From an uncultured Chloroflexaceae bacterium (GTDB taxonomy: Bacteria > Chloroflexota > Chloroflexia > Chloroflexales > Chloroflexaceae), in the NCBI GenBank assembly GCA_964410555.1, contig CAYPHM010000009.1, positions 7,488 to 71,487 of the forward strand: DNA of 64,000 nucleotides. The letters run 5' to 3'. The notes under the pieces were generated by a model. That model had not been told where the DNA came from. It worked only from the letters and a program-made list of their open reading frames with translations, and ran no database searches. Positions within the stretch are counted from its first letter, which is position 1, and every line of letters begins with the position of its first letter. The position numbers and the translations under genes were made by a program. Positions 1 to 64,000 of this stretch are shown one piece after another.

Positions 1-87
1 AGAAGACGTCGACTCCTGGACTATCTGAATAAGAAGGACAAAAACCGGTACCGCAATGTTGTAGAACGGCTTGGGTTGCGTCATTAG
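1..87 (+). CDS. rpsO: 30S ribosomal protein S15, 3' end (5' part lies outside the window)
   Basis: Frame 1 reads RRRRLLDYLNKKDKNRYRNVVERLGLRH then TAG at 85-87, a typical S15 C-terminus. It sits in classic rpsO-pnp synteny. Confidence 0.85.
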   Translation, partial: RRRRLLDYLNKKDKNRYRNVVERLGLRH

Positions 88-145
88 TGCTTATCTCATA
101 GCAGGAAAACGACAAAAAGTGAATACGTTTTATCAAAAAAGTATG

Positions 146-177
146 AGCACCAGCGGATGCAAAAACTTGCTGGTGCT
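146..177 (+). terminator. Stem-loop between rpsO and pnp (rpsO terminator or pnp leader hairpin)
   Basis: AGCACCAGC (146-154) pairs perfectly with GCTGGTGCT (169-177) and is followed by the T-rich TTGTTGCTTTGTT. The position matches the regulatory hairpin known for rpsO-pnp operons. Confidence 0.5.
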
Positions 178-206
178 TTGTTGCTTTGTTCAAGGAAGGC
201 TCATAT

Positions 207-2552
207 ATGTCAGAAAAGCAGGTCTATTCGGTTAGTACCGAAATCGCCGGAAGAACCCTTACCCTCGAAACAGGGAAATTTGCAGAGCAGGCTGATGGTG
301 CCGTCACAGTATGTTACGGGGACACCATGCTGCTCGCTACCGTTGTTGGATCAAAAGAACCTCGTGAAGGGATAGACTTTTTTCCCTTAACGGTAGATTA
401 TGAAGAGAAGATGTACGCCGCCGGGAAAATCCCCGGTAACTATTTCAAACGGGAAGGCAAGCCTACCACCACAGCTGTGCTGACCTCCCGCTTGACAGAT
501 CGTCCGCTCCGTCCCCTCTTTCCCAAAGAGTACAAAAACGAGGTCCAGATTATCATTACGACCTTCTGTATTGATATGATCAATGATCCTGGTCCCCTCT
601 GTATCATTGCAGCATCCGCTGCGCTCTCCATCAGTGATATACCTTTTGCTGGTCCGGTTGGGTCTGTGCAGGTAGGCTTCTTAGATGGGGAAATTGTTGT
701 CAACCCATCTATGGCTGATATGGACAATAGCAAACTGGACCTTGCCGTAGCCGGTACAAAGGATGCTGTCCTTATGGTAGAAGCCGGTGCCTACGAACTC
801 TCCGAAGAGGTGATGCTGGAAGGAATAATGCAAGGGCATGCGGCGTGTAAGGAGATTGTCGCGCTGCAAGAGCAGTTGGTCGCACAATGTGGCAAGCCCA
901 AGCGGGAGTTTATCTCGCCGGAATCTGATACCTCGCTAGAAGAGTCTATCAAAACCTATTTGAAGACTCGGCTCAAAGAAGCTATCAATCATCCTGACAA
1001 GGTAGTTCGTGAAGAAGCCATGCAGACCTTGCGTGATGATGTGGTTGTCCGTTTTACGGAAGATGAACCAGAAGAAGAGCTTGAAGAACGAACAAAAGCT
1101 GTAACGGGCATCTATGACAAACTACTCAAAGAAGAAGTCCGCAGAGCGATTTTGACGCAAGATTTGCGGGTAGATGGGCGAGGGTTAAAGGAAATCCGCC
1201 CGATTTCTATTGAAGTAGGGATTATCCCCAGGGTGCATGGCAGTGGGCTATTCACCCGTGGGCAGACGCAAGCATTGACCATTACTACGCTAGGATCACC
1301 TGGCGAGGAACAGCGACTCGATGATTTGGGCATTGAGACGAGCAAGCGGTATATTCACCATTACAATTTCCCCCCCTTCTGTACGGGTGAGGTGCGCCGC
1401 TTAGGAGTACCACGTCGTCGTGACATTGGGCATGGGGCGTTGGCAGAGCGTTCGTTGTATGCGGTGCTGCCAGATGAAAACAAGTTTCCCTACACTATGC
1501 GTTTGGTGAGCGAAATATTGAGCTCCAACGGCAGTAGCTCTATGGCGAGTGTGTGTGGCAGCAGCCTTAGCTTAATGGATGCTGGTGTGCCTATCAAGCA
1601 ACCAGTTGCGGGTATTGCTATGGGTTTGGTCATTGGTGAGGATGCCCAATGGAAAGTGCTAACGGACATCCAGGGGATTGAAGATGCGCTTGGCGATATG
1701 GATTTCAAGGTCGCAGGCACACGAGATGGTATCACTGGGTTGCAAATGGATATTAAGACCATTGGTATTACCTATGATATTATGCGGTTAGCCTTTGCCC
1801 AGGCATGCGAGGCACGGTTGCAAATCCTCGATAAAATGGAAGCAATCCTGCCGCAGTCGCGTGAGGAACTCTCTTCCTATGCACCGCGTATTATTACCCT
1901 TCAGATTCCTGTAGACAAGATTGGGGCAGTCATTGGTCCTGGTGGTAAGACCATACGCAGTATCATCGAGGAGACTGGCGCAACCATAGATGTTGAGGGA
2001 GATGGACGGGTCTTCGTAGCTACCTCTGATGGCAAAGCTGCTCAACAAGCCGTAGGAATCATTGAAGCCCTGACCCGTGAGGCTAAGATAGGCGATGTCT
2101 TTCTTGGTAAGGTTGTCCGTATCATCCCCGCTGGCGCGTTCGTCAATATTCTGCCGGGTAAAGACGGCATGGTGCATATCAGTGAGCTTTCCGATAGCCG
2201 CGTTGAGACTATCGAGGATGAGGTGAATATTGGCGATGAAATCAACGTTATGGTGATTGGGGTAGATCAGGCAACAGGCAAGATTAGCCTGAGCCGTCGG
2301 GCTATCCTTACGGGTGAAACAGCAGAAGAACGGATTGCTGCTCGTGGCAGTGGTGGTGGTAGCCGTGGTGGTGGTAGCCGTGGTGGCGGTAGCCGTGGTG
2401 GAGACCGTGACCGTGGCGGAGACCGTAGCCGTGGCGGAGACCGTGACCGTGGCGGAGACCGCGGCGGGAGTAGCCGTGACCGTGGCGGAGACCGTAGCAG
2501 CAGTAGCCGTGGCGGAGACCGTGACCGTCCACGTCCGCGCCGACGAACTTAG
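207..2552 (+). CDS. pnp: Polyribonucleotide nucleotidyltransferase (PNPase) with an Arg/Gly/Asp-rich C-terminal tail
   Basis: Two RNase PH-like domains, then KH (GPGGKTIR) and S1 (GKVVRI..GAFV) motifs. The ATG at 207 lies 6-8 nt after AAGGAAGG; the ORF track opens at an upstream TTG at 186. Confidence 0.95.
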   Translation: MSEKQVYSVSTEIAGRTLTLETGKFAEQADGAVTVCYGDTMLLATVVGSKEPREGIDFFPLTVDYEEKMYAAGKIPGNYFKREGKPTTTAVLTSRLTDRPLRPLFPKEYKNEVQIIITTFCIDMINDPGPLCIIAASAALSISDIPFAGPVGSVQVGFLDGEIVVNPSMADMDNSKLDLAVAGTKDAVLMVEAGAYELSEEVMLEGIMQGHAACKEIVALQEQLVAQCGKPKREFISPESDTSLEESIKTYLKTRLKEAINHPDKVVREEAMQTLRDDVVVRFTEDEPEEELEERTKAVTGIYDKLLKEEVRRAILTQDLRVDGRGLKEIRPISIEVGIIPRVHGSGLFTRGQTQALTITTLGSPGEEQRLDDLGIETSKRYIHHYNFPPFCTGEVRRLGVPRRRDIGHGALAERSLYAVLPDENKFPYTMRLVSEILSSNGSSSMASVCGSSLSLMDAGVPIKQPVAGIAMGLVIGEDAQWKVLTDIQGIEDALGDMDFKVAGTRDGITGLQMDIKTIGITYDIMRLAFAQACEARLQILDKMEAILPQSREELSSYAPRIITLQIPVDKIGAVIGPGGKTIRSIIEETGATIDVEGDGRVFVATSDGKAAQQAVGIIEALTREAKIGDVFLGKVVRIIPAGAFVNILPGKDGMVHISELSDSRVETIEDEVNIGDEINVMVIGVDQATGKISLSRRAILTGETAEERIAARGSGGGSRGGGSRGGGSRGGDRDRGGDRSRGGDRDRGGDRGGSSRDRGGDRSSSSRGGDRDRPRPRRRT

Positions 2553-2632
2553 TTTGTGTCATACCGAACGTATGTCCCTATGGTTTTGGGGTCTTGCAAA
2601 CGTTCGGATGACTCTTCATAATATGGAGGATT

Positions 2633-2661
2633 CCCCCGTTTCGGGGGCTTTTTTGTTTTTT
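2633..2661 (+). terminator. Rho-independent terminator after pnp
   Basis: CCCCCG-TTT-CGGGGG hairpin followed by CTTTTTTGTTTTTT. Confidence 0.7.
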
Positions 2662-2710
2662 GGGGATTTTTTCCTTGCTAAGGCGTGTGACCAGTAATTA
2701 CCCTTTTTTG

Positions 2711-2808
2711 CCCTCCATCCCCCATCCCCTGCCTTTTCCCACCGCGGAGAGAAGGGGAACCACGCACCAGGCATCCCCATCCCTAGCCCCTTTCCCCACC
2801 CGCCCTGG
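2711..2808. repeat. GC-rich modular interspersed repeat cluster (degenerate B-type units, C-rich strand on +)
   Basis: CCCCATCCCCTGCC..CCCACCGCGGAGAGAAGGGGAAC and CCCCATCCCTAGCCCC match the units seen at 12 other loci. Confidence 0.8.
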
Positions 2809-2898
2809 ATTACCTCATGTTCCTTTAGAGATTCGGGCAGAGCATGGTATAATCAGCCAAAGTGAATGTACAACATGTTGTCAAGGAGGACATAAATA

Positions 2899-5001
2899 GT
2901 GAAAATGTATGGTCCAGAGAAAATCCACAACATAGGGCTATTTGGTCACGGCGGATGTGGCAAAACAACCCTTGTGGAAGCCATGCTTCGCAAGTCAGGA
3001 GTCATTTCACGGATGGGACGTGTTGAAGACGGCAACACCGTAAGCGACTATGACCCAGATGAACACAAACGGAGCATGTCTATCAATCTAAGCGTTATCC
3101 CGCTAGAATGGGATGACAACAAACTGACCTTGCTCGACACGCCCGGCTATGCAGATTTTGCCGGCGATATGGCATCTGCTATGCGCGTGATTGATGGTGC
3201 GGTCATTGTGATGGACGCTTCGGCGGGCGTAGAAGTTGGTACCGAACTGGTGTGGGAGATCGCAGTACGCGAGAAGATGCCCCGTATCCTCTTTATCAAC
3301 AAGATGGATCGTGAGAATGCCAATTTCTTTCAATGTGTTGAGCAGGCGCGAGACATTCTCGATGAAGCCATTACCCCCATGCAAATTCCCATTGGTTCAG
3401 CAAAAGATTTCGGCGGGATTATTTCATTGCGTGAACAAGTCGCATGGATCTGTTCTGGCAGTCAGGATGGGATGTCTACGCAGGCTGAGGTGCCAGCAGA
3501 ATTGCACGAGCAGATGCAAGAATGGCGCACACAACTGATAGATAAAATTGCTGCGACAAATGATGATTTGATTGAAAAATATCTGGAGTCTGGTGAAGAT
3601 GCCCTGACTGCAGAGGAACTCCTCCGGGGGTTGCGAGCGGGTATTGCCAACGGAAGCATTGTTCCTGTCTTTTGTGGCTCTGGGTTGCAAGTATCTGGTA
3701 TTGGACACCTGATGACGGGCATATTGGATGCTATCCCCTCAGCTGCACGAAAGCAATTCCAGGCGACAGATCTCGTGTCAGGTGAAGAGGTAGCCCTGAA
3801 AAGTGCCAACAGCGAACCCCTCACGGCATTGGTCTTCAAAACGTTGGTAGACCAGTATGGCAAATCTACCTTCTTTCGCGTGTATAGTGGCGAATTTCAT
3901 AGCAATGGTACGGCATACAATACGCGCACCCGCGATGAAGAGCGCATAGGGCAGCTGTATGCGGTGTTTGGCAAGGAGCATACCGCGGTGGCGATGGTTG
4001 GTCCTGGCGATATTGGGATGACCACCAAGCTGGCAGATACGATGACCAATGACACCCTCTGTACCCCAGACCGCCCGCTGGAACTGGCAAAAATCACCTT
4101 CCCGTCACCGGTCTTTACCGCGGTGGTCAAACCGCATGGACGCTCAGACCTAGACAAGCTAGGCAGTGCTCTCATGCGGGTGTTGGAAGAAGATCCCTTG
4201 TTGCAAACTTCGCGTGATCCCTATACCGGCGAGTCCTTGCTCTCTGGTCTCAGCGAAAGTCATTTGCAGATTATTGCAGACCGCATGAAGCGCAAGTATG
4301 ATACCCATGTAGATATTGCCCTCCCGCGTATTCCCTATCGTGAGACGATTCGTTCAACGGCGCAAGCCCAATACCGCCACAAGAAACAGTCTGGCGGTGC
4401 GGGGCAGTTTGCCGATGTTTCCCTACGGATTGAGCCAAAAGAGCCAGACCCAGAACATGAAGATACCTTGGAGTTTGTGAGCGAGATTGTTGGTGGGGTG
4501 GTTAGCCGGGGCTTTTGGCCCGCTGTTGAGAAGGGGGTGCGTGAGGCGATGACCGAGGGGGTTCTTGCTGGAAATCCAGTAGTCAATGTGCGAGTTGCTC
4601 TATTTGATGGCAAAGAACACCCGGTAGATTCAAAGGAAATTGCCTTTAAGTCAGCTGGCTTACATGCCTTCAAGCTCGCAGCAGAGAAGGCAAACCCGGT
4701 GATTATTGAGCCTATCTACCTGCTGGAGATTACTGTGCCAGAACAGTTCGCAGGTGATGTCATGAGTGACCTCAATACGCGGCGTGGTCGGGTGTTGGGG
4801 ATGTTGCCGGCGGGTCGGGGCAAAACAACTGTGACTGCCCATGTACCATTGGCAGAGTGCCAGCGGTATTCGACAGATCTACGCGGGTTTACGCAGGGGC
4901 GTGGGACATTCAAGATGCAGTATGATCACTACGAAGATGTACCTGCCCATATTATCCAAACATTGGTAGAGGCGTACCAGCAGAGCCGCCAACACGACTA
5001 A
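2899..5001 (+). CDS. Elongation factor G-like translational GTPase (paralogue, outside the str operon)
   Basis: G1 GHGGCGKTT, G3 DTPGYADF, G4 NKMD, then EF-G domains II-V along 700 aa. GTG start lies 9 nt after AAGGAGG. Confidence 0.85.
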   Translation: MKMYGPEKIHNIGLFGHGGCGKTTLVEAMLRKSGVISRMGRVEDGNTVSDYDPDEHKRSMSINLSVIPLEWDDNKLTLLDTPGYADFAGDMASAMRVIDGAVIVMDASAGVEVGTELVWEIAVREKMPRILFINKMDRENANFFQCVEQARDILDEAITPMQIPIGSAKDFGGIISLREQVAWICSGSQDGMSTQAEVPAELHEQMQEWRTQLIDKIAATNDDLIEKYLESGEDALTAEELLRGLRAGIANGSIVPVFCGSGLQVSGIGHLMTGILDAIPSAARKQFQATDLVSGEEVALKSANSEPLTALVFKTLVDQYGKSTFFRVYSGEFHSNGTAYNTRTRDEERIGQLYAVFGKEHTAVAMVGPGDIGMTTKLADTMTNDTLCTPDRPLELAKITFPSPVFTAVVKPHGRSDLDKLGSALMRVLEEDPLLQTSRDPYTGESLLSGLSESHLQIIADRMKRKYDTHVDIALPRIPYRETIRSTAQAQYRHKKQSGGAGQFADVSLRIEPKEPDPEHEDTLEFVSEIVGGVVSRGFWPAVEKGVREAMTEGVLAGNPVVNVRVALFDGKEHPVDSKEIAFKSAGLHAFKLAAEKANPVIIEPIYLLEITVPEQFAGDVMSDLNTRRGRVLGMLPAGRGKTTVTAHVPLAECQRYSTDLRGFTQGRGTFKMQYDHYEDVPAHIIQTLVEAYQQSRQHD

Positions 5002-5011
5002 TGTGGTCGCA

Positions 5012-5265
5012 GGGAGCGGGGGCAGGGGCTAGGGCCCTGCCCCCGCTCCCATAAAGGGCGACACCCTCTCCCCCCTGCCCCCTCTCCCATAAAGGGCGAG
5101 GGGGAGTTGCCCGGTTCCCCTTCTCCCCGCGGTGGGACGCGGGGCTAGGGGATGGGGGGCTGCCCGAAAGGGAAGGGGCTAGGGGATGGGGGCAAAACAA
5201 CCCGTTCCCCCCCTGCCCCCGCTCCTATTCTTAGGGCGAGGGGGAGCGGGAGGAAAGGCTGGGGC
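5012..5265. repeat. GC-rich modular repeat cluster (A and B units), opening with a 16-bp-stem hairpin
   Basis: GGGAGCGGGGGCAGGG / CCCTGCCCCCGCTCCC hairpin at 5012-5050. Downstream are CTCCCATAAAGGGCGAGGGGGAG and GGTTCCCCTTCTCCCCGCGGTGGGACGCGGGGCTAGGGGATGGGGGG units. Confidence 0.9.
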
Positions 5266-5465
5266 TATACATCTTTTTATGCCCAGGAAAAAGAGTCTGC
5301 CACACCGAAAATACCCCGCTGTATTTTTGACATACTACCTAAATCCGGGTATACTCACAGAAGTATACTTTTGCGTATTTTTATAGAGATTTATTGAGAA
5401 ATCACATCCGCTTCATATCATACTAACTGAGTATAAAAAAAGCATAGCTAAAGGAGGAACAGCCC

Positions 5466-6740
5466 ATGCATGGTCACGCCGGCAATGGACACCCTGGTTC
5501 AGAACATCCCCCCGCTGCTGGGGGGCATCCGCACAAACAACGCGGACTTATCCGACACCCTATCTATGATCTTAATGAGCGACCCTTTATTGTCATTTGG
5601 GAAACAACCCAAGCATGCGATCTCGCATGTCGCCACTGCCGCATGGGAGTGAACGACGAGCATGATCCCTTGATACTCTCGTATGAAGAAGGCTGCATGC
5701 TCATGGATCAGATTGCCGATTTCGGCAAGCCTAGCCCAATCTTTGTCATGACCGGCGGCGACCCCTTCAAACGAGAGGACCTTTTTGACCTTATTCACTA
5801 TGGCGACCAGCATGGATTAACCGTTGCTATCTCCCCTTCTGGCACCCCCCTGCTCAATACCGAGAACATCAAACTGGCACGAGAGCGGGGCGCACGCGCT
5901 ATGTCGCTCAGTGTAGATGGCTCCAATGCCCAAATTCACGATGATTTTCGGCAGGTGCCGGGCGTATTTGACCGCACCATCGATGCTTGGAAAGTCTCCC
6001 GTGAAGTTGGGATGAAAGTACAGATCAATACCACCGTATCGCGGTATAACCTGTTTGACATTCCCAACATCTTCTCGCTTGCCTATGAGATTGGGGCTAT
6101 GACGTGGGCACTCTTCTTCCTCGTGCCTACCGGACGTGCCGTCGAAGAGGATGAAATCTCCCCTGAAGACTACGAATCTGTGATGAACTTCCTCTATGAT
6201 GCGTCTAAGTACGTCAGTGCCAAGACGGTTGAGGGACACCACTACAAGCGCATTGTGGTTCAGCGAGCGACCCTAGAGCAAAAAGGACTGCCCTATGAAG
6301 AGTATATGCAGCTGAACGACACCTACTACAAGCTGAAAGAACAACTTGATGCGATAGTCAAAGAGAAGAACATCCCCCCACCCGCCGAGCGCATTCGCCG
6401 TCCGCCTATGCACGTCAACTCTGGCAACGGGTTTGTCTTCATTTCCCAGCGTGGTGAAGTCCGCCCCTGTGGGTACCTCCCCATGCTGGTGGGCAACATC
6501 CGTGACCAATCGCTTGTAGACATCTATCGCAATAGCCCCGAACTCTGCTCCCTGCGCGACAGGTCAGCCCTCAAAGGGCGTTGTGGCGAATGTGAGTTTT
6601 ACTCGCTGTGCAGCGGCTCACGTTCCCGTGCCTATGCGATGACCGGTGATGCGTTGGAAGAAGAGCACTATTGTGTCTACCAACCCGGCTCCTTCCCCTT
6701 CGTTGAAGAAGCCTTCAAGTTTTCTGGTATCAAAGCCTAA
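5466..6740 (+). CDS. Radical SAM enzyme with C-terminal SPASM-like Cys cluster (NirJ/AhbD/PqqE-like)
   Basis: CDLACRHC (Cx3Cx2C) near the N-terminus and a C-terminal CGECEFYSLCSGSRSRAY..HYC cluster. RBS AAGGAGG lies 7 nt upstream. The N-terminus is His/Gly/Pro-rich. Confidence 0.85.
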   Translation: MHGHAGNGHPGSEHPPAAGGHPHKQRGLIRHPIYDLNERPFIVIWETTQACDLACRHCRMGVNDEHDPLILSYEEGCMLMDQIADFGKPSPIFVMTGGDPFKREDLFDLIHYGDQHGLTVAISPSGTPLLNTENIKLARERGARAMSLSVDGSNAQIHDDFRQVPGVFDRTIDAWKVSREVGMKVQINTTVSRYNLFDIPNIFSLAYEIGAMTWALFFLVPTGRAVEEDEISPEDYESVMNFLYDASKYVSAKTVEGHHYKRIVVQRATLEQKGLPYEEYMQLNDTYYKLKEQLDAIVKEKNIPPPAERIRRPPMHVNSGNGFVFISQRGEVRPCGYLPMLVGNIRDQSLVDIYRNSPELCSLRDRSALKGRCGECEFYSLCSGSRSRAYAMTGDALEEEHYCVYQPGSFPFVEEAFKFSGIKA

Positions 6741-6752
6741 AACCAAGTAGTT

Positions 6753-6785
6753 GGGAGAGGCTAGGGGTATCCCCTAGCCTCTCCC
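6753..6785 (+). terminator. Perfect 15-bp-stem hairpin after the radical SAM gene
   Basis: GGGAGAGGCTAGGGG-TAT-CCCCTAGCCTCTCCC. There is no clear T-tract. The stem shares the GGCTAGGGG motif with the repeat family. Confidence 0.55.
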
Positions 6786-6849
6786 CTAAACCAAAGCTAC
6801 GGCTAGACCTTTCTGTCTTTCTATTTTTTACCGTACTATCTCTTTGTCT

Positions 6850-7794
6850 ATGCGACTCATTTCCTATCTTAAACCCAATAGCAACATTGTACGCCCTGGG
6901 GTCATCACCAGGGATGGCGAGTTTGTCCTTGACCTCAGCAAGATTGCTCCGAGCATACACAGGATCATTGAGGAGTCCTATCTCAGCCTCAATGACGTGC
7001 GGTTTTCCCTCACCAGCCATGATCGGTGGGTTATGTATCTGAAGCCAGAAGAACAAGGGACTCCCTCTCCCAGACTAGCAGAAACTCACCTCTTGGCTCC
7101 TATCATTCGTCCATCCAAGAACATTGTTTGTTTGGGCAAAAACTATGCTGCCCACGCTATTGAGACTGCCCGCACCCTGGGACAAAAGGAGCATATCCCA
7201 GAAGAGCCTATCTTCTTTACCAAAGCTGTGACGACCATAAACCACCCCGGCTATGCTATTCCCTATGACCCGGCTATTACTACCCAACTCGACTGGGAGG
7301 TAGAACTTGCTGTTATTATTGGTAAACGTTGCCGGAATATTAAGCCAGAGGTCGCCAAGCTCCACATTTTTGGCTATACGATTATGATAGACGTGACGGC
7401 ACGCGACCTGCAAAAACGCCACCGTCAATATTTCAAGGGCAAGAGTCTGGATGGCACTGCCCCGCTTGGTCCCTGGATTGTCACACCAGACGAACTGCCA
7501 GACCCGCATACGCTTGGTATACGGCTACGGGTGAACGGCGAGACGATGCAAGAAGCCAATACCAACCAGATGATTCACACCATCCCCAACATTATAGCGA
7601 CACTCTCTCGTGGCATGACCCTAGAACCCGGCGATATTATCGCCACTGGCACACCGGCTGGTGTGGGTATGGCAATGGACCCACCCCGCTTTCTCCAGCC
7701 CGGTGATACCATCGAGGCGGAAATAGACGGCATCGGAACGCTAACCAGTTATGTTGCTGAACCTGTACAGAAAGAATCCCCAAATACCGAATGA
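6850..7794 (+). CDS. Fumarylacetoacetate hydrolase (FAH) family protein
   Basis: GKNYAAH, DWEVELAVIIGK and GDIIATGTPAGVG motifs. ATG at 6850; the ORF track opens at TTG 6844. Confidence 0.85.
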   Translation: MRLISYLKPNSNIVRPGVITRDGEFVLDLSKIAPSIHRIIEESYLSLNDVRFSLTSHDRWVMYLKPEEQGTPSPRLAETHLLAPIIRPSKNIVCLGKNYAAHAIETARTLGQKEHIPEEPIFFTKAVTTINHPGYAIPYDPAITTQLDWEVELAVIIGKRCRNIKPEVAKLHIFGYTIMIDVTARDLQKRHRQYFKGKSLDGTAPLGPWIVTPDELPDPHTLGIRLRVNGETMQEANTNQMIHTIPNIIATLSRGMTLEPGDIIATGTPAGVGMAMDPPRFLQPGDTIEAEIDGIGTLTSYVAEPVQKESPNTE

Positions 7795-8576
7795 ACAGTC
7801 CCCAATCGTTGTTGCAACAGGTGGCAGAGTATGCTCGTGCCGATGGCAAAGAGGACTATTTTCGCTTACACCAACACCGCTATGCGGCTATTCTCGATGC
7901 ATTGGACGATGCCCCCTCTGGCGCACGGGTGCTGGAGGTCGGCGTTACACCGGGGCAGTGTACCCGGTTGTTGGTACTCTCTGGCTATCACGTATGCGGG
8001 GTAGACCTAGACCCTACCCCACGAAAAGCCCTGTGGGAGCAGCTAGGTGTGCCAGTCTGCCAAATGAATCTCGAACGAGACAACATCCCCTATGCTGATG
8101 GCACGTTTGATCGGGTAGTTTTCTCTGAGGTGATAGAGCATCTGGTCTATTCGCCGCTGCCAGTCCTGCGCGAATTTTGGCGAGTGCTTGCGCCCGGTGG
8201 CAAGCTGATTATTACGACCCCAAACGAACTCTACCTCAAAAGCCGCATGCGAGCATTGGTGCATATGTTGCTTTGGCGTAGCCTTGATACCCCGGCAGAG
8301 TTTCGCCACAAGATGCGGCTAGAAGGTGATGCTCGCTACACCACCCACACCCGTATTTATACGATGCAAGAACTCTGCTGGCTTGTAGAACAGGCAGGGT
8401 TTCAGGTGGAACGGCAACAGTATAGCGCAGCATGGGAACGGGTTGGGCTAGAGACGGGACGGTTGCGACACAACCCCGCTGGCGTGTTGGCAAAGGCAAT
8501 CCTCACTGGCATCACCACAATGCTGCCCCCCATCCGTTCTATGCTCGTGGTGACAGCAACCAAGCCAATAGCATAG
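7791..8576 (+). CDS. Class I SAM-dependent methyltransferase
   Basis: VLEVGVTPG (motif I) and FDRVVFSEVIEHL. ATGA overlap with the FAH gene stop suggests translational coupling. Confidence 0.8.
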   Translation: MNSPQSLLQQVAEYARADGKEDYFRLHQHRYAAILDALDDAPSGARVLEVGVTPGQCTRLLVLSGYHVCGVDLDPTPRKALWEQLGVPVCQMNLERDNIPYADGTFDRVVFSEVIEHLVYSPLPVLREFWRVLAPGGKLIITTPNELYLKSRMRALVHMLLWRSLDTPAEFRHKMRLEGDARYTTHTRIYTMQELCWLVEQAGFQVERQQYSAAWERVGLETGRLRHNPAGVLAKAILTGITTMLPPIRSMLVVTATKPIA

Positions 8577-8918
8577 GTTGTGCCTAGCACAAAGACGGTA
8601 TACAGACAAGATTACCCCCAAATATCCACACCCTACCCTTGACGAGAGAGCCTGCACCCTCTAAACTAGGTTTTGAAAGACACGCTGGCTCTCCCCCGCT
8701 AACCATACCTAACATCACGAGCTAGGGGGACTTTGCTACAACTAACAACCGACAAGACACCTTGCCTAATCCTAAAATGAAGAGACAATGCCCTCCTTGC
8801 AATGTGTTGGGAAGTCAAGCCTAGACACGACAAAAGAGGGGAAGGGTATACAATATGAGAGAGCGCAAGAACATTGCTGTTGCTTGCATTGCTCAAGGAA
8901 GAGAGGTTAATACATTGA

Positions 8919-10484
8919 ATGGAGCTACACATGATCACATTTGCCGCTGATGGGGCTATGGATTGGTTAGCAAAGCGTGCGCTCCTTTCCCCGGAACGAG
9001 TAGCACTCATAGATGCTAGTAGCGGAGAAGAAATTACCTATGCTGCATGGGATCATCGGGCAAACACGGTTGCCAATGCGTTCATGAATTTAGGGTTGCA
9101 TAAAGGGGACCGGGTAGCAGTGCTTGCGATGAATAGCCTAGCATACCTAGATATTGTCTTTGCTTGTCAAAAAACAGGCATTATTGTGCAGGCACTCAAT
9201 TGGCGGCTTTCTACCAGTGAACTGAAACAGCTTATTCAAGCTGCCAACCCCAGGATGCTCATTTATAGTGATGATTTCTTGGAAAAAGCAATGGAACTCC
9301 AAAGCCAAGCCCCCCTAATGGTAGATTATATGGTTGGGATAGAAGATGCGCTAGAAGATGGGCATATGCTGTGGGAAGAATTGCTTGCATACGGAGCAGC
9401 CTATCCCCTACCAACTCAGGATACGGTCTCTATGGAAGACCCCTGGATACTCTGTTATACTGGTGGGACGACGGGACTCCCCAAAGCTGCCATCTTGACG
9501 CATGGCACGGTAACTTGGAATGCGATAAATACGACCACAAGTTGGGAACTCACACCAGATGATATGACCTTCTTAAACATGCCGCTCTTTCATACCGGTG
9601 GGTTGAATGTGTTTACTACGCCGCTGGTACATATAGGCGGGTGCTCTATCGTCTGTAAAATGTTTGACGTAGACCAGGTGTTTGATCTGCTTGCCCGCTA
9701 CCCGATAACCACGTTTGTTGCAGTTCCAACAATGTTCATTATGATGCAACAGCACAAACGTTGGGAACAGGCAGATTTTTCGCGCTGCCGCATGGTCTTT
9801 AGTGGAGGAGCTTCCTGTCCAATGCCAATTGTTCAGCGGTTCTTTGATAAGGGAGTCTGCTTCAAAACGGGATATGGGTTGACGGAAGCGGGTCCCAATA
9901 CCTTTTGGATGCCAGACAACGATGTTCGCCGCAAGGCTGGTGCGGCAGGGTTCCCCCTCTTGCATATCCAGGTTCGTATTGTCAATGAGGCAGGCGAGGA
10001 ATGCCAACCCAACGAAGTGGGCGAGCTGCGTATTCGGGGACCGCATGTTATCCCTGGCTATTGGAATAACCCTGGGGCTACCAGTAAGACCATCATCGAT
10101 GGGTGGCTCCACACCGGCGATCTTGCTTGCCGTGATGAAGAGGGATACATTTCTATTGTTGGACGCAGTAAGGATATGATTATCTCTGGCGGCGAGAATA
10201 TTTACCCCGCCGAGATAGAAAGTGTCATGCTTGGACATCCTGCCATTGCCGAGTCTGCTGTAATAGGGGTACCAGACACCAAATGGGGAGAGGTTGGTCG
10301 GGCTATTGTTGTATTACGCACAGGAGCAAATGTCAGTGCAGATGAATTGCTCGACTATATGCAGAAATTTTTGGCACCCTACAAACTCCCCAAATCTATT
10401 GTATTTGTGAAGGATTTACCCAGGACAGGTGCAGGCAAGATTGACAAGAAAGTCCTGGCAGAACAGTATGGAGGCATTACGTGA
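8919..10484 (+). CDS. AMP-dependent acyl-CoA synthetase/ligase (ANL superfamily)
   Basis: YTGGTTGLPKAA, GYGLTEAG, GDL..DEEGY..GRSKD and the C-terminal GKIDKK. An alternative start at ATG 8931 has a better-spaced GGAG. Confidence 0.85.
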   Translation: MELHMITFAADGAMDWLAKRALLSPERVALIDASSGEEITYAAWDHRANTVANAFMNLGLHKGDRVAVLAMNSLAYLDIVFACQKTGIIVQALNWRLSTSELKQLIQAANPRMLIYSDDFLEKAMELQSQAPLMVDYMVGIEDALEDGHMLWEELLAYGAAYPLPTQDTVSMEDPWILCYTGGTTGLPKAAILTHGTVTWNAINTTTSWELTPDDMTFLNMPLFHTGGLNVFTTPLVHIGGCSIVCKMFDVDQVFDLLARYPITTFVAVPTMFIMMQQHKRWEQADFSRCRMVFSGGASCPMPIVQRFFDKGVCFKTGYGLTEAGPNTFWMPDNDVRRKAGAAGFPLLHIQVRIVNEAGEECQPNEVGELRIRGPHVIPGYWNNPGATSKTIIDGWLHTGDLACRDEEGYISIVGRSKDMIISGGENIYPAEIESVMLGHPAIAESAVIGVPDTKWGEVGRAIVVLRTGANVSADELLDYMQKFLAPYKLPKSIVFVKDLPRTGAGKIDKKVLAEQYGGIT

Positions 10485-12133
10485 CCATTTCAACAAACAA
10501 CCGATACCGTCTCATCCTTATCTTCATCCTCGTTACTGGCTTACTTGGGGCTTTGCTGGTTGGCTCTACCCAACAGGCTTGGGGGCAATCCCAGCTGGGC
10601 AAGCAGGTTAAAGGGGTTATCCAGGGAGATGTGACGTGGACGAAAGCAGAAAGCCCCTATATCCTCACGGACAGAACAACTATCCCCAATGGAAGCAGTC
10701 TGACCATTGAGCCTGGAGTTGTCGTGCAGGGACAGACAGAAACAGAACTCAAGGTCTTTGGGACACTCAAGGCGGTAGGGACAGTGACAGAGACGATTAC
10801 CTTTACGTCAGAGAGTGATAGTGGGCCAGATCAATGGTCAGGGTTGGTCATTGATGGCGGCTCTGGCGAACTGCGCCATACCATAATCCGCTATGCTGGT
10901 AATGTCAATAGCATAGACCTACGAAGCAATATCTCTGTGCGGAACAGTCCATCAGTACACATTGACCACAGTCTTATTACCCAAGAAGAGCATCGCGGTA
11001 CCATAACCTTAGATGTGATAGACTATGGGATGTACATTGAAAATAGTACCGTACACATCATCAACAGTAGCTTTATTGAAAATGGCAATTCTGCGGAAGA
11101 TGCAGCCGTATATACCACCGGTAATCGGATGATGCTGACGATGCAAAACAATATTTTTAGCAATAATAGCGTTAATCGGGTGGTTATTGACAGTGAGCAA
11201 TGGAAAACAAACGATATTACCCTTGAGCCACAAGAGGGATTGGAAGGGTATCAGCTTAACCAGTTCTTTACTATTACAGACAATATGACTATGACGATAG
11301 CCCCAGGCACAACGGTGATGGGCAGGAGTGTTGGCGGTATCAAAGTGCAAGGCAACCTTACCGCTATCGGGACAGCCACACAGCCGATCACCTTTACCAA
11401 AGCCCAGAGTAGCAGCGGATGGAGAGGGTTACTCTTTGATGGGTCAGAAGGGAAGGGGTCTGGTAGCCTCAAGTACGTGAGCGTTTGGCATGGCGGACAA
11501 CCCAACGGTACCCAACCGAGCAATATTGCGGTGGTAGATGTACAAGACCCTGCCTCTGTGCATATTGAGCAGAGCGATATTCGCCATGCGTATGCGCCCG
11601 GCGGTATCCCAAAGGGGACACCTGAACAGGGTATCTATGTGGAAAATAGTATTGTATCGGTAGATTCAACCTACTTCGGAAACAATGGGTCGTTGAATAA
11701 CGACAACACGATCTATGTGACGGGCAATGACACAGAATTCAGCTTGACCCGTTCTGAGATAGTCAACACATCGGAAAGCAAGTCTAACGAATCTGGTCCT
11801 CGTGGAGTGCTTATCAGTGGGGGGAAGGTCAACGTGTGGTGTACATCCTTTGAGATAAACAAGGGCAGTGGGGCTATCTATACCACCCGAAGCCTCAGCA
11901 CCACAGTTACCCATTCCAGTTTTATCAACAATCAATATGGGGTTGTTCATCGAGAGGGTCCCGCGGTGTTTGCCAAGTATAACTGGTGGAATAGTTCATC
12001 TGGTCCCTATACGGGTCGCCCCGGTATCAATGATGCCGTCAACGCCGTGGCAGGGAATGTGCTCTATGACCCCTGGCTCACCTCACGCCCAGATTGTTTG
12101 ATGGCAGTCTATCTACCATTGGTTCAGAGATAA
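10481..12133 (+). CDS. Secreted or membrane-anchored right-handed beta-helix repeat protein
   Basis: N-terminal hydrophobic anchor LILIFILVTGLLGALLVG. Two similar halves with repeated N-x-S/T-rich beta-helix-like turns. GTG start overlaps the upstream stop by 4 nt. Confidence 0.6.
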   Translation: MTISTNNRYRLILIFILVTGLLGALLVGSTQQAWGQSQLGKQVKGVIQGDVTWTKAESPYILTDRTTIPNGSSLTIEPGVVVQGQTETELKVFGTLKAVGTVTETITFTSESDSGPDQWSGLVIDGGSGELRHTIIRYAGNVNSIDLRSNISVRNSPSVHIDHSLITQEEHRGTITLDVIDYGMYIENSTVHIINSSFIENGNSAEDAAVYTTGNRMMLTMQNNIFSNNSVNRVVIDSEQWKTNDITLEPQEGLEGYQLNQFFTITDNMTMTIAPGTTVMGRSVGGIKVQGNLTAIGTATQPITFTKAQSSSGWRGLLFDGSEGKGSGSLKYVSVWHGGQPNGTQPSNIAVVDVQDPASVHIEQSDIRHAYAPGGIPKGTPEQGIYVENSIVSVDSTYFGNNGSLNNDNTIYVTGNDTEFSLTRSEIVNTSESKSNESGPRGVLISGGKVNVWCTSFEINKGSGAIYTTRSLSTTVTHSSFINNQYGVVHREGPAVFAKYNWWNSSSGPYTGRPGINDAVNAVAGNVLYDPWLTSRPDCLMAVYLPLVQR

Positions 12134-12207
12134 GGGATAAGGGATAAGGGATAAGGGATAAGGGATAAGGGATAAGGGATAAGGGATAAGGGATAAGGGA
12201 TAAGGGA
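12131..12207 (+). repeat. Perfect tandem heptanucleotide repeat (TAAGGGA) x 11
   Basis: Units counted directly at 12131, 12138 ... 12201. The first TAA is the stop codon of the beta-helix gene. Confidence 0.97.
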
Positions 12208-12274
12208 AAGGAGGGGAGATGATTTCTAGCTCTTGAAAAGTGTTCAGAAGTGTGTTGTACTACGCTTTATGGGT

Positions 12275-12550
12275 ATGTCTACTATTCGACAGTTTTCAGA
12301 GCAGATCGGCGTTTCGGTAAAGACCCTCCAGCGGTGGGATCGGGAAGGAAACCGTATTCCCCTCCGTACCCCAAGCAACCGACGACAGTATACCGATGAA
12401 CACATCCGTCAAGCACTTGGATTACGGGGTATCCAGACGACCATCGAAACGCGAAAAACCGTGGGGTATATGCGGGTATCGAGTCAGGCGCAGCAACCTG
12501 ACCTAGCTAATCAGCGTCACGCACTTGAGCAGTTTTGTGCAGCACGATGT
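12275..12550 (+). pseudogene. IS607-family serine recombinase (TnpA), N-terminal fragment only
   Basis: MerR-like HTH (IRQFSEQIGVSVKTLQRWDREG) then a resolvase N-terminus (VGYMRVSSQAQQPDLANQ..LEQFCAA). Homology stops around residue 105 and the catalytic-domain remainder is absent. Confidence 0.65.
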
Positions 12551-12868
12551 GAAAAGCGAAAATCATTGTGCAGATAGTCGCTATATTACCCTCACCAATA
12601 TCGGCTCAGAGTCCAGAACGTTGCACGACTAGACGATAGATGAAGACACGGAGTACCCATTGCCAGATATAGTCCTAGACCCTGGTGTTGATGTCAAGAT
12701 ATGGAGTGGTCCGGGGACAAACGATAATCAGAACATCTATGTTGGGCGAACGAGCCTCGTTTGGGATGCCAAAAATGGGATGTCTGTAGGTGTGGTAGAT
12801 AATAGCTTATTGAGCGGTCATGTAGAATTGTACTTTGTGGGCGGACAGAGCTGCTACCCGGTACTTGG

Positions 12869-12942
12869 TCCCCCCATCCCCTCGCCCCGCGTCCCACCGC
12901 AGGGAGAAGGGGAACGCACACCGGGCAAGCCCCCATCCCCTT
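12869..12942. repeat. GC-rich modular repeat (B unit, C-rich strand on +)
   Basis: CCCCCATCCCCTCGCCCCGCGTCCCACCGCAGGGAGAAGGGGAAC, abutting the stop of the PAS/STAS gene. Confidence 0.85.
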
Positions 12943-14947
12943 AACCATTTTTGCTCATCGCATAGGCAATCCCCTTTTGCAAGCTGCCACGGGTAATAAT
13001 GTTGCTCAAGTCTACCCCCAAGCTCACTAGCGTTTGTGCCATAGACGGTCCAATGCCCGTAAGCATCACCTCTGCCCCAAGCAACCGCACCGCCTGCGCC
13101 GCCTGGATGAGCACATTGGCTACCTGGGTATCCACCACTTGCATACCGGTAATGTCAATGATAGCGAAGGCAGCATCATGGTTTGCCACCCCCTCAAGTA
13201 GTGTTTCCATAATCGTTTGGGCACGTCCACTATCTATGCTACCAATGAGCGGCATAATCACCACCTTGTCAGCAATGGGAATAAGCGGCGAGGAAAGCTC
13301 ACGGATAGCTGCCCGCTGCGCCTCTATTACCTGCTCTTGCAAGGCAGCATGTTCTTGGATTTGACGTTTCTGTTGGGATATATCGCGGATAACTCCCGCT
13401 ACCTCCTGCACCTCTCCTAGCTCATTGTGAATAGCAAACGCCGACATCACGCCAGGAAAGATGCTACCATCACTTCGTTTGTAGGAAAGTTCCCCCTGCC
13501 AAAAGGCATGTTCGATAACTTGCTGCATCAAACGTTGCATCTTTTCGGCAGGCTCGTTATAGAGATTGAGAAAACTGGTTCCTACCAGTTCGTCCCCATA
13601 GTCCATCATCACGCGATAGGCAGGGTTGGCGTAGGTTACTATTCCGTCAAGGTTTGCTACCCCAATGCCATCACCGGCATTTTCTACCAGCATTTTGAAG
13701 AGGCGGAGTTGATCTTCCGTTTGCTTGCGCTCGTTGATGTCGGTAATAGTCCCTGCCATCCGTATGGGATTTCCTGTTTCATCCCGCTTCGTGATCTTGC
13801 CACGAGACAAGAACCATACCCACTCGCCGGACTTGTGGCGCATACGAGCCTCACAAGCATGCTCATCTCTCGTGCCTTGCAAATACTCTTGAAATAGGTT
13901 GATGGTATCGGCTTGGTCATCAGGATGGATAATCTCTATCCATGTATCTGCAACCGGGGCGAGTTCTTCAGGAGCATAGCCGAGCATTTCAGCGTAGCGT
14001 GGGGAATAGTAGGCTTTATTGGTTACGAGATTGGTATCCCACGCCCCATCTTGGCTGCCTTCCAAGATATAGCGTAACCGCTCTTCCTGCTCGCGCACTT
14101 CATCCTCCAAGCGTTTGCGCTCGGTAATGTCTGCGGTAATACCGCCTAGTCCATAGATCGTACCTTCGGGGTCATACAAAGGAAACTTGGTGGAGATATA
14201 GGTTCTGTTACTCCCATCATCCTGGGGCAACGTTTCCTCTATCACCAAGATTTGCCCCGTAGCAAGCACCTGTTGGTCATTGGTACGGATAGCATCAACA
14301 GCATCTTTTTGGAAAAAGTCATAGTCGTTCTTGCCAATAATATTTTCAGGTTCACGCTGGAGTAGCTTGGCAAACTGGCGATTAGCTAGAATAAGCGTAC
14401 CTTCAGTATCTTTGGCATAGATGATAGATGGCGAGTTGTCTATGACATGCTGGAGCAACAATTGCTTGGATCGCAGTTCTTCTTCCACCCGGCGATATTC
14501 GGTAATATCAAGCACATACCCCTCATAGTGGGTAATTGTTCCCTCTTGGTCGCGGATGATGCGCGTATAGTCATATATCCAGCGTACATCCCCATCAGCA
14601 TGCACAAGGCGATAGGATTGTTCAAAACTCTTAGCCCCCGCCTCGCTATAGCCCTGTACCTCTGCTGCGACCCGTTCGAGGTCTTCTGGGTAGACTATCG
14701 AGACAAAGGGGATACGTCCACTGGTCAGGTCATCGGGGGTGTAGCCAAGTTGCTGCACATTGGGGGAAACAAAATCAATGGGACAACCGGCTGCAGCTAC
14801 CCAACGAAAAAGAATAATTGCGCCCCCTTCAAAGAGGGTCTGATGTTGGTATTCTGTTCGAGTACGGAGTTGTTGTTCTAGTTCTCCGATGCGTTGTTTG
14901 AGCGATTCATTTTCCTTTCGCAAGTGCTCATGTTCTGCATGGGACAT
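12941..14947 (-). CDS. Multi-PAS sensor protein with C-terminal RsbR-type STAS domain
   Basis: N-terminal coiled coil, then about four PAS-length repeats. The C-terminus is LIPIADKVVIMPLIGSIDSGRAQ..IIDITGMQVVDTQVA..LTGIGPSMAQTLV, typical of RsbR-like STAS. Confidence 0.85.
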   Translation of the reverse strand: MSHAEHEHLRKENESLKQRIGELEQQLRTRTEYQHQTLFEGGAIILFRWVAAAGCPIDFVSPNVQQLGYTPDDLTSGRIPFVSIVYPEDLERVAAEVQGYSEAGAKSFEQSYRLVHADGDVRWIYDYTRIIRDQEGTITHYEGYVLDITEYRRVEEELRSKQLLLQHVIDNSPSIIYAKDTEGTLILANRQFAKLLQREPENIIGKNDYDFFQKDAVDAIRTNDQQVLATGQILVIEETLPQDDGSNRTYISTKFPLYDPEGTIYGLGGITADITERKRLEDEVREQEERLRYILEGSQDGAWDTNLVTNKAYYSPRYAEMLGYAPEELAPVADTWIEIIHPDDQADTINLFQEYLQGTRDEHACEARMRHKSGEWVWFLSRGKITKRDETGNPIRMAGTITDINERKQTEDQLRLFKMLVENAGDGIGVANLDGIVTYANPAYRVMMDYGDELVGTSFLNLYNEPAEKMQRLMQQVIEHAFWQGELSYKRSDGSIFPGVMSAFAIHNELGEVQEVAGVIRDISQQKRQIQEHAALQEQVIEAQRAAIRELSSPLIPIADKVVIMPLIGSIDSGRAQTIMETLLEGVANHDAAFAIIDITGMQVVDTQVANVLIQAAQAVRLLGAEVMLTGIGPSMAQTLVSLGVDLSNIITRGSLQKGIAYAMSKNG

Positions 14948-15028
14948 AGGTGTTGTTCCTTTCGATCTACTTGGTATAAAGCATACGAATTTTGCTGATG
15001 TATGACCAGAAATGAACCATTTTGGTTA

Positions 15029-15193
15029 GGGGCAAGCCCCCATCCCCTAGCCCTTTCCCCCACCATGGGGAGCAGGGGGTCCGTATTGAAAGCAAGGGAG
15101 CATGCTCCCTTGCTACCCCCCCCCGTCCAATCCTCCTTCTCCCCTCGGTGGGGGTAGGGGATGGGGAGGAGAGACGTTGCATGCAACGTCTCT
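15029..15193. repeat. GC-rich modular repeat cluster including two GCATGC-centred palindromes
   Basis: CCCCCATCCCCTAGCCC; 24-nt palindrome AGCAAGGGAGCATGCTCCCTTGCT (15091-15114); 24-nt palindrome AGAGACGTTGCATGCAACGTCTCT (15170-15193). Confidence 0.9.
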
Positions 15194-15234
15194 ACATCTG
15201 CAACAGAACACAGAAAACCAGGGTGCAATATGAG

Positions 15235-16452
15235 CTATGCCCCATAGATTCCCCGTTCCCACCGCGAAGCATGATACCTTCTCATGGAGACGGGTAAAGG
15301 CTCTCCCTCAACAGGATTTTGTGTGACCCACAAAGCACATTCCCAGGTCTGTCGGGCTATGACCTCTATATCTTGACTCCAAAACATCCCCGCCAATTCT
15401 CGTATGGGCAACTGGAGGATTGCCTCTCCTTGCGGGCTTAAAACAGCCAAATTCCCCCCCACTGAGGCGACTTGTTCATCGGTCAGATGTTGCTTACGGA
15501 AAATATCATGCACAAGGCGTTGCGGGACTTCGGATACCAGATCAACCTTTTGTAACGTGGGTTGCTCCCCTTTGCGGACATATTCCACTGCCCATACTGC
15601 CGGTCCTGCAGTTTTGGGGAGGGGCTTCATATCGGTAAACCAATCATACCAGTACATCCATGCTGTTTTCGAGCGACTAGTGGGATGGTGAAATCCCCAC
15701 AACCGCTGCGGCGTATCAAACGCCAAGTAGACTCCCCCAACGGCTGGACTATACGGATTTCGCTCCTGCCACCATCCAATCGCATAGGCTTCTATATCTC
15801 GTTGGGCTAGTAGCCCTTGCTCGTGGGCGAGATAATGCCACACGCGGTCAATATGGATGCTATGACTAGGCTGCCAGAAAATAGCCCCATTTGGCGTGGC
15901 TTGCACTTGTTCTAGCACATAGGGGGCGGGGCTTTTTTCGACGTGCTCTTCATACCTTTCCGGGTAGATAGTATAGCCACGGGTGGAAACATCTTCCATA
16001 GGGAACATCCGGGTGGGACCATACCCAATGGGACTGCCTGGCTCCAACGTTCCTATTGGGAGAAGAGCGCATTGTCGTTCTTTCTCATACCCAAACTTCA
16101 CTCCCTCAATAGCCCAGTATGCGGTGCATTCTTCGGGTGGCGGACGCAACCAGTGACCACGATTCTCGGTGAGCATCCATCCTTTTTGAAACTTCTTCAC
16201 GTAATAGTTGGAACGTGGGTAGGCAATGTATGCGGGACCTTCTCCAATACCTTCGCCCCAATTCCACACTTCCCACCAACCAATAACCCATAGACCACAT
16301 TGGCTTTTCCAACGATCTATTACTTCACCACTCGTTATGAGGATTTCATCTACACTAGCAGGTCGTTCAAGAACAAACGTGTGTTCATATTCAATAAGTG
16401 TTCCCAATTGCTTCTCCTTTGGCAAAGTTCTGTTTGGTATGGAGGTTCGCAC
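15235..16452 (-). CDS. Hypothetical Trp-rich protein (22 W in 405 aa)
   Basis: Long ORF with no family recognised. The start is uncertain: GTG 16452 lies 19 nt from AGGAGG, while TTG at 16407 lies 6 nt after AAGGAG. Confidence 0.55.
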   Translation of the reverse strand: MRTSIPNRTLPKEKQLGTLIEYEHTFVLERPASVDEILITSGEVIDRWKSQCGLWVIGWWEVWNWGEGIGEGPAYIAYPRSNYYVKKFQKGWMLTENRGHWLRPPPEECTAYWAIEGVKFGYEKERQCALLPIGTLEPGSPIGYGPTRMFPMEDVSTRGYTIYPERYEEHVEKSPAPYVLEQVQATPNGAIFWQPSHSIHIDRVWHYLAHEQGLLAQRDIEAYAIGWWQERNPYSPAVGGVYLAFDTPQRLWGFHHPTSRSKTAWMYWYDWFTDMKPLPKTAGPAVWAVEYVRKGEQPTLQKVDLVSEVPQRLVHDIFRKQHLTDEQVASVGGNLAVLSPQGEAILQLPIRELAGMFWSQDIEVIARQTWECALWVTQNPVEGEPLPVSMRRYHASRWERGIYGA

Positions 16453-16489
16453 GACAATGTTGTCTTAGTTCCTCCTACCTTTACCTTCC

Positions 16490-16683
16490 TTATCCATAGT
16501 CTCCCCGTTCCCAACGCGATACGTGGTAGCGTCTAGCTGCGGCGGGGAATGGCTCCCCCGCAACGGGATTTTGTGTCACCCACAAAGCACATTCCCATGC
16601 ATGCCGAGCGATAGTATCGACATCTTGACTCCAAAAGATACCAGACAATTCCCGTATGGGCAACTGAAGGATGGACTGCCCAG
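16490..16683 (-). pseudogene. 3' remnant of a paralogue of the Trp-rich protein gene
   Basis: The minus strand reads ..GQSILQLPIRELSGIFWSQDVDTIARHAWECALWVTQNPVAGEPFPAAARRYHVSRWERGDYG*, matching the last ~65 aa of the 405-aa protein. An in-frame TGA lies just upstream and no 5' part is present. Confidence 0.75.
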
Positions 16684-16703
16684 TATCATGTCAAAGTTCC
16701 AAT

Positions 16704-17080
16704 TCCCCCCCCATCCCCTCGCCCCGCATCCCACCGCGGGGGGAAGGGGCTGTTAGGCTCCCCCTCGCCCTTTATGGGAGAGGGGGCAGGGGGAGAGGGT
16801 ATTCCGGGCAACCCCATCCCCTAGCCCCCTGTTGGTACCAGTGTTCCCGGTGGGATTGAGGAGGGAGAGGGTGTTCCGGGCAACCCCATCCCCTAGCCCC
16901 TTACCCCCGCTACGCGGGAGAAGGGGAACGAACACCGGGCGGCTCCCCCTCGCCCGAACGAGCCGCGAGTGAGCGGATGTATCCTTTGTATCCCCCTCGC
17001 CCTTTATGGGAGAAGGGGCAGGGGGAGAGGATAGGTAAAAAGGGCAAAAATTCTTTGATTGTGCGACTTTGCAATCACCC
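16704..17080. repeat. GC-rich modular repeat cluster (several B units, A unit, C module)
   Basis: CCCCATCCCCTAGCCCC occurs twice. CTCCCCCTCGCCCTTTATGGGAGAGGGGGCAGGGGGAG is followed by AAAAAGGGCAAAAATTCTTTGATTGTGCGACTTTGCAATCACCC. Confidence 0.9.
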
Positions 17081-17189
17081 TACGGCAAAGTTCTGTGAAC
17101 TTTGGCTATGGGGGGTTCATGACAATGTTGCCAGAACCCCCCATGCCCTAGTATTGTGTCCTCTTTGGTTGCCTAGCTACTCATCTACG

Positions 17190-18545
17190 CTACTCATCTA
17201 CAAAGAAGTACACGATAGATTTATTCCCGCTTGAAGTTCCCTCAAAAACGATAGTCCAGATACCTTCGGTCATGTCGCTGGTATCAAGGGGTAGATCGTA
17301 GACTGCACCAGTATCGCCAATATCCAGCGTTTCTCGTGTACCCATAACGCTGTCATCCGGGGCGGTAATCCAAAAGCCAACCTGCTCATTAGGCTTGAAA
17401 CCGTAGATGTCTATGACGATCTGGGTTCCCTGGCTCACGCATTTGGATGGGCGAATGTTGGCATTTACCGGGTCTGGTGTATCGGCACACGTCCCACTTG
17501 AGGTCGGCGGCGGTGAGGTGTTGGTGGTTTCTGACCCGGTACCTATAACGCGGAAATAGACCATAGACCGATTGCCGCTAGATGTCCCCTCAAAGATAAT
17601 GGACCAGAGACCAGCAGCCATACCGCTAGTGTCAAAGGGCATATCGTAGATTGCTCCTGTGTCTCCAATACTGACCGTATCCTGTGTCCCAACAATGTCT
17701 CCATCTGGGTCAGTAATCCAGAAGCCAACCTGCTCATCGGGTTTGAAGCCATAGATGTCTATAACAATCTCTTCCCCCTCATAGACACATTTGGCGGGGC
17801 GGATGTTGGCATTTACCGGGTCTGGCACGTCTGTACAGGGGTCTTCTTGTTGTTGAACCGGAGGTGTTCCGCCTCCATTCCCCTGCTCACGTTCTAGCCC
17901 CTCCTTGCCAAGTAAGCCAAGCAACACATGGTAGGGGGGATTATTCTCGGGGTGTAGTTCAAAGCGAGCACGCTCAAAGATCTGAACATCATAGGAAACC
18001 CCATCGGTGGTGTAAGTCAGCAAATCAGACAGGGGTTTGCCAAAGAGGGCGATGTTCTCTTGGATGCTATAGCCTGGTACCCCATCAAGTTCTAGCCCAT
18101 AGCTCTTGTAGCGTTGCAAAAACTCATCACACACATTCCAGCCGGTGTCAAAGTACACACAGCCGTTGATAGGGTCTTCTTTCATAGACAGGTCTACCCC
18201 TTCAGACTTAGCAAGTTCTGCTTCATCTGCTCCCAAACGCCCAAGCAACACGTCATAGGGGCGGGGGTTTTCGGGGTGAAGTTCTAGCCGATTTCGTTCA
18301 AACCACTGAACTTGGTAGGGTCCACCTTCGATGATCTCGGTACGTTGTGGGGTGATGGGGTACCCAAAGACTGCCAATCCTCCTTGATTATTCCAAAATT
18401 CACCGATGCGTCCTGAAATGCAATAGCCAGTTTCAGGAAAACATTGCTCACCTGACTGTGCTTGGGCAGAACGCTGGGGAAGAGCCGACAAAACCATACT
18501 GACCACCAACAAGACGATGTATGACCAACTGCGTAACGAACGCAT
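17190..18545 (-). CDS. Secreted protein with two pairs of internal repeats
   Basis: Signal peptide (..LSALPQRSAQAQS). Two N-terminal repeats end in FER.R.ELHPEN.PPY.VLLG.LG. Two ~100-aa C-terminal repeats start C.D.PDPVNANIRP.KC. Confidence 0.7.
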   Translation of the reverse strand: MRSLRSWSYIVLLVVSMVLSALPQRSAQAQSGEQCFPETGYCISGRIGEFWNNQGGLAVFGYPITPQRTEIIEGGPYQVQWFERNRLELHPENPRPYDVLLGRLGADEAELAKSEGVDLSMKEDPINGCVYFDTGWNVCDEFLQRYKSYGLELDGVPGYSIQENIALFGKPLSDLLTYTTDGVSYDVQIFERARFELHPENNPPYHVLLGLLGKEGLEREQGNGGGTPPVQQQEDPCTDVPDPVNANIRPAKCVYEGEEIVIDIYGFKPDEQVGFWITDPDGDIVGTQDTVSIGDTGAIYDMPFDTSGMAAGLWSIIFEGTSSGNRSMVYFRVIGTGSETTNTSPPPTSSGTCADTPDPVNANIRPSKCVSQGTQIVIDIYGFKPNEQVGFWITAPDDSVMGTRETLDIGDTGAVYDLPLDTSDMTEGIWTIVFEGTSSGNKSIVYFFVDE

Positions 18546-18680
18546 GCTACTACTCCTCTCATACTAGCTGACCCAATTGTTGCTATTCCATCATTTGTAC
18601 CTGAAACCACAGGGGCAATGTCTGGTTTGTCCCATTCCTTGTCCCTTCCCCGCAAACGGAGATGAGGATTATGGTTAGTT

Positions 18681-18810
18681 CCTCCTTGCCCTTTATGGCA
18701 GAGGGGGCAGGGGGAGCGGGAGTAAAAAAGGGTTTTAATGCTTATCATTGCGCGACTTTGCCATGCCCCTGGAACGCCGGCGGGACGTTGCATGCAACGT
18801 CCCGCCGGCG
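18681..18810. repeat. GC-rich repeat (A unit, C-like module) plus a 36-nt perfect palindrome
   Basis: CCTCCTTGCCCTTTATGGCAGAGGGGGCAGGGGGAGCGGGAG, then ..GCGCGACTTTGCCATGCCCC, then CGCCGGCGGGACGTTGCATGCAACGTCCCGCCGGCG (18775-18810). Confidence 0.9.
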
Positions 18811-18841
18811 ATATATTCCCAATGCAAGGGGGTAGGTAGCC

Positions 18842-19501
18842 TTATACGCCAAGTTTGCGCTTGAGTTCTTCCAATTCCGCATCTACGCCACTTTCCGCTT
18901 CCAGCTTGCGAAACTGATTTTCTAACGTATCGGTTTCTAGCTCGGCTAGGGCTTCAGCCTTTGCGAGACGGTCATCTACGCGGCTTTCGAGCATATCGAG
19001 CTTGTCCATTGCCGTGACCCTGCCCAAGTTGCGGGTGGTCTGTTGGAGAGTCTCTTGGGTCTTGGCACGGTTCTGCTTGGCGACAATGAGGTCACGGTGG
19101 GCTTTGGTCTCTGCCATGCGGGTCTCCAGGTTGGCGAGGGCTTCCTGGAGTAGGTCAACCTGTTCTGCTTGGGCAGTATACTGCCCTTCATACTGAGCAC
19201 GAACACGATCTGCTTGGTTTTTGCGTTGCAATGCCGCCTTTGCCAAATCTTCTTTGTCCGCACGCAGGGCTTGCTCGGCTTTGCCTTGCCACTTTTCTAC
19301 CTCCGCCTCATATTGGATTTTGCGCTGTTGCAGGCGGGTTTCATCTGCCATAGCCGAAGCGACCTCTGTTTTGGCAGCATAGTACTGGTCATTCAGTTGA
19401 CGCAGGTACTCATTAGCCATCTTCTCTGGGTCTTCGGCATTATCCAACAGATCGTTGATGTTAGCACTCAAGATGTCCTTAATACGACCAAGAAACGACA
19501 T
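18842..19501 (-). CDS. pspA: PspA/IM30 (Vipp1/LiaH) family protein, tandem copy 4 of 4 in transcription order
   Basis: MSFLGRIKDILSANINDLLDNAEDPEKMANEYLRQL.. plus coiled-coil heptads. The ATG at 19501 is preceded by GAAGGAG; the ORF track start at 19537 is probably too long. Confidence 0.9.
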   Translation of the reverse strand: MSFLGRIKDILSANINDLLDNAEDPEKMANEYLRQLNDQYYAAKTEVASAMADETRLQQRKIQYEAEVEKWQGKAEQALRADKEDLAKAALQRKNQADRVRAQYEGQYTAQAEQVDLLQEALANLETRMAETKAHRDLIVAKQNRAKTQETLQQTTRNLGRVTAMDKLDMLESRVDDRLAKAEALAELETDTLENQFRKLEAESGVDAELEELKRKLGV

Positions 19502-19541
19502 AGTTCTTCTCCTTCTATTATGTGGATACCAAACCAACTAC

Positions 19542-20183
19542 TCACACACCGAGCGAACGCTTCAACTCTTCCAACTCGGCATCAACCGCCGAATCCTCAT
19601 CTAGCTGTTGAAACTCGGATTCCAACGAGCTGGATTCTAGCTGTACTATTTGCTCCTTCTTCATTTGGGCGAACTCGTCCATAGCAGACTGTACGCCCAT
19701 AGATGCTGAAGTCCCACGTATTGCCTGCATGGTCTGCATACGGTGCTTCTTGACAACGGTGAAATCAATTAAGTCAAGACAGGCTTTGGTCTCACCTATC
19801 TGCATTTCTAGGGTTGCCAGTGCATCTTGCAGTTTGTCTACATGTTCACAATAGGCTTCATATCGCTGCGTGTACTGTTGGGCGAGACGTTCAGCATGTT
19901 TTTTGCGTTGCAATGCCTGCTTTGCCAAATCCTCTTTGCCAGCACGCAAGGTTTGCTCCGCTTTGCCTTGCCATCTTTCTACCTCCGCTTCATACTGGAC
20001 TTTGCGCTGTTGTAGGCGGGTTTCATCTGCCATAGCCGAAGCCACCTCTGTTTTGGCTTCATAATACTGCTCGTTTAGTTGGCGCAGGTACTCATTTGCC
20101 AACTTCTCTGGATCCTTAGCATTATCCAACAAATCGTTGATGTTAGTACTCAAGATGTCCTTAATACGACCAAAAAACGACAT
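19542..20183 (-). CDS. pspA: PspA/IM30 family protein, tandem copy 3 of 4 (mosaic)
   Basis: The N-terminal two thirds resemble copies at 18842 and 20914. The C-terminal ~75 aa resemble the copy at 20224 (..LESSSLESEFQQLDEDSAVDAELEELKRSLG). Confidence 0.88.
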   Translation of the reverse strand: MSFFGRIKDILSTNINDLLDNAKDPEKLANEYLRQLNEQYYEAKTEVASAMADETRLQQRKVQYEAEVERWQGKAEQTLRAGKEDLAKQALQRKKHAERLAQQYTQRYEAYCEHVDKLQDALATLEMQIGETKACLDLIDFTVVKKHRMQTMQAIRGTSASMGVQSAMDEFAQMKKEQIVQLESSSLESEFQQLDEDSAVDAELEELKRSLGV

Positions 20184-20223
20184 AGTTGTTCTTCTTACTA
20201 TAACTGGATACCAGACCGAACAC

Positions 20224-20883
20224 TTACAAACCGAGCGAACGCTTCAACTCTTCCAATTCGGCATCAACCGCCGAATCCTCGTCTAGCTGTTGAAATTCAG
20301 ACTCCAACGAGCTGGATTCTAGCTGCGCCATCGCTTCTGTTTGGGCGACCTGATGATCCACCCGCTGCTCCATCTGGTCGAGCTTGTCCATTGCAGACTT
20401 CCCACCCATCGCGGCTGAAGCCCCTCGTATTGCCTGCATCGTCTGCATGCGATTCTTCTTGGCAACGATAAGATCGCGGCGGGCTTGCGTTTCAGTTATC
20501 CGCGACTCCAGTAAGGCTAACGCTTCTTCCAAATCGTCTACCTGCTCGTCTTGTGCAGCATACTGCTTTTCATACTGTTCTGCAAGTTGACGGGCTTGGA
20601 GTTTTTGTTGCAACGCCTGCTTTGCCATATCTTCATTGCCATCACGCAGCGCAATCTCTGCCCGTCTTTGCCAGCGTTCTTTATCACTTTGAGCCGTGAT
20701 CATCTGCTGGTATAGGCGGCTTTCGTCTGCCATTGCCTGTGCCACCTGCGTCTTGGCTTCATAATACTGCTCGTTTAGTTGGCGCAGGTACTCATTTGCC
20801 ATCTTTTCCGGGTCTTCAGCTTTGGTAAGCATGTCGTTGACATTGGAACTGATAAGGTCTTTGACCCGTTCTAGGAGAGCCAT
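20224..20883 (-). CDS. pspA: PspA/IM30 family protein, tandem copy 2 of 4
   Basis: MALLERVKDLISSNVNDMLTKAEDPEKMANEYLRQLNEQYYEAK.. with a full-length PspA-type coiled coil. Confidence 0.9.
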   Translation of the reverse strand: MALLERVKDLISSNVNDMLTKAEDPEKMANEYLRQLNEQYYEAKTQVAQAMADESRLYQQMITAQSDKERWQRRAEIALRDGNEDMAKQALQQKLQARQLAEQYEKQYAAQDEQVDDLEEALALLESRITETQARRDLIVAKKNRMQTMQAIRGASAAMGGKSAMDKLDQMEQRVDHQVAQTEAMAQLESSSLESEFQQLDEDSAVDAELEELKRSLGL

Positions 20884-20913
20884 ACAGTCATGCTCCTTTC
20901 TTGCAAGGTTACG

Positions 20914-21573
20914 TTATATTCCCATACTACGTTTGAGTTCTGCCAGTTCTGAATCCACTCCAGAGGTCATCTCCATCTCACGAAACTGATTATCTAGTGT
21001 ATTCGACTCAAGCTCCGTCAATGCCTCGGCTTTGGCTAGACGATCATCTACCTTTTCCTCAAGCTGGTCGATTTTGTCCATTGCGGAGATTTTGCCCATG
21101 CTGTTGACGGTGGTTTGGAGAGATTCTTGGGTGCGGGCGCGGTTTTGCTTGGCGGTAATGAGGTCACGGCGAGCTTTGGTCTCACCTATCTGCGTTTCTA
21201 AGTTTGCCAGTGCATCTTGCAATTTGTCTACCTGATCAGACTGGGCTTCATATTGCTGCGTGTACTGCTGAGCGAGACGTTCGGCTTGTTTTTTGCGTTG
21301 TAGGGCTTGTTTTGCCAAGTCCTCTTTGCTAGATCGTAGGGCTTGCTCTGCCATGCCCTGATATTTCTCAAGCTCTTTTTCGGCTTCAACCATTTTTTGC
21401 TGAAGCCGGGTCTCGTCTGCCATTGCCTGTGCCACCTGAGTTTTCGCTTCATAATACTGCTGGTTCAGTTGGCGCAGGTATTCATTGGCCATTTTTTCTG
21501 GGTCTTCCGCTTTATCCAATGCATCATTGACATTCGCACTGAAAAAGTCTTTTATTCTTCCAAAGAACGACAT
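20914..21573 (-). CDS. pspA: PspA/IM30 family protein, tandem copy 1 of 4
   Basis: MSFFGRIKDFFSANVNDALDKAEDPEKMANEYLRQLNQQYYEAK.. RBS AAAGGAGG lies upstream. Confidence 0.9.
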   Translation of the reverse strand: MSFFGRIKDFFSANVNDALDKAEDPEKMANEYLRQLNQQYYEAKTQVAQAMADETRLQQKMVEAEKELEKYQGMAEQALRSSKEDLAKQALQRKKQAERLAQQYTQQYEAQSDQVDKLQDALANLETQIGETKARRDLITAKQNRARTQESLQTTVNSMGKISAMDKIDQLEEKVDDRLAKAEALTELESNTLDNQFREMEMTSGVDSELAELKRSMGI

Positions 21574-21795
21574 ACAAACAACCTCCTTTTAGGTCACTTC
21601 ATTGTGCAGCCTCTCTTGAAGATCATGTTTTGGGATGATAAATCATCGTGCTGTATAGCTGCATTACAGATACCATACTTTACCTTCATGAGTATTCTAG
21701 CATAGGACAGGGGTATTTGCATGGAGAATTTGTGGAGAAGTGAGTTCGTTGCCAGGGTCATAGCAAAGTCGCATAAGGAAGGGATTAGAGACGGT

Positions 21796-22599
21796 TTATT
21801 CCCCTCTCCCTGGATGGTATGAATATGCAGGGTTGCCAAGCGCATGGAGTGCCACACGAATAGCATCTTGCTCTGCGGCTTGTTTGACCTCAGCCTTAAT
21901 CTCTTCGCTAGATGTACGATCTGCAACAATAGCACAGATACACGCCGCTGCAATGCCATAGACGTTTGCCATCTTAAAGAGCGTTCCCGTTTCCATCTCA
22001 TAGTTGAGGATATTCAGCCGTTGGTATTCTTCTGTGATGCCTTGCAACCAACGCAGGAGATGCTTGTTTACCGATGATTCGATGCGCTCTTGCCCCTCAT
22101 AAAACGTATCTACCGAGGCGGTAATCCCCATGTGCCAAGCGATCTGAAGCTCTTGGGCAGCATGCGCGAGAGCCACCGTCAAAAAGGGGTCTGCCGCAGC
22201 GGGGTATTCACGGGGGGCTATATCATCTGCTGCCCCCTGTCGGCAGAGAGCCGCCTGTGATATAACCACACTACCTGCGGGAACAGTCGCCTGGATGGAG
22301 CCACTAGTCCCCACACGAATAATCTGGCGTATCCCTATATCTACTAGTTCATTGACCACGATGCTGAGAGAGGGTGCGCCCATGCCGCTTGTCGCAGCCA
22401 GTACCCACTGACCTGTGGGCAATACCACAAGGTAGCTTGGCAAACCACGGTTTTCCGAAAGACATGCTTCACAGGTTACGCCTGATGTTTCATAGGCAAT
22501 ACGGCGAGTACGTTCGGGGTCGCCGGAGAGCAGCGCGATGGTCGGGGGATTATGCCCCAAATCATCACGACTATATCCAATGTGGTATTTTCGTTGCAT
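21796..22599 (-). CDS. Nucleoside phosphorylase, PNP/UDP family (uridine phosphorylase-like)
   Basis: LSGDPERTRRIA, ATSGMGAPSLSIVVNEL and IRVGTSGS motifs. Confidence 0.8.
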   Translation of the reverse strand: MQRKYHIGYSRDDLGHNPPTIALLSGDPERTRRIAYETSGVTCEACLSENRGLPSYLVVLPTGQWVLAATSGMGAPSLSIVVNELVDIGIRQIIRVGTSGSIQATVPAGSVVISQAALCRQGAADDIAPREYPAAADPFLTVALAHAAQELQIAWHMGITASVDTFYEGQERIESSVNKHLLRWLQGITEEYQRLNILNYEMETGTLFKMANVYGIAAACICAIVADRTSSEEIKAEVKQAAEQDAIRVALHALGNPAYSYHPGRGE

Positions 22600-22613
22600 G
22601 GTTTGGTTGCTCC

Positions 22614-24164
22614 TTACGCTCGCACCACTGTCACCACCCGCCCGGTGGGGGTCGTTGCCTGTTCCGTTGTCGTGCGCTCGGCTATTCGTCCCTGGTCGCT
22701 CCGCTGGTCAAAGATGACAAGCCACCCCGTCTCCAGCGACAAGCCACTGAGGTATTTGTCCAGTTGCGCTAACCCTTGTGGCAGCGGGTCAGATTCCCTA
22801 TCTCGCCAGACCTTCAGTTCCAGCGCGAGAGCTTGGGTGCCATAGCGTACACACAAGTCCATGCGTCCACTGCCAATCGCATACTCCCGTTCTATCGTGC
22901 CGCCTGAGTTGACCACCCGATGCAAGAACGCCATCAGCACGAGGTGCGGGGCGATCTCGTGGTAGGAGGCAGTTCTGAGCAAGGGTTCGCCGTGCTGCCG
23001 CCAGAAAAGCAAAAAGGCTTCCAATAGTTTGTTGAAGTCTAGGTTGCCGTCAGGGGTGCGCCATGTATCCTGGATATGAGGCAGCGATGCTTGAGTCGTA
23101 TACGCCAATACTCGCGGTAAGACTTCTTGGTAGATAGGATTGGCAATCACTAATCCCCCCGCCTGATCCATACGGCACAGTCCAAGATTTAGCACAAACT
23201 TGATGTCATCGGTTGGGATGTCATCCAACGTTTGTCCTGCCAAGATCGGTTCTATCACCTGCTGTACCCGTGGCTCCCGCAGTCGCTCTGCCAAACTGTC
23301 GAGGTGGGTATCCTGCCGTTGGATGAGGATTTCTTTTGCCGCGTCTATATGCTCCGGTGTGATAGGCATAGTCGGGTCAGGGACGAGGTTTTCCACGACT
23401 TGTCGGGCGAGCGCATTGACTAACCAGGGCTGCCCCTGGGTGAGGTGAAATGCCCGTGCTACCGCTTCAGGGGTGAACACCTGCCCCGTATCTTCCGTGT
23501 GTTGCTGATAGAGCATCCCGACTTCCTCGTGGGTAAAGTTGCGGAGCGTGATAGATTCTACTTTGATGTTGAAGGGGCTAGAGGTATGCAACCTATCACT
23601 CCCCCCCGAAGCGACTTTGTAGTCGCGTACATCTCGTAAGCCAATGAGTGCCAACGACCACGGGAATGCATCGGGTCGTCGCGGATAGCCGTCACGCAAT
23701 TGGCGTAATACCGAGATGAGGGTCGTATTGCTCAAGGCATCTATTTCATCGAGAAAAATCACCAGTGGGCGGGGCAGGGCTTGCACCCAATGTTCTAAAG
23801 CGGTGCTAATCCCTGCTCCTTCTGATACTTGAGACCATTCAGGGGGGTAAAATTCTTGGGGGAGTTGCCATTTGGCTGCCGCACGCCACCGATTTAAGAT
23901 AGCAGCTTCTGCCTTGTCCACTTCATCATTGAAGGCTGCGCCAACTTCCATCGAAACGAAGACCGCAATATAGGTTCCCTCTGCGGTCAGTTCTTTGGCA
24001 AGCGACCACAATGCCGTGGTCTTACCCGTCTGTCGCGGGGCATGCAGTACAAAATACAGTTTTTGATCAATAAGCCGTTGCACCTGCGGCAGCCGAGCCA
24101 TAGGGGAAAGCATGTAGTGATCTTGGGGATTGCACGGTCCGGCGGTATTAAACCAACGTTTCAT
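22614..24164 (-). CDS. AAA-type ATPase with C-terminal PD-(D/E)XK-like motif, copy A
   Basis: Walker A HAPRQTGKTT, Walker B LVIFLDEID, C-terminal GRMDLCV..ALELKV. The ATG at 24164 matches the start of copy B. Confidence 0.8.
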   Translation of the reverse strand: MKRWFNTAGPCNPQDHYMLSPMARLPQVQRLIDQKLYFVLHAPRQTGKTTALWSLAKELTAEGTYIAVFVSMEVGAAFNDEVDKAEAAILNRWRAAAKWQLPQEFYPPEWSQVSEGAGISTALEHWVQALPRPLVIFLDEIDALSNTTLISVLRQLRDGYPRRPDAFPWSLALIGLRDVRDYKVASGGSDRLHTSSPFNIKVESITLRNFTHEEVGMLYQQHTEDTGQVFTPEAVARAFHLTQGQPWLVNALARQVVENLVPDPTMPITPEHIDAAKEILIQRQDTHLDSLAERLREPRVQQVIEPILAGQTLDDIPTDDIKFVLNLGLCRMDQAGGLVIANPIYQEVLPRVLAYTTQASLPHIQDTWRTPDGNLDFNKLLEAFLLFWRQHGEPLLRTASYHEIAPHLVLMAFLHRVVNSGGTIEREYAIGSGRMDLCVRYGTQALALELKVWRDRESDPLPQGLAQLDKYLSGLSLETGWLVIFDQRSDQGRIAERTTTEQATTPTGRVVTVVRA

Positions 24165-24251
24165 GGGATGGTCTCCTTGTGTGTTTCCTTCCATACCTAA
24201 TTTCTTCTCTGTATAGTACCATATAATCAGCAAAAATGAACGATTCCTAGA

Positions 24252-25628
24252 CTAATCACGTCCCGACTCGCGTTCATCATCCACTTCATCTTCATCCCCA
24301 TCACCTGGATAGATGATACGTACCATATCTACGGCAAACCCACTCACGCTTTCAACGATAAAGAGAGTCTGGGCGATTGCTACCTGATCACCTGGAATCG
24401 CCGGGCGACCAAGCAAACTCACCACTAACCCCCCAACGGTATCTACATCCGGGAGTTCTTCATCTCCATCATCTGGCAATATCCCAAGCGCAGCATCATC
24501 CAAATCATCAAGCATTAAATCACCACGAGCAAAAAACATCCCTGGCTCAACCTCATAGAGTAAGGGTTGCTCTACCTCGTCAAACTCATCATGCACTTCC
24601 CCTACTACCTCTTCCACAACATCCTCCAACGTTACAACCCCCGCTGTCCCCCCATATTCATCAAAGACCAGTGCCATATGAATGTGGGAATGTTTGAATG
24701 CTGCCAGTAATCGGTCTACCATCATCGCTTCTGGCACTGCTGGCATATGACGTAAAAGGGACTTCAAGTCCATACTGTCTGGTTGTTCAAGCTGCTGCTG
24801 CACAAAGTCTTTCACGAGAAGCAAGCCAACAATATGGTCTAAGTCATGCTCATAGACGGGGAATCTGCTGTAAGGGGAGGTAGCGATATAGTCGCGTAGC
24901 TCTTGCTCCCCTATATCCACAGGGATTGCCTCAATACGAGGGCGTGGGGTCATCACCTGCCCCACCCGTCGCTCGCTGAGGTCAAAAATATTTTGGATAA
25001 TGCGCTGTTCATCATCACTCAGCATCCCCCCCTTGTGGCTCTCCATCACGACCAATGCCAACTCTTCTGGTGAATAGAGCCGACGATGGCTTTCTATCCG
25101 GGGGATATTCAACACCCGCAATACCGTATTGCCAAAGCCGTTTAGCAAGATGATCAATGGGAGAAAGACCAACCGCATAAAGCGCAAAAACCCATTCACC
25201 CCTAGCATTATGCGCTCAGGATGATGCAACGCAAGCGATTTTGGTATCACATTGCCGACTACCACAAGCAGCAAGGTCATCACCGAGAGGGCAACAAAGA
25301 ACCCTGCCCCCCAAGCAACCGAGGGTGTCCATGCGCCCCACTGTACAAACACCTTTTGTAGATACTCAGCGATACTATAGACTCCAACCATACCCAGGGC
25401 AAGACTTGCTAGGGTAATACCAAACTGTGCAGCAGTAATGAACGAATCCATCTCCACCGAGTCGTCAAGGAGCATGACCATACGCTCGATATGTGGGTCT
25501 CCTTTTTCCATCATTTCTTTGAGACGTGATGGACGTGTCCCAATAAGCGAAAATTCCGCAGCAACAAATATCCCGTGTATGGTCAACAAAATAGCGACCA
25601 TTACCAGCGGGATGAGCATGATGCTCAT
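24252..25628 (-). CDS. CNNM/DUF21 membrane domain, CBS pair and CorC_HlyC domain protein (hemolysin/CorC family)
   Basis: N-terminal four TM segments with AEFSLIG, a CBS pair region, and a C-terminal transporter-associated domain with an acidic tail. Confidence 0.85.
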   Translation of the reverse strand: MSIMLIPLVMVAILLTIHGIFVAAEFSLIGTRPSRLKEMMEKGDPHIERMVMLLDDSVEMDSFITAAQFGITLASLALGMVGVYSIAEYLQKVFVQWGAWTPSVAWGAGFFVALSVMTLLLVVVGNVIPKSLALHHPERIMLGVNGFLRFMRLVFLPLIILLNGFGNTVLRVLNIPRIESHRRLYSPEELALVVMESHKGGMLSDDEQRIIQNIFDLSERRVGQVMTPRPRIEAIPVDIGEQELRDYIATSPYSRFPVYEHDLDHIVGLLLVKDFVQQQLEQPDSMDLKSLLRHMPAVPEAMMVDRLLAAFKHSHIHMALVFDEYGGTAGVVTLEDVVEEVVGEVHDEFDEVEQPLLYEVEPGMFFARGDLMLDDLDDAALGILPDDGDEELPDVDTVGGLVVSLLGRPAIPGDQVAIAQTLFIVESVSGFAVDMVRIIYPGDGDEDEVDDERESGRD

Positions 25629-26968
25629 GTATCTTCTCCATCTGCATCTTGTACAAGCGGTGTATTGTCCGTTGTAGAGAAATTGAGCGATACTTCTACC
25701 ACTGTTGGACCGTTGACCGCCTCCACTCGAAGAGTAACATCTTCCAAAACGACCTCATCCCCCACCTGTGGCAATCGCCCAAGTATAGCCATAGTCAACC
25801 CCCCTAGCGTATTGACCTCTTCGTCTGGCAATTTCAACCCAAATCGTTCATTGACATCTACTATGCGAGATTCGCCTTGCAGACGCAACCAACCATCACG
25901 CCCTAGTGTCATAAAGGTATTGCACGTATCAAATTCATCTTGCAATTCGCCGAACATCTCTTCCAGCAAATCAGAAACCGTTATCATTCCCGCTGTACCA
26001 CCAAATTCATCAAGCACTACCGCAATGTAATTTCCCTCTTGTTTCAGTTGATTCCATACCGCTAAGACGGGCATGGTTTCATGAACATAGGATACAGAAC
26101 GGAGTACATCTTGAACGTAGGTATTGTTTTCAGTATGCAACCGGAAGAGGTCTTTGATATGTATGCTCCCGACTACAGTATCTATCGTATCGGTGTAGAG
26201 CGGGATACGTGATCGCCCCGAATCTGTTGCCAAAACCAGTAAGTCATGAAGCGAAGTCTTTACTGAAGCAGCAACCATGCGAGTACGCGGGACCATCACC
26301 CTCGTTGCAGTAAGTTCTCCTACACGCAAGACATTGTGCAACAACTGGCGTTCGTCTGCCTCTATCAATCCCCAACGAACACTCTCCATAGCCAGTTGCT
26401 CTATTTCCTCTGGTGAAAGGATGTGTCGTCGTGTAGCGGGGGTAATCCCAACGATACCAAGTAAGAAGGCAGCAATGCCATTACACACCGCAATAGCCGG
26501 GCGAAACAGAGCCAACGACCATCGCATAAGTGGCACCGAAAAAAAGGCTACCCCTTCCACATAGCGAAGAGCCAATGACTTGGGGAGCAACTCTCCTATC
26601 ACCATCTGCAAAAGGGTCAGGAGCACCAACAGTCCAATGGTTATCAGCACGTATATTCCTAGTATATGGTCCCAACCAGCAGCAAGCAGGGTTGGATGGA
26701 GATAGTGGACAACCACCCACTGCCCATAAAAGCCAAGCACCAAACTGGAAATTGTGACCCCTATTTGGCTGGCGGCAATGTAGGTGTCAAGTCGATGTGG
26801 ATTGCTAATGATGGTTTTGAGAAACTTTGCAGCTGGACTTTCCGATGCTCGGTACTGAGCAAGCCTGGCAGGTTGGGCATGAATGGTCGAAAACTCTGCT
26901 GCTACATACAACCCATTGACAAAGATTAACACGGAGATTAGCGCAATAATAACCAGCGCAGTTTCCAT
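25625..26968 (-). CDS. CNNM/DUF21-CBS-CorC_HlyC protein, tandem paralogue
   Basis: Same architecture (AAEFSTIH, CBS pair, CorC C-terminal domain). Its stop overlaps the downstream start by 4 nt. Confidence 0.85.
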   Translation of the reverse strand: METALVIIALISVLIFVNGLYVAAEFSTIHAQPARLAQYRASESPAAKFLKTIISNPHRLDTYIAASQIGVTISSLVLGFYGQWVVVHYLHPTLLAAGWDHILGIYVLITIGLLVLLTLLQMVIGELLPKSLALRYVEGVAFFSVPLMRWSLALFRPAIAVCNGIAAFLLGIVGITPATRRHILSPEEIEQLAMESVRWGLIEADERQLLHNVLRVGELTATRVMVPRTRMVAASVKTSLHDLLVLATDSGRSRIPLYTDTIDTVVGSIHIKDLFRLHTENNTYVQDVLRSVSYVHETMPVLAVWNQLKQEGNYIAVVLDEFGGTAGMITVSDLLEEMFGELQDEFDTCNTFMTLGRDGWLRLQGESRIVDVNERFGLKLPDEEVNTLGGLTMAILGRLPQVGDEVVLEDVTLRVEAVNGPTVVEVSLNFSTTDNTPLVQDADGEDT

Positions 26969-27217
26969 AAATTACCTCATCAGAAGATTCCAATCTCCAG
27001 AGAACCCACATAGTTCTTTCTGGATACCATCATTCTACTGGTAATCAAGGCGAGTTTGCAAGAAGCAATTGGGATTGTAAGAATGGTGTACAATACAAAG
27101 GGGTCTTGAAATTGTTAGGAGTTTGTCTACAAGATACGCAAGAGTTACCTTTTAAGCGTTCCCTTTCCCCTATGGGTGCAAATTAAATGATACTGAAACA
27201 CACAAGGAGATCATCCC

Positions 27218-28768
27218 ATGAAACGTTGGTTTAATACCGCCGGACCGTGCAATCCCGAAGATCACTACATGCTCTCCCCTATGGCTCGGCTGCCGCAGGT
27301 GCAACGGCTTATTGATCAAAAACTGTATTTTGTACTGCATGCCCCGCGACAGACGGGTAAGACCACGGCATTGTGGTCGCTTGCCAAAGAACTGACCGCA
27401 GAGGGAACCTATATCGCTGCGTTGGTCTCCATGGAAGTTGGCGCAGCCTTTCCTGATTCTATTGACAAGGCAGAGTATGCCATTTTGGGCAGTTGGTATG
27501 GCTCGCTAACCGTTGAATTACCGCCTGAATACCACCCTCCCAAATGGACAGATACCGGAGAGGGCTTTGGTATCAGTATGGCATTACAGACATGGACGCA
27601 GCAAGCATCACGTCCGCTGGTGCTCTTTCTCGACGAGATAGATGCGCTGAGTAACATGACCCTCATCTCAGTATTACGCCAATTGCGGGATGGCTACCGG
27701 TTACGTCCCCAAGCGTTCCCGTGGTCGTTGGCACTCATTGGCTTACGAGATGTGCGCGACTACAAAGTCGCTTCGGGGGGGAGTGATAGGTTGCATACCT
27801 CTAGCCCCTTCAACATCAAAGTAGAATCTATCACGCTCCGCAACTTTACCCACGAGGAAGTCGGGATGCTCTATCAGCAACACACGGAAGATACGGGGCA
27901 GGTGTTCACCCCTGAAGCGGTAGCACGGGCATTTCACCTCACCCAGGGGCAGCCCTGGTTAGTCAATGCGCTCGCCCGACAAGTCGTGGAAAACCTCGTC
28001 CCTGACCCGACTATGCCTATCACACCGGAGCATATAGACGCGGCAAAAGAAATCCTCATCCAACGGCAGGATACCCACCTCGACAGTTTGGCAGAGCGAC
28101 TGCGGGAGCCACGGGTACAGCAGGTGATAGAACCGATCTTGGCAGGACAAACGTTGGATGACATCCCAACCGATGACATCAAGTTTGTGCTAAATCTTGG
28201 ACTGTGCCGTATGGATCAGGCGGGGGGATTAGTGATTGCCAATCCTATCTACCAAGAAGTCTTACCGCGAGTATTGGCGTATACGACTCAAGCATCGCTG
28301 CCTCATATCCAGGATACATGGCGCACCCCTGACGGCAACCTAGACTTCAACAAACTATTGGAAGCCTTTTTGCTTTTCTGGCGGCAGCACGGCGAACCCT
28401 TGCTCAGAACTGCCTCCTACCACGAGATCGCCCCGCACCTCGTGCTGATGGCGTTCTTGCATCGGGTGGTCAACTCAGGCGGCACGATAGAACGGGAGTA
28501 TGCGATTGGCAGTGGACGCATGGACTTGTGTGTACGCTATGGCACCCAAGCTCTCGCGCTGGAACTGAAGGTCTGGCGAGATAGGGAATCTGACCCGCTG
28601 CCACAAGGGTTAGCGCAACTGGACAAATACCTCAGTGGCTTGTCGCTGGAGACGGGGTGGCTTGTCATCTTTGACCAGCGGAGCGACCAGGGACGAATAG
28701 CCGAGCGCACGACAACGGAACAGGCAACGACCCCTACCGGGCGGGTGGTGACAGTGGTGCGAGCGTGA
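27218..28768 (+). CDS. AAA-type ATPase with C-terminal PD-(D/E)XK-like motif, copy B (inverted duplicate of copy A)
   Basis: The last ~345 aa are identical to copy A. The N-terminal ~65 aa are near identical and residues ~67-175 are diverged. Confidence 0.8.
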   Translation: MKRWFNTAGPCNPEDHYMLSPMARLPQVQRLIDQKLYFVLHAPRQTGKTTALWSLAKELTAEGTYIAALVSMEVGAAFPDSIDKAEYAILGSWYGSLTVELPPEYHPPKWTDTGEGFGISMALQTWTQQASRPLVLFLDEIDALSNMTLISVLRQLRDGYRLRPQAFPWSLALIGLRDVRDYKVASGGSDRLHTSSPFNIKVESITLRNFTHEEVGMLYQQHTEDTGQVFTPEAVARAFHLTQGQPWLVNALARQVVENLVPDPTMPITPEHIDAAKEILIQRQDTHLDSLAERLREPRVQQVIEPILAGQTLDDIPTDDIKFVLNLGLCRMDQAGGLVIANPIYQEVLPRVLAYTTQASLPHIQDTWRTPDGNLDFNKLLEAFLLFWRQHGEPLLRTASYHEIAPHLVLMAFLHRVVNSGGTIEREYAIGSGRMDLCVRYGTQALALELKVWRDRESDPLPQGLAQLDKYLSGLSLETGWLVIFDQRSDQGRIAERTTTEQATTPTGRVVTVVRA

Positions 28769-28827
28769 CATTATCTAACGAATAACGAATAACATACTGA
28801 TGCATACAACCTAATCTAATCTATCTT

Positions 28828-29730
28828 ATGATGAAAAACCAACTGTATCCAATATTTCTTATCTTGCTTGCCCTCACCCTAGGGGCTTGTGCTGCCTCGA
28901 CTCCCGCATCACCTACCCTCAACGCCCCTCCAACCGGCACTATTACCTACGTCTCTACCCACGATGGTAACGACGACATCTATACGATCCCAGTTGATGG
29001 TGATACTCCCACCCGCATCACGACTGATCCCGCTACCGATGATGCACCAGCGTGGTCGCCGGATGGCACCCGTATTGCCTTTTCCTCTACCCGCACTGGC
29101 ACCCGCGATATTTACACTATAGCTCATGATGGCAGCGATCTTACCCGCATCACTACCTCTCCCGCAATGGATATGTCCCCCGCTTGGTCGCCAGATGGTA
29201 CTCGTCTAGCCTTTTCCTCAGAGGTTGAGGGCAACCGCGACATTTACACTATAGCCAGCGATAGCAGCAATCTCACCCGTCTGACCACCAACCCTGCCGC
29301 CGATGACTCGCCGGTGTGGTCGCCAGATGGCACCCGCCTTGCTTTCTCGTCTACCCGCGATGGCAACGCGGAAATCTATGTAATGCAACAAGATGGCACA
29401 AACCAGATGAACATTACTCAAGACCCCGCTCGTGATTATGAACCATCGTGGTCACCGGATGGGAGCCGTATTGCCTTCTCTTCCTTTCGCAACAACAACG
29501 TAGACATCTACGTGATGCAACAGGATGGCAGCAGTATCACTCGCCTAACTACCAATGTCTCTACCGACATGTCGCCATCGTGGTCGCCAGATGGGGCATA
29601 TATTGTTTTCCATACCTTTACCAATGGGACGTTTGACCTATTCTTAATTACCAGCGATGGCAGCACACAAACCCGACTTACCCCCTCAACGACATTTGAT
29701 TGGTCACCCCATTGGATTGCTACCAAATAA
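28828..29730 (+). CDS. TolB-like beta-propeller (PD40/WD40-like repeat) lipoprotein
   Basis: Lipobox LALTLGAC, then about 6-7 repeats of ..D..P.WSPDG.R.AF.S.R.GN.DIY... Confidence 0.8.
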   Translation: MMKNQLYPIFLILLALTLGACAASTPASPTLNAPPTGTITYVSTHDGNDDIYTIPVDGDTPTRITTDPATDDAPAWSPDGTRIAFSSTRTGTRDIYTIAHDGSDLTRITTSPAMDMSPAWSPDGTRLAFSSEVEGNRDIYTIASDSSNLTRLTTNPAADDSPVWSPDGTRLAFSSTRDGNAEIYVMQQDGTNQMNITQDPARDYEPSWSPDGSRIAFSSFRNNNVDIYVMQQDGSSITRLTTNVSTDMSPSWSPDGAYIVFHTFTNGTFDLFLITSDGSTQTRLTPSTTFDWSPHWIATK

Positions 29731-29784
29731 GCTATGTACCAGGGTTCTGGCAAAGTTGCCCAATCAAAAGATTAGCCTTCGTCT

Positions 29785-29950
29785 TTCCCCCCCGCCCCGC
29801 GTGGTCTGAGCGGGTGTGGTAGCAAGGGAGTGGGGGGGTAGCAAGGGAGCATGCTCCCTTGCTACCCCCCCCTTTCTCCCCACGATGGGGGCAGGGGTTG
29901 GGGGAACGGGAGCAAAAAAGGGCTATGATTTCTTTCATTGCAGGGTTCAA
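29785..29950. repeat. GC-rich repeat cluster with a 40-nt palindrome
   Basis: G7-TAGCAAGGGAGCATGCTCCCTTGCTA-C7 at 29832-29871, a partial direct copy TGGTAGCAAGGGAG just upstream, then GGGGCAGGGGTTGGGGGAACGGGAGCAAAAAAGGGC. Confidence 0.9.
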
Positions 29951-29971
29951 CCATATTGGTTTTTGCGTTGC

Positions 29972-30814
29972 CTACCCATCCTGTTCTTGGGACGCTTGGG
30001 ATGATGAGGAAGATGACGGTAGCGATTGTTCATCTGGCTTAGTTATAGCAAATACTGAACGGCTAGGCGGCAGCACCAACACGATATGCTCCAAGAACCC
30101 CAATGTTGCCGCAGTAGCCAGAAAACTCGTCCCAATAGCCACAGTAGATGGCGCAAGCTGGATAGCCTGTATCCACAGCATCACCGCCCACACCCCCACC
30201 AACAACACCATAGGAAAAAAGAGCCGATTGTAGGGGCGATTGGTCCAGTAGGAGCCGAGGTAACGCATATGCTTGGGCAACAATCGTGGTTCAAAGTTTC
30301 GCATACCCAACAGGATATTGAGCTTGGCACTGAGTTGGAATACCCAAAGCATCACAAACAGTTGAAAACCAAATTTGTTGGTGGCATTTTGATGAAGCCA
30401 CCAGAGTACCAGCGTGTCGCAGCCAATAGCCCCAATGTGGTAGAGGTGTGTTTCAATGGCACAGCGAAGCCGCTGCCAACCGCCAGCATCCGTAGGGCAA
30501 CCGGTGGTCCTTGGTCCCGTGATAATCCCGCTATAGAATGCCAACTCGTGCCATGCCCATATTACCATAGCTGCAATGAACGTGTGATAATAACCGCTGA
30601 TACTTTGGACATTGCGAAATACCCAAAGGTGGTAATGGGCAAGTACCAACAGGGCAAAGGTACCAACGAGTAATGCCCGGCGTACCCAGATTCCCCGACT
30701 ATTGAGCCAGAGCATACTCATAGTCAACCCTCCCCAAATGACCAGGGTTGTCAGCAATGGGTAGAGGTAGAGGTGTTGCCAGGGTATCACAGGCGATATA
30801 GAGTTTACAAACAT
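29972..30814 (-). CDS. Polytopic membrane protein, DUF3623/PuhE-like (from memory of the family pattern)
   Basis: VIWAWHELAFYSGIITGPR..CP, SAKLNILLGMRNF and LGFLEHIVLVLP resemble what I recall of PuhE-type proteins. Not verified by search. Confidence 0.5.
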   Translation of the reverse strand: MFVNSISPVIPWQHLYLYPLLTTLVIWGGLTMSMLWLNSRGIWVRRALLVGTFALLVLAHYHLWVFRNVQSISGYYHTFIAAMVIWAWHELAFYSGIITGPRTTGCPTDAGGWQRLRCAIETHLYHIGAIGCDTLVLWWLHQNATNKFGFQLFVMLWVFQLSAKLNILLGMRNFEPRLLPKHMRYLGSYWTNRPYNRLFFPMVLLVGVWAVMLWIQAIQLAPSTVAIGTSFLATAATLGFLEHIVLVLPPSRSVFAITKPDEQSLPSSSSSSQASQEQDG

Positions 30815-30920
30815 ACCCTGTAAAGCCTATGATCTGTAATGGTAAGATATGTGGGCTTTATAAGTTTGAGCATCTTGAGATAAACTTGCACAGGTATCCT
30901 TATGTGGTATTATTAAAGCT

Positions 30921-31148
30921 ATGAGAACATTTGCGTTTCGTCTGTATCCCAATAAGAAGCAACGTGATCAGCTTGATAGCATCCTGTCCGAATCGCGCCT
31001 TATCTACCATGAGATGCTGGCACACACAAAGCAGGTCTATCAGGAAATAGGTACATTTGTGTTCACGTATGGTCTCACGAAGGTGTTTGCAGGTCGCGGT
31101 AAGGGCAAAGTTCCTGCCAGCACCGTACTATTCTCCGTAAAGCATTAG
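30921..31148 (+). pseudogene. IS200/IS605-IS607 accessory TnpB (OrfB), N-terminal ~70 aa fragment
   Basis: MRTFAFRLYPNKKQRDQLDSILSESRLIYHEML.. is the hallmark TnpB N-terminus. The ORF ends after 75 aa, so the RuvC and zinc-finger parts are absent. The surroundings are AT-rich. Confidence 0.65.
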
Positions 31149-31315
31149 CGGCGGGGGCACCGCCTTCAGATGCTCACCTTCCCGTTGGGGCTGGTTATCT
31201 GAAAAGTCCAATCTTTGAGGATTGGGAGTTGTTACAAAATTCAAGATTACGGCTATGCTATAGTCATGACAAAACGTGAATCGTATTGTAGCATACGTTT
31301 ATCCTACCTTGTTTT

Positions 31316-33340
31316 ATGTCCTTAGAACGACCATCGTTTAGTACTATGCTTCAACCCCGCCATTGGTCGCTGCATGTGCCGACATTTCGTTGGCTACTTC
31401 CGCTTGCAATAGGCAGCATAGCCCTACTCTTGTTTGTCACAGAAGTATGGCTTTTTTCCCATACCTACCCCCAAATTCGGTTACAACCGGAGAGCAACGA
31501 AGCGGTCTCGGTGCTCGATGGCTTTCATGCGGTGGAAACAGACGGACGCGGGGACTACCGTTGGACAACCAGCAACAGTACGTTGCGGTTTATCCAGTTT
31601 GGGCGTGGCGATACGCTCATCTTTGGCTTGACGCTTGGCCCTGCTCCGCCTACAGGTGCGCCATCACACGTCCGTATAGCCTATGGGGATGCGCCAAAGC
31701 AAGTCAAGCAACGGCAACCTCTGGTGTTGCCATTGGATGAACATGGCAAACCGCGCACCTATCGGTTGCTTGTCCCCCCGGAATACTGGACATCTGCTAA
31801 TCTGACCGTCCATCTCCAGAGTGCCACTACCGCTGTTGCCCCAGACACGCGCCAAGTTGGGCTACGCCTAGAGGGGGTAACGTTGGGGTTTCTCAGCAAA
31901 GGTATGGCTTATCCCCCACTGGCAAGCATACTTGTCCAGTTCCTCTTCCTGGCAACATGGACACTGCTGCTGTATCGGTTGCATACTCCCCCGCTCATCC
32001 TCATCGGCGTAATAGTGGGCATTGCCCTATTGCTCTTACTGCTCTACCACCTGCACTTGCTCTTGATGTATCGCTATCTCGTGCGCTTGCTGTTGGTATC
32101 GGGGGTATTGCTCCTGCTCACCTATGCTATCTTGCCCCAAGCAGAACGGTATGCCGGCTGGATTGCGCCTGCGCCACTGATGCGGTTGTTGTGGGGTGTT
32201 ACCATGTTGGCGTGTATGCTGCGGCTCGGCGGGTCGCTCTACCCCAACTTTGCTGCCTATGACCTCTCACTCAATGTGGGAAGGTTGCTTAGTACCCTCT
32301 ACGGTACTCTCGTTGACACCAATAACTCGATTGAGTTTCGTAATGGGGTGACAGTCTATCCATCCGGTCCCTACGTACTGCTGCTGCCAGGCGTATTGGC
32401 TCATATCCCGTTGCCATTACTGGTCATGAGTGGGGTTGCGCTTATAGATGGCTTTGGGGCATTGACCGTTGCGGCAATGGCGCGGGTATTTGGGATGAGC
32501 CAACGTACTTCCCTATTTGCTGCGCTATTCTATGCGGCTATCCCCATCAACCTGACTGCGCTTTGGTGGGGGCTATCGGCGCAGGTCTTTGGACAAGCGT
32601 TAATGCTCCCATTGACCATTGCCTTACTGGTCGCGTTTCAGCCGCCGTGGAACAAGGCTGCTGACACCCACCAAGAACGGTTGCGTAACCGGGGGTGGTT
32701 ATGGTTTGTGGTGTTGTTCAGTATGGCGTTGCTCTCGCATATCGGCGTGGCTATCCTAGCCGTAGCATGGCTTGGGTTGGTATGGGGTGTCCTATGGCTA
32801 CGTCACACCCTGCCAATGGCGGTCTGGTGGAGCTATACGCTCAAATTGACCATCAGCATTTTGATAGGTGTTGCGTTAGTCTATGCAACAGCAGCAGTAC
32901 TGATTGTTACGGAGTTTTTGGCTGTTGGTAACAAAGTTGCCACAAGCGACTATGTGCCTGCCTATTGGCTTATCTACCGTGGCTTCAAAATTGCCTTTCA
33001 CGAGCTTGGCTTTTGGCTGATGATTCCTGGGTTGTTGCTCTTTTGGCGCAGGTCTCTGCCAGTAGGGGGGCATGTGCTCGTTGGGAGTTGGCTTGGCATA
33101 GTGGCTATCTTTTGGGCTATTGAGATGCTAACTGCCCTCCAGGTGCGCTATATCTACTTTATGGTTCCGTTGGTCTGTATTGGCATTGGGCTATTGCTTG
33201 ATACGTTGGCTCGTCGGGGGATGTCGGGGTATGCTGTGGCGTGGGCGGTGATCGTGGTCTTGCTCTTTACGGGTAGTGCCTACTGGTATATCAGCACGTT
33301 TACAGGCGAGATGATGTCCGTGTCTCCCCTGTTGCGCTAG
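31316..33340 (+). CDS. Large polytopic membrane protein with an N-terminal extracytoplasmic domain (possible GT-C-like glycosyltransferase, unverified)
   Basis: One TM segment, a ~150-aa soluble segment, then at least 12 hydrophobic helices. No catalytic motif recognised. Confidence 0.5.
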   Translation: MSLERPSFSTMLQPRHWSLHVPTFRWLLPLAIGSIALLLFVTEVWLFSHTYPQIRLQPESNEAVSVLDGFHAVETDGRGDYRWTTSNSTLRFIQFGRGDTLIFGLTLGPAPPTGAPSHVRIAYGDAPKQVKQRQPLVLPLDEHGKPRTYRLLVPPEYWTSANLTVHLQSATTAVAPDTRQVGLRLEGVTLGFLSKGMAYPPLASILVQFLFLATWTLLLYRLHTPPLILIGVIVGIALLLLLLYHLHLLLMYRYLVRLLLVSGVLLLLTYAILPQAERYAGWIAPAPLMRLLWGVTMLACMLRLGGSLYPNFAAYDLSLNVGRLLSTLYGTLVDTNNSIEFRNGVTVYPSGPYVLLLPGVLAHIPLPLLVMSGVALIDGFGALTVAAMARVFGMSQRTSLFAALFYAAIPINLTALWWGLSAQVFGQALMLPLTIALLVAFQPPWNKAADTHQERLRNRGWLWFVVLFSMALLSHIGVAILAVAWLGLVWGVLWLRHTLPMAVWWSYTLKLTISILIGVALVYATAAVLIVTEFLAVGNKVATSDYVPAYWLIYRGFKIAFHELGFWLMIPGLLLFWRRSLPVGGHVLVGSWLGIVAIFWAIEMLTALQVRYIYFMVPLVCIGIGLLLDTLARRGMSGYAVAWAVIVVLLFTGSAYWYISTFTGEMMSVSPLLR

Positions 33341-33390
33341 GGGCTTGGGGGGCTTGATGCCGATTTGGTACCAAACCTACAATAGTGCTC

Positions 33391-33640
33391 ACCCGCTCCC
33401 CCTTGCTCTCCTTACAAGGGTAGGTCTGTCTACCTTTTTATTCTCCCCCTGCCCCCGCTCCCATAGGGCGACACTCGCTCTCCCCCTGCCCCCGCTCCCG
33501 ACACCCTCTCCCCCTGCCCCCTCTCCCATTCCAGGGCGAGGGGGAGCTGCCCGGTTCCCCTTCTCCCGTGTAGCGGGGGAAGGGGCTAGGGGATGGGGGG
33601 ATGCGCGGTGGGACGCGGGGCTAGGGGATGGGGGGGTTGC
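33391..33640. repeat. GC-rich modular repeat cluster (D-like, A and B units)
   Basis: ACAAGGGTAGGTCTGTCTACC, several CTCCCCCTGCCCCCGCTCCC units, and GGTTCCCCTTCTCCCGTGTAGCGGGGGAAGGGGCTAGGGGATGGGGGG. Confidence 0.9.
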
Positions 33641-33751
33641 TCGAACTTTGACGTAGCCCTATAGGTAGTATTGCATCCCCGTGCAGAAATCAGGTATAAT
33701 GCTCTATGGTAAAGGTTAGCCACAACGCTAACGAAATGAGAGGATGTCCCA

Positions 33752-36700
33752 ATGTCTACCTTCACCATGGATGCCAATGACCCCGCTATTGATTCCTACT
33801 ATGCCCAATTGCGCCAGTATCGCCAGCAACAGGCATCCCACGAAATGGCTATCCGTCAAGCCTTCGCCAACTTGTTGGAGCGCGTCTCAGCCACTGTTAC
33901 CTGGACGCTCATCTTGGAGCGGACGCTCGACAACCGCGCTCGCCCCGATGGGGTGCTGCTGGATACCCTCCGCATCCCGCGGGGCTATTGGGAAGCCAAA
34001 GACCCCAACGATACCCTCGATGAAGAAATAACCAAGAAAATCGAGCGGGGCTACCCCACCTTCAACACCATTTTTGAGAATAGCGAACGCGGCGTGTTGT
34101 ATCAGTATGGCAAGGTCGTGTTGGACGTAGACTTGCGTAGTCCTAGCGAGTTAGCCAAGCTCCTCTCGCGCTTTTTCAGCTACACCGGTGCCGATATTGA
34201 GAAATTCAACGCAGCAGTGCGGGAATTTCAAGAGCGCATCCCCCTGCTTGCCCACGAATTGATAGCCCGTATTGACCAGGAGTTTGCCGACAATAGCGCG
34301 TTTCAAAAAGCGTTTACCGCCTTTCATACGTTGTGTCAACAGTCTATGCATCCCAACATCAGCCGGGGCGTGGTCGAAGAAATGCTGGTGCAACATCTGC
34401 TCACCGAGCGGCTCTTCCGTACCATCTTTGACAACCCCGAATTTGTGCAACGCAATGCGATTGCTGCCGAAATCGAAACGGTGATTACGGCACTCACCAG
34501 TCGAGCGTTTAGCCGACGGGATTTTTTTGGGCAACTAGATACGGTGTATCATACGATTGAAGAGAATGCACGGCGTATTGAGGATTTTACCGCGAAACAA
34601 CCCTTCTTAAATGTCGTCTACGAACGCTTTTTTCACGGCTTTTCGGTGAAGCAAGCGGACACGCACGGCATTATCTACACGCCGCAAGCTATTGTAGATT
34701 TTATGTGTGCGAGTGTGGAAGAGGTATTGCAACAAGAGTTTCACCTGACGCTTGCCTCACCGAGGGTACAGATACTCGACCCATGTGTGGGGACGGGCAA
34801 CTTCATGCTCAACCTGCTTCAGCGTATCCCCAAGCGCGACCTAGCACGAAAATATGAGCACGAATTGTTTTGCAACGAGGTCTTGCTTTTGCCCTACTAT
34901 ATCGCCTCGTTGAATATTGAACACGCCTATTTTACCTTAATGCAGCAGTATCAAACGTTCCCTGGCATCTGTTTGGTAGATACGCTCAACCTTGCCGAAA
35001 GCCAACAACAAACGTTTTTCAACGAAGTGAATAGCCAGCGGATGGCACGGCAAAAAGATGCCCAATTGATGGTCATTATCGGCAATCCTCCCTACAACGT
35101 GGGGCAGCAAAACGAAAACGACAACAACAAAAACCGTCCTTATACGGTGATAGACGAAAAGATACGCACAACGTATGCCAAAGACTCTCGTGCCAGCAAC
35201 AAAAACGCCTTGAGTGATATGTACGTCAAGTTTTTTCGTTGGGCAGTAGACCGTCTCGAAGACCGCGATGGCATCGTGTGCTTTGTGACCAATAACTCTT
35301 TTGTCAATCAAATCGCTTTTGATGGTATGCGTAAGCATCTTTTGCAAGACTTTACCCACATCTATCACCTTGATTTACATGGCAATGTCCGGCAGAATCC
35401 CAAACTCTCAGGAACGAAACACAATGTATTTGGTATTCAGGTGGGGGTAGGCATAACTATTGCCATACGCAATCGGAAGAATCCTACTTGTGGGTTGCGC
35501 TATTTTCGTGTGCCTGAGTATTGGGATAGAGAAGAGAAATATGCTTTTTTGGCAACAAAAGGAGCTATTCAATATATAGCGTGGCAAGAATTACAGCCAG
35601 ATGCCAAAGGAAATTGGCTCACTGAAGGGTTACATGCTGAGTTTGCTACCTTTTTGCCCTTGGGTACAAAACCAGCCAAAGCAGACAACCGACACGATGT
35701 CGAAACGATATTCAAGACCTATTCAATAGGAGTTCAAACAGGACGTGATAGTTGGTTATATAATTTTCACAGAGAAGAACTTATTACAAAAGCTCGTATG
35801 ATGATAAAGACCTACAATGCAGAACTATCACGTTGGATACGAGCGGGAAAGCCAAAAGATATAGATGATTTTGTCTTGGCAGAATCCAGCAAAATCAAGT
35901 GGAGTAGTCGTCTCAAAGAGTGCTTTGTGCGTGAAATAAAGGCTACTTTTCATAAAGACAATATTCGACATGGGCTTTATCGTCCATTTACCCGGCAATA
36001 TTTTTACTTTGATAGTATTATGACCCATCGTCAAGGGCTATTTCCCTACATCTTCCCCACACCCGCCAGCGAAGCCGAGAATGTGGTCATTTGCGTGAAT
36101 ATGACCAATGAAAAACCGTTCACTTGTCTTGTAACAAATACTATACCGAATTTGGTTGTTACTGGGGGATTTGGTTCAGCAACGCAATGTTTCCCCTTCT
36201 ATACCTACGACGAGGACGGCAACAACCGCCGCGAGAATATCACCGATTGGGCAGTGCGCCAGTTTGCCGTACACTATGGACTACCTATCACCAAGTGGGA
36301 CATCTTTCACTACACCTACGCCCTGTTGCACCATCCCGGCTACCGCGAACGCTACGCCGAAAACCTCAAGCGCGAGCTACCTCGCATCCCCATGCTTGGC
36401 ACAAGCGACACCTTCACGACCCTGGTAGCCATTGGGCAGCAGTTGCGTCATCTGCATGTGGAGTATGAAACCGTCGAAGAACATCCCGCATTGGAATGGG
36501 GAGAAAACAAGGCGGTGCCGTGGTCGTGGCAAGTGCAGAAGATGAAGCTCAACCGGGAGAAAACCGCTGTTATCGTCAATCCAAGCCTGACGATAACGGG
36601 TATTCCCCCAAGCACGTTTGCCTATCAGTTGGGCAGTCGTTCGGCATTAGAATGGGTGATAGACCAACACCAAGTCAAAACCGACAAGCGTAGCGGCATC

Positions 36701-36826
36701 ATCAACGACCCCAATCGGGCGGATAACCGCGAATACCTAGCGCGGCTCGTGGGACGAGTTGTTACCGTGAGCGTGGAGACGATGGCGTTGGTGGAGCGGC
36801 TAGGTGCGGAGGTGGATGTGGGGTAG
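33752..36826 (+). CDS. Fused restriction-modification enzyme (Type IIG/ISP-like): PD-ExK-like N-terminus plus gamma-class N6-adenine DNA methyltransferase plus specificity region
   Basis: N-terminal RPDGVLLD..RGYWEAKD (D..ExK), motif I ILDPCVGTGNF, motif IV GNPPYNVGQ, and a long C-terminal region. No helicase domain. Confidence 0.75.
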   Translation: MSTFTMDANDPAIDSYYAQLRQYRQQQASHEMAIRQAFANLLERVSATVTWTLILERTLDNRARPDGVLLDTLRIPRGYWEAKDPNDTLDEEITKKIERGYPTFNTIFENSERGVLYQYGKVVLDVDLRSPSELAKLLSRFFSYTGADIEKFNAAVREFQERIPLLAHELIARIDQEFADNSAFQKAFTAFHTLCQQSMHPNISRGVVEEMLVQHLLTERLFRTIFDNPEFVQRNAIAAEIETVITALTSRAFSRRDFFGQLDTVYHTIEENARRIEDFTAKQPFLNVVYERFFHGFSVKQADTHGIIYTPQAIVDFMCASVEEVLQQEFHLTLASPRVQILDPCVGTGNFMLNLLQRIPKRDLARKYEHELFCNEVLLLPYYIASLNIEHAYFTLMQQYQTFPGICLVDTLNLAESQQQTFFNEVNSQRMARQKDAQLMVIIGNPPYNVGQQNENDNNKNRPYTVIDEKIRTTYAKDSRASNKNALSDMYVKFFRWAVDRLEDRDGIVCFVTNNSFVNQIAFDGMRKHLLQDFTHIYHLDLHGNVRQNPKLSGTKHNVFGIQVGVGITIAIRNRKNPTCGLRYFRVPEYWDREEKYAFLATKGAIQYIAWQELQPDAKGNWLTEGLHAEFATFLPLGTKPAKADNRHDVETIFKTYSIGVQTGRDSWLYNFHREELITKARMMIKTYNAELSRWIRAGKPKDIDDFVLAESSKIKWSSRLKECFVREIKATFHKDNIRHGLYRPFTRQYFYFDSIMTHRQGLFPYIFPTPASEAENVVICVNMTNEKPFTCLVTNTIPNLVVTGGFGSATQCFPFYTYDEDGNNRRENITDWAVRQFAVHYGLPITKWDIFHYTYALLHHPGYRERYAENLKRELPRIPMLGTSDTFTTLVAIGQQLRHLHVEYETVEEHPALEWGENKAVPWSWQVQKMKLNREKTAVIVNPSLTITGIPPSTFAYQLGSRSALEWVIDQHQVKTDKRSGIINDPNRADNREYLARLVGRVVTVSVETMALVERLGAEVDVG

Positions 36827-36833
36827 TATTCAG

Positions 36834-36990
36834 GGCAATTACAAAGTCGCACAATCAAAGAAAATTTGCCCTTCTTGTCCACCCGCTCCCCCTGCCCCCT
36901 CTCCCATAAAGGGCGAGGGAGAGCCAAACATCTCCTTCCCCCGCGGTAGGGGAAAGGACAGGAGATGGGGGTTGCCCAGAGAGTCAGGGG
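36834..36990. repeat. GC-rich repeat (C module in reverse orientation, A unit, degenerate B unit)
   Basis: The reverse complement of 36834-36880 matches 17035-17080 closely by eye. It is followed by CTCCCCCTGCCCCCTCTCCCATAAAGGGCGAGGGAGAG. Confidence 0.9.
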
Positions 36991-37118
36991 AAGGGAAAAA
37001 TGTCTGCTACAACTGTGAATAATACCGTGATTTCCGGTTTGGGGCAATAGTGGTATACTTGGGCAAATGCCGATAACCTTCAGAGGTTCTTCACCAGGAT
37101 CACGACAGGAGCATATAC

Positions 37119-38675
37119 ATGAGTACGCAAAGTACAAGCGAAAAAATAACCTCGCTGCGCGAGCGGCGAGAGCAGATTCTCCGAGGCGACCCCCAAGCTA
37201 TTCAAAGGCAGCATGATCGGGGCAAACTCACCGCCCGCGAACGCATTGATGCACTCCTTGACCCTGGCTCATTTGTTGAGCTAGACGCAATGGCAGTGCA
37301 TCGTACCAGCAGCTTTGGTATGGAAAAGCGCAAGCCAATGGGGGATGGGGTAATTACGGGGCATGGCACAATAGACGGGCGACCTGTCTGTGTATTTTCC
37401 CAAGATTTTACCATTTTTGGTGGGTCACTTGGTGAGGTCTTTGCCGAAAAGATTTGTAAAGTCATGGACCTCGCTATGCAAATGGGGGTTCCTTGTATTG
37501 GAATAAATGATAGTGGCGGGGCGCGTATCCAAGAGGGGGTCGTCTCCCTCGGTGGCTATGCAGACATATTCTACCGGAATGTCCTAAGTAGTGGCGTTAT
37601 TCCCCAACTGTCCATTATTGCCGGTCCGTGTGCAGGTGGGGCAGTCTATTCCCCTGTGATGACCGATTTTATTATCATGGTTAAGCATATCTCGCAAATG
37701 TTCATCACCGGTCCTGATGTCATCCGTACTGTGACAGGTGAAGAGGTGAAAGCTGAAGACCTCGGCGGGGCAATGACGCACAATAGCCGCAGTGGGGTAG
37801 CCCACTTTGCCGCCGACAATGAAGAAGCAGCCCTAGAACAACTCCGCACCCTCTTATCGTTTATTCCATCAAACAATATGGAAGACCCACCATATATCCC
37901 ACCAGAGGACGATCCAGATCGCAAAGATGACCGTTTGCAAACGCTCATCCCTGATAGCCCTCGCCGCCCGTATGATATGATGACGGCGATAGAGTCGGTG
38001 GTAGATGATCATTTCTTCTTTGAAGTGCAACCCTTCTGGGCACGCAATCTCACCATAGGTTTTGCGCGGCTCAATGGGCATGTGGTCGGGATTGTCGCCA
38101 ATCAACCAATGCACCTTGCTGGTACGCTAGATATTGATAGCTCAACGAAGGGCGCACGGTTTGTCCGTTTCTGTGATGCGTTCAATATTCCCCTGCTGAC
38201 CTTTGTAGACGTGCCGGGCTTTTTGCCGGGGACGCAGCAGGAATACGGTGGTATTATTCGCCACGGCGCAAAGTTGCTCTATGCCTATTGTGAGGCAACC
38301 GTCCCCAAATTGACGGTTATTACCCGCAAAGCCTATGGCGGAGCGTATGACGTGATGGCATCCAAGCATGTGCGAGCAGATTTTAACTTCGCTTGGCCCA
38401 CGGCAGAAATTGCCGTGATGGGCGTAGATGCTGCGGTGCGGATTATCTTCCGCAAGGAGCTCGCCGAGGCAGACGACCCAGTGTCACGGCAGGCAGAATT
38501 GGTGGATGACTACCAAAAACGGTTTGCCAACCCCTATGTCGCAGCCGAGCGCGGGTATATTGACGCGGTAATTGAGCCAAACGAGACCCGCCCGGTGCTT
38601 ATTCGCGCCCTTAACCTAGCCCGGACCAAGCGGCAATCGCTGCCATCGCGCAAACATGGGAATATTCCCCTGTAA
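37119..38675 (+). CDS. pccB: Acyl-CoA carboxylase carboxyltransferase (beta) subunit, propionyl-CoA carboxylase/methylmalonyl-CoA decarboxylase type
   Basis: Full-length match to the carboxyl_trans family pattern (..GGARIQEGV..GPCAGGAVYSP..RKAYGGAYDVM..). Confidence 0.9.
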   Translation: MSTQSTSEKITSLRERREQILRGDPQAIQRQHDRGKLTARERIDALLDPGSFVELDAMAVHRTSSFGMEKRKPMGDGVITGHGTIDGRPVCVFSQDFTIFGGSLGEVFAEKICKVMDLAMQMGVPCIGINDSGGARIQEGVVSLGGYADIFYRNVLSSGVIPQLSIIAGPCAGGAVYSPVMTDFIIMVKHISQMFITGPDVIRTVTGEEVKAEDLGGAMTHNSRSGVAHFAADNEEAALEQLRTLLSFIPSNNMEDPPYIPPEDDPDRKDDRLQTLIPDSPRRPYDMMTAIESVVDDHFFFEVQPFWARNLTIGFARLNGHVVGIVANQPMHLAGTLDIDSSTKGARFVRFCDAFNIPLLTFVDVPGFLPGTQQEYGGIIRHGAKLLYAYCEATVPKLTVITRKAYGGAYDVMASKHVRADFNFAWPTAEIAVMGVDAAVRIIFRKELAEADDPVSRQAELVDDYQKRFANPYVAAERGYIDAVIEPNETRPVLIRALNLARTKRQSLPSRKHGNIPL

Positions 38676-38796
38676 TACCAGCGGGGTATGGCAACATTTG
38701 GTTTGCCCCCTCGTCTCATTTGAACCGCGAGTATTAACGAGCGGATGTATGGGGCGAGGGGGCACGGGCTACTTACGCTCTCGACTCGTGCTCACT

Positions 38797-38818
38797 GCCC
38801 CTTGTGGGGGGCTTTTTT
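38797..38818 (+). terminator. Rho-independent terminator after the carboxyltransferase gene
   Basis: GCCCC-loop-GGGGC followed by TTTTTT. Confidence 0.55.
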
Positions 38819-38908
38819 GTCCACATTTCCCCCAAAACTTGAACAACACAAGGGGAATAGAGTATAATAGGAGTATTCTTATATCCTGAGAGAGAAAGGC
38901 TTGCAGGA

Positions 38909-39586
38909 TTGACCGCACTTTCATCAGCAGAAGAACAACTCCAACAGATCGCCCAGGAAGTATCTCGCTGCAACCTTTGCCCATTGCATCGAGGACGGGT
39001 AAACGCTGTTGCAGGCGAGGGACCAGCCGATGCCGATATTATGCTCATTGGCGAAGGTCCTGGCTATCATGAGGACCGTCAGGGTCGCCCTTTTGTGGGG
39101 CAATCTGGCAAATTTCTTGATGAACTGCTCCATATGGCAGGGTTACAACGGCAAGAGGTGTTTATTGGCAATGTCATCAAATGCCGTGCGCCACAAAACC
39201 GAGACCCAATACCTGACGAGATCGAAACGTGTACCACAACCTACCTGTTTCGCCAGGTTGAAGTAATAAACCCCAAAGTCATTGTGACGTTAGGGCGTTT
39301 CTCTATGTCTCTCTATGTCAAAGGGGGCAAAATTTCTGTTATTCACGGGCAACCCCGTATGATTAACGGACGGGTTGTCGTTCCCATGATGCACCCGGCT
39401 GCCGCGCTTCATCAGCCAAAAAACCGGCCATTGATTGAAGCAGATTTTCGCCAATTGCCAGAGATTTTGGCAGAAGCGCAGCAACGGGAACAAGCCGCCA
39501 GCACCACCGCCAGCGGTGATGCAGCGCATGCCGCATCTTCTGACACACCAGATACCAGTACGACAGAACAGTTGAGTATGTTTTGA
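38909..39586 (+). CDS. udg: Uracil-DNA glycosylase, family 4 (Fe-S type)
   Basis: CNLCPLH, GEGPGYHED, GKFLD and VIKCRAP motifs. TTG start. Confidence 0.85.
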   Translation: MTALSSAEEQLQQIAQEVSRCNLCPLHRGRVNAVAGEGPADADIMLIGEGPGYHEDRQGRPFVGQSGKFLDELLHMAGLQRQEVFIGNVIKCRAPQNRDPIPDEIETCTTTYLFRQVEVINPKVIVTLGRFSMSLYVKGGKISVIHGQPRMINGRVVVPMMHPAAALHQPKNRPLIEADFRQLPEILAEAQQREQAASTTASGDAAHAASSDTPDTSTTEQLSMF

Positions 39587-40170
39587 TGCAAACCTACCGT
39601 CTTTCCGCTCAAGGTCGCCGTACCACTCTCATTCTCCTGGTTGGCGCATTTGCCATATGGGGCTTTGCGCTGTGGAGTTTTCGTTCCACCCTGAACCTGA
39701 GCTATGCCCCCCGCCAGTTTTTGCCTACGCTCAATGCGAGCATAGCGGATGGACTGACGATTAGCCAGATTGTCCCCGCTGTACTGATGCTGGTCTTGAT
39801 TGTCGCTACCCCGTTGCTCATCTGGAATCTGATCGAGGAATGGGGAGCAAGCTATACCCCCACTGAGGAAGGGCTACGGTTTGAGTCCCTGTTGGGCATA
39901 GCCATTACCTATCCCTGGGAGTCGCTCCGTATGCTGCGCCGCGTGGATGATGATAGTGATGACCCCCTGGACGAACTGCTTATCAACGGGAACTACTCCA
40001 ACCAGATAGGTAACCCTGTGGTACGCTTTCTCCACAACCAAGCCTATGGGCGCAACACCTTGCCCATCTATGCCGGACTTGAATCCCGCGATTCGCTGTT
40101 GGCGACGATTACGCAGCATATCGCAACTGACCAAGACATGACGTTACAAGAGGACTATCAAAACGCTTGA
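39586..40170 (+). CDS. Hypothetical membrane protein (two TM segments plus a soluble C-terminal domain)
   Basis: The ATG overlaps the UDG stop (TGATG). Hydrophobic helices TLILLVGAFAIWGFALW and IVPAVLMLVLIVATPLLIW. Confidence 0.5.
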   Translation: MQTYRLSAQGRRTTLILLVGAFAIWGFALWSFRSTLNLSYAPRQFLPTLNASIADGLTISQIVPAVLMLVLIVATPLLIWNLIEEWGASYTPTEEGLRFESLLGIAITYPWESLRMLRRVDDDSDDPLDELLINGNYSNQIGNPVVRFLHNQAYGRNTLPIYAGLESRDSLLATITQHIATDQDMTLQEDYQNA

Positions 40171-40280
40171 AAGGAGCTTATGATACCCCTCTGGAAATTG
40201 TCATTGTATACTCCTGCTCCAAGCAGTTTGGAGAGGACATGGAAAACCAATAAAATCACTTAGTACCAGATTAGAAACCT

Positions 40281-41954
40281 ATGACATCAGATTACATTCG
40301 TACAATAGCCCTCGGAGGGGCTGGATCAATAGGACGCAACATGTGGGCGTTGGAATACGGCGAGGAAATTATCATCCTTGATTGTGGGATTATGTTCCCC
40401 GAAGATGATATGCTTGGCGTAGACCTCGTACTCCCCGATGTGTCCTATCTTATGGACAAATTAGACCGTATCAAGGCTATTTTGCTCACGCATGGACACG
40501 AAGACCATATCGGCGCAACCCCGTATCTTATCAAGCAATTGGGGTTTCCCCCGATTTATGGGACTTCCCTCACGCTTGGCATTGTCAAGCACAAGCTCAA
40601 AGAACACCGTCTCCTGGACAAGGCAACACTCAATACCTTTCAAGACAACGGTCAGTTTCAGGTAGGGTCATTTGCGGTTGAAGCCTTCCCCATTTCCCAC
40701 TCCATCCCTGATGCGGTTGGCTTTGGGGTGACTACTCCCGCTGGCTTGATTGTCTATCTTACCGACTGGAAATTTGACCACACCCCTGTAGACGGCAAAG
40801 CAACGGATATTCCCAAACTGGCAGACTTTGGGAAACGCAAACCACTGCTGCTCATTACCGACTGTGTGCGTGTGGAATCCAAAGGCTCTACCCCAAGCGA
40901 GACAACCGTGGGAGAAGCCTTTGATAATATCTTTGCCACGGCACCGGGGCGGATTATTATGGCGACCTTTGCCTCAAATATTGGGCGGGTGCAGCAGGCG
41001 ATAGACTCGGCAGAGGCGTATGACCGCAAGGTGGTACTGGTTGGGCGCAGTATGGAGAACATTAGCCGCATTGGGCTGGAGCTTGGCTTTTTGCATGCCA
41101 ACCCAAGTACGCTCATCCGTCCCCACGAAATGAATAGCTACCCAGACGAACAGGTCGCCATTGTCTGCACGGGGAGCCAGGGGGAACCGATGTCGGTTAT
41201 GAGCCGCATTTCCAACCGCGACCATCAGCACATCCACGTCAAGAAGGGCGACACGGTAGTCTTTTCTGCCACGCCTATTCCTGGCAACGAGGTGTCGGTG
41301 AGTCGGGTCATCAACAACCTGTTCCGGTTGGGGGCAGATGTTATCTATGGCAGCAGTGCGGGGGTGCATGTCTCTGGACACGCCGCGCAAGAAGAGCTTA
41401 AGATGCTGCTGGCGCTCCTGCGTCCAGAGTTTGTGCTGCCGTTTCACGGCGACTACCGTCACCAGATGCTCTACAAGAAAATGGCTCTTGGGATGGGCGG
41501 TGTCTTTCGGGATGAGCATATCCTGTTGCCAGATGATGGCTCCCTGATGGAGTTTCGCCGTGGTTCAGGAAAGCTCGTGCGAAAAGAGCAGGTCGGCTTT
41601 ATCTATGTAGATGGAATGACAGTAGGGGATGTAGACAATGTGGTCGTGCGTGATCGGCAGATGCTCTCCAAAGATGGCATCCTCATGGTCGTGGTCAGCA
41701 TAGACCGCACCACTGGCGCACTGCTGGCAGGTCCCGATATTGTTTCGCGGGGGTTTGTCTACATGCGCCAAAATGTCGAGTTGATAGATTCAACCAAGCT
41801 GGCTGTCCGTGAATCGCTTGGCAACGGCGATCAGGATATGGCACAAATGGATACCAACTTTGTGAACCGCAAGATCAAAGATGTAGTAAGCCAATTTTTG
41901 TACCGTGAAACGAGGCGGCGACCTATGGTCTTGCCAGTTGTCATGGAGGTGTGA
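40281..41954 (+). CDS. rnj: Ribonuclease J
   Basis: Metallo-beta-lactamase HGHEDHIG, beta-CASP region, and a C-terminal domain; 557 aa. Confidence 0.9.
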   Translation: MTSDYIRTIALGGAGSIGRNMWALEYGEEIIILDCGIMFPEDDMLGVDLVLPDVSYLMDKLDRIKAILLTHGHEDHIGATPYLIKQLGFPPIYGTSLTLGIVKHKLKEHRLLDKATLNTFQDNGQFQVGSFAVEAFPISHSIPDAVGFGVTTPAGLIVYLTDWKFDHTPVDGKATDIPKLADFGKRKPLLLITDCVRVESKGSTPSETTVGEAFDNIFATAPGRIIMATFASNIGRVQQAIDSAEAYDRKVVLVGRSMENISRIGLELGFLHANPSTLIRPHEMNSYPDEQVAIVCTGSQGEPMSVMSRISNRDHQHIHVKKGDTVVFSATPIPGNEVSVSRVINNLFRLGADVIYGSSAGVHVSGHAAQEELKMLLALLRPEFVLPFHGDYRHQMLYKKMALGMGGVFRDEHILLPDDGSLMEFRRGSGKLVRKEQVGFIYVDGMTVGDVDNVVVRDRQMLSKDGILMVVVSIDRTTGALLAGPDIVSRGFVYMRQNVELIDSTKLAVRESLGNGDQDMAQMDTNFVNRKIKDVVSQFLYRETRRRPMVLPVVMEV

Positions 41955-44557
41955 TGGCTTCCGGCGGAAGCAGCAGAAAATCATCAAAGGGCGGGACTTC
42001 GCGGAGTAAATCTTCTGGAACGTCCCGCTCCTCATCCCGATCAACTACCCGGCGACGGACTTCATCTCGATCCCGCAAATCCCAGGCGAGTGTTTTTCCC
42101 ATTTCGTTGCGTCCTGAACACCAGCGAGAGCTGTTTGCGCTTGGGTTGATTACCCTTGCGCTGGTGACGATTATCTTTTTCATCACGGGCAATGCTGGCG
42201 GTATCGGCAAAATCTACCTGTTGGGGGTGCGTCACTTGTTTGGCAGTGGGGCGTTAGTTGTCCCCTTCGCACTAGGTATCTTGGGGGTAGCTATCCTGCT
42301 CCAAGAATTGTTTGTCGAAGATGCGCCCTTTTCGGGAGCCAATGTGGTAGGGACGTTGCTCATCCTCAGTATGGTGCTGGCATTGCTAGAGTTTCCCATC
42401 CACGATACCCCGATGGACTTTCGCAACAACAAGGGCGGAGGCTTGGCAGGCTTTGCGCTGGTCTACATCTTGGATACTATTATTGGGCGACCTGCCGCAT
42501 TAGTTGTGGTGATTATGCTGATGTTGGTCGGTATTCTGCTGACCTTCAATATTACACTGCGCGAACTCATACCGGGTATGCTGGCGTGGTTGGGCAACAT
42601 TTGGGCGATGCTTTGGGGAGGGTCACGCCGCACACTGGATGAACAGCAGCGTAGCAGCGGCAAAGGCAAAGAGCAGGCGCAAACAGCCTATACCCCGCTT
42701 GACCCTGCGGATGTTGTCCTCACCCCCATTGCCGAACGTCCTACCCGTGCCAGTCTCTTTCGCCGTCCGCAGTCGTCTGAGGAGGAGGAAAAAACAGAAG
42801 AGACGGAACAGCCTCCATCTGAAGCTGCACCCAAGCCCCCACAACAATCAAAAGAGACTGCCCAACCTGCCAAGAGTAGCAGTAGTGCCAAGCCATCTGC
42901 TGCCGATAAGCCGGAAGAATCGGCTCAAGGCGAAGAGAGCGAAAAAGGTATCTCCCAAGAACGGTTTGAGGAGATAGATGTCCCCACGTTGCACCTTGCT
43001 TGGCCCCTGCCCTCGCTTGAGATGCTCGACAGACCCACCGAAGACATAGCCAAAGATACCGATAGGCTCACCAAACTCGCCCGATTGATTGAAGAGACGC
43101 TAGGCAGTTTCAAGGTAGAGGCGCAGGTGGTGGGGGTAAATACGGGGCCTGTAATTACGCAGTTTGAACTCCAGCCGGGCGTGGGGGTAAAGATTAGCAA
43201 GATTACCACGCTGGAAAAGGACCTCGCGCTTGCGCTTGCGGCTCCCTCTATACGACTAGAAGCACCTATCCCTGGCAAGGCGGCGGTGGGGATCGAGATA
43301 CCCAATTCGGCAATCTCGGTGGTGACGCTGTATGAGGTAATAGAGAGCGAAGCCTTCGCCACCAACCGCGGGAAACTGCGTATCCCCCTCGGCAAAGATG
43401 TCACCGGTGTGCCACGGGTGGCAGATATGACCAAGATGCCGCACCTGCTCGTTGCGGGTAGCACGGGGAGCGGTAAGTCAGTGGCGATTAACTCCTTCTT
43501 GTGTGGGCTGCTGCTCAAGCATACGCCAGACGAACTGCGAATGATCATGATTGACCCAAAGATGGTTGAGCTTATCGTTTACAACCGTATTCCCCATTTG
43601 CTATCGCCGGTGGTGACGGAGCTCGAGCGGGTGGTACCAACGCTCAAGTGGGCAACCCGCGAAATGGAGCGGCGATACAAGATATTTGCCCGCCACGGCT
43701 GCCGCAATCTGGAGGGCTACCAGAAACGGACACAAACGAAAAGCGACCTAGAACCAATGCCGTATATCTTGATTGTGATTGATGAATTGGCAGACCTGAT
43801 GATGATGGCTCCTGATGAGGTAGAGACGCAAATATGCCGGTTGGCGCAGATGGCACGGGCTACGGGTATCCACTTGATCATTGCCACGCAGCGTCCTTCG
43901 GTAGATGTGATTACCGGCTTGATTAAGGCAAACTTCCCTTCGCGGGTGGCGTTTGGGGTGACATCGCAGGTAGATAGTCGGGTTATTATTGATGGTCCGG
44001 GGGCAGAGCGGTTGCTTGGGCGCGGCGATATGCTGTATATGTCAGCAGATAGTGCTAAACTCATCCGTATGCAGGGGACGTTTGTTTCAGACCGTGAGGT
44101 GGAGCAGATTGTCAATTTCTGGCGGGCAGCTACGCCACCTGAACATATAGCTGCCAGTAAGCAGAAAGAAAAGGCAATGCGGGGCGGCGGCAGCAGCGGT
44201 GGCGGTTATGGTGATGGTCAGCAGCGTCCCCGTGCCGAGCAACGTCCGGTGTCGGCTGCGTCTGCTCGTGGGGGCAACCAGGCGAGCCAGTCTGATCGGG
44301 TGTCCAACCCGGCATCATCGGATGAAACGTTTGTGTCGCCGGGGGGGTTTTTGAGTTCAGATGAGCAGGATACGCTGTTGCCGCAGGCGTTGGAGTTGGT
44401 GCAACAGCACAAGCGGGCTTCAGCTTCGTTGCTGCAACGGCGGCTGCGAATTGGCTATAGCAAGGCAACACAGTTGATTGACCTGTTGGAGCAGCAGGGG
44501 GTATTGGGACCGGCGGATGAGGGTCGCTCGCGTGAGGTGCTGGATCGGGGAGATTGA
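41951..44557 (+). CDS. ftsK: DNA translocase FtsK/SpoIIIE with a Ser/Arg-rich N-terminus
   Basis: TM segments, a Pro/Ser/Glu-rich linker, motor domain GSTGSGKSV (Walker A) and VIDELADLMM, and a C-terminal gamma wHTH (ASASLLQRRLRIGYSKATQLIDLLE). Confidence 0.92.
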   Translation: MMASGGSSRKSSKGGTSRSKSSGTSRSSSRSTTRRRTSSRSRKSQASVFPISLRPEHQRELFALGLITLALVTIIFFITGNAGGIGKIYLLGVRHLFGSGALVVPFALGILGVAILLQELFVEDAPFSGANVVGTLLILSMVLALLEFPIHDTPMDFRNNKGGGLAGFALVYILDTIIGRPAALVVVIMLMLVGILLTFNITLRELIPGMLAWLGNIWAMLWGGSRRTLDEQQRSSGKGKEQAQTAYTPLDPADVVLTPIAERPTRASLFRRPQSSEEEEKTEETEQPPSEAAPKPPQQSKETAQPAKSSSSAKPSAADKPEESAQGEESEKGISQERFEEIDVPTLHLAWPLPSLEMLDRPTEDIAKDTDRLTKLARLIEETLGSFKVEAQVVGVNTGPVITQFELQPGVGVKISKITTLEKDLALALAAPSIRLEAPIPGKAAVGIEIPNSAISVVTLYEVIESEAFATNRGKLRIPLGKDVTGVPRVADMTKMPHLLVAGSTGSGKSVAINSFLCGLLLKHTPDELRMIMIDPKMVELIVYNRIPHLLSPVVTELERVVPTLKWATREMERRYKIFARHGCRNLEGYQKRTQTKSDLEPMPYILIVIDELADLMMMAPDEVETQICRLAQMARATGIHLIIATQRPSVDVITGLIKANFPSRVAFGVTSQVDSRVIIDGPGAERLLGRGDMLYMSADSAKLIRMQGTFVSDREVEQIVNFWRAATPPEHIAASKQKEKAMRGGGSSGGGYGDGQQRPRAEQRPVSAASARGGNQASQSDRVSNPASSDETFVSPGGFLSSDEQDTLLPQALELVQQHKRASASLLQRRLRIGYSKATQLIDLLEQQGVLGPADEGRSREVLDRGD

Positions 44558-44645
44558 CTCCTACAAGGGTAGGTCTACCGGGCAAAACCCACCACACAGA
44601 AACACGGAGGTACCCGGAGTCGGGGCAAGAGATTCCCGACTGTCC

Positions 44646-44666
44646 GGTAGGTCACATTGACCTACC
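44646..44666. terminator. Hairpin between convergent ftsK and the M23 peptidase gene
   Basis: GGTAGGTCA-CAT-TGACCTACC, a perfect 9-bp stem. It is preceded by a D-type repeat module at 44564-44592. Confidence 0.45.
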
Positions 44667-44679
44667 CATAAAAGCTGAC

Positions 44680-46470
44680 CTACCCTTCCACCGGTACCCA
44701 CATCACCGCATCCACCCATACGCCATTGCCAACATCGCCTGCCAACGTGCTCAAGCTAACCCAACTAGACTCCCCTGCCACAAATGGGAATATCCCCAAG
44801 TCTGCCCACCCATTCACTAACTCCCGATTGTCTACCACTACATCAACGGGACCATACGCTGTATGCACCCGATAGCGTGCCGCCTCGGTTTCCGATAGCC
44901 CATTCAACGCATAGGGGATATAAGCCAACACCCGATACTCGCCTTGCGCTGGCAACAATGGCTGCCACACCGCCACCGATGGCGTGATGGGACGGCTTAC
45001 CTGCCACGGCAACCGATCAAACATCCCACGGTCTGTTGGTAGGTAGAGCGCACTGCCCCCATAGCCCGGTGTTGCCTGCTGCCACGCTCCCCGTGCGCGA
45101 AAGTGTGCCGACGAGTCATCTACGACAATCGCTTCAGCAGGAGGATCACCACATGGGTTTACCAAGTCGCGCCAAAGCCAGCGACTCTCCTGCCCCGCCG
45201 GGTTTTCTGCCCACGCATCGGGACCATCAGCACACCAGCCATAGGGATCAACATCGCGTCCAAGATACTGCACCTGGAAATGGAGATGGGGACCCTCAGA
45301 GCAGCCGGTTTCACCAGCATACCCAAGCATTGCCCCCTGCGCTACGTCTTGCCCCCGTTCTACATTGAGGGTGCTAAGGTGCCAGTAGAGGGTGCGATAG
45401 CCGTTGTGGTGGTCTATGATAACCGCACGAGCGGGGGTATCACAGCCATCATTGGAATTGCCCACAAACACCACCCGCCCCGCTGCCGCTGCCAACACCC
45501 GGTCTACCTGGGTCAACGCATAATCCCAACCGGGGTGTCCATCGTAGGGTATCCGCCCATCTAGTACGCCCCAATAGGAGAGCAAATCGCCATCCTCTTG
45601 GAGAAACGGGGCATTGTGGTCAAAAAAAGCTGTCACACGGAAGGGATGGTCCATAGGCAGCGCAAGAAACGGCTCTGCCGGTGGGTGCCAATCTGTTGGG
45701 GGCTGCCGTGGATCATCAAACAACCACGTATATGTATCCACAAAATTATTAAGCATAGAGGGCAGGGTATCAGCGGTGGTCGTTTTTGCTAGGGCGCGGG
45801 AGAGCACATAGCGCGAAAGCGAAATGTCGGCAGGGACAGCTTGTTGGGTGCCATCAGCAAAGATCAATGCCGGCAAAGCCCCATCCGCCGCATGCAGCGC
45901 ATAATCGCGGAGGGCAAAGCGGAGGTCAATTGCCCCCTGCCGCAACTGCCGATAAAGTCCTGTTACCTCTGGTTTGCCCATTGCATAGGTAAATTGCTCT
46001 TCAGTCGGATTGGGTGTTGAGAGGAGTTGGCTATGCAATTCAAGCCTTGCCAACAGAATTTGGGGATTGATGTTATAGAGTACCGCAGTACGCACAAGCA
46101 CCTCAGCAAATGACTGGGTGCGATCCCCAATGGTAAAGGTGATGTCTTTGAGCGGACCAGGATATTCAACCAATATCTGCTCTATCTCTGGTACGTAGAA
46201 GTCCGGGGCATAGCTCAACCGTTGGGGGTCAAAGAGCGTATCTCCAGGAACCACCGCGATTGGTATGGGCGATGGGGTAGCATGGAGCGTAGGCTTGGAT
46301 ATGGTAGCTGTGGGGGGGGGACCCTTAGCCGTTGTAGGAGGAGCAGGGACTGTGGGGGTGGGCTGCTGTCCTGTAGGCGCAGTCCCACACCCCGCGAGTA
46401 CTCCCACGAGCAGAGCTAATCCCAACAAACCCACCACCCAAGCCTGTCGCAGAGTACGATGTCTTACCAT
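44680..46470 (-). CDS. M23 (LytM) family metallopeptidase lipoprotein
   Basis: HPGWDY, GYRTLYWHLS and GETGCSEGPHLHFQV motifs. Lipobox LVGVLAGCG follows the ATG at 46470; the ORF track start at 46608 would overlap the upstream gene. Confidence 0.8.
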   Translation of the reverse strand: MVRHRTLRQAWVVGLLGLALLVGVLAGCGTAPTGQQPTPTVPAPPTTAKGPPPTATISKPTLHATPSPIPIAVVPGDTLFDPQRLSYAPDFYVPEIEQILVEYPGPLKDITFTIGDRTQSFAEVLVRTAVLYNINPQILLARLELHSQLLSTPNPTEEQFTYAMGKPEVTGLYRQLRQGAIDLRFALRDYALHAADGALPALIFADGTQQAVPADISLSRYVLSRALAKTTTADTLPSMLNNFVDTYTWLFDDPRQPPTDWHPPAEPFLALPMDHPFRVTAFFDHNAPFLQEDGDLLSYWGVLDGRIPYDGHPGWDYALTQVDRVLAAAAGRVVFVGNSNDGCDTPARAVIIDHHNGYRTLYWHLSTLNVERGQDVAQGAMLGYAGETGCSEGPHLHFQVQYLGRDVDPYGWCADGPDAWAENPAGQESRWLWRDLVNPCGDPPAEAIVVDDSSAHFRARGAWQQATPGYGGSALYLPTDRGMFDRLPWQVSRPITPSVAVWQPLLPAQGEYRVLAYIPYALNGLSETEAARYRVHTAYGPVDVVVDNRELVNGWADLGIFPFVAGESSWVSLSTLAGDVGNGVWVDAVMWVPVEG

Positions 46471-46492
46471 AATTTCGAGTTTGTCTCTATAC

Positions 46493-47677
46493 CTATTGGC
46501 TATCCATGTAGGCAATCCATTGCTGTGGGTTGCGTATCTCTTCCAGCGTTGGCAGGTTCTCGGCACATTCCCACACCTGCGAGGCAAAGCTGATGCCGCG
46601 TTCGGCAACTACCGCATTGACGAAGGCTTCGCCCTGCTTATACTGCTCCATCTTGAGGTCCATACCGGTTATGCGATAGAAGAGTTGCTCAAACAGCGTC
46701 TTAGATCGCTGGCGTTGCTCCATGCGCTTTTCAATATCGTGAAAGGATGGCAACAGCTGACTGCCAATAGCATTCATAATATGATTGCTATAGCCTTCAA
46801 CCAGCGACATCAGGGCTTGGAGTTGCTCAAAAATGCGGCGTTGTTCGGGGGTAAGCACCATCTCGATCCAGTGCTTATCTTTGTCAGCGTTTTGTATAAG
46901 CCGCTGGATAATGCTTGGTAGCCCCTTGCCAAGCATAGACATTTGCGAATTGAGACTGTCAAAATAGGCTTGTAGCAAGCCACGGAAGTGGTCGCGCACC
47001 CACGGATAGGCTTCAAACTCAAAGGCGTGGGTTGTTTCGTGTAGGGCTATCCAGAGGCGGAAATCCTCATCATTGAGCTGGAGTCGAGTCTGCACACGGG
47101 CAATATTTGGCTCTACATAGTAGAGTGCGCCCGTGGTGGATGGTTCGGGAGAGAGCAAACTTAGGTCATACTGCCCAAGTACGCGCTTGCCCAGGAAACC
47201 AAGCAACATCCCAATTTGTGCTCCGATAAGGTGTCCGTTGATGTCACCAAACATGAGGGACAATGCCCCACGACCCTCACTGCTCTGGCTATACATTTCC
47301 TCAATAGGCTTGAACAGTTCTTCAAATGAGGCAAAGTTGGCTTCGAGCCACTCCCGGCGATCAAAGACATAGACCCGATCTATTGGGTTGGGGAGTTGCA
47401 CATTGAGATACTCCGCAATGAGTGGCTCACTACGCTTAACCAAACGGGTATATTGCTCTTGGCGAGCAGCACGATTGGGTAAGGGGGCTTGCTCCCATTG
47501 CGACACCCGCAGGGCAACCTTGCGAGCTTGTTGCCAGTCTATCAACGACTTGGGGGTTGTGCGGGTACGGGCAACACGGGCACGGTTCTCTATATAGTAA
47601 CGGACCCCCGTACCGGCAACAAGTCCTAGCAAGAGGTAGAGTCCTATTCGGCGGAGGTCACGGTGATCATTAGCCAC
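46493..47677 (-). CDS. Zinc-dependent metalloprotease, DUF2342-like
   Basis: LHETTHAFEF (HExxH) and an N-terminal TM anchor. Confidence 0.7.
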   Translation of the reverse strand: MANDHRDLRRIGLYLLLGLVAGTGVRYYIENRARVARTRTTPKSLIDWQQARKVALRVSQWEQAPLPNRAARQEQYTRLVKRSEPLIAEYLNVQLPNPIDRVYVFDRREWLEANFASFEELFKPIEEMYSQSSEGRGALSLMFGDINGHLIGAQIGMLLGFLGKRVLGQYDLSLLSPEPSTTGALYYVEPNIARVQTRLQLNDEDFRLWIALHETTHAFEFEAYPWVRDHFRGLLQAYFDSLNSQMSMLGKGLPSIIQRLIQNADKDKHWIEMVLTPEQRRIFEQLQALMSLVEGYSNHIMNAIGSQLLPSFHDIEKRMEQRQRSKTLFEQLFYRITGMDLKMEQYKQGEAFVNAVVAERGISFASQVWECAENLPTLEEIRNPQQWIAYMDSQ

Positions 47678-47769
47678 GAAAATTTATCCTTTCATAGATT
47701 ATGTACTTCGTCTTCATTGAAGGAGACCCTACCCCTAGTGTATCATGTGTGCGTAAGTGGTTCAAGTTG

Positions 47770-47942
47770 GGGGCGGGGACAACAACCCGTGTTCCCCCCT
47801 GCCCCCTGCTCCCATAGGGCGAGGGGGAGCCGATTCCCCTTCTCCCATGTAGTGGGGCGGGGCAAGAGGATGAGGACTGCCCGGTGCTCGTTCCCCTTCT
47901 CCCACATAGTAGGACGCGGACGGAAAACGGGGGGATGAGGAT
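47770..47942. repeat. GC-rich modular repeat cluster (degenerate A/B units)
   Basis: TTCCCCCCTGCCCCCTGCTCCCATAGGGCGAGGGGGAGCCGATTCCCCTTCTCCCATGTAGTGGGGCGGGG... Confidence 0.85.
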
Positions 47943-47995
47943 TGACCTATGCAAGGGGCAAGAAGGGGGATGCAACAACCTGCTGCTCGTGGCTC

Positions 47996-48412
47996 CTATT
48001 CATCCGTGTATCCCTCAGTGGCAGCCTTGCGGATCGTTTCTTTGATAGATTCCAGTTCTGCCCGTTCTGCATCAGTCCATGTATGCAACTTGAGGGCTTC
48101 TGAAAAGTAGGCATCTATCATTGCTTGGTGGTGTTCATGGGTAATGCCCATAGTCCCAAGTTTGCGATCTGCCCACCCAAACTCTGCTGTCACAAGTTGC
48201 GTATCAATACCGGCACCAGCCATCACAATATCGTGAAACCGCTCCGCGGTGAGGTCCATATTGTGGTGATGGTGCTTCACGGGTGCCGTGTCTTTGTTGG
48301 AGATGCCTACCACAGGGATTTGAGCAAAGAGGACTTCACCCACCTGATGTTGTAATTCTTCACGGATAGATTCTAGTTTGGTTAAAACGGCGGTATGGAC
48401 ATCTTCTGTCAT
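47996..48412 (-). CDS. Hypothetical His-rich helical protein (138 aa)
   Basis: ORF with an acidic C-terminus and HHHH/HEHH patches. No family recognised. Same strand, 87 nt downstream of the PAS/B12/STAS operon. Confidence 0.45.
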   Translation of the reverse strand: MTEDVHTAVLTKLESIREELQHQVGEVLFAQIPVVGISNKDTAPVKHHHHNMDLTAERFHDIVMAGAGIDTQLVTAEFGWADRKLGTMGITHEHHQAMIDAYFSEALKLHTWTDAERAELESIKETIRKAATEGYTDE

Positions 48413-48499
48413 GGTGATTACCCCTTCCTAAAAATGTCTCCACAGATAGTCGTCACTATGCCATAGCAAAAAAACGACAAGAATACCCAAGAAAATCGC

Positions 48500-48964
48500 T
48501 TATTCTTGGTCAAGGAGATTATTGAGTCTGCTGGTAAGTCGGGCTTGGTCTTTGCTCAGGCGGCGAATGAGGTTGGTCAATTCGCTATTCATCGCCAGCA
48601 CTTCATGGTAGATAGTCGTCAGTTGAGGCGGTTCGCATGCCCCCATCATTACCCACACCCCAAACTGGATCAAGCCAGCGCGGGTATTGACAAGGAGCGT
48701 ATCCGTCTCCAACGTCTTGAAAAAGAGTTCCCAAGTATTGCTGACTTCCCCCACCTGAAATCCTTGGACTTGGGCAAAAAACCGCTCTCCTTTGGTGCTA
48801 GATTTTGGGGACATCAGCGTCAGAAACGATTTTCCCAAAATATCTTCCCCAAAGAGATGAAAGGCAAGATCATTGGCTTCTTGAATAACGCCCGCTGTTG
48901 TGCCGACAAGCAGAATGTCATGGCTCAGTTTGCCAAGCATAGGAGGTATTGTTGTCTGAGTCAT
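48500..48964 (-). CDS. PAS-like sensor plus coiled-coil protein lacking STAS (paralogue of the N-terminal half of the 305-aa protein)
   Basis: Alignable by eye to residues ~40-185 of the 49621-50538 product (..G.I..AN.LA......G.SF...........KG.RFF.......W.L..). ATGA overlap with the upstream B12 gene. Confidence 0.55.
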   Translation of the reverse strand: MTQTTIPPMLGKLSHDILLVGTTAGVIQEANDLAFHLFGEDILGKSFLTLMSPKSSTKGERFFAQVQGFQVGEVSNTWELFFKTLETDTLLVNTRAGLIQFGVWVMMGACEPPQLTTIYHEVLAMNSELTNLIRRLSKDQARLTSRLNNLLDQE

Positions 48965-49614
48965 CCTACTACCTCGTTTGCCAGATGTACTGCCTCACGG
49001 GCATTCCTAGCGGTCATATCGGCACCCACGGTCTTATACATACTTGGGGAACGATTGACCGGTTGCCCACCAAAGAAGATTTTGACTTGTTCGCCAATAG
49101 GGGAAGAACGCACCGCATGGATGAGATCGCGTGCTCGTGGGACGTGGTTGTTGAGCGTCACAGAAATAGCCAGAATATCTGCTCGCCGATCATTCACCAT
49201 ATTGACCACATCTTCAACGGGCATATTGGCTCCCAGGTAATAGACATCCCATCCTTCTATTTCAAAGAAATCTGCGACCATCCGAATACCGAGTTCATGC
49301 AGCTCGCCGCCGATGCATGTCGCTACCATCGTCTTGCCGCGTGATGGTTTGGCAAAGACATGGGCATAGAGCTGCGCCATCACACTCTGGGTAATCGCAG
49401 TTGCGAGGTGTTCTTGTGCCACGGTGATTTCGTTGGTCTCCCAAAGCCGCCCTATTTCATGCATAGAGGGCTGAAAGACATCCATATAGAGATCGCGTAT
49501 GTCAACACTGGCATCGAGCGCGGAACGCGCTATATTGAGCGAACGCCGGCGATCACCATCACGTAGTGCAGCGACATACTCGTCATATATTTGGTGAATA
49601 TTGTTGGTACTCAC
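48961..49614 (-). CDS. Stand-alone cobalamin (B12)-binding domain protein with a CarH-type cap (no DNA-binding domain)
   Basis: Helical cap with W-x9-EH (LWETNEITVAQEH). Rossmann module with ExHxxG (GELHELG), SVT and FFGG. GTG start lies 6 nt after the upstream stop. Confidence 0.85.
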   Translation of the reverse strand: MSTNNIHQIYDEYVAALRDGDRRRSLNIARSALDASVDIRDLYMDVFQPSMHEIGRLWETNEITVAQEHLATAITQSVMAQLYAHVFAKPSRGKTMVATCIGGELHELGIRMVADFFEIEGWDVYYLGANMPVEDVVNMVNDRRADILAISVTLNNHVPRARDLIHAVRSSPIGEQVKIFFGGQPVNRSPSMYKTVGADMTARNAREAVHLANEVVG

Positions 49615-49620
49615 AATGTT

Positions 49621-50538
49621 CTACCCTTCTTTCATTTTTCCAAATACATACTGGATAGCCCGGTTCAAATTGTTGTGAATAATAACATCTTGCATAGGTA
49701 TACCAAGATGAACGATAGTTTCGGCAATACTTGGATTTATCCCAACGATGACGGGGGTAGCTCCAAGTAACCGAAGGGCTTGAACCATACCCATCAGCGC
49801 ACTGGCGATAGTTATATCTATCATGGTTAGCCCACTCATATCAAGAATAACGTACTCTGCTTGATAGGTACTGACGCTGGTCAGCAAGTCTTCGGTAATT
49901 TTTTCTGCCCGTCCACTGTCTATATGCCCCACAAGCGGCAGGAGGAGCACATTGTCCCACAGGGGAACAGCGGGGGCGGTTAGGTCTCGTATTGTTTGGA
50001 GTAGGTGATGTTGTTCGTCAATAAGGGCTTGTAAGGAGCGATTTTGGCGGCGCAACTCGCGTTGGGCTTCGGCAAGTTCAGAGGTCAGTTCTATCATTTC
50101 TTGCTGAATATCGCTTACTTCCTGTGGTTCAGGATACCCCACAAGGACGACTACATCCTCGCTCCGATACCCACGAAATGTCACCACTTTGTAAACCTGG
50201 TCCTCTTCACCAAGGGCTAGTTCCCAAGCACTGGTAGGAGTGTGTGGGTAAGTCTGTTTCGCCTCTTCAAAGAATCGTTGCCCTTTTGTCGTTGCTGTGG
50301 CATGCAGCATGTGGGTAAAAGATTCTCCCGTTAAGCCTCTTGTGGACCACTGTTGAGCTAAGGCGTTGGCGTAGAGAATGGTCCCTTGCCCATCACAGCA
50401 AAGAATAATCTCGGTGAGCAGGTCATAAAGCGGTACTTCGATTGGTACTTTCAAAGGAGCTACATGGTTCATGTCAGTAGAAAAATGCCCCGCTATGGTG
50501 GCGTTGTGTTCCGTCATCACGGTTCGGTGCTTGTTCAC
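49621..50538 (-). CDS. PAS-like sensor, coiled coil and RsbR-type STAS domain protein
   Basis: C-terminal VPLWDNVLLLPLVGHIDSGRAEKI..ILDMSGLTMIDITIA..IVGINPSIAETIV. GTG 50538 or ATG 50517 as start. Confidence 0.8.
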   Translation of the reverse strand: MNKHRTVMTEHNATIAGHFSTDMNHVAPLKVPIEVPLYDLLTEIILCCDGQGTILYANALAQQWSTRGLTGESFTHMLHATATTKGQRFFEEAKQTYPHTPTSAWELALGEEDQVYKVVTFRGYRSEDVVVLVGYPEPQEVSDIQQEMIELTSELAEAQRELRRQNRSLQALIDEQHHLLQTIRDLTAPAVPLWDNVLLLPLVGHIDSGRAEKITEDLLTSVSTYQAEYVILDMSGLTMIDITIASALMGMVQALRLLGATPVIVGINPSIAETIVHLGIPMQDVIIHNNLNRAIQYVFGKMKEG

Positions 50539-50647
50539 GTTACATCTTGCTTTACCTATCTATTATACCACGCCTTTTCTGCTGTTGCTTTGTATTGTAT
50601 GGGTGTGGCAGATATTTTTCCCTCGTCATAAAAGGGAACTATAGCCC

Positions 50648-50894
50648 CTGCCTTTCCCCTCTCAAGGGTGGGTCAGCCGGGCAAAACCCACTAGGTTATT
50701 CCCCCCATCCCCTGCCCCTCTCGACACCCTCTCCCCCTGCCCCCTCTCGACACCCTCTCCCCCTGCCCCCTCTCCCATAAAGGGCGAGGGGGAGTTGCCC
50801 GGTTCCCCTTCTCCCGTGTAGCGGGGGAAGGGGCTAGGGGATGGGGGGATGCACGGTGGGGGAAGGGTCTAGGGGGGAGCGGGTGGGAAAGCGA
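50648..50894. repeat. GC-rich modular repeat cluster (D, A x3, B units) bracketed by a bipartite inverted repeat
   Basis: TCAAGGGTGGGTCAGCCGGGCAAAACCCAC, three CTCCCCCTGCCCCCTCTC units, and a B unit with GGGGGAAGGGGCTAGGGGATGGGGGG. Flanking IRs are at 50615-50647 and 50895-50942. Confidence 0.9.
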
Positions 50895-51000
50895 GGGCTA
50901 TAGTTCTTTTGTTCGGCAACAGTAGCTATGACGAGGGAAAAACGTCTGCCACATACCGGGGGGGACGTTCTTACAAAAAACTCCTTTCTCCCTGTGCCTA

Positions 51001-51029
51001 TTGACAACCCACCTTTGCTCGTGTATAAT
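51001..51029 (+). promoter_or_regulatory. Consensus sigma-70-type promoter for the NAPRTase gene
   Basis: TTGACA (51001-51006), a 17-nt spacer, TATAAT (51024-51029); 70 nt upstream of the ATG. Confidence 0.55.
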
Positions 51030-51049
51030 TAGTGTCATAATTACACTAA
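51029..51049 (+). promoter_or_regulatory. 21-bp palindromic operator candidate overlapping the predicted start site
   Basis: TTAGTGT-CATAATT-ACACTAA, perfect 7-bp arms with a GT-N7-AC core. Confidence 0.35.
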
Positions 51050-51098
51050 ATGGTATGGTGCTGCTTAGATGTGCAGGTGTACAAAGGAGTGCATGGGT

Positions 51099-52454
51099 AT
51101 GAGTATTTTTGACAATCAACGATTAACCAACGACACCTTCAAGCTCGACCTAGAGCGTATGCGGAATGGTTGGTATTCAGACAAATACTTTGATGTTATC
51201 GTGAGTATTCTCCAATCGCTTACGCAGTCGAGCTACCAGTTTCATGGGCAATCTCCTCTGCTTCAAGCATTGGGAGTCAACCCGGCTGGTACAGATATAG
51301 GGAACATTGTAGTTGAGATGCAGTGGTTTACCCGCCGTTCCCCCTCGTCCATTGTAGCAGGGGTAGACAAAGCCCTAGCAATGCTGGAAGGGTGTACGGG
51401 CTACTACGATGAGGCAGGACATTTCGTTAATACTTACCATGAGCTAGAGGTAGAAGCGGTGCATGATGGGGTAAAAGTGAAATATGATGGCGACCCGCTC
51501 AAGGTGCAGCCGGTGATCAAGGTGCGCGGACGGTACCGTGATTTTGCCTTGCTTGAAACCCCTACCCTCGGCGCACTCACCCGTGGCACCCGCATAGCCA
51601 CCAATGTCTACAATGTGTTGCGGGCAGCACGCGGTAAACCCGTGCTCTTTTTCCCTGCTCGCTTTGATGCCCACGAAGTACAGGCGGCAGATGGCTATGC
51701 CTATCGTATTGCTATTCAACGGTTCAACCAGGATTATCAGCATACGCTGGATAGTTTTATTTCCACCGATGCTCAGGGGGATTGGTGGGGGGGGTTAGGT
51801 GGGGGCACGATAGCCCACGCGGGTATTGCAGCTTTTCTTGGTGATACGGTTGAGGCAATGGTGGCATTTGCGCGAACACAGCCAGAAGATGTGCCACGAG
51901 TTGCCCTTGTGGACTTTGACAATGATTGTGTAGGTACCACGCTCAAAGTCATGGACGCGCTCTTTTCCCGCTACTATGAACTGGTCGAGTTAGGACGTGA
52001 AGACCTAGCAGCACGCTACCAGTTGTTTGCGGTTCGTCCCGATACGAGTGGATCATTGCGTGATGTTAGTGTTACCCCCTTGGGGATGAAAGACTTAGAC
52101 ATGGGGGTCACGCCACGGCTTGTTTTTGCGCTGCGTCAAGCAGTAGATACAGCATGGCAGCGGTGGGATATACCCACAACGTGGCAGGATCGCGCTAGGC
52201 AGTGGTGCCATGAGGTCAAGATACTGGTTACAGGTGGGTTTGGTCCTGAGAAGATTCGCCGTTTTGAGGAGCTAGGGGTACCGGTAGACATCTACGGGGT
52301 TGGTTCATCGCTCTTCTCCAACAGCGGGATTGAGGGAACCAACAATGACTTTACTGCCGATGTGGTGCAGGTGCAGGTCAAGGGGGAATGGTACCCGCTG
52401 GCAAAGGTAGGGCGTATTGTTGGGCATAACCCTGATCTCCAGCATATCCAGTAG
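51099..52454 (+). CDS. pncB: Nicotinate phosphoribosyltransferase-like enzyme (NAPRTase/QPRTase superfamily)
   Basis: N-terminal MSIFDN..TFKLDLERMRNGWYSDKYF and a C-terminal ..LVTGGFGPEKIRRFEE..VDIYGVGSSL pattern. The ATG at 51099 lies 9 nt after AAAGGAG; the ORF track opens at 51069. Confidence 0.75.
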   Translation: MSIFDNQRLTNDTFKLDLERMRNGWYSDKYFDVIVSILQSLTQSSYQFHGQSPLLQALGVNPAGTDIGNIVVEMQWFTRRSPSSIVAGVDKALAMLEGCTGYYDEAGHFVNTYHELEVEAVHDGVKVKYDGDPLKVQPVIKVRGRYRDFALLETPTLGALTRGTRIATNVYNVLRAARGKPVLFFPARFDAHEVQAADGYAYRIAIQRFNQDYQHTLDSFISTDAQGDWWGGLGGGTIAHAGIAAFLGDTVEAMVAFARTQPEDVPRVALVDFDNDCVGTTLKVMDALFSRYYELVELGREDLAARYQLFAVRPDTSGSLRDVSVTPLGMKDLDMGVTPRLVFALRQAVDTAWQRWDIPTTWQDRARQWCHEVKILVTGGFGPEKIRRFEELGVPVDIYGVGSSLFSNSGIEGTNNDFTADVVQVQVKGEWYPLAKVGRIVGHNPDLQHIQ

Positions 52455-52534
52455 ACTAGCCAGGCGAATCTTTGCCCTTTGTGTCCACAACCGGGGTGTG
52501 GCAGCTTCTTTTCCCTCGACTAGAGGGCAATAAC

Positions 52535-52760
52535 TCCCCGTTCCCCCTACTCCCCGCTCCCCCTGCCCCCTCTCCCATTCCGTCCCCTCTCCCCCTGCCC
52601 CCTCTCCCATTCCAGGGCGAGGGGGAGTTGCCCGGTTCCCCTTCTCCCGTGTAGCGGGGGAAGGGGCTAGGGGATGGGGGGGCTGCTCGGTGGGACGCGG
52701 GGCTAGGGGATGGGGGGGCTGCTCGGTAGGACGCGGGGCTAGGGGATGGGGGCTGCCCGG
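52535..52760. repeat. GC-rich modular repeat cluster (A x2, B x3)
   Basis: CTCCCCCTGCCCCCTCTCCCATTCC twice, then GGTTCCCCTTCTCCCGTGTAGCGGGGGAAGGGGCTAGGGGATGGGGGGG and two GGGACGCGGGGCTAGGGGATGGGGG units. Confidence 0.9.
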
Positions 52761-53752
52761 AACATCCGCTGCCTACTCACCCGACTGTTTGGTGTTCTTG
52801 TTTGATGGTGGGTCTGTCCCCTCAAAGCCCAACGCCTCAGACACCACATACAACGGGCGGTGCTTCACCTCGTTGTAGATGCGCCCCAAATATTCGCCAA
52901 TAATGCCCAGGAAGATAAGCTGCACCCCGCCCATAAAGAGCACACTCACCAGCGTGGTCGCCTGCCCCTTGAACGCCTCTATGCCGCTCAATCGTAGCCC
53001 CATCGCCAACAGAATGAACAGCACCGCAATAACGGCAATGGAAAAGCCCAGGTAGGTTGCCAGTTGAAGCGGCACGTAGGAAAAACTGGTAATGCCGTCA
53101 AAGGCAAAGCGCAGCATCTTTCGCAACGGATACTTCGTCTCACCGGCTTTGCGGGCATCCCGCTTGTAGGGTACCCCCACCTGCTTAAAGCCAACCCACA
53201 CCGACAACCCCCGCATAAAGCGGTGATACTCGCGTATGCCACTCAGCGTATCTACCACCTTGCGGTCCATCAGGCGAAAATCGCCCGTATCTACCGGTAT
53301 ATCGATGCTGGTGATACTGGCAATCATCCGGTAGAAGAAGGATGCTGTTACCTTCTTAAACCACGTCTCACCGGCACGCTCCGAACGCACCGCATACACC
53401 ACCTCATACCCCTCACGCCAGCGTTCTACCATCTCTGGTATCACTTCCGGCGGGTCTTGCAAATCGGAGTCTATCACCACCACCGCCCGCCCCTGGGTAT
53501 AGTCTGTCCCTGCGGTAATCGCAAGCTGATGCCCAAAGTTACGCGAGAAGTTGAGTACCTTAACGCGGGGGTCTTCATCGTGTAATTCGCGCATAATCTG
53601 CGGCGAGCGATCATGGCACCCATCGTTGACCAGCACCAACTCAAAGGGTTCGCCGAGCGTCTCCATTGTGGCGACAACGCGGCGGTAAAACTCTGGGAGC
53701 AACTCCTCCTCATTATAGATTGGCGCAACTACCGAAAAGGTCGGTAGTGTTC

Positions 53753-56608
<2,856 letters not shown>

Positions 56609-56685
56609 AGATAGAATGTGTAACCATCTCTGAAATGCGAACCTCTTTACCGCATTATACCTGAGTATGTAGAGCAAGGCAATGT

Positions 56686-57597
56686 ATGATCTTTGAACTC
56701 CTCCCGATTTTCGTCAATGTGCTTGTGCCAGTCTTTGCGCTGGTGTTGTTGGGGTATGTGGTTGGACCACGGCTAGAGATCCAACCACGCACCCTCTCCC
56801 GCTATGGACTCTATATCCTGACCCCGGCGTTCATCTTTGACGTGTTGAGCAAGACGACCATACAGGCTGAGTTGGCACTGCGAATGACATTGTACATTAT
56901 CGTGGTGCATATGCTGTGTGCGTTGGTGGGGTTTGGTGCTGCCAAGCTCTTGCGCCGTCCGCCACAAATGGTCGCCGTCTATGTGCTCATTGCGGTATTT
57001 GGCAATGTGGGCAATTTTGGCTTGCCCATCATTAGCTTTGCGCTTGGGGAAGAAGCCTTGCCTGCCGCAACGATCTACTTTTTGGCAATTATGGTGATAG
57101 CGTTTATTGTTGGGATAGGCGCAGCAAACTGGAATAGTGGGAGCTGTCTTCAGGCACTGTTTACCATCTTGAAAACCCCGGCATTGTTGGCGGTGCCGCC
57201 GGCGTTGCTGCTGAATGGGCTACATATAGACCTGCCGCCGCTGGTTGCCCGACCAGTGACGCTGCTGGCAGGCGCACTCATCCCGACCATGCTGGTGATG
57301 CTTGGCGCACAGCTTGCCCAGGCAGGCATATCGCGGCTCGACAAGGATATGGTCATCGCTAGTAGCATCCGTCTAGTGGGTGCGCCGTTGGTCGCACTGC
57401 TGCTCGCCGCACCAATGGGCATCGTGGGGGTAGAGCGTGGGGCGGGGATACTCCAGGCGAGTATGCCCATTGCCGTATTGACCTCGGTTATCGCGGTAGA
57501 ACATGATCTTATGCCAGATTTCGTCACCTCGGCGGTGTTGTTCTCGACGCTGGCTAGTGTCGTGTCGCTAACATTGGTTGTGGCATTGGTGATGTGA
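56686..57597 (+). CDS. AEC (auxin efflux carrier) family transporter
   Basis: About 10 TM segments; an N-terminus and length typical of the Mem_trans family. Confidence 0.75.
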   Translation: MIFELLPIFVNVLVPVFALVLLGYVVGPRLEIQPRTLSRYGLYILTPAFIFDVLSKTTIQAELALRMTLYIIVVHMLCALVGFGAAKLLRRPPQMVAVYVLIAVFGNVGNFGLPIISFALGEEALPAATIYFLAIMVIAFIVGIGAANWNSGSCLQALFTILKTPALLAVPPALLLNGLHIDLPPLVARPVTLLAGALIPTMLVMLGAQLAQAGISRLDKDMVIASSIRLVGAPLVALLLAAPMGIVGVERGAGILQASMPIAVLTSVIAVEHDLMPDFVTSAVLFSTLASVVSLTLVVALVM

Positions 57598-57612
57598 GCG
57601 GTGTTTTTTCTG

Positions 57613-58479
57613 CTATGCATCTATCATCGTCAATGCTGGCAACCGCCGAAACCAGTTTTTCTGCTGGCGAGCAAAACGGTGGGTATCATACTTGAGCCGT
57701 TGTACACAGTCTCTCAAGTCCGCCTGCTGCTCAAAGTAGGGGCGAAACTGAATATACCCCAAGCTCGACAGAGAGGGCAAATCCCAGTGGTAGCCCCGTT
57801 CGAGCAGTTCGCTTACCTCGTCTATCAACCCCCGCTCCATCATCACATCTACCCGATTGTCTATGCGCTCATAGTTCTGCTCTGCTGGCATACGTAGCCA
57901 AAAGGTCGTGATGTCATAGGGGGGGGATTTATGCTGTTGTTGCATGGAAATCGGCTTGCCTGTTACCTGGTAGACCTCCAACGCCCGAATGATACGGCGT
58001 AGGTTTTCGGGGGTGAGGCTTCGGGCAGCTTGCGGGTCAACCTCTGCTAGTCGTGCATGCAGCGTCTCATTGCCATACGTTGCCGCTTCTTGCTCGAGCT
58101 CTGCCCGCAACGCCGGTTGTGGGGGTACCCGTGGGATAGTCCATCCCTGGAGCACGGCAGCAAGATACTGCCCCGTCCCACCGACCAGCAGAGGAACACG
58201 ATTACGGGCGGTAATATCGGCGATCTTTGCCATCGCTTGGTCTTGGTAAATTGCCAACGAGAAGGGGGTATTTGGGTCTATAAAGTCCACGAGATGATGG
58301 GGAACCATCTCGCACTGTGCCGGGGTTGGCTTGGCGGTGCCTATATCCATATAGCGGTAAACTTGGCGCGAGTCTGCCGAAACTATCTCGCCGCCTATGC
58401 GCTGCGCCATCTCCAGCGCAAAAGCCGTTTTGCCTATGGCGGTTGAACCTACAATGGCAATGAGTGGCGGTTGTGTCAT
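57613..58479 (-). CDS. miaA: tRNA dimethylallyltransferase
   Basis: P-loop IVGSTAIGKT, SADSRQVYRYMDIGTAKP and GGTGQY motifs. Confidence 0.9.
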   Translation of the reverse strand: MTQPPLIAIVGSTAIGKTAFALEMAQRIGGEIVSADSRQVYRYMDIGTAKPTPAQCEMVPHHLVDFIDPNTPFSLAIYQDQAMAKIADITARNRVPLLVGGTGQYLAAVLQGWTIPRVPPQPALRAELEQEAATYGNETLHARLAEVDPQAARSLTPENLRRIIRALEVYQVTGKPISMQQQHKSPPYDITTFWLRMPAEQNYERIDNRVDVMMERGLIDEVSELLERGYHWDLPSLSSLGYIQFRPYFEQQADLRDCVQRLKYDTHRFARQQKNWFRRLPALTMIDA

Positions 58480-58656
58480 ACTACTGCGTTCCCTTCAGCT
58501 TTCCCTCCGGTTATGCATACTGCCAAGAACTCAAAGTAACGGGTATTCTTATCGTATTTGGGATGAATCCACGCTCAATGTGGCTTACTGAAAACCCAAG
58601 TGGGAGAATGGATGTTACTTTGCCGCGATAACTATTTTAGCTGACGATTACGTACC

Positions 58657-58700
58657 ATCATGAGGTGAACACCATTGGTAACTGGTGTTCACCTCATGAT
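58657..58700 (-). terminator. Perfect 18-bp-stem hairpin downstream of the TauE-like gene
   Basis: ATCATGAGGTGAACACCA (58657-58674), loop TTGGTAAC, TGGTGTTCACCTCATGAT (58683-58700). Confidence 0.6.
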
Positions 58701-58728
58701 AATAACTCTGGTTTGTTGTAAGGGCTAC

Positions 58729-59478
58729 TTAGGTAAGCAAGTCCCACACCATTTTTGCCGTAATGATTAGTAAGATAACCCCAATCATCAATTTCACTTG
58801 TCGTCCTTGTAGTTTGTCTGTCATTAGCCAAGAACCAAGTAAGGCACCAAAAAAAGAACCTAAAGCCGTAGCACTCAAGAGCGAGATACTTATGCCTGCC
58901 ATAGCCATATGGCTAAGAAACCCAGACAGGGATGCGAAAATAACGACAAAAGAGGTAGAAGCTGAAGCCTTTTTAGGGTCGAAACCAAGCGTAACCAGTG
59001 ATGGAACAACAATGTTGCCCCCACCTACCCCAAGTAACCCCCCAATAAACCCAGCAACGCCCCCGACACTTATACCAACGCTCAAGAGGAGTTTCTTGTT
59101 AGCTATTTTTTGTTGTGTCTTTGGCTTGTAGAACAGCATCATCAAAGCTGCAAACAACAAGAAACCACAAAATATCCATAATAAAACCGTGCGATCTAAT
59201 CCTTTGCTTACCCATACGCCGATGGGTGAAATAAGCGCAGCGACTAGAGACATTGGGATGACTAAACTCCAAACGACCAGCTTTTTACGAATAAAGTTGA
59301 CGGAGGCGACAGCCATCGCTAGGGCATTGAGGAGTAGCGCAATAGCCATTGCCGTATGCACTTCAATACCCAGGGCTAGAAATACGGGTATGAGGATAAA
59401 CGCTGCCCCAACACCAGCAATAGTCAATAGGGTAGTAAAAACAAAGGTGATCACCCCGGCTAAAATAACAATGATCAT
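58729..59478 (-). CDS. TauE/SafE family anion (sulfite-type) exporter
   Basis: Eight TM helices with two GG-rich half repeats (TIAGVGAAFILIP, GLLGVGGGNIVVP). Confidence 0.8.
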   Translation of the reverse strand: MIIVILAGVITFVFTTLLTIAGVGAAFILIPVFLALGIEVHTAMAIALLLNALAMAVASVNFIRKKLVVWSLVIPMSLVAALISPIGVWVSKGLDRTVLLWIFCGFLLFAALMMLFYKPKTQQKIANKKLLLSVGISVGGVAGFIGGLLGVGGGNIVVPSLVTLGFDPKKASASTSFVVIFASLSGFLSHMAMAGISISLLSATALGSFFGALLGSWLMTDKLQGRQVKLMIGVILLIITAKMVWDLLT

Positions 59479-59502
59479 TGTCTGTACTTCATTACCTATC
59501 CT

Positions 59503-60156
59503 TTACGAGATTTTGTGGTTTTCTTGACAAGGAATACAGATATGCTTTGTACCTTTAATACGAGCATACTCTTCAACAACCATTTCACCACACGCATCAC
59601 ATACAATGCTCGCAAAAGAATGGAGGTTTCTCACGAGATCATACTGATAGATTTCCCCCACTGAGAATAATGCATCATCTGGTGCTCCCATGACCCGTTG
59701 GACCATGGGGTCTATAACCGATTCTGGAACGTGCGATGCAGGTATCCCTTTCTCTCGATATTCTTTGAAAAATACTGATTGTTTGTTGGCAAGCATAGCT
59801 TCTGCTTTGGGTACCACACGAATAGCCCGCGAGGTTGCCACATCAATCACCGTTACTCCCCATTTTCCATAATGTGTTTTCTGGATGTTTCCCTTGCCAA
59901 ACGTACACCCAGTGATCATTTGGATACCATCGGCAAAACATGTTGCACAATGATCATCGCCAATTTCAATTAAAGTGACCAGCTGCCCATCCTTTGCTCG
60001 CTCAACTCCCAAAGCGTTGAGGGCTGCTGCCCCTACTCGTAAGCCCATTGGCATAGCAGGACATTTATGTCCATGAAAAACTAAGCCGTATTCGTAATAC
60101 TCTTCTGGATTAACCATTAGTTTGTTCCTTTCATGTATATATGTAGAAAACTGCAT
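59503..60156 (-). CDS. FmdE domain protein with a C-terminal Zn-ribbon
   Basis: FHGHKCPAMPMGLRVG and DDHCATCFADGIQ motifs, plus C-terminal CDACGE..CIPC. Confidence 0.75.
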   Translation of the reverse strand: MQFSTYIHERNKLMVNPEEYYEYGLVFHGHKCPAMPMGLRVGAAALNALGVERAKDGQLVTLIEIGDDHCATCFADGIQMITGCTFGKGNIQKTHYGKWGVTVIDVATSRAIRVVPKAEAMLANKQSVFFKEYREKGIPASHVPESVIDPMVQRVMGAPDDALFSVGEIYQYDLVRNLHSFASIVCDACGEMVVEEYARIKGTKHICIPCQENHKIS

Positions 60157-60191
60157 ATAGCATACAACTCAAATTAAAAGTTGTCAAGTGG

Positions 60192-61799
60192 TCAGCTTTC
60201 CATCCTGCGATGCATAACCAGTGCCAGCAGCAATGCGACCACACATGCGACCACACCAAACAAAAACATCTCGTCTATCACTTGTGCTGCGACATTCACC
60301 AAAAACAAGGCGGGGTCGCTGGCAGCCAGTGGGTCATCAATACCGGCTTGTCGCAACTGGTGCTGGCGTGTTACCCCCCACACCGTCAACACCGATGCCC
60401 CAAGCGTCATCCCCACCAACCGCAGCGTGATGACCAGTGCCGATGCGCTGCCGTGGTACTCCTCGCTGGCGGTGTTGATAATCACCGTTGCTATGGGTGA
60501 AAGCACCAAGCCTAGCCCTACCCCGGCGAGTACCAACTCTGCCGCCATAACGGTATAGGTCGTGTGGGCTTGCCACGTACTCAGCAGGATAAAGCCCAAC
60601 AATGCGGTTGCCATCCCTCCAACAATAGGCAGCTTTGCCCCCAAGCGATTGGTCAACCACCCACCCGGCACCGCCATTGCTGCCATTGTTAGCGTCAATG
60701 CGGAGAGCATCCACCCGCTATCCCACGCGCCACGCGGTAGGATATTGGGGTCGCCGGGGTTGAAGATTTCCAAGCGGGTATGGATAAAGAGCGGTACGTT
60801 GGCAATAGCCAGGGCTAAGGCAAAGCCAACCAGCATATTTACGCCGCTGGCAATGCCGGCGTTGCGCTGTCGCAGTAACGTTATATCAAACAAGGGGTGG
60901 CGCACCCGATGCTCTACCCAAATGAACAGTGCCAGCATAACCAGCGAGCCGATAACCAGCGGGACGGCATAACTGGGCAGTTCTTGCGTTTGTCCATAGA
61001 AATCTGTCTGGCCTAGCTCTGAGCCAGCAGACAACCCCACATTCAGGGCTATCAAGCTGCCACTGATAAGCAACGATCCCCACCAGTCAAAGCCGCCAGC
61101 AGACCGGCTGGTCTGGACATCGCGCAATGCCCACCACGTCAACACCAGGGCAACTATGCCAAGTGGGACGTTGATCCAGAAGAGCAATCGCCAATCATCA
61201 AACAAGCGCATCAGGATGCCGCCGTAGAGGTGGCCTATCATCCATCCTACCGTCTCTACCGCGGCGACAAAGCCAAGTGCTGGCGCACGTCTTTGTGGGG
61301 GAAAGAGGTCGCCAACCAACGCCATAGAGATAGGCACGACTGCCCCTGCCCCAAACGCCTGCACCACGCGCCCGATGATAACCCCATTGAGGCTACTGGC
61401 GGCTGCCACCAAACCAGACCCGATGATGAAAATGAGCAGACAGACGAAGTACATTATCCGCCGCCCTACCAGGTCAGAGAGCCGCCCCATAAACGTCAGG
61501 CTCACGGTATAGGTCAGCAGGTAGCCGGTGATAATCCATGCTGCATGCCCTAGCTCCGTATCAATAGACACTTGCAGGTCAGACAGGATACGGGGCAGTA
61601 CTGCTGTGACGACTGTTAGGTCTATGGAGCCTACAAAAACGGCAATACAGACCAGTGCCAGCGAGACCATCGGGGGAAACCGTGATGCTCGCTGGTGTGG
61701 CAGTATTGATGGGGTATTTGATGCTTGGGCTGGTGTTGGATGTTGGTGCATAAGGGCGGTGTAGCTAGGATTCGCTTTCTGGACACTCCATCGGGGCAT
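60192..61799 (-). CDS. MFS transporter, 14-TMS drug:H+ antiporter (DHA2/EmrB-QacA) type
   Basis: GSIDLTVVTAVLP, GRLSDLVGRR and about 14 hydrophobic helices. An alternative start at ATG 61751 would remove the 35-nt overlap with the upstream gene. Confidence 0.85.
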   Translation of the reverse strand: MPRWSVQKANPSYTALMHQHPTPAQASNTPSILPHQRASRFPPMVSLALVCIAVFVGSIDLTVVTAVLPRILSDLQVSIDTELGHAAWIITGYLLTYTVSLTFMGRLSDLVGRRIMYFVCLLIFIIGSGLVAAASSLNGVIIGRVVQAFGAGAVVPISMALVGDLFPPQRRAPALGFVAAVETVGWMIGHLYGGILMRLFDDWRLLFWINVPLGIVALVLTWWALRDVQTSRSAGGFDWWGSLLISGSLIALNVGLSAGSELGQTDFYGQTQELPSYAVPLVIGSLVMLALFIWVEHRVRHPLFDITLLRQRNAGIASGVNMLVGFALALAIANVPLFIHTRLEIFNPGDPNILPRGAWDSGWMLSALTLTMAAMAVPGGWLTNRLGAKLPIVGGMATALLGFILLSTWQAHTTYTVMAAELVLAGVGLGLVLSPIATVIINTASEEYHGSASALVITLRLVGMTLGASVLTVWGVTRQHQLRQAGIDDPLAASDPALFLVNVAAQVIDEMFLFGVVACVVALLLALVMHRRMES

Positions 61800-62541
61800 G
61801 AATATCGAAGTCTTCGTTGTACTGGCTGAGGTGCATAATCCAGCGGGTAGGTTCTTCCGGGTCGGAGGCGGTGTCTACCAAGATCATCTTACTCACCCGT
61901 TTGGTTTCGGTGTCTGCCCACACATCTACCTCTACCTCACCAGCGCCAATCATACGATAGCTAATGTCATAGAAGGTGGGGTCGTTAATCGTACCTTGTA
62001 TGTGGTAGTGTGGAGTGTTGTCTTCGTCTAGCTCTTCTATCGTCTCAAGTGTGGCATCCTCAAACTGCTCGCGGATGAGGTAGTCTAGCCCCTGCTCTGG
62101 GTCAAACAAGACAACCGGGTCAAAGACGGAGCCGGGTGGGAGACAACGCCATTTCCGCGTGATGGGATTGGATACGTAGAGTTGCCCATCGAGTGAGACG
62201 AGCCGCACTACGGCTATGCTGCCCACGCTACGAACCCGTATGGCGACCATTGCTGCATCGGGGCGTTCTAGGTCGCCGGCGATGTCTACAATCTGAAACA
62301 TCCCGTCCGGGTCGGCAAAAGCTGGTTTGCCTTCAAAGGTGATGTCAAAGTGAAAGCTGGTCGCATCTTGGGTTGCCTGCATGACCTCATCGGTGATCTG
62401 TGCCACAGAGAGGGTAGGTGTGGGGGTACCCTGTGTTGCTGTTCCCCGCCCACACGCGGCTAGGATGGTGATTGCGGCTAGGATGATAACGCTCAGTATG
62501 TACCTGGGTGTAGGTTGTGAGGTTGGATGGTTTTGTGTCAC
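61765..62541 (-). CDS. LppX/LprAFG (LprG-like) lipoprotein
   Basis: The GTG at 62541 lies 6 nt after AAGGA. Lipobox ILAACG. The central ..DGQLYVSNPITRKWRCLPPGSVFDPVVLFDPEQGLDYL.. resembles the LprG core as I remember it. The ORF track start at 62673 runs into repeat DNA. Confidence 0.6.
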   Translation of the reverse strand: MTQNHPTSQPTPRYILSVIILAAITILAACGRGTATQGTPTPTLSVAQITDEVMQATQDATSFHFDITFEGKPAFADPDGMFQIVDIAGDLERPDAAMVAIRVRSVGSIAVVRLVSLDGQLYVSNPITRKWRCLPPGSVFDPVVLFDPEQGLDYLIREQFEDATLETIEELDEDNTPHYHIQGTINDPTFYDISYRMIGAGEVEVDVWADTETKRVSKMILVDTASDPEEPTRWIMHLSQYNEDFDIHAPMECPESES

Positions 62542-62595
62542 GTTGTATCCTTTGCTTATGTCTTTATCATTAGTGTTCCGTTCTCCGTCCCGTTC

Positions 62596-62885
62596 CGTTG
62601 GTAGAGCCGCTACCTGCCCGGTTCCCCTTCTCCCCACGGTGGGGGAAGGGGCTAGGGGATGGGGGACAAACAACCCTCTCCCCCTGCCCCCTCTCCCATA
62701 AAGGGCGAGGGGGAGGCGTTAGCTGCCCGGTTCCCCTTCTCCCCACGGTGGGGGAAGGGGCTAGGGGATGGGGGGAACCAATTCCCCTTCTCCCCGCGGT
62801 GGGGGAAGGGGCTAGGGGATGGGGGCTGCCCGACCACCCTCTCCCCCTGCCCCCGCTCCCATCCCAGGGCGAGGGAGGCAGGTTT
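62596..62885. repeat. GC-rich modular repeat cluster (B x3 interleaved with A x2), the densest example
   Basis: B units at 62614-62665, 62723-62775 and 62781-62825. A units at 62674-62716 and 62837-62877. Confidence 0.95.
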
Positions 62886-62888
62886 GGG

Positions 62889-63992
62889 CTATTCTGCAAT
62901 GTACAAAAAGAGCCGAGCGCGAATAACGCTTGGATCTTCCGATGGATTGCCTGACATACCGAGCGATTGCAGCGAAGAGATATTGTCTTTCACCTCTTCG
63001 TCTACATCAGCACCGGTATCTTCTGCCAGTTCTGCCATTTTCTGGATGTCCATATAGACCATCCCCCGTTCGGGGGCAGGCAGGTTGTTGAGCAGTGCTT
63101 GGAAGCGGGAGTCGCCAGAAATGGGCGACTCGCCGCCATTGACAGCAGTTTCCATCGTCCCTTCGCCAAAGGCGATAACCAAATCATCATCCACAAAGCC
63201 ATAGCCGCCATAGGTCTGTTCAGTATCAGGCTCTTGGATAAGCCACCACTTAACCCCGGCTATATCCTCAGTCGGGATGTCCATACCGAGGTTTTCTATA
63301 GCGTCGGTGATGTTGTTGATACCCTTTTCTGCTGCCTCACGGTCTGAAGGGGTGATGGTGAAATAGACGGTAGCGGGAACCTCAAAGTCGCCTAGCTCCT
63401 CGCCCGGCAGGATGACCAACGAGGCATCGCCGTTAAACCAATTGAGCAAATCTTCTTCAAGGTCTACCTCATACATCGCCTCGAACATATCGCGCTGCTC
63501 TGCCCCATCAGGTTGGGCTTCAATCGCTTGGATAACCTGATCTTTGAAGGATGGTTGTATGGAGAAGGTCGCAAAGGCGAGTGTCTCGCTGCTAATGCGG
63601 TCTAGGCGGGCTTTGAGATCGCCGGGTTGATAGGTGAAGACGGCACGTTTATCTTCGCTGAGGGCATCAAGGTTCATCGAGTAAACGGATTCAATGAAGA
63701 CTCCCTCTGCTGCCACCCCAGCAGCCAAACCTAAACTCTCCATTGCGCTAATCATTGCGAGGTTTTCTTCTAGCATATCGGCTTGCTCTTCGGGCATTTC
63801 CTCTGAAGCCTGCGAAATAAAGGTTTCATTCAATTGGATGAGGGGTTGTGCATCCATGTAGAAGTAGGAAAACCTGTTTGGTGGCAGATTGATCTGAAAC
63901 TTGGCAAACTTTGGGTTGCTAGAGAGCGAATCTGCCCCACCCGGCTCGCGGTCTATCATCTGTTTGATGTAGTCGGGGTTCGCCATAACCAC
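62889..63992 (-). CDS. Hypothetical protein (possibly 5'-truncated by the window edge)
   Basis: The ORF is continuous to within 8 nt of the window end. Acidic and soluble-looking; no family recognised with confidence. Confidence 0.5.
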   Translation of the reverse strand: MVMANPDYIKQMIDREPGGADSLSSNPKFAKFQINLPPNRFSYFYMDAQPLIQLNETFISQASEEMPEEQADMLEENLAMISAMESLGLAAGVAAEGVFIESVYSMNLDALSEDKRAVFTYQPGDLKARLDRISSETLAFATFSIQPSFKDQVIQAIEAQPDGAEQRDMFEAMYEVDLEEDLLNWFNGDASLVILPGEELGDFEVPATVYFTITPSDREAAEKGINNITDAIENLGMDIPTEDIAGVKWWLIQEPDTEQTYGGYGFVDDDLVIAFGEGTMETAVNGGESPISGDSRFQALLNNLPAPERGMVYMDIQKMAELAEDTGADVDEEVKDNISSLQSLGMSGNPSEDPSVIRARLFLYIAE

Positions 63993-64000
63993 AATACCAT

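Follow-up and report, generated by a model that had tools for sequence, protein, structure and literature searches.

Four PspA/IM30 genes lie back-to-back on the minus strand of the window, by which we mean the whole 64-kb stretch of DNA analysed here, taken from an uncultured filamentous Chloroflexaceae bacterium. Our data make it likely that the array is a chromosomal operon of three ancient, selected and partner-less paralogues (A, B and D), accompanied by a further copy (C) that is a by-product of instability in the array. A first-pass annotation of the same DNA had spoken of four paralogues: all four are indeed PspA/IM30 proteins, but only A, B and D are conserved and under selection, whereas C is a mosaic present in this contig only.

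The genes lie at 20914..21573 (pspA-A), 20224..20883 (pspA-B), 19542..20183 (pspA-C) and 18842..19501 (pspA-D), and encode proteins of 219, 219, 213 and 219 aa, the length of D being counted from its ATG. Re-finding the open reading frames bore out the coordinates and common direction reported earlier, as well as the spacing of 30–40 nt (30, 40 and 40 nt). Matches to PF04012 range from E 2e-44 to 4e-32 (A 2e-44, B 2e-38, D 7e-41); the corresponding 112–152 bits stand against a Pfam gathering cutoff of 33.9 and extend from profile position 2 or 3 to positions 202–217 of 220, so that chance matching is excluded. Residues 1–217 of copy A align to the Vipp1 structures 6zvr and 8qbw (E 1e-33), the closest solved relative being Vipp1 of Nostoc punctiforme, with 38% identity. 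The four copies are thus members of the PspA/IM30 family, the bacterial branch of the ESCRT-III superfamily, as originally assigned. There is no Vipp1 α6 extension: the copies end at 213–219 aa, and when A is aligned with the 258-aa Vipp1, the last aligned position is residue 217 in each sequence. Nor do the copies reach the NCBIfam equivalog cutoffs for E. coli PspA (TIGR02977; 117–143 bits, cutoff 243) or B. subtilis LiaH (NF045984; 48–88 bits, cutoff 380).

The AF2 model of copy A comprises helices α0–α5, with helices at residues 25–80, 84–158, 164–190 and 193–216. Its best 17 Foldseek matches are all Vipp1 or PspA, with CHMP1B, Snf7 and CdvB matched at lower rank, and its hairpin superimposes on that of E. 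coli PspA with an rmsd of 1.0 Å across 120 columns. On this model the α1–α2/3 hairpin followed by α4 and α5 – the architecture of ESCRT-III – is predicted for copy A, to which B and D align without gaps; confidence in the AF2 monomer is low for α4 and α5 even in A (pLDDT ~50). An amphipathic α0 suited to membrane binding also appears to be present. Helix 3–21 is predicted in the models of A and C, and the hydrophobic moment of residues 2–20 is 0.40–0.48 in the copies against 0.44 in E. coli PspA, a comparison that is supportive rather than strong given shuffle p values of only 0.03–0.08. The N-terminal motif quoted earlier for all copies holds for A, C and D; in B the first eight residues differ (MALLERVKD), though B retains KAEDPEKMANEYLRQL.

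A, B and D share 58–70% amino acid identity in pairwise comparison, and the proportion of synonymous differences between them (pS 0.70–0.82) places synonymous sites near or at saturation, which means that the duplications are old. Measured against orthologues in the related MAG L001, dN/dS is 0.045 for A, 0.036 for B and 0.02 for D, at a dS of 0.18–0.30, and D departs from consensus at none of 74 near-invariant positions. These substitution patterns mark A, B and D as ancient paralogues under strong purifying selection. In related Chloroflexaceae MAGs the genes fall into three orthologue clades (A-, B- and D-type) with fixed gene order: in L001, L002, L004–6, L064 and L081 it is the second gene that joins B in the B-type clade, and in L001, L002 and L081 the third that joins D in the D-type clade. 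All four copies sit in one Chloroflexales PspA clade of the tree, rather than in separate PspA and Vipp1 clades. Differences between the types are slight. Only two positions are fixed within types and different between them, giving no clear signature of specialisation or of an interface, and the sole contrast in a per-helix comparison of charge is the more acidic α5 of the B-type (net charge −7 in B, −3 in A and D). Between nt 61 and 120 paralogues within a genome are 82–88% similar, as against 78–80% for orthologues of the window and L002; this is only suggestive of gene conversion between the three paralogues, the stretch being short and the protein highly conserved there.

Most Chloroflexales possess a single pspA. 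True three-gene arrays occur in L001, L002 and L081 and two-gene arrays in L005, L006 and L064; comparison of related MAGs allows the stepwise growth from one to two, three and four genes to be followed. Equivalent, already characterised arrays in relatives had been named earlier as something that would refute the first-pass reading: equivalents there are, of two and three genes, but none is characterised. The array is therefore an uncommon, though not unprecedented, gene-family expansion, in other respects ordinary and with canonical proteins.

The claim that no PspB, PspC, PspF or LiaIFSR-type partner is encoded in the window stood up to a Pfam scan of the 41 larger ORFs (≥130 aa) taken as the likely genes, nearly all other ORFs of this size overlapping them on another frame or strand; Toastrack, Band-7 and Vps4-type domains were likewise absent from these 41. 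The gaps flanking the array, of 222 and 296 nt, are too short to accommodate a small partner gene, and across some 80 Chloroflexales loci no conserved partner adjoins pspA, the conserved neighbours (judged by eye on example sequences) being RsmG- and NadD-like genes upstream and a thymidine kinase-like gene downstream. Partner genes, or indeed more pspA copies, may lie beyond the 64-kb window. We considered a neighbouring AAA-type NTPase (22614–24233) as an analogue of Vps4. It matches AAA_16 and AAA_35 below their cutoffs and no other Pfam model at E up to 0.001; given that it has neither MIT nor Vps4_C and no match among NCBIfam models, we reject the idea. Outside the window, an AAA_16/AAA_35 NTPase adjoins the array in L081 only. 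Residence of the array on a mobile element or in a defence island was also rejected on account of the housekeeping genes in the window (PNPase, EF-G, RNase J, FtsK and Pol I).

Upstream of pspA-A, on the minus strand, lies a candidate extended −10 element (TGCTAGAAT, 21694..21702), with a predicted transcription start near 21687, which would make the 5′ UTR some 113 nt long. The motif TATGCTA[GC]AAT is kept upstream of the first pspA in seven of the eight aligned clade loci (the window and L001–L006), the proximal ~220 nt upstream of A are ~95% identical to those of L001 and L081, and the single match to TGNTANAAT in or near the array is the element upstream of A. Neither an Rfam scan of the whole window nor a tRNA scan gave any match, so that the conserved 5′ UTR is not accounted for by a riboswitch or leader family. 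At the other end, 32 nt past the stop of pspA-D, is a perfect 16-bp GC-rich hairpin (18775..18810, minus strand; MFE of the 86-nt stretch −46.9 kcal/mol, z = −4.45), which belongs to a repeated palindrome family and is likely to be an operon terminator or an RNA-stabilising element; having no T-run, it was missed by the terminator scan, which also found no minus-strand terminator-like site inside the array. The core of the palindrome, GACGTTGCATGCAACGTC, recurs at 15173–15190, 3′ of another minus-strand gene. The one conserved promoter before A, together with the strong hairpin that follows D, points to a single operon, A-B-C-D, and argues against transcriptionally separate isoforms. Translation signals are less uniform than the first-pass annotation had it, each gene being credited there with its own Shine-Dalgarno sequence: this is true of A (AAGGAGG) and of B and D (AAGGAG), but C has a weak AAGAAG at a place occupied by AAGGAG in the homologous spacers of relatives.

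Given such an arrangement, transcription from one promoter would run through all four genes as far as the hairpin, yielding a single transcript. A, B and D, each seemingly with the amphipathic α0 and the α1–α5 ESCRT-III-type architecture retained, would be produced together, bind the cytoplasmic membrane and stabilise or remodel it as PspA-type polymers. They would do so without partners of the PspBC, PspF or Lia type, PspA serving as both sensor and effector, as has been proposed for monocistronic pspA. That they have been kept together for so long, and in an unchanging order, speaks for non-redundant roles: the three might form mixed polymers, or each a polymer of its own with different properties. 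The hetero-oligomeric assemblies suggested in the first-pass annotation are compatible with the apparent co-transcription and long retention of diverged copies.

[quoted passage not shown] It is in keeping with the co-transcription suggested by spacers, promoter and hairpin, with the maintenance of diverged copies in constant order and with an α5 charge in the B-type unlike that of A- and D-types; moreover, according to a recent review, bacteria usually carry one PspA, and mixed ESCRT-III-like filaments are open only to lineages with PspA duplications, which make up less than 10% of those in bacteria (PMC7619361). Against this, the paralogues bear no interface signature of their own, the scanned ORFs of the window include no Vps4-like remodelling ATPase, and PspA and Vipp1 readily homopolymerise; we therefore hold co-assembly with divided roles to be possible but doubtful.

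Unlikely, in our judgement, is that the array simply supplies more PspA under chronic membrane stress, such as that of a hypersaline mat, by means of interchangeable copies. Tandem amplification is the usual path to higher dosage, the array is – to judge from C – recombinationally active, and the L002 MAG comes from hypersaline mats of the Salar de Atacama (ERP107533; PMC7872239). But amplifications of this kind are typically young and near-identical, which the divergence of A, B and D and the state of their synonymous sites contradict, and the possession by each of orthologues in several species, at the low dN/dS values given above, fits maintained, distinct genes. Rather less credible still is the first-pass suggestion of condition-specific isoforms, each expressed under a different stress. 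Diverged copies do exist, and Shine-Dalgarno strength varies between them in a way that could tune their ratios; at the transcriptional level, however, the suggestion is disfavoured by a single promoter conserved before the first gene throughout the clade, by spacers of 30–40 nt whose coding strand shows nothing resembling a promoter or terminator, and by one terminal hairpin. Internal promoters may be situated within coding sequence.

Copy C calls for separate treatment. Sliding identity resolves it into segments that are D-like to about nt 222–252, A-like to about nt 389–426 and B-like thereafter; at 138 informative sites 39 donor switches were observed against 87 expected, the observed value being reached in none of 10,000 permutations. 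C is thus a D|A|B mosaic. It carries a 9-nt insertion and a 27-nt deletion, both in-frame, and its reading frame is intact. It is not present in L001 or L081, the two nearest relatives; the protein collection holds no close relative (the next best match is 62% identical), a look-up of the exact product found no match, and two DNA patterns specific to C were likewise without a match in the JGI metagenome collection. Departures at 16 of the 74 near-invariant positions and a dN/dS of ~0.33 on its branch suggest relaxed constraint, although C may be functional rather than decaying, since 0.33 is well below 1. In the model of C the hairpin and α5 are predicted, while residues 157–195, corresponding to α4, appear as coil at pLDDT ~30 (in the control, A, the value for α4 is itself only ~50); the same region has suffered a 9-residue deletion and substitutions at the conserved K167, L171, A182 and A184, and C is probably without helix α4.

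Evidence as to how C arose comes from the sequences on either side of it. The B–C spacer (20184..20223) and the C–D spacer (19502..19541), both on the minus strand, appear to be two copies of one ancestral B–D spacer: the former, GTGTTCGGTCTGGTATCC...TAAGAAGAACAACT, resembles both the B–D spacer of L001 and L081 and the C–D spacer of the window, while the latter has its Shine-Dalgarno sequence intact (GAAGGAGAA). In keeping with this duplication, positions 2636–3082 of L001 align twice on the window. We read the two spacer copies around C, from sequence comparison, as the trace left by unequal crossing-over in combination with gene conversion. An unequal D × B crossover would have inserted a D5′::B3′ hybrid after B and before D, a second B–D spacer arising in the process; gene conversion would next have introduced the A-derived patch, after which C was presumably relaxed, losing a regular α4 and a good Shine-Dalgarno sequence. 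C would then be at best a weakly expressed, modified subunit, possibly heading for loss. A simple account based upon recent crossover is nonetheless incomplete, because dS between the segments of C and their donors (0.47–0.86) exceeds that between the window and L001 (0.18–0.30); C would be either older than the split from L001 and subsequently lost in L001 and L081, or imported from a relative.

Whether C exists at all outside this assembly is addressed by an independent Logan contig from SRR7048223, which agrees with the window at 100% identity along 1,874 nt and ends exactly at B nt 112. With the Logan k-mer size taken as k=31 (assumed), the graph must branch at a 49-nt exact block (B nt 83–131) common only to B and C – a block that, taken alone, is only marginally improbable – and this accounts for the stop; on that basis the graph of at least one further assembly also contains C. 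That C is an assembly chimera, and the true genome an A-B-D array as in L001 and L081, is very improbable, and as a simple splice of A, B and D it is rejected. In favour of a chimera are the three-gene arrays of the nearest relatives, the absence of C from every other contig and protein record that was searched, and the nature of the source, a contig assembled from short metagenomic reads and containing internal repeats. Against it, the longest exact matches of C to B, D and A are just 49, 29 and 21 nt, at least 47 private substitutions are polarised to its branch alongside the two in-frame indels and open frame, its two flanking spacers are not identical to each other, and the Logan assembly breaks precisely where a 31-mer shared by B and C would force a branch.

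A bolder view of the locus deserves mention, unlikely as we think it. A-B-D might be a multi-subunit bacterial ESCRT-III-like polymer – the first heteropolymer composed of PspA only, in a filamentous phototroph with no Psp partner or Vps4 – and C a natural domain-swap subunit that bridges or caps the polymers of the other paralogues, combining a D-type α0/α1 arm, A-type α2/3, a B-type acidic α5 and a shortened α4. Were this so, the growth from one to four genes across MAGs would record the evolution of subunit complexity in bacterial ESCRT-III. On our preferred reading, of an operon of three selected paralogues plus a by-product, the locus is of value in other respects. Three long-kept and apparently co-transcribed PspA paralogues without accessory proteins provide a compact natural test system for bacterial PspA heteropolymers; C is a natural chimera in which hairpin, α2/3 and α5 modules are swapped among paralogues; and the whole is a clean, datable case of tandem-array growth via unequal crossover and gene conversion.

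Comparison with known systems places these findings in perspective. The proteobacterial Psp system (pspABCDE plus pspF) and the LiaIH-LiaFSR system of Firmicutes share with the array a PspA/IM30 effector with amphipathic α0 and coiled-coil hairpin; the 64-kb window differs in having several effector copies rather than one, in the absence of PspB, PspC, PspF, LiaI, LiaF and LiaRS, and in copies that score below the equivalog cutoffs (143 against 243 bits for PspA, 88 against 380 for LiaH). Archaeal and eukaryotic ESCRT-III (CdvB/B1/B2, Asgard ESCRT-IIIA/B, CHMPs) similarly encode several diverged paralogues of the superfamily together, yet the window has no Vps4-type ATPase, CdvA or ESCRT-I/II, its genes belong to the PspA/Vipp1 branch and not to Snf7, and heteropolymers are here only hypothetical. 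Genomes with multiple PspA genes – eight in Aneurinibacillus tyrosinisolvens, and duplications in 16 phyla (Popp et al. 2022, PMC9239133) – resemble ours in having more than one or two copies in a bacterium that lacks a full Psp network; the copies in the window form one tight operon, an arrangement on which that study makes no statement. Comparable too are the PspA/Vipp1 dyads and triads of cyanobacteria, likewise phototrophs, in which two or three adjacent PF04012 genes arose via tandem duplication and for which a link to oligomeric membrane-stabilising complexes has been proposed (Ravi et al. 2024, PMC11237479). Tandem dyads and triads and multi-copy genomes having already been described, the novelty of the array is modest; it is set apart from its cyanobacterial counterparts by its occurrence in Chloroflexaceae, by the lack of an α6 copy, by descent within one Chloroflexales PspA clade and by its four genes, one of them a mosaic.

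Four co-directional minus-strand genes, pspA-A to pspA-D in transcription order (hereafter A to D), lie exactly where the first-pass annotation had placed them: the six-frame ORF list gives A at 20914-21573 (219 aa), B at 20224-20883 (219 aa), C at 19542-20183 (213 aa) and D at 18842-19501 (219 aa, counted from ATG). The spacing is as tight as had been described – 30 nt for A-B and 40 nt for both B-C and C-D. All four match nearly the whole of the Pfam profile PF04012 (PspA_IM30; E-values 2e-44, 2e-38, 4e-32 and 7e-41 for A to D), and in pairwise comparison B, C and D share 58%, 65% and 70% protein identity with A. Cryo-EM chains of Nostoc punctiforme Vipp1/PspA (6zvr, 8qbw) align with residues 1-217 of A (E about 1e-33), and a Foldseek search with an AlphaFold2 model of A placed Vipp1/PspA in all of the best 17 matches, followed by CHMP1B, Snf7 and CdvB. 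Together these results establish the PspA/IM30 assignment. The model also defines the architecture: alpha0, the N-terminal amphipathic helix, at residues 3-21, alpha1 at 25-80, alpha2/3 at 84-158, alpha4 at 164-190 and alpha5 at 193-216; the hydrophobic moment of the N-terminal helix approximates that of E. coli PspA. The closest solved relative is Vipp1 (38% identity), and the proteins score below the NCBIfam equivalog cutoffs for both E. coli PspA and LiaH: they are PspA family members, not equivalogs of either. The four-gene array is real, and chance is excluded.

The window, whose closest genomes are uncultured Chloroflexaceae MAGs, is chromosomal; its genes include PNPase, EF-G, RNase J, FtsK, DNA polymerase I and a PuhE-like DUF3623 gene. 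As claimed earlier, Psp and Lia partners are absent: none of the 41 larger ORFs (at least 130 aa) of the 64 kb that were compared with Pfam carries a PspB, PspC, PspF, LiaI/F/S/R, Toastrack, Band-7, PspAA or Vps4 domain, and the gaps beside the array, 222 nt on its upstream and 296 nt on its downstream side, lack room for a small partner gene. Immediately upstream lies a uridine-phosphorylase-like PNP_UDP_1 gene; immediately downstream, a 451-aa gene (17190-18545) without a Pfam or NCBIfam match looks secreted from its hydrophobic N-terminus only. This gene contains an internal duplication (17205-17477 versus 17553-17825, 74% nucleotide identity) and also adjoins the array in L001 and L081, the loci of the nearest relatives, and in a further locus, L002. 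Across some 80 Chloroflexales loci a single pspA usually follows RsmG- and NadD-like genes and precedes a convergent thymidine-kinase-like gene (labels assigned by eye from example sequences), likewise without a Psp partner.

Several other features of the window merit record. Two tandem CNNM-CBS-CorC transporter genes that overlap (24252-25628, 25625-26968) stand between divergent, paralogous AAA_16/AAA_35-like NTPase genes (22614-24233, minus; 27218-28768, plus), neither of which matched an NCBIfam model. A 1,024-aa Type ISP restriction-modification enzyme (33752-36826) has N6_Mtase, Eco57I, ISP coupler and Type_ISP_C domains. Two STAS-domain proteins (12941-14947 and 49621-50538), one of them RsbR-like (stressosome-type) with several PAS domains, are possible components of general-stress signalling.

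The history of the array emerges from comparison with relatives, surveyed by running an HMM built from the four window copies over all fetched loci. Most Chloroflexales (Chloroflexus, Oscillochloris, Chloroploca, Viridilinea, Roseiflexus) have a single pspA at this locus; true two-gene arrays occur in L005, L006 and L064, true three-gene arrays in L002, L001 and L081, and L004 shows two genes on a contig that ends just past the second. Among fetched loci, four genes are found only in the window. Two related MAGs carry a lone D-type gene (L003, 6141-6797; L077, about 10110-10661, apparently truncated N-terminally), so array size in the clade falls as well as rises. In a neighbour-joining tree the genes fall into three orthologue groups whose order in the arrays is fixed: the A-type gene comes first, the B-type second and the D-type third; C branches near the B group. 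Compared with L001 and L081, the window's A, B and D show dS of 0.18-0.30 and dN/dS of 0.02-0.045; between paralogues, synonymous differences approach or reach saturation (pS 0.70-0.82). A, B and D are thus old and individually maintained, rather than a recent dosage amplification.

Four paralogues had been proposed; three are true, but C is a mosaic. Sliding nucleotide identity shows a D-like 5' part (87-95%), an A-like middle (85-88%) and a B-like 3' part (up to 97%), and splitting C into D|A|B segments at nt 222-252 and 389-426 accounts for 117 of the 138 sites where C equals exactly one other copy. Donor switches number 39 against 87 expected, a value reached in none of 10,000 permutations. 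L001 and L081 carry A-B-D without C, and their flanking genes are shared with the window at 89-96% nucleotide identity. An unequal crossover between D and B would yield A-B-[D5'::B3']-D, and predicts what is seen: both spacers beside C resemble the single B-D spacer of L001 and L081, and L001 2636-3082 (B 3' end, spacer, D 5' end) aligns twice on the window. The A-like patch would require an additional gene-conversion event. Because dS between C segments and their donors (0.47-0.86) exceeds window-L001 divergence, C would either predate that split and have been lost in the relatives, or derive from a somewhat diverged donor.

C is no splice of the resident genes: its longest exact matches are 49 nt to B, 29 to D and 21 to A, and it has many private changes and in-frame indels. 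In an independent Logan assembly of SRR7048223, a contig that matches 1,874 nt of the window at 100% identity stops at B nt 112, the last B-unique 31-mer before a 49-nt block (nt 83-131) common to B and C alone. If k was 31, as we assume for Logan assemblies, the graph would branch exactly there, which supports the presence in SRR7048223 of a second sequence with C's 5' context.

Polarisation against L002 assigns 26 non-synonymous and 21 synonymous changes to the C branch (dN/dS about 0.33), compared with 2 and 13 on the donor branches (about 0.04). Of 74 positions that at least 95% of 87 other Chloroflexales PspAs share, C departs from 16, B from 6, and A and D from none. In C, alpha3 has an insertion of 3 residues and alpha4 a deletion of 9; AlphaFold2 models residues 157-195 without a helix (pLDDT about 30), whereas the control model of A includes alpha4. 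C's best non-self match in a 5.8-billion-cluster protein collection is 62% identical, and two C-specific DNA probes found no match in JGI metagenomes. Each copy had been credited with its own Shine-Dalgarno sequence; this holds for A (AAGGAGG), B and D (both AAGGAG), but C's is reduced to AAGAAG, and relatives' spacers homologous to C's have AAGGAG. Array recombination probably gave rise to C as a by-product, now under relaxed constraint and probably translated weakly if at all; because its dN/dS is still below 1, it may serve as a modified subunit.

Throughout the multi-copy clade the first pspA gene is preceded by a conserved extended -10 element, TATGCTA[GC]AAT. The window has it at 21694-21702, the sole TGNTANAAT match near the array, and over the roughly 220 nt next to A identity to the nearest relatives is about 95%. 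Extended -10 motifs of the form TGGTATAAT directly upstream of the EF-G gene (2845-2853) and a STAS-domain gene (50562-50570) suggest that TGNTANAAT is a genuine promoter type of this organism. Between the nucleoside-phosphorylase gene and the pspA promoter/leader, L001 (895-1160) and L081 (1883-2150) carry some 270 nt of additional sequence, part of it GC-rich and repeat-like, missing from the window (at 21796) and from the Logan contig. Inside the array no terminator-like or promoter-like site was found on the coding strand, and a perfect 16-bp hairpin stands 32 nt past the D stop codon, in an 86-nt stretch of -46.9 kcal/mol (z = -4.45). From the single conserved -10, the lack of internal sites and this hairpin we infer that A-B-C-D are co-transcribed as one polycistronic transcript. 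The same signals argue against transcriptionally separate, condition-specific isoforms, as the first-pass annotation had entertained; the proposal is partly supported, in the form of three true paralogues and one mosaic in a putative single operon.

The post-D hairpin belongs to families of GC-rich palindromic intergenic repeats, REP-like in look, at 15037-15190, 16708-17033 and 18680-18810. One example, TCCCCCTCGCCCTTTATGGGAGAGGGGGCAGGGGGAGAGGG, has three copies; an exact palindrome, GACGTTGCATGCAACGTC, is found twice, at 15173-15190 and at 18784-18801 (0.02 expected by chance), both times just 3' of a minus-strand gene. A 184-nt direct repeat (15242-15425 versus 16494-16677, 78% identity) also occurs, and the 3' end of a 405-aa unannotated ORF (15235-16452) reappears in the repeat-rich intergenic sequence that lies upstream of that ORF.

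A, B and D would all be expressed and would form membrane-binding polymers of the PspA type, PspA being sensor and effector at once, as a review suggests for monocistronic pspA (PMC7619361). Long co-retention points to non-redundant roles for the three. For a possible co-polymerisation, comparison of the copies brought up no interface signature specific to a paralogue; the only notable difference is that alpha5 is more acidic in the B type.

Multi-copy and tandem pspA are already documented: adjacent PspA dyads and triads in cyanobacteria have been ascribed to tandem duplication and tied to oligomeric complexes (Ravi et al. 2024, PMC11237479), duplications are reported from 16 phyla, with eight PspA-domain proteins in one Aneurinibacillus genome (Popp et al. 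2022, PMC9239133), and magnetotactic Deltaproteobacteria are reported to have one to three copies (preprint). New here are the Chloroflexaceae lineage, the growth to four genes, traceable and with a mosaic copy – a clean example of tandem-array dynamics – and a tight PspA-only operon of three conserved paralogues that, unlike Vipp1, lack the C-terminal extension alpha6, and which may offer a compact candidate system in which to test bacterial ESCRT-III heteropolymers.

Follow-up and report, generated by a model that had tools for sequence, protein, structure and literature searches.

Within the 64-kb window, by which we mean the whole stretch of DNA analysed, four minus-strand open reading frames, here called g1 to g4, were found at exactly the positions reported in an earlier note on this DNA. 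The 6-nt gap between g1 and g2 and the ATGA overlap between g2 and g3, both described there, are visible in the sequence. The genes and features are as follows.

49621..50538, minus strand: g1, 305 aa; PAS-like adaptor, long helix and RsbR-type STAS domain; proposed output subunit.
48961..49614, minus strand: g2, 217 aa; stand-alone cobalamin-binding protein of the photocobilin lineage; proposed light-sensing subunit.
48500..48964, minus strand: g3, 154 aa; PAS-like adaptor and helix, output domain lacking; paralogous to the N-terminal part of g1.
47996..48412, minus strand: g4, 138 aa; six-helix globin fold; probably a divergent photoglobin.
50131..50436, minus strand: PAS-like adaptor domain of g1, residues 35-136; signature C48, K85, F89, W105.
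49984..50124, minus strand: linker helix of g1, residues 139-185; Jalpha or coiled-coil type.
49627..49968, minus strand: STAS domain of g1, residues 191-304.
50638..50665, minus strand: weak promoter-like site upstream of g1, at a distance of about 100 nt; TTGAGA-16-TATAGT, 10/12 matches, a consensus match only.

The gap between g3 and g4 is 87 nt, and a Shine-Dalgarno-like GGAAGGGG precedes g4. No credible RNA element, cobalamin riboswitches included, was found near the operon at E up to 1, and intrinsic terminators and promoters were about as numerous as expected from shuffled sequence, the one weak promoter-like site excepted. The position of the g1 start codon is not certain: residues 1-30 lack conservation and were modelled with low confidence, and a 95%-identical homologue (P0121) begins at the equivalent of Met8. 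A second sensor-STAS gene of 668 aa (three to four PAS domains plus STAS), overlooked in the earlier note, lies at 12941-14947.

To characterize g2, we searched it against Pfam, which returned B12-binding_2 (PF02607; residues 11-82, E 1e-19) and B12-binding (PF02310; residues 96-208, E 5e-25), both above the gathering score, giving a four-helix-bundle cap followed by a Rossmann B12-binding domain. These two domains are the sole Pfam content of the 217-aa protein, and a MerR-type DNA-binding domain is absent. Pfam and the signature residues agree with the previous description of g2 as a photoreceptor-type protein lacking a DNA-binding domain, and the W-x9-EH, ExHxxG and SxT/GG motifs claimed for it are all present: LWETNEITVAQEH (W58-x9-E68-H69), GELHELG (H106), S151-x-T153 and G182-G183. 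W58, E68, H69, H106, S151, G182 and G183 are invariant in 35 g2 homologues, and T153 nearly so (at least 90%). The SignatureFinder signature of light-responsive, CarH-type cobalamin domains comprises GxxW, EH (within W-x9-EH), GxxH (containing the lower-ligand His) and GxxxP (PMC11796333). It is complete in g2 (G55-W58, E68-H69, G103-H106 and G128-P132), with G55, G128 and P132 likewise invariant across the 35 homologues.

The best match of the g2 family profile in the PDB was the photocobilin SasPcob (8J2X/8J2W, E 2e-34), which shares the cap and His signature and is closest to g2 among the photocobilins (SasPcob 8J2W/8J2X, AbDPcob 8J2Y; Zhang et al. 2024, PMC10979010). AerR/PpaA, previously named as the known relatives, were far more remote (AerR 7TE2, E 5.6e-8), as was CarH (E 9e-8). 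AerR/PpaA, which act on CrtJ/PpsR, and CarH do resemble g2 in their cobalamin domain with a four-helix cap, which stands alone in AerR and is part of a fusion in CarH, and in acting through protein-protein contacts, and the AerR partner has PAS domains and a long helix, like g1; however, g2 is much more distant from them (E about 1e-7), and no HTH-bearing PpsR-like gene adjoins g2. With neither a MerR domain nor an HTH-bearing partner, the output would therefore not be a DNA-binding repressor. Close membership of g2 in the AerR/CarH group was ruled out by scores (NCBIfam TransRegCarH, 63 bits against a 400-bit cut-off) and by gene context. Outside Chloroflexales, the closest g2 homologues carry an N-terminally fused photoglobin in 57 of 64 cases. 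By every sequence criterion, g2 is a light-sensor-type cobalamin domain of the photocobilin clade, differing from photocobilins proper in that the globin is not in the same polypeptide, g4 being a separate gene two positions downstream.

The STAS domain of g1 was recognised by Pfam (residues 194-280, E 7e-16), and PAS matches of both g1 and g3 were sub-threshold only. The AlphaFold2 model of g1 (pLDDT 81.6) consists of a five-stranded PAS domain (35-136), a 47-residue helix (139-185) and STAS (191-304). Foldseek searches with this model gave YtvA (2MWG) as the best match (E 7e-13, 278 columns), along with RsbR (7B0U) and RsbS (6JHK), at target TM scores up to 0.91. By phmmer, the STAS domain was closer to Listeria RsbR (E 7e-22) than to SpoIIAA (E 5e-4). 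The layout is that of RsbR/YtvA, namely an N-terminal sensor, a long linker helix and a C-terminal RsbR-type STAS domain, and the PAS-like, coiled-coil and RsbR-type STAS parts assigned to g1 earlier were borne out. C48, N58, F74 and W105 of the PAS domain are invariant in 34 sequences, and 'LTSELAEAQRELRRQNR' in the linker helix is highly conserved.

The phosphorylation sites were placed by the Thr of 'IDT' and of 'VDT' in Listeria RsbR in the phmmer alignment; the corresponding phospho-threonines of B. subtilis RsbRA are T171 and T205. The first equivalent is S208 in g1 (Ser/Thr in 28/34 family members) and the second is I242, the sole Ile copy in the family (Thr/Ser in 28/34). Compared with the YtvA/RsbR co-antagonists of the Bacillus and Listeria stressosome, g1 has the same sensor-Jalpha helix-STAS layout, with STAS most RsbR-like. 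However, the PAS domain is not a LOV domain (the Cys conserved in it belongs to the first strand, not to the LOV flavin-binding motif NCRFL), the light sensor would be supplied in trans by the B12 protein, and no rsbS, rsbT or rsbU neighbours were found.

The paralogy of g1 and g3 proposed before was upheld by BLASTP (29% identity over 139 aa, E 4e-13) and by comparison of the family profiles (hhalign probability 99.5%). We then compared this shared region with the N-termini of histidine kinases encoded downstream of photocobilin-type genes. The g1/g3 adaptor matched them at 98.8% (E 6e-17) and g3 at 98.7% by hhalign; a Cys/Lys/Phe/Trp signature is common to g1, g3 and the kinase N-terminal adaptors, and the g1 linker helix aligns with the helix preceding HisKA. 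In the g3 of this window, Gly replaces the conserved adaptor Cys. In other phyla, this same PAS-helix module follows g2-lineage B12 genes in 41 of 61 informative loci, 37 of the 41 being kinases, and such pairs occur in Anaerolineae, Acidobacteriota, deltaproteobacteria, Heliorestis, Rhodohalobacter and others. Judged from these alignments, the 'sensor' of g1 and g3 is a dedicated PAS-plus-helix adaptor, and the frequency of the pairing in other phyla lends strong support to the earlier idea that the B12 protein would work through its flanking PAS-like proteins.

The same adaptor, with the same Cys/Lys/Phe/Trp residues, is placed immediately downstream of the B12 gene in both arrangements. The photocobilin-kinase pairs have HisKA and HATPase_c, a single adaptor copy and a globin fused to the N-terminus of the B12 domain, whereas the locus described here has STAS, two adaptor copies and a detached globin. 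In the Chloroflexales variant, an RsbR/YtvA-type STAS domain takes the place of the kinase, and the globin is no longer joined to the B12 domain.

To identify the fold of g4, previously read as a His-rich ORF that merely follows the other genes, we modelled the protein by AlphaFold2. The model showed a six-helix globin fold (pLDDT 80.6, pTM 0.78), and its best Foldseek matches were to allophycocyanin, other phycobiliproteins and neuroglobin (TM 0.6-0.7), phycobiliproteins being the most similar globins. No sequence match to g4 was found in Pfam (including PF00502), NCBIfam or the PDB sequences, and the family is small, with 35 clusters in 1.84e9 representatives. Invariant residues comprise a His cluster (H47-H49), H60 and H94, and F78 and W80 are conserved on helix 4. 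In some genomes g4 is fused to g3; with this and its globin fold, g4 is a member of the module and not a mere follower.

The direct hhalign comparison of g4 with photoglobin was weak (P 7e-4 to 1e-3, probability 20-27%), and the link through intermediates reached P 1.5e-4 to 6e-8. Distant g4 relatives matched photoglobin at P 1.5e-4 (52%), and the globin of locus L063 matched photoglobin at 94.7% and the distant g4 relatives at 68.7%; reversed controls gave P >=0.05, and >=0.06 in the comparisons through intermediates. In photoglobins, an Asp of helix 3 (D49) is conserved and helix 4 bears a hydrophobic residue (L80) (PMC8717448). At the bilin-binding Asp position (SasPcob D270), three uncertain alignments placed H50, N51 or A56 of g4, none of them Asp. 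AbPcob, which has His at this position, binds biliverdin poorly (PMC10979010). We conclude that g4 is probably a divergent photoglobin, detached from a split photocobilin.

Coupling of a globin gene to a B12 domain is likewise seen in photocobilins and photoglobin-B12 proteins (Schneider et al. 2021, PMC8717448). Compared with photocobilins, the globin here is a separate gene or is fused to the PAS-helix protein and not to the B12 domain; g4 is very divergent, with no PF00502 match and no recognisable bilin-binding Asp; the output is an RsbR-type PAS-helix-STAS protein; and the module is restricted to Chloroflexales. The Myxococcales BBAG-2 clusters also place a stand-alone photoglobin-lineage globin beside a stand-alone B12 protein (Rockwell et al. 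2023, PMC10151467). They include a pre-PcyA bilin reductase and their globins bind biliverdin, but no PAS-STAS or PAS-helix genes are described there (PMC10151467). No bilin-synthesis gene was seen in the loci that we examined.

To assess the conservation of the module, we surveyed related loci. The trio is kept as a neighbourhood in related genomes, as the earlier note had proposed to check: in 12 Chloroflexales loci all four genes stand in the order g1-g2-g3-g4 and overlap or adjoin one another; among these loci g1 identity falls to about 45%, and independent gene calls concur. The family occurs in Chloroflexales only (Chloroflexaceae, Oscillochloridaceae, Roseiflexaceae and Viridilinea), the order of filamentous anoxygenic phototrophs, and every one of the 48 full-length g1 homologues is of Chloroflexales type. 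g3 directly follows g2 in 14 Chloroflexales loci, where it is kept at 33-48% identity with an intact frame and a start/stop overlap with g2, and g4 shares an operon with g2 in 15. In L001, L004, P0235, P0238 and P0248, g3 and g4 form one polypeptide. Incomplete loci lack g3 (L010, L015), an upstream g1 (L004, L006) or both g3 and g4 (L014). L007 and L008 carry an extended array with a second B12 paralogue and a ClpB-like ATPase, and no kinase or phosphatase was found in it. A metagenome scan with a narrow g4 alignment added a single locus, L082. The locus of a Polyangium homologue (L002) had no g1-, g3-, g4- or photoglobin-like neighbour; therefore, not all stand-alone g2 relatives belong to such modules.

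On the output side, no RsbS, RsbT/RsbW-type kinase, PP2C phosphatase, anti-sigma or sigma gene was found in the scanned ORFs of the window, small gap ORFs included, as the earlier note had stated for RsbS, RsbT, anti-sigma and sigma genes. Likewise, no rsbS, rsbT, rsbU/V/W, sigB or phosphatase gene was found in the Chloroflexales loci L001-L015 and L082-L087. The former reading of the locus as a partner-switching module is unsupported, no kinase, phosphatase, RsbS or sigma gene having been found in the window or these loci. That the wiring was undescribed holds in part. An association with signalling genes, STAS included, had been predicted for photocobilins and photoglobin-B12 proteins (PMC10979010, PMC8717448), and in actinobacteria photoglobin-B12 genes are reported to be associated with STAS and SpoIIE (PMC8717448, PMC10979010); because of this prediction, B12-STAS wiring is not wholly undescribed. 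The split PAS-helix-STAS form of Chloroflexales is a new variant.

Most likely, the operon codes for a B12 light sensor made of separate proteins, with a STAS output in place of the usual histidine kinase. We give a probability of roughly 60% to the reading that the products of the four genes together form a single photoreceptor of the photocobilin lineage, split into several protein subunits and tied to a STAS output. g2 would bind adenosylcobalamin between the Trp-x9-Glu-His cap, above the corrin, and His106, on the lower side, and green, blue or UV light would break the Co-C bond and shift the conformation or oligomeric state of g2, as in CarH and photocobilins. g4, as a detached photoglobin-like partner, would pack against g2 and may hold a second tetrapyrrole to tune or extend the response. 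The B12 (and globin) sensor is likely to dock on the PAS-plus-helix adaptor of g1 and g3; g3 would tether the globin, to which it is covalently fused in some genomes, and its helix probably pairs with the homologous helix of g1. The g1 helix would then relay the sensor state to the RsbR-type STAS domain, as in YtvA, and the targets of this domain, for example a stressosome-like assembly or an RsbT-like kinase, would be encoded outside the locus.

An unlikely alternative is that the module senses chemical state: g2 would report cobalamin availability or cobalt redox, the His-cluster g4 would bind haem or another tetrapyrrole and report O2 or redox state, and the combined signal would reach STAS, on the model of AerR/PpaA or AppA acting on PpsR/CrtJ and of the Vibrio haem-globin RsbR. 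The lack of a recognisable bilin-binding Asp in a globin fold that has invariant His47-49, His60 and His94 is consistent with this, as are the poor biliverdin binding of AbPcob with its His at the Asp position (PMC10979010), the binding of cobalamin as a ligand by AerR-type proteins, of which AerR 7TE2 is a detectable g2 relative, and the similarity of the g1 model to PpsR N-Q-PAS1. However, all four light-response elements are invariant in the g2 family, among them the Wx9EH cap, which makes room for the adenosyl group (PMC11796333), and the closest solved relatives of g2 are experimentally light-active photocobilins. Chemical and light sensing are compatible roles for the module, and one need not exclude the other.

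It is highly improbable that the genes are mere neighbours. In that case g3 would be a partial copy of g1 in decay, g4 a small helical protein with no relation to the others, and g1 a usual kind of RsbR paralogue whose PAS domain has a ligand of its own. The lack of the adaptor Cys in the g3 of this window, the absence of g3 or g1 from some loci and the further sensor-STAS genes scattered through the same genomes would fit such a view, but g3 is retained, intact and overlapping g2, in 14 loci, in-frame g3-g4 fusions occur in at least five proteins, and the same adaptor lies behind B12 genes across many phyla. The assignment of g2 as a corrinoid methyl-transfer protein (MtbC/MtmC/MtgC) serving a methyltransferase encoded elsewhere is close to refuted: JGI labels several homologues 'methanogenic corrinoid protein MtbC1', pyl_corrinoid is the top NCBIfam match and the corrinoid proteins 1Y80 and 7XCN match the g2 family at about E 1e-23, but the NCBIfam scores are far below cut-off (80 vs 215 bits, 77 vs 370), photocobilins score eleven orders of magnitude better, and in none of about 20 Chloroflexales loci was a methyltransferase found, the conserved neighbours being signalling proteins, so that the grouping named in the earlier note as a ground for refutation was not seen.

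Returning to the multi-protein photoreceptor, we tentatively extend it to a joint 'split photocobilin' reading, which we regard as possible, in which a His-cluster globin, a complex held by two adaptors and an adaptor serving as a general kinase dock are combined. Here the bilin-binding Asp would have been swapped for the invariant His cluster of g4, which would therefore have a different tetrapyrrole or another role: g4 may bind haem, may bind a bilin in a novel manner, or may act in trans as the source of a His ligand for cobalt once photolysis has occurred. The complex would be held together by the paralogous PAS-coiled-coil adaptors as a g1:g3 heterodimer. If this were true, the PAS-helix adaptor would be a general dock through which stand-alone photocobilins in many phyla control neighbouring kinases, and filamentous anoxygenic phototrophs would be able to feed light and redox signals jointly into a stressosome-like STAS hub.

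The study of B12-based photoreception is still young, and the function of stand-alone photocobilins is still unclear according to Zhang et al. (2024, PMC10979010). A concrete, testable partner for them is suggested by this locus and its relatives, namely a candidate PAS-helix adaptor that is invisible to Pfam and marked by Cys/Lys/Phe/Trp. In most phyla it is joined to a histidine kinase, in Chloroflexales to an RsbR-type STAS domain. The Chloroflexales form is naturally split into sensor, globin, adaptor and output proteins, which suits reconstitution and modular green-light optogenetic design, and the module would be a candidate light sensor of filamentous anoxygenic phototrophs.

The 138-aa protein encoded by g4, which the earlier note had merely mentioned as the next ORF on the strand, is part of a module with g1-g3. 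All four ORFs were found on the minus strand where they had been placed, with the 6-nt spacing between g1 and g2 and the ATGA overlap between g2 and g3 both seen in the sequence, and independent public gene calls contained the same four overlapping genes.

Genes of the module
49621-50538, minus strand: g1, PAS-helix-STAS protein, 305 aa
48961-49614, minus strand: g2, B12 protein, 217 aa
48500-48964, minus strand: g3, PAS-helix protein without output domain, 154 aa
47996-48412, minus strand: g4, globin-fold protein, 138 aa

Between g3 and g4 lie 87 nt that include a purine-rich sequence resembling a ribosome-binding site. Pfam searches detected the STAS domain in g1 (E 7e-16) and both B12 domains in g2 (B12-binding_2, E 1e-19; B12-binding, E 5e-25), and gave no match for g4. 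The PAS-like sensor proposed for g1 and g3 gave only sub-threshold Pfam PAS hits, although the g1 model has a PAS fold at residues 35-136; the two proteins are paralogues, as proposed (29% identity over 139 aa, E 4e-13). Repeat elements rich in G and C occupy the intergenic stretches flanking the operon and a neighbouring gene (47801-47952, 50604-50953 and 52551-52752), including three 36-nt repeats beginning 'GGGGCTAGGGGATGGGGG'; nested inverted repeats with 27-, 22- and 19-nt arms lie upstream of g1, and a 26-nt tandem duplication lies at 50715-50766. These repeats possibly form a family resembling MITEs or REP elements. Elsewhere in the window, four tandem PspA/IM30 paralogues (18842-21573, minus strand; 231, 213, 219 and 219 aa) are followed closely on the same strand by a pair of large ORFs (17190-18545 and 15235-16452) for which Pfam gave no hit, a tandem CNNM/CorC transporter gene pair lies between two AAA_35/AAA_16-type ATPase genes (22614-28768; 539 and 516 aa), and a 674-aa ORF with no Pfam match (31316-33340) precedes a 1024-aa Type ISP restriction-modification enzyme (33752-36826, plus strand).

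We scanned for g2 homologues using one genome per species, which returned 79 loci. The 16 nearest (56-99% identity) were all from Chloroflexales, and the trio did form a conserved neighbourhood: the window shares the full g1-g2-g3-g4 order with L001, L005, L007, L008, L009, L011, L012, L013, L082, L083 and L086 (L003 duplicates the window at 99% identity; L084 and L085 duplicate L083). The upstream g1 was absent from L004 and L006 and g3 from L010, while L015 retained g2-g4 only, L014 g1-g2 only and L016 g2 only; L017 and L018 end at a contig edge. Flanking genes varied between loci, indicating that the module is self-contained. In one lineage (L083-L085, 1-3714), a CobN/Mg-chelatase H-type gene (1266 aa) lies two genes from the module. 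Directly upstream of the module in L007/L008, on the same strand (19-5043), is an array containing a PAS-STAS gene, a further B12-binding paralogue that shares 55% identity with g2, and a protein of 1172 aa in which a HicB-like N-terminus is joined to ClpB-like double AAA+ domains and a PCRF (release-factor) domain.

The W-x9-EH and ExHxxG motifs with downstream SxT/GG that the earlier note had read in the B12 protein were present, and W58, E68, H69, H106, S151, G182 and G183 were invariant and T153 nearly invariant in a 35-homologue alignment. The published signature of light-responsive cobalamin domains, GxxW, EH, GxxH and GxxxP (PMC11796333), falls on G55-W58, E68-H69, G103-H106 and G128-P132 of g2, with G55, W58, E68, H69, H106, G128 and P132 invariant in the same alignment. 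AerR/PpaA, cited as the known stand-alone relatives, proved distant: the g2-family profile matched AerR (7TE2) at 6e-8 and CarH (5C8A) at 9e-8, compared with E 2e-34 for the SasPcob photocobilins (8J2W, 8J2X), which are fused globin and cobalamin-domain photoreceptors. Methyl-transfer corrinoid proteins matched at about 1e-23, and g2 scored far under every cut-off of the NCBIfam corrinoid and CarH models. Outside Chloroflexales, 64 other loci were counted (45-53% identity; Anaerolineae, Acidobacteriota, deltaproteobacteria, Verrucomicrobiota, Azospirillum, Heliorestis, Bacteroidota and others), and in 57 of them a photoglobin, the bilin-type globin domain of photocobilins, was fused N-terminal to the B12 domain. 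Because its best profile match is SasPcob and 57/64 non-Chloroflexales relatives are photoglobin-fused, g2 is, as judged from sequence, a cobalamin domain from the photocobilin lineage that occurs as a stand-alone protein.

The AlphaFold2 model of g4 has six helices (pLDDT 80.6, pTM 0.78), and Foldseek against the PDB returned globins only, with allophycocyanin and other phycobiliproteins first and neuroglobins next (TM 0.6-0.7); we conclude with high confidence that g4 is a globin. The family is very small, with 1.84 billion representatives yielding 35 clusters at the 50% identity level, and its invariant histidines are His47-49, His60 and His94. In L001, L004 and protein clusters P0235, P0238 and P0248, g3 and g4 homologues form one polypeptide of 294-314 aa (298 aa in L001). 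Direct comparison of the g4 and photoglobin families gave P 7e-4 to 1e-3 over 99-148 in-register columns, compared with P 0.05-0.35 for reversed controls; distant g4 relatives matched core g4 at 99.3% and photoglobin at P 1.5e-4. In the Anaerolineales locus L063 (5992-8412), a stand-alone B12 protein is followed by a stand-alone 144-aa globin and an adaptor-histidine kinase. The L063 globin matches the profiles of both photoglobin (94.7%) and distant g4 relatives (68.7%) and bridges the two families at the profile level. The core motifs also align (photoglobin 'YHLSYLAEAL.A.DP.LF.DYV.WAKVLF.GL'; g4 'RFH..VQAG.T.DW.LV..EF.WA.R.L...G'). The photoglobin-defining Asp, which binds biliverdin in SasPcob (PMC8717448, PMC10979010), showed no recognisable conservation in g4. 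These sequence links appear real but modest, and g4 is probably a divergent photoglobin (roughly 75-80%).

HMMs built from g1 residues 35-185 were used to search for the adaptor, a PAS-like domain plus long helix. An adaptor ORF lay immediately 3' of the B12 gene in 41/61 informative non-Chloroflexales loci, and 37 of these 41 were soluble histidine kinases of ~400-450 aa in which Pfam detects HisKA and HATPase_c only. For their N-terminal region (~170 aa), the match was 98.8% (E 6e-17) to the g1 adaptor and 98.7% (E 4e-16) to g3; the g1 and g3 adaptors matched each other at 99.5%. Conserved positions (g1, g3 and kinase N-termini, respectively) were Cys48 (34/34, 10/13, 28/30), Lys85 (33/34, 13/13, 28/30), Phe89 (33/34, 13/13, 30/30) and Trp105 (34/34, 13/13, 29/30), and we classify the PAS-helix region of g1/g3, from its sequence, as a dedicated adaptor. 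The window's g3 has Gly at codon 21 (about 48902-48904), compared with the adaptor Cys in 10/13 family members. Since an adaptor-kinase also follows a B12 gene without any photoglobin in four loci, the B12-adaptor pairing looks like the conserved core and the globin like an accessory. A photoglobin-B12 gene followed by a soluble adaptor-histidine kinase occurs in many phyla (L019-L081; e.g. L020 6660-7862, L075 1706-3049, L046 6650-8002), and in Adhaeribacter aquaticus (L044) the gene 3' of photoglobin-B12 encodes a g3-like, adaptor-only protein of 171 aa. Cultured organisms that carry a photocobilin gene with a PAS-helix kinase gene 3' of it include Rhodohalobacter sulfatireducens (L047), Desulfoferrobacter suflitae (L031) and Heliorestis acidaminivorans (L069).

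The g1 model (pLDDT 81.6) comprises the PAS fold, a single helix (139-185) and STAS (191-304). Its top full-length structural match was YtvA (E 7e-13 over 278 columns), followed by RsbR and RsbS of solved stressosomes (target TM up to 0.91). The RsbR-type assignment of its STAS domain held, with Listeria RsbR closest by sequence (E 7e-22, versus 1e-11 for RsbS and 5e-4 for SpoIIAA). In the alignment, S208 and I242 are the counterparts of the two phospho-threonines of RsbR, and each position is occupied by Ser/Thr in 28/34 homologues; at the second (codon 242, 49813-49815), Ile occurs in the window's copy alone. As the earlier note had said of RsbS, RsbT, anti-sigma and sigma genes, none was found in the window; rsbS, an rsbT/W-like kinase, a PP2C phosphatase and a sigma factor gene were absent from the window and from the Chloroflexales loci. 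A second sensor-STAS gene (12941-14947, minus strand) encodes 668 aa with three to four PAS domains and an RsbR-type STAS (E 1e-35 against the g1-type STAS HMM); lying 35 kb from the module, it indicates several RsbR-like paralogues in the genome. In another lineage (L082, 273-2325; L086, 2479-4498), a FIST gene adjoins a separate STAS protein (263 aa) upstream of the module on the opposite strand. The Anaerolineales locus L043 (4110-7840) encodes a REC protein, a small STAS (130 aa), a HATPase_c_2-type kinase (228 aa), photoglobin-B12, an adaptor-histidine kinase and a REC-kinase, and by these domain assignments shows a photocobilin beside partner-switching-like genes outside Chloroflexales.

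We propose that g2 would bind AdoCbl and, like CarH and photocobilins, respond to light, with g4 packed on it like the globin in photocobilins. Protein g3 could tether g4 and pair with g1 through their homologous helices; alternatively, g2 might dock directly on the PAS adaptors. With either the g3 tether or direct docking, the signal would reach STAS along the helix of g1, in the manner of YtvA. A histidine kinase would be the output driven by this same logic of sensor and adaptor in other phyla. Photoglobins were defined by Schneider et al. 2021, who also reported their coupling to B12 domains, their operons with kinases and, mainly in actinobacteria, operons with STAS and SpoIIE (PMC8717448). 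Photocobilins were shown to bind AdoCbl and biliverdin and to be able to regulate partners by protein-protein interaction, and a STAS/SpoIIE link predicted for SasPcob was noted (Zhang et al. 2024, PMC10979010); in Myxococcales, the globin (BBAG-2) and B12 protein have separate genes (Rockwell et al. 2023, PMC10151467). Among open-access papers and bioRxiv preprints, none that we found describes the four-gene arrangement of Chloroflexales or the g4 globin family, or defines the PAS-helix adaptor as a domain common to STAS and kinase outputs. The earlier observation is confirmed, and its interpretation, a B12/light input to a STAS partner-switching or stressosome-like output, is supported in part and considerably sharpened. 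The general concept has been published already; what is new is the split architecture, together with the orphan globin and the logic that links adaptor to output.

Follow-up and report, generated by a model that had tools for sequence, protein, structure and literature searches.

Introduction

The closest described counterparts of the repeats analysed here are the G/C-rich class II intrastrand triplex motifs, which comprise BoxC, the PIT elements and TMECO (Holder et al. 2015, NAR 43:10126, PMC4666352); the earlier work on BoxC, as well as that on PIT by Maher and colleagues, is summarised in the same paper. Under the ITxF definition, such a motif consists of Watson-Crick stems of 6-15 nt, in which no more than one mismatch is allowed, a first loop of 1-6 nt and a third arm that lies 3' of the purine arm across a loop of 1-6 nt and is antiparallel (mirror) to it, with G.G:C, A.A:T or T.A:T triads; over-representation relative to scrambled sequence is required in addition (PMC4666352). 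The TMECO/BoxC consensus is CCCTCNCCC N3-6 GGGNGAGGG N3 GGGNGAGGG (PMC4666352). As single-stranded DNA, members of the class form a stable triplex in vitro and cause polymerase to stop, and CD and NMR of the E. coli relative of the repeats described here indicated a triplex; DMS footprinting for the triplex in vivo in E. coli was negative, the duplex winning in double-stranded DNA (PMC4666352). Neither promoter nor terminator activity was shown by the E. coli units, RNA does not support purine-motif triplexes, and the loci of the class have undergone more rearrangement between E. coli strains than have control sites (PMC4666352). Among cyanobacteria, where the class is very abundant, 443 G/C-rich motifs were counted in Microcystis aeruginosa, and many in Anabaena and Nostoc (Holder et al., PMC4666352). 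Work on the BoxC/triplex-motif class goes back about 30 years, the descriptions coming mainly from enterobacteria and cyanobacteria.

Other small repeats of prokaryotic genomes invite comparison as well. The Rickettsia palindromic elements are small and non-coding and can enter genes in frame. For bacterial MITEs, among them Nezha and Correia, a tabulation is available (PMC3184786). The REP elements fall into two superfamilies that are defined by an unpaired GTAG or CGTC tag, and head-to-tail dimers of REPs are rare (Di Nocera et al. 2013, PMC3733652).

Here we analyse a family of GC-rich repeats in a 64-kb stretch of DNA (hereafter, the window) from a Chloroflexaceae-like bacterium. The first-pass annotation of the window recognised this family but assigned its consensus to no named family. 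Judging from unit sequence and layout, we consider it likely that the arrays belong instead to the BoxC/"intrastrand triplex motif" class, of which they would represent a lineage-specific, array-forming and unusually dense version in a genome that is probably of the Chloroflexaceae.

Results

A repeat family confined to intergenic regions

All 13 intervals listed in the first-pass annotation carry family members, which are absent from shuffled sequence, so that the GC-rich modular repeat family reported there is real. The repeats cover 2,607 bp (4.1% of the window), have a GC content of 67%, and overlap genes by only 2 bp. They occupy 13 of the 21 intergenic regions of at least 100 bp and make up 38% of the DNA in these regions. 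Twelve of the 13 occupied regions include a gene 3' end; in eight of the nine tandem regions, the array is closer to the upstream stop codon than to the downstream start codon, the smallest gaps between stop codon and array being 0-12 nt.

Module A (38 nt) matches six sites with at most three mismatches (5069, 16758, 16990, 36886, 50757 and 62678), with no match in 100 shuffles, and the 43-nt A unit is present in three exact copies. At the same tolerance, Module B (46 nt) matches three sites, all in the focal locus (62620, 62729 and 62780); the exact B consensus is confined to this locus, and variants with the loop GTGTAGC or of the GGGACGCGGGG form ('B2') are found elsewhere. Under looser family definitions (D3 and D4; BLAST map), the listed loci hold 13 A-like and 9 B-like units. 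Both modules of the first-pass annotation exist, but they are not unrelated: A and B are one unit type in opposite orientation, with family D8 grouping B(-) copies with A(+) copies. The repertoire further includes tandem part-units of 26 and 36 nt, two perfect palindromes and AT-richer boundary modules; the tandem periods are 26, 36 and 51 nt (families D4, D9 and D13).

The modules give rise to spurious ORFs, as the first-pass annotation had pointed out, and we located four of these at 62381-63057 (62381-62701+, 62570-62899-, 62598-62954+ and 62659-63057+). The false extension noted for ORF 61765-62673 is borne out as well: its start is the repeat-derived LFVPHPLAPSPTVGRRGTG, and a lipoprotein signal peptide with a lipobox (ILAAC) lies about 60-75 residues in, which identifies the 5' extension as an artefact. 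A protein-coding reading of the repeats was rejected given that they occur in every frame and on both strands, and a CRISPR reading was rejected given the irregular spacing. The window contains no tRNA genes and no HIP1 sites (GCGATCGC) and thus does not look like part of a typical cyanobacterial genome. The search of Rfam proposed in the first-pass annotation yielded no credible match: nothing was found at gathering thresholds, and the matches over the repeat loci at E<=1 were hairpins that hit models of miRNA precursors and small RNAs by chance, all far below the gathering scores.

Units with the grammar of intrastrand triplex motifs

Within each unit, a C-rich arm comes first and is followed, across a loop, by the purine arm that is complementary to it; a second, short loop then leads to a G-rich arm, which is the mirror image of the purine arm. 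In Module B, the purine arm is GGGGGAAGGGG and the mirror arm is GGGGATGGGGG; in Module A, read on the minus strand, the respective arms are GGGAGAGGGGG and GGGGGAGAGGG. Units of both types begin with CTCCCCC or TTCCCC and finish in G runs.

Using a scanner built to the published ITxF criteria (stems of 8-13 nt, at most one mismatch per arm, second loop of 1-6 nt), with the first loop allowed to vary between 3 and 8 nt and observed to be 5-6 nt in every match, we detected 13 strict motifs in the 64-kb window, with stems of 9-12 nt and, in all 13, no more than one triad mismatch in the third arm. Dinucleotide shuffles of the window gave a mean of 0.017 such motifs (maximum of 1 in 60 shuffles), and shuffles of the 67%-GC repeat loci gave a mean of 0.26 (maximum of 3 in 300). 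These 13 units agree with the ITxF definition with respect to stem and loop, mirror arm and over-representation. The exact TMECO consensus, with a 3-nt second loop on the 9-nt core, is matched by no unit of the window; when the second loop is relaxed to 1-6 nt, Module A matches the TMECO core five times (0 expected), always with a 6-nt loop, and the Module B stem (GGGGGAAGGGG) differs from that core. For E. coli, the comparison is with published sequences.

The third arm follows the purine arm in mirror order. Asymmetric purine arms are paired with mirror-order rather than direct-order third arms (GGGGGAAGGGG/GGGGATGGGGG, GGGAGAGGGGG/GGGGGAGAGGG, GGGAGAAGGGG/GGGGATGAGGG, GGGGGAGGG/GGGAGGGGG and GGGGGAGGGG/GGGGTGGGGG), and this order is seen in at least eight distinct arm variants from the window, a Chloroflexi MAG, cyanobacterial plasmids and metagenome contigs. 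At plasmid loci, which were themselves retrieved by similarity to the window repeats, a mirror arm accompanies 22 of the 47 purine-arm hairpins and a direct arm accompanies three of the 47; at control loci, mostly actinobacterial, each kind of arm is found at 4 of 290 such hairpins. Of the two types in the window, A has an exact mirror relation and B one that follows allowed triads.

Five inverted pairs, each consisting of A(-) and B(+), start at 5064, 33504, 50753, 52585 and 62674; the B partner of the pair at 5064 is a B2-type unit that fails the strict scan. The outer tails of the A-B pair, CCCTCTCCCCC and CCCCCATCCCC, differ by three mismatches in 11 positions and are thus poorly complementary, and therefore the mirror rule is not a by-product of a long palindrome. 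Degenerate units and part-units without the pyrimidine arm (the B2 tandems at 52688-52752) are also present and retain the G tracts, but not the full triplex grammar. Every unit is at the same time a plain hairpin and a canonical four-tract G-quadruplex motif, and therefore sequence alone cannot decide which of these structures matters. The folding energies given here refer to the hairpin only, nearest-neighbour folding being a model that does not represent triplexes.

Organization of the arrays

The focal array (62596..62885) consists of B(+), A(-), B(+), B(+) and a degenerate A(-), in agreement with the three B and two A units of the first-pass annotation; its strict class II motifs are located at 62624-62665 (+), 62674-62713 (-), 62733-62774 (+) and 62784-62825 (+), and the diverged A unit at 62836-62878. 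Folded as RNA, the focal array has a z-score of -4.1 on the plus strand and -3.5 on the minus strand.

At the beginning of the window, two degenerate B-type units, detected by the relaxed scan only, lie between the genes for PNPase and EF-G (2711..2808, minus strand). The array directly 3' of the EF-G gene (5012..5304) opens with a hairpin of two inverted half-units at 5012-5050, which starts 11 nt past the end of the EF-G ORF at 5001 and has a stem of about 16 bp (-26.2 kcal/mol as DNA, z = -6.6), as had been described; it continues with a strict motif at 5064-5104 (-), a B/B2 unit at 5108-5159, a G-tail part-unit at 5170-5192, a degenerate A unit at 5205-5246 and a boundary module at 5285-5304 that ends with AGGAAAAAGAGTCTGCCACA. 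A single B2-type unit (CCCTGCG-GTGGGA-CGCGGGG followed by a G tail), 96% complementary to 5114-5159, adjoins the stop codon of a PAS/STAS gene (12869..12942, minus strand). The next array (15029..15193) combines B(-), the perfect palindrome C (GGTAGCAAGGGAGCATGCTCCCTTGCTACC), a degenerate B(+) and palindrome D (ACGTTGCATGCAACGT core). The largest array (16704..17100) is in the reverse orientation and comprises B2(-), A(-), B(-), B(-) and A(-), followed by boundary module E, with one strict motif at 16760-16799 (+). A degenerate A(-), an E-type boundary module and palindrome D are located 3' of the first PspA gene (18681..18810).

Palindrome C, a degenerate B(+) and a boundary module lie between convergent genes at 29785..29950. 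The array at 33391..33652 (families D5, D9 and D13) starts with tandem 26-nt A part-units, which are followed by an A-B inverted pair (strict motifs 33504-33544 (-) and 33557-33600 (+)) and a B2 G-tail unit. At 36833..37011, boundary module E precedes a strict motif at 36882-36919 (-), a degenerate B(+) and a terminal AGGGAAAAATGTCTGCTACA module; two short-read contigs (L081 and L082) end within the A unit of this array. One degenerate A unit and two degenerate B units are found at 47770..47942. The divergent intergenic region at 50604..50953 is a 350-nt imperfect long palindrome with nested inverted repeats, bounded by 27-nt terminal inverted repeats (50604-50630 and 50927-50953) that are 93% complementary; its interior holds 26-nt A part-units, strict motifs at 50753-50792 (-) and 50805-50848 (+), and one more B-like unit. 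The array at 52497..52760, between convergent genes, consists of a terminal boundary module, A part-units, an A-B pair (strict motifs 52585-52625 (-) and 52638-52681 (+)) and two 36-nt tandem B2 G-tail units (family D9); its A-B pair and the one at 33504-33600 are 99% identical (family D5).

A reading of the boundary module as a promoter was dropped: only three of eight copies point at a downstream gene, and the gene at 51069 has a perfect consensus promoter of its own outside the repeat.

Short-read contigs of the same organism, which match the window at 100% identity (SRR7048222 and SRR7048223), end inside the arrays, and exact-protein look-ups returned only short, repeat-terminated contigs from these two data sets, yielding neither a longer context nor population variants; it is from these assembly breaks only that we infer the copy number beyond the 64-kb window.

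Related elements in cyanobacteria and metagenomes

The A-B composite of about 100 nt is also present on plasmids of Pseudanabaena, Leptolyngbya, Kovacikia, Microchaete/Tolypothrix and Synechocystis. Over the stretch GCCCCCTCTCCCAT[A/T]AAGGGCGAGGGGG, the cyanobacterial plasmid copies and the window are identical at 28 of 29 positions. In P. galeata, the element is inserted in frame and accounts for about 30 aa, which two homologues lack; the cyanobacterial in-frame insertion sits in PglX. For two Pseudanabaena copies, a search for empty sites among plasmids found no orthologous locus. A BLAST search of 5,426 E. coli genomes with the cyanobacterial element as the query gave nothing at E<=0.01, the query being too short for that database.

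Among metagenome contigs of 48-66% GC, 15 of the 89 18-mers matching the B mirror arm are preceded by a complementary arm, compared with 0.24 expected; the matches are mostly single and are in part due to chance, and the two viral ones have no complementary arm. In the scan of genome contigs, for which the carboxyltransferase protein served as the query, the nearest matches (90% and 85% amino acid identity) came from Chloroflexaceae/Chloroflexi MAGs without exact modules. One MAG locus carries a variant A-B pair with the same GCCCGGTT linker as in the window.

Convergence, the grammar being constrained, may account for part of the similarity across phyla. The mismatch that the copies have in common argues for common descent, and the near-identity of the A hairpin, mismatch included, between Chloroflexaceae-like and cyanobacterial DNA hints at horizontal spread, possibly among organisms that share habitats.

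Discussion

If the repeats are triplex motifs of the BoxC type, the following scenario would account for them. During transient single-strandedness in the course of replication, transcription or repair, the first two arms of a unit would form a hairpin, and the mirror arm would then settle in the major groove of this hairpin through reverse-Hoogsteen G.G:C, A.A:T and T.A:T triads. The two types occupy opposite strands, which gives the inverted A-B pairs, each about 100 nt long. Local multiplication of units and part-units probably occurred by replication slippage at this structure-prone sequence, and near-identical copies probably spread between intergenic regions as discrete A-B elements. The repeats carry no genes and would be tolerated chiefly just 3' of genes, and their net effect would likely be local genome instability rather than a dedicated regulatory role.

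How far such spread goes is the subject of a bolder extension of the same scenario, in which the A-B pair would itself be an active miniature element, about 100 nt long, capable of moving both inside a genome and from one phylum to another (Cyanobacteria, Chloroflexota and perhaps Proteobacteria), inserted or copied via a folded single strand rather than via conventional terminal repeats, and able to enter genes in frame; in the genome sampled here, it would have expanded into recombination-hot-spot arrays, for example, around the low-GC Type ISP restriction gene (33752-36826). We put this forward tentatively, as a possibility that we regard as rather unlikely.

A different kind of mobility would apply if the arrays were MITE-like non-autonomous transposons of about 200-350 bp, with the AT-richer P and E modules as ends, an IS transposase provided from elsewhere and the triplex-type units as cargo. 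The 350-nt palindrome at 50604-50953, with its 27-nt, 93% complementary terminal inverted repeats, fits this description, as do the terminal motif AGGGAAAAANNTCTGCCACA, which occurs five times, each time at an array edge and facing outwards (0.07 expected), the E-type boundary modules beside A units at 17042, 18725 and 36833, and the discrete insertion of the related cyanobacterial element within a gene. Yet both ends are present at that one locus only, and other arrays have one boundary module, mixed E/P ends or none. The flanks of 50604/50953 share no direct repeat, that is, there is no target-site duplication; no IS with such ends is found in the window, where a truncated MerR/resolvase fragment is the sole trace of a recombinase; and neither the P nor the E modules have a match in 72,556 plasmids. 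The first-pass annotation had named a match to a known IS or MITE, with defined terminal repeats and target-site duplications, as one finding that would overturn its view: terminal repeats did turn up, at 50604-50953, but neither a target-site duplication nor a parent IS was found. For the window repeats in general, we found no empty site, target-site duplication or transposase, and the searched text of the Nezha and SDR literature holds no matching consensus. On balance, we regard the arrays as rather unlikely to be MITEs.

The position of the arrays relative to genes raises the question of a role at the RNA level, either as terminators without a U tract or as exonuclease blocks that stabilise the upstream mRNA. 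Such 3'-end elements would be expected where the arrays are, in regions with a gene 3' end (12 of 13), nearer the upstream stop codon (8 of 9 tandem regions) and with gaps down to 0-12 nt, and the arrays fold strongly as RNA on either strand. However, purifying selection against insertions into promoters would give the same placement near 3' ends. Orientation, moreover, is not tied to transcription, the first unit after the stop codon being A at five loci and B at four; one array lies in a divergent promoter region; no T-run terminator coincides with arrays in the 47-64 kb part of the window; and the E. coli units of the class lack promoter and terminator activity, with no purine-motif triplexes in RNA (PMC4666352). 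Altogether, an RNA-level function of this kind appears unlikely.

Still less probable, in our assessment, is that the selected feature is a G-quadruplex or i-motif, with the purine and mirror arms together supplying four G tracts. Both GGGGGAAGGGGCTAGGGGATGGGGG and GGGAGAGGGGGCAGGGGGAGAGGG fit the pattern of four G3+ tracts with N1-7 spacing, and the B2 part-units without the C-rich arm retain four G tracts. A quadruplex, however, requires neither the pyrimidine arm nor mirror-ordered A/T interruptions, yet both are conserved across variants, and the CD and NMR data on the E. coli relative pointed to a triplex.

Finally, REP/BIME-type elements (REPINs), spread by a RAYT (Y1 HUH transposase) and secondarily engaged in roles such as nucleoid protein binding, are suggested by short, imperfectly palindromic, extragenic units in mosaic clusters with frequent inverted pairs, and by the presence of GTAG-type REPs in Chloroflexi, for example, Thermomicrobium (PMC3733652), but we consider this very unlikely, given that neither GTAG nor CGTC is present as an unpaired tag at the foot of the A and B hairpins (GTAG is seen solely within some B loops, as GTGTAGC, or paired within palindrome C), that head-to-tail runs are frequent (B-B at 62733/62784, B-B2-B2 at 52638-52752 and the 26-nt A part-units at 50718-50778), that a Y1_Tnp domain was detected by Pfam in none of the 46 window ORFs scanned, and that the conserved mirror arm plays no part in REP recognition. 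What stands of the REP/BIME likeness noted in the first-pass annotation is the interspersed, intergenic, modular and hairpin-forming character and the mosaic layout; without the tag, the units themselves are not of the REP type.

We continue to prefer the assignment to the triplex-motif class. In practical terms, the arrays fill 38% of the long intergenic DNA in the window and cause spurious ORFs, false 5' extensions and breaks in short-read assemblies, and annotation pipelines for this lineage should mask them. What the lineage of the window adds to a class described mainly from other groups is a pair of clean sequence types with exact mirror covariation, a very high density, and amplification that is visible at the local scale. 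When the in-frame insertion in cyanobacteria is considered as well, it offers a good system for asking whether conservation acts on the triplex fold, as opposed to the hairpin or the quadruplex, and whether A-B pairs are mobile units.

Comparison with known systems

With REP/BIME/REPIN elements, the repeats share short, GC-rich, imperfect palindromes that are extragenic and mostly 3' of genes, form mosaics with accessory motifs and occur as inverted dimers; they differ in the lack of a tag and of a RAYT in the window, in the common head-to-tail runs and in the extra third (mirror) arm. Like the Rickettsia elements and MITEs, they are small, non-coding and palindromic, one locus of the window has 27-nt terminal inverted repeats, and the cyanobacterial relatives, similarly to the Rickettsia elements, can enter genes in frame. 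Unlike the Rickettsia elements and MITEs, the repeats of the window have ends that vary by locus and a core made up of two paired triplex-type units instead of one long hairpin, with no target-site duplication and no parent IS found.

The cyanobacterial pairs are much closer. They have the same arrangement (A on the left, B on the right, tail-out, about 100 nt), an A hairpin with 28 of 29 nt in common, including the mismatch and the ATWAA loop, and a B unit that likewise begins with GGTTCCCC. In contrast to the window, the B stem is GGGAGAGGGG, the mirror arm is GGGGTGAGGG, and the spacer is longer and AT-rich; the cyanobacterial copies are mostly single and discrete, some of them in frame in genes, with no multi-unit arrays among the copies examined.

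The E. coli BoxC/TMECO elements have in common with the window repeats the grammar of arm, loop, arm, loop and mirror arm, the strictly intergenic location, and highly conserved stems combined with variable loops. The 'type A mm' units of E. coli share with Module A the Y-arm mismatch CCCTCGCCC opposite GGGAGAGGG. In both cases, two sequence types are joined as heterotypic inverted pairs, all five inverted pairs in E. coli being A+B. The stems, however, are 9 nt in E. coli and 11-12 nt here, with other A positions and with GGGGGAAGGGG as type B, and the pairs are mostly tail-out here but tail-in, as read from their coordinates, in four of the five E. coli cases. Stacking into arrays of up to five units, tandem part-units and AT-richer boundary modules distinguish the window from E. 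coli. The host is proteobacterial there and Chloroflexaceae-like here, and 13 strict motifs in 64 kb contrast with 23 in the entire MG1655 chromosome.

A repeat family of intergenic regions

The short GC-rich intergenic repeat units A and B form a real family, and the support for it is statistically overwhelming. With at most three mismatches, module A matches six sites (5069, 16758, 16990, 36886, 50757, and 62678) and module B three, all of the latter within the focal locus, 62596-62885; neither module matches shuffled sequence at this threshold. An unbiased repeat search of the window led to the same families: 13 A-like copies (family D3) and 9 B-like ones (D4), as well as four occurrences of a 97-nt A-B composite (D5), two of which, at 33504-33600 and 52585-52681, share 99% identity. 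The focal array reads B, A, B, B, and a diverged A, in agreement with the three B and two A units described in the first-pass annotation. In a BLAST map of the window built from six hand-defined modules, family members were detected in all 13 intervals originally listed as repeat loci, which sum to 2,607 bp, matching the initial estimate of about 2.6 kb.

The repeat intervals have a GC content of 67% and overlap genes by only 2 bp. Of the 21 intergenic regions that are 100 bp or longer, 13 contain repeat intervals, which make up 38% of the DNA in these 21 regions. A gene 3' end is present in 12 of the 13 occupied regions, and in eight of the nine tandem regions, the array is closer to the upstream stop codon. 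The orientation of the arrays is independent of the direction of transcription, and no T-tract terminators coincide with arrays in the 47-64 kb portion of the window, which weakens the case for a strand-specific RNA role.

The 16-bp stem reported at 5012-5050 was reproduced (about 16 bp, -26.2 kcal/mol, z = -6.6) and does start 11 nt past the end of the EF-G ORF. The suspicion that a repeat falsely extends ORF 61765-62673 also proved correct: the N-terminal start of this ORF, LFVPHPLAPSPTVGRRGTG, derives from the repeat, whereas the lipoprotein signal peptide, the lipobox, and the Pfam LppX_LprAFG match (from residue 91) all lie far downstream, so that the 5' extension is an artefact.

Unit grammar and the triplex motif

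On the plus strand, module A runs tail, C arm, loop, G arm, and module B runs C arm, loop, G arm, tail. As the architecture of the cyanobacterial plasmid copies makes clear, A and B are one unit type on opposite strands; family D8 of the unbiased search had placed B(-) copies together with A(+) copies. The G/C-rich class II "intrastrand triplex motifs", that is, the TMECO, BoxC, and PIT elements (Holder et al. 2015, PMC4666352), begin with a pyrimidine arm and, after a loop, a purine arm; a short loop then leads to a reverse-Hoogsteen arm, the mirror of the purine arm. In sequence, the window units match this structure exactly: B is parsed as CCCCTTCTCCC-CACGGT-GGGGGAAGGGG-CTA-GGGGATGGGGG, and A (minus strand) as CCCCCTCGCCC-TTTAT-GGGAGAGGGGG-CA-GGGGGAGAGGG. 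Our scanner, which follows the published triplex-motif criteria (PMC4666352), identified 13 motifs with 9-12-nt stems, compared to 0.017 in whole-window shuffles and 0.26 in shuffles of the repeat loci only.

Asymmetric purine arms are followed by a third arm in mirror, not direct, order; at least eight different variants show this, and they come from the window, a Chloroflexi MAG, plasmids, and metagenomes. Among plasmid loci, themselves retrieved by similarity to the repeats, a mirror arm accompanies 22 of 47 purine-arm hairpins and a direct arm 3 of 47; in control loci, mostly actinobacterial, each was found in 4 of 290. The outer tails of an A-B pair are poorly complementary (3 mismatches in 11), yet each mirrors its own purine arm, so that a long palindrome does not account for the mirror rule. 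When metagenomes were scanned with the G-rich 18-nt tail of B, the contigs recovered had a GC content of 48-66%, and a complementary CCCCTTCCC arm and a variable loop precede the tail in 15 of 89 occurrences (0.24 expected).

An uncultured Chloroflexi MAG (65% GC), the carboxyltransferase of which is 85% identical, carries an A-B-like pair (locus L002, 2549-2639) with the same GCCCGGTT linker and co-varied arms (CCCTCCCCC, GGGGGAGGG, and the mirror arm GGGAGGGGG). Two further perfect palindromes accompany the window arrays (15089-15118, 29836-29867, 15167-15194, and 18775-18810). One, GGTAGCAAGGGAGCATGCTCCCTTGCTACC, begins with GTAG, but this GTAG is base-paired, and the other is built on ACGTTGCATGCAACGT; each has two copies, 3' of genes, and neither is a triplex-type unit.

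Genomic context

The gene content of the window is ordinary chromosomal, including PNPase, EF-G, PolA, FtsK, RNase J, MiaA, a PuhE-like DUF3623 protein, a Type ISP restriction enzyme, and four tandem PspA/IM30 paralogues (18842-21573; DNA repeat period about 690 nt, copies 62-88% identical). Among one-genome-per-species contigs, the best relatives of the carboxyltransferase come from Chloroflexaceae/Chloroflexi MAGs (90% and 85% amino acid identity). Matches of 100% to the window were short contigs only, from SRR7048222 and SRR7048223, with ends that fall within arrays (at 36890 and 5173), as would be the case for modules present in many copies across the genome. The calculated far end of a 6,984-bp same-organism short-read contig falls inside a GGGATAA heptanucleotide tandem repeat (about 14 copies, 12121-12218) at the end of ORF 10481-12133.

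Of the 46 ORFs scanned, none yielded a transposase domain, save for a truncated MerR/resolvase fragment (12233-12577). This fragment joins a MerR-type HTH to no more than the first 30 or so residues of a serine-resolvase domain, is located 290 nt upstream of a repeat unit, and looks like a remnant of an IS607-type recombinase. The low-complexity C-terminal tail of PNPase (2338-2552, GSRGGGSRGGGSRGGDRDRGGDR...RPRPRRRT), after the S1 domain, is coded by degenerate 15/18-nt repeats. An inverted duplication of 1,156 nt (22616-23771 / 27611-28766, 98% identity) spans two AAA-ATPase genes that flank a pair of CNNM/CorC transporter genes, and suggests that duplication or gene conversion occurred recently. 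The Type ISP restriction-modification gene (33752-36826) coincides in part with the 2-kb bin of lowest GC content in the window (34001-36000, 0.46) and has repeat arrays on both sides, a setting that fits acquisition or rearrangement at repeat-bearing sites.

Cyanobacterial relatives and possible mobility

BLAST against plasmids found the entire A-B composite on cyanobacterial plasmids, with hosts including Pseudanabaena, Leptolyngbya, Kovacikia, Tolypothrix/Microchaete, and Synechocystis. The A hairpin of these plasmids is identical to that of the window at 28 of 29 nt, mismatch included, which favors common ancestry or horizontal transfer over convergence. In two copies on plasmids of Pseudanabaena sp. 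ABRG5-3 (L175, 1480-1640, and L179), the A-B element lies between short mutually inverted repeats, for example, gatgttacgtgga ... tccacgtaacatc, as if insertion had taken place in the loop of a pre-existing hairpin, or as if the element had an additional outer arm.

In vitro, units of the class fold as single strands into a stable triplex and arrest a polymerase; in vivo they gave no triplex footprint, they acted neither as promoters nor as terminators, and rearrangement between strains is more frequent at their loci than at control sites (PMC4666352). In the repeats studied here, the grammar and its covariation are directly observed, as are the placement between genes, the pairing of A with B in inverted orientation, local amplification in tandem, and distant copies that are nearly identical. 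On this basis, the units probably fold while the DNA is transiently single-stranded, and the folded units would cause slippage, with arrays growing and eroding and being tolerated, presumably, chiefly 3' of genes.

As to how copies spread, three observations favor the possibility of a discrete mobile unit. In P. galeata (pPg_01, 181550-181647), an A-B element of about 100 nt makes an in-frame insertion of about 30 amino acids (GSPHPLAPSPKGRGGTRDLSGSPRPLGEGLGVRE) in a gene for a PglX/MmeI-like methyltransferase, and this insertion is missing from two homologues, those of Oscillatoria and Planktothrix; a second copy lies inside an annotated CDS of a Leptolyngbya BL0902 plasmid, with in-frame read-through in the translated stretch; and in the window itself, 50604-50953 forms a 350-nt palindrome bounded by terminal inverted repeats of 27 nt. 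However, neither a target-site duplication nor a parent IS nor an empty site was detected, and the boundary modules differ between loci and have no match among plasmids. Such arrays are a hazard for annotation and assembly, and a clean system for asking about the function and spread of the long-unexplained BoxC/PIT/triplex-motif class.

Comparison with REP and E. coli TMECO elements

The likeness to REP/BIME elements proposed in the first-pass annotation holds for layout and fails for membership: unlike REPs, the A and B units lack an unpaired GTAG/CGTC tag and commonly run head-to-tail, and no RAYT was seen in the window. The consensus, which had not been recognised as a named family, belongs with an already described one, the units fitting the BoxC/PIT/triplex-motif class (PMC4666352).

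The TMECO core CCCTCNCCC...GGGNGAGGG...GGGNGAGGG is matched by module A when the second loop is 6 nt, not 3 (5 hits, 0 expected). The pyrimidine arm of module A has the same G mismatch (CCCTCGCCC opposite GGGAGAGGG) as 'A mm', the commonest E. coli type (13 of 23 units; PMC4666352), and the inverted pairs of the window combine A with B, as do all five in E. coli (PMC4666352). Unlike in E. coli, the window stems are longer, the type B stem differs, the pairs are mostly tail-out, the arrays hold up to 5 units and include part-units in tandem (26, 36, and 51 nt), and boundary modules richer in AT also occur. The density is far higher as well, with 13 strict motifs in 64 kb versus 23 in the whole MG1655 chromosome. 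We conclude that the window repeats are a lineage-specific, unusually dense member of the BoxC/PIT/triplex-motif class, not a new kind of element.
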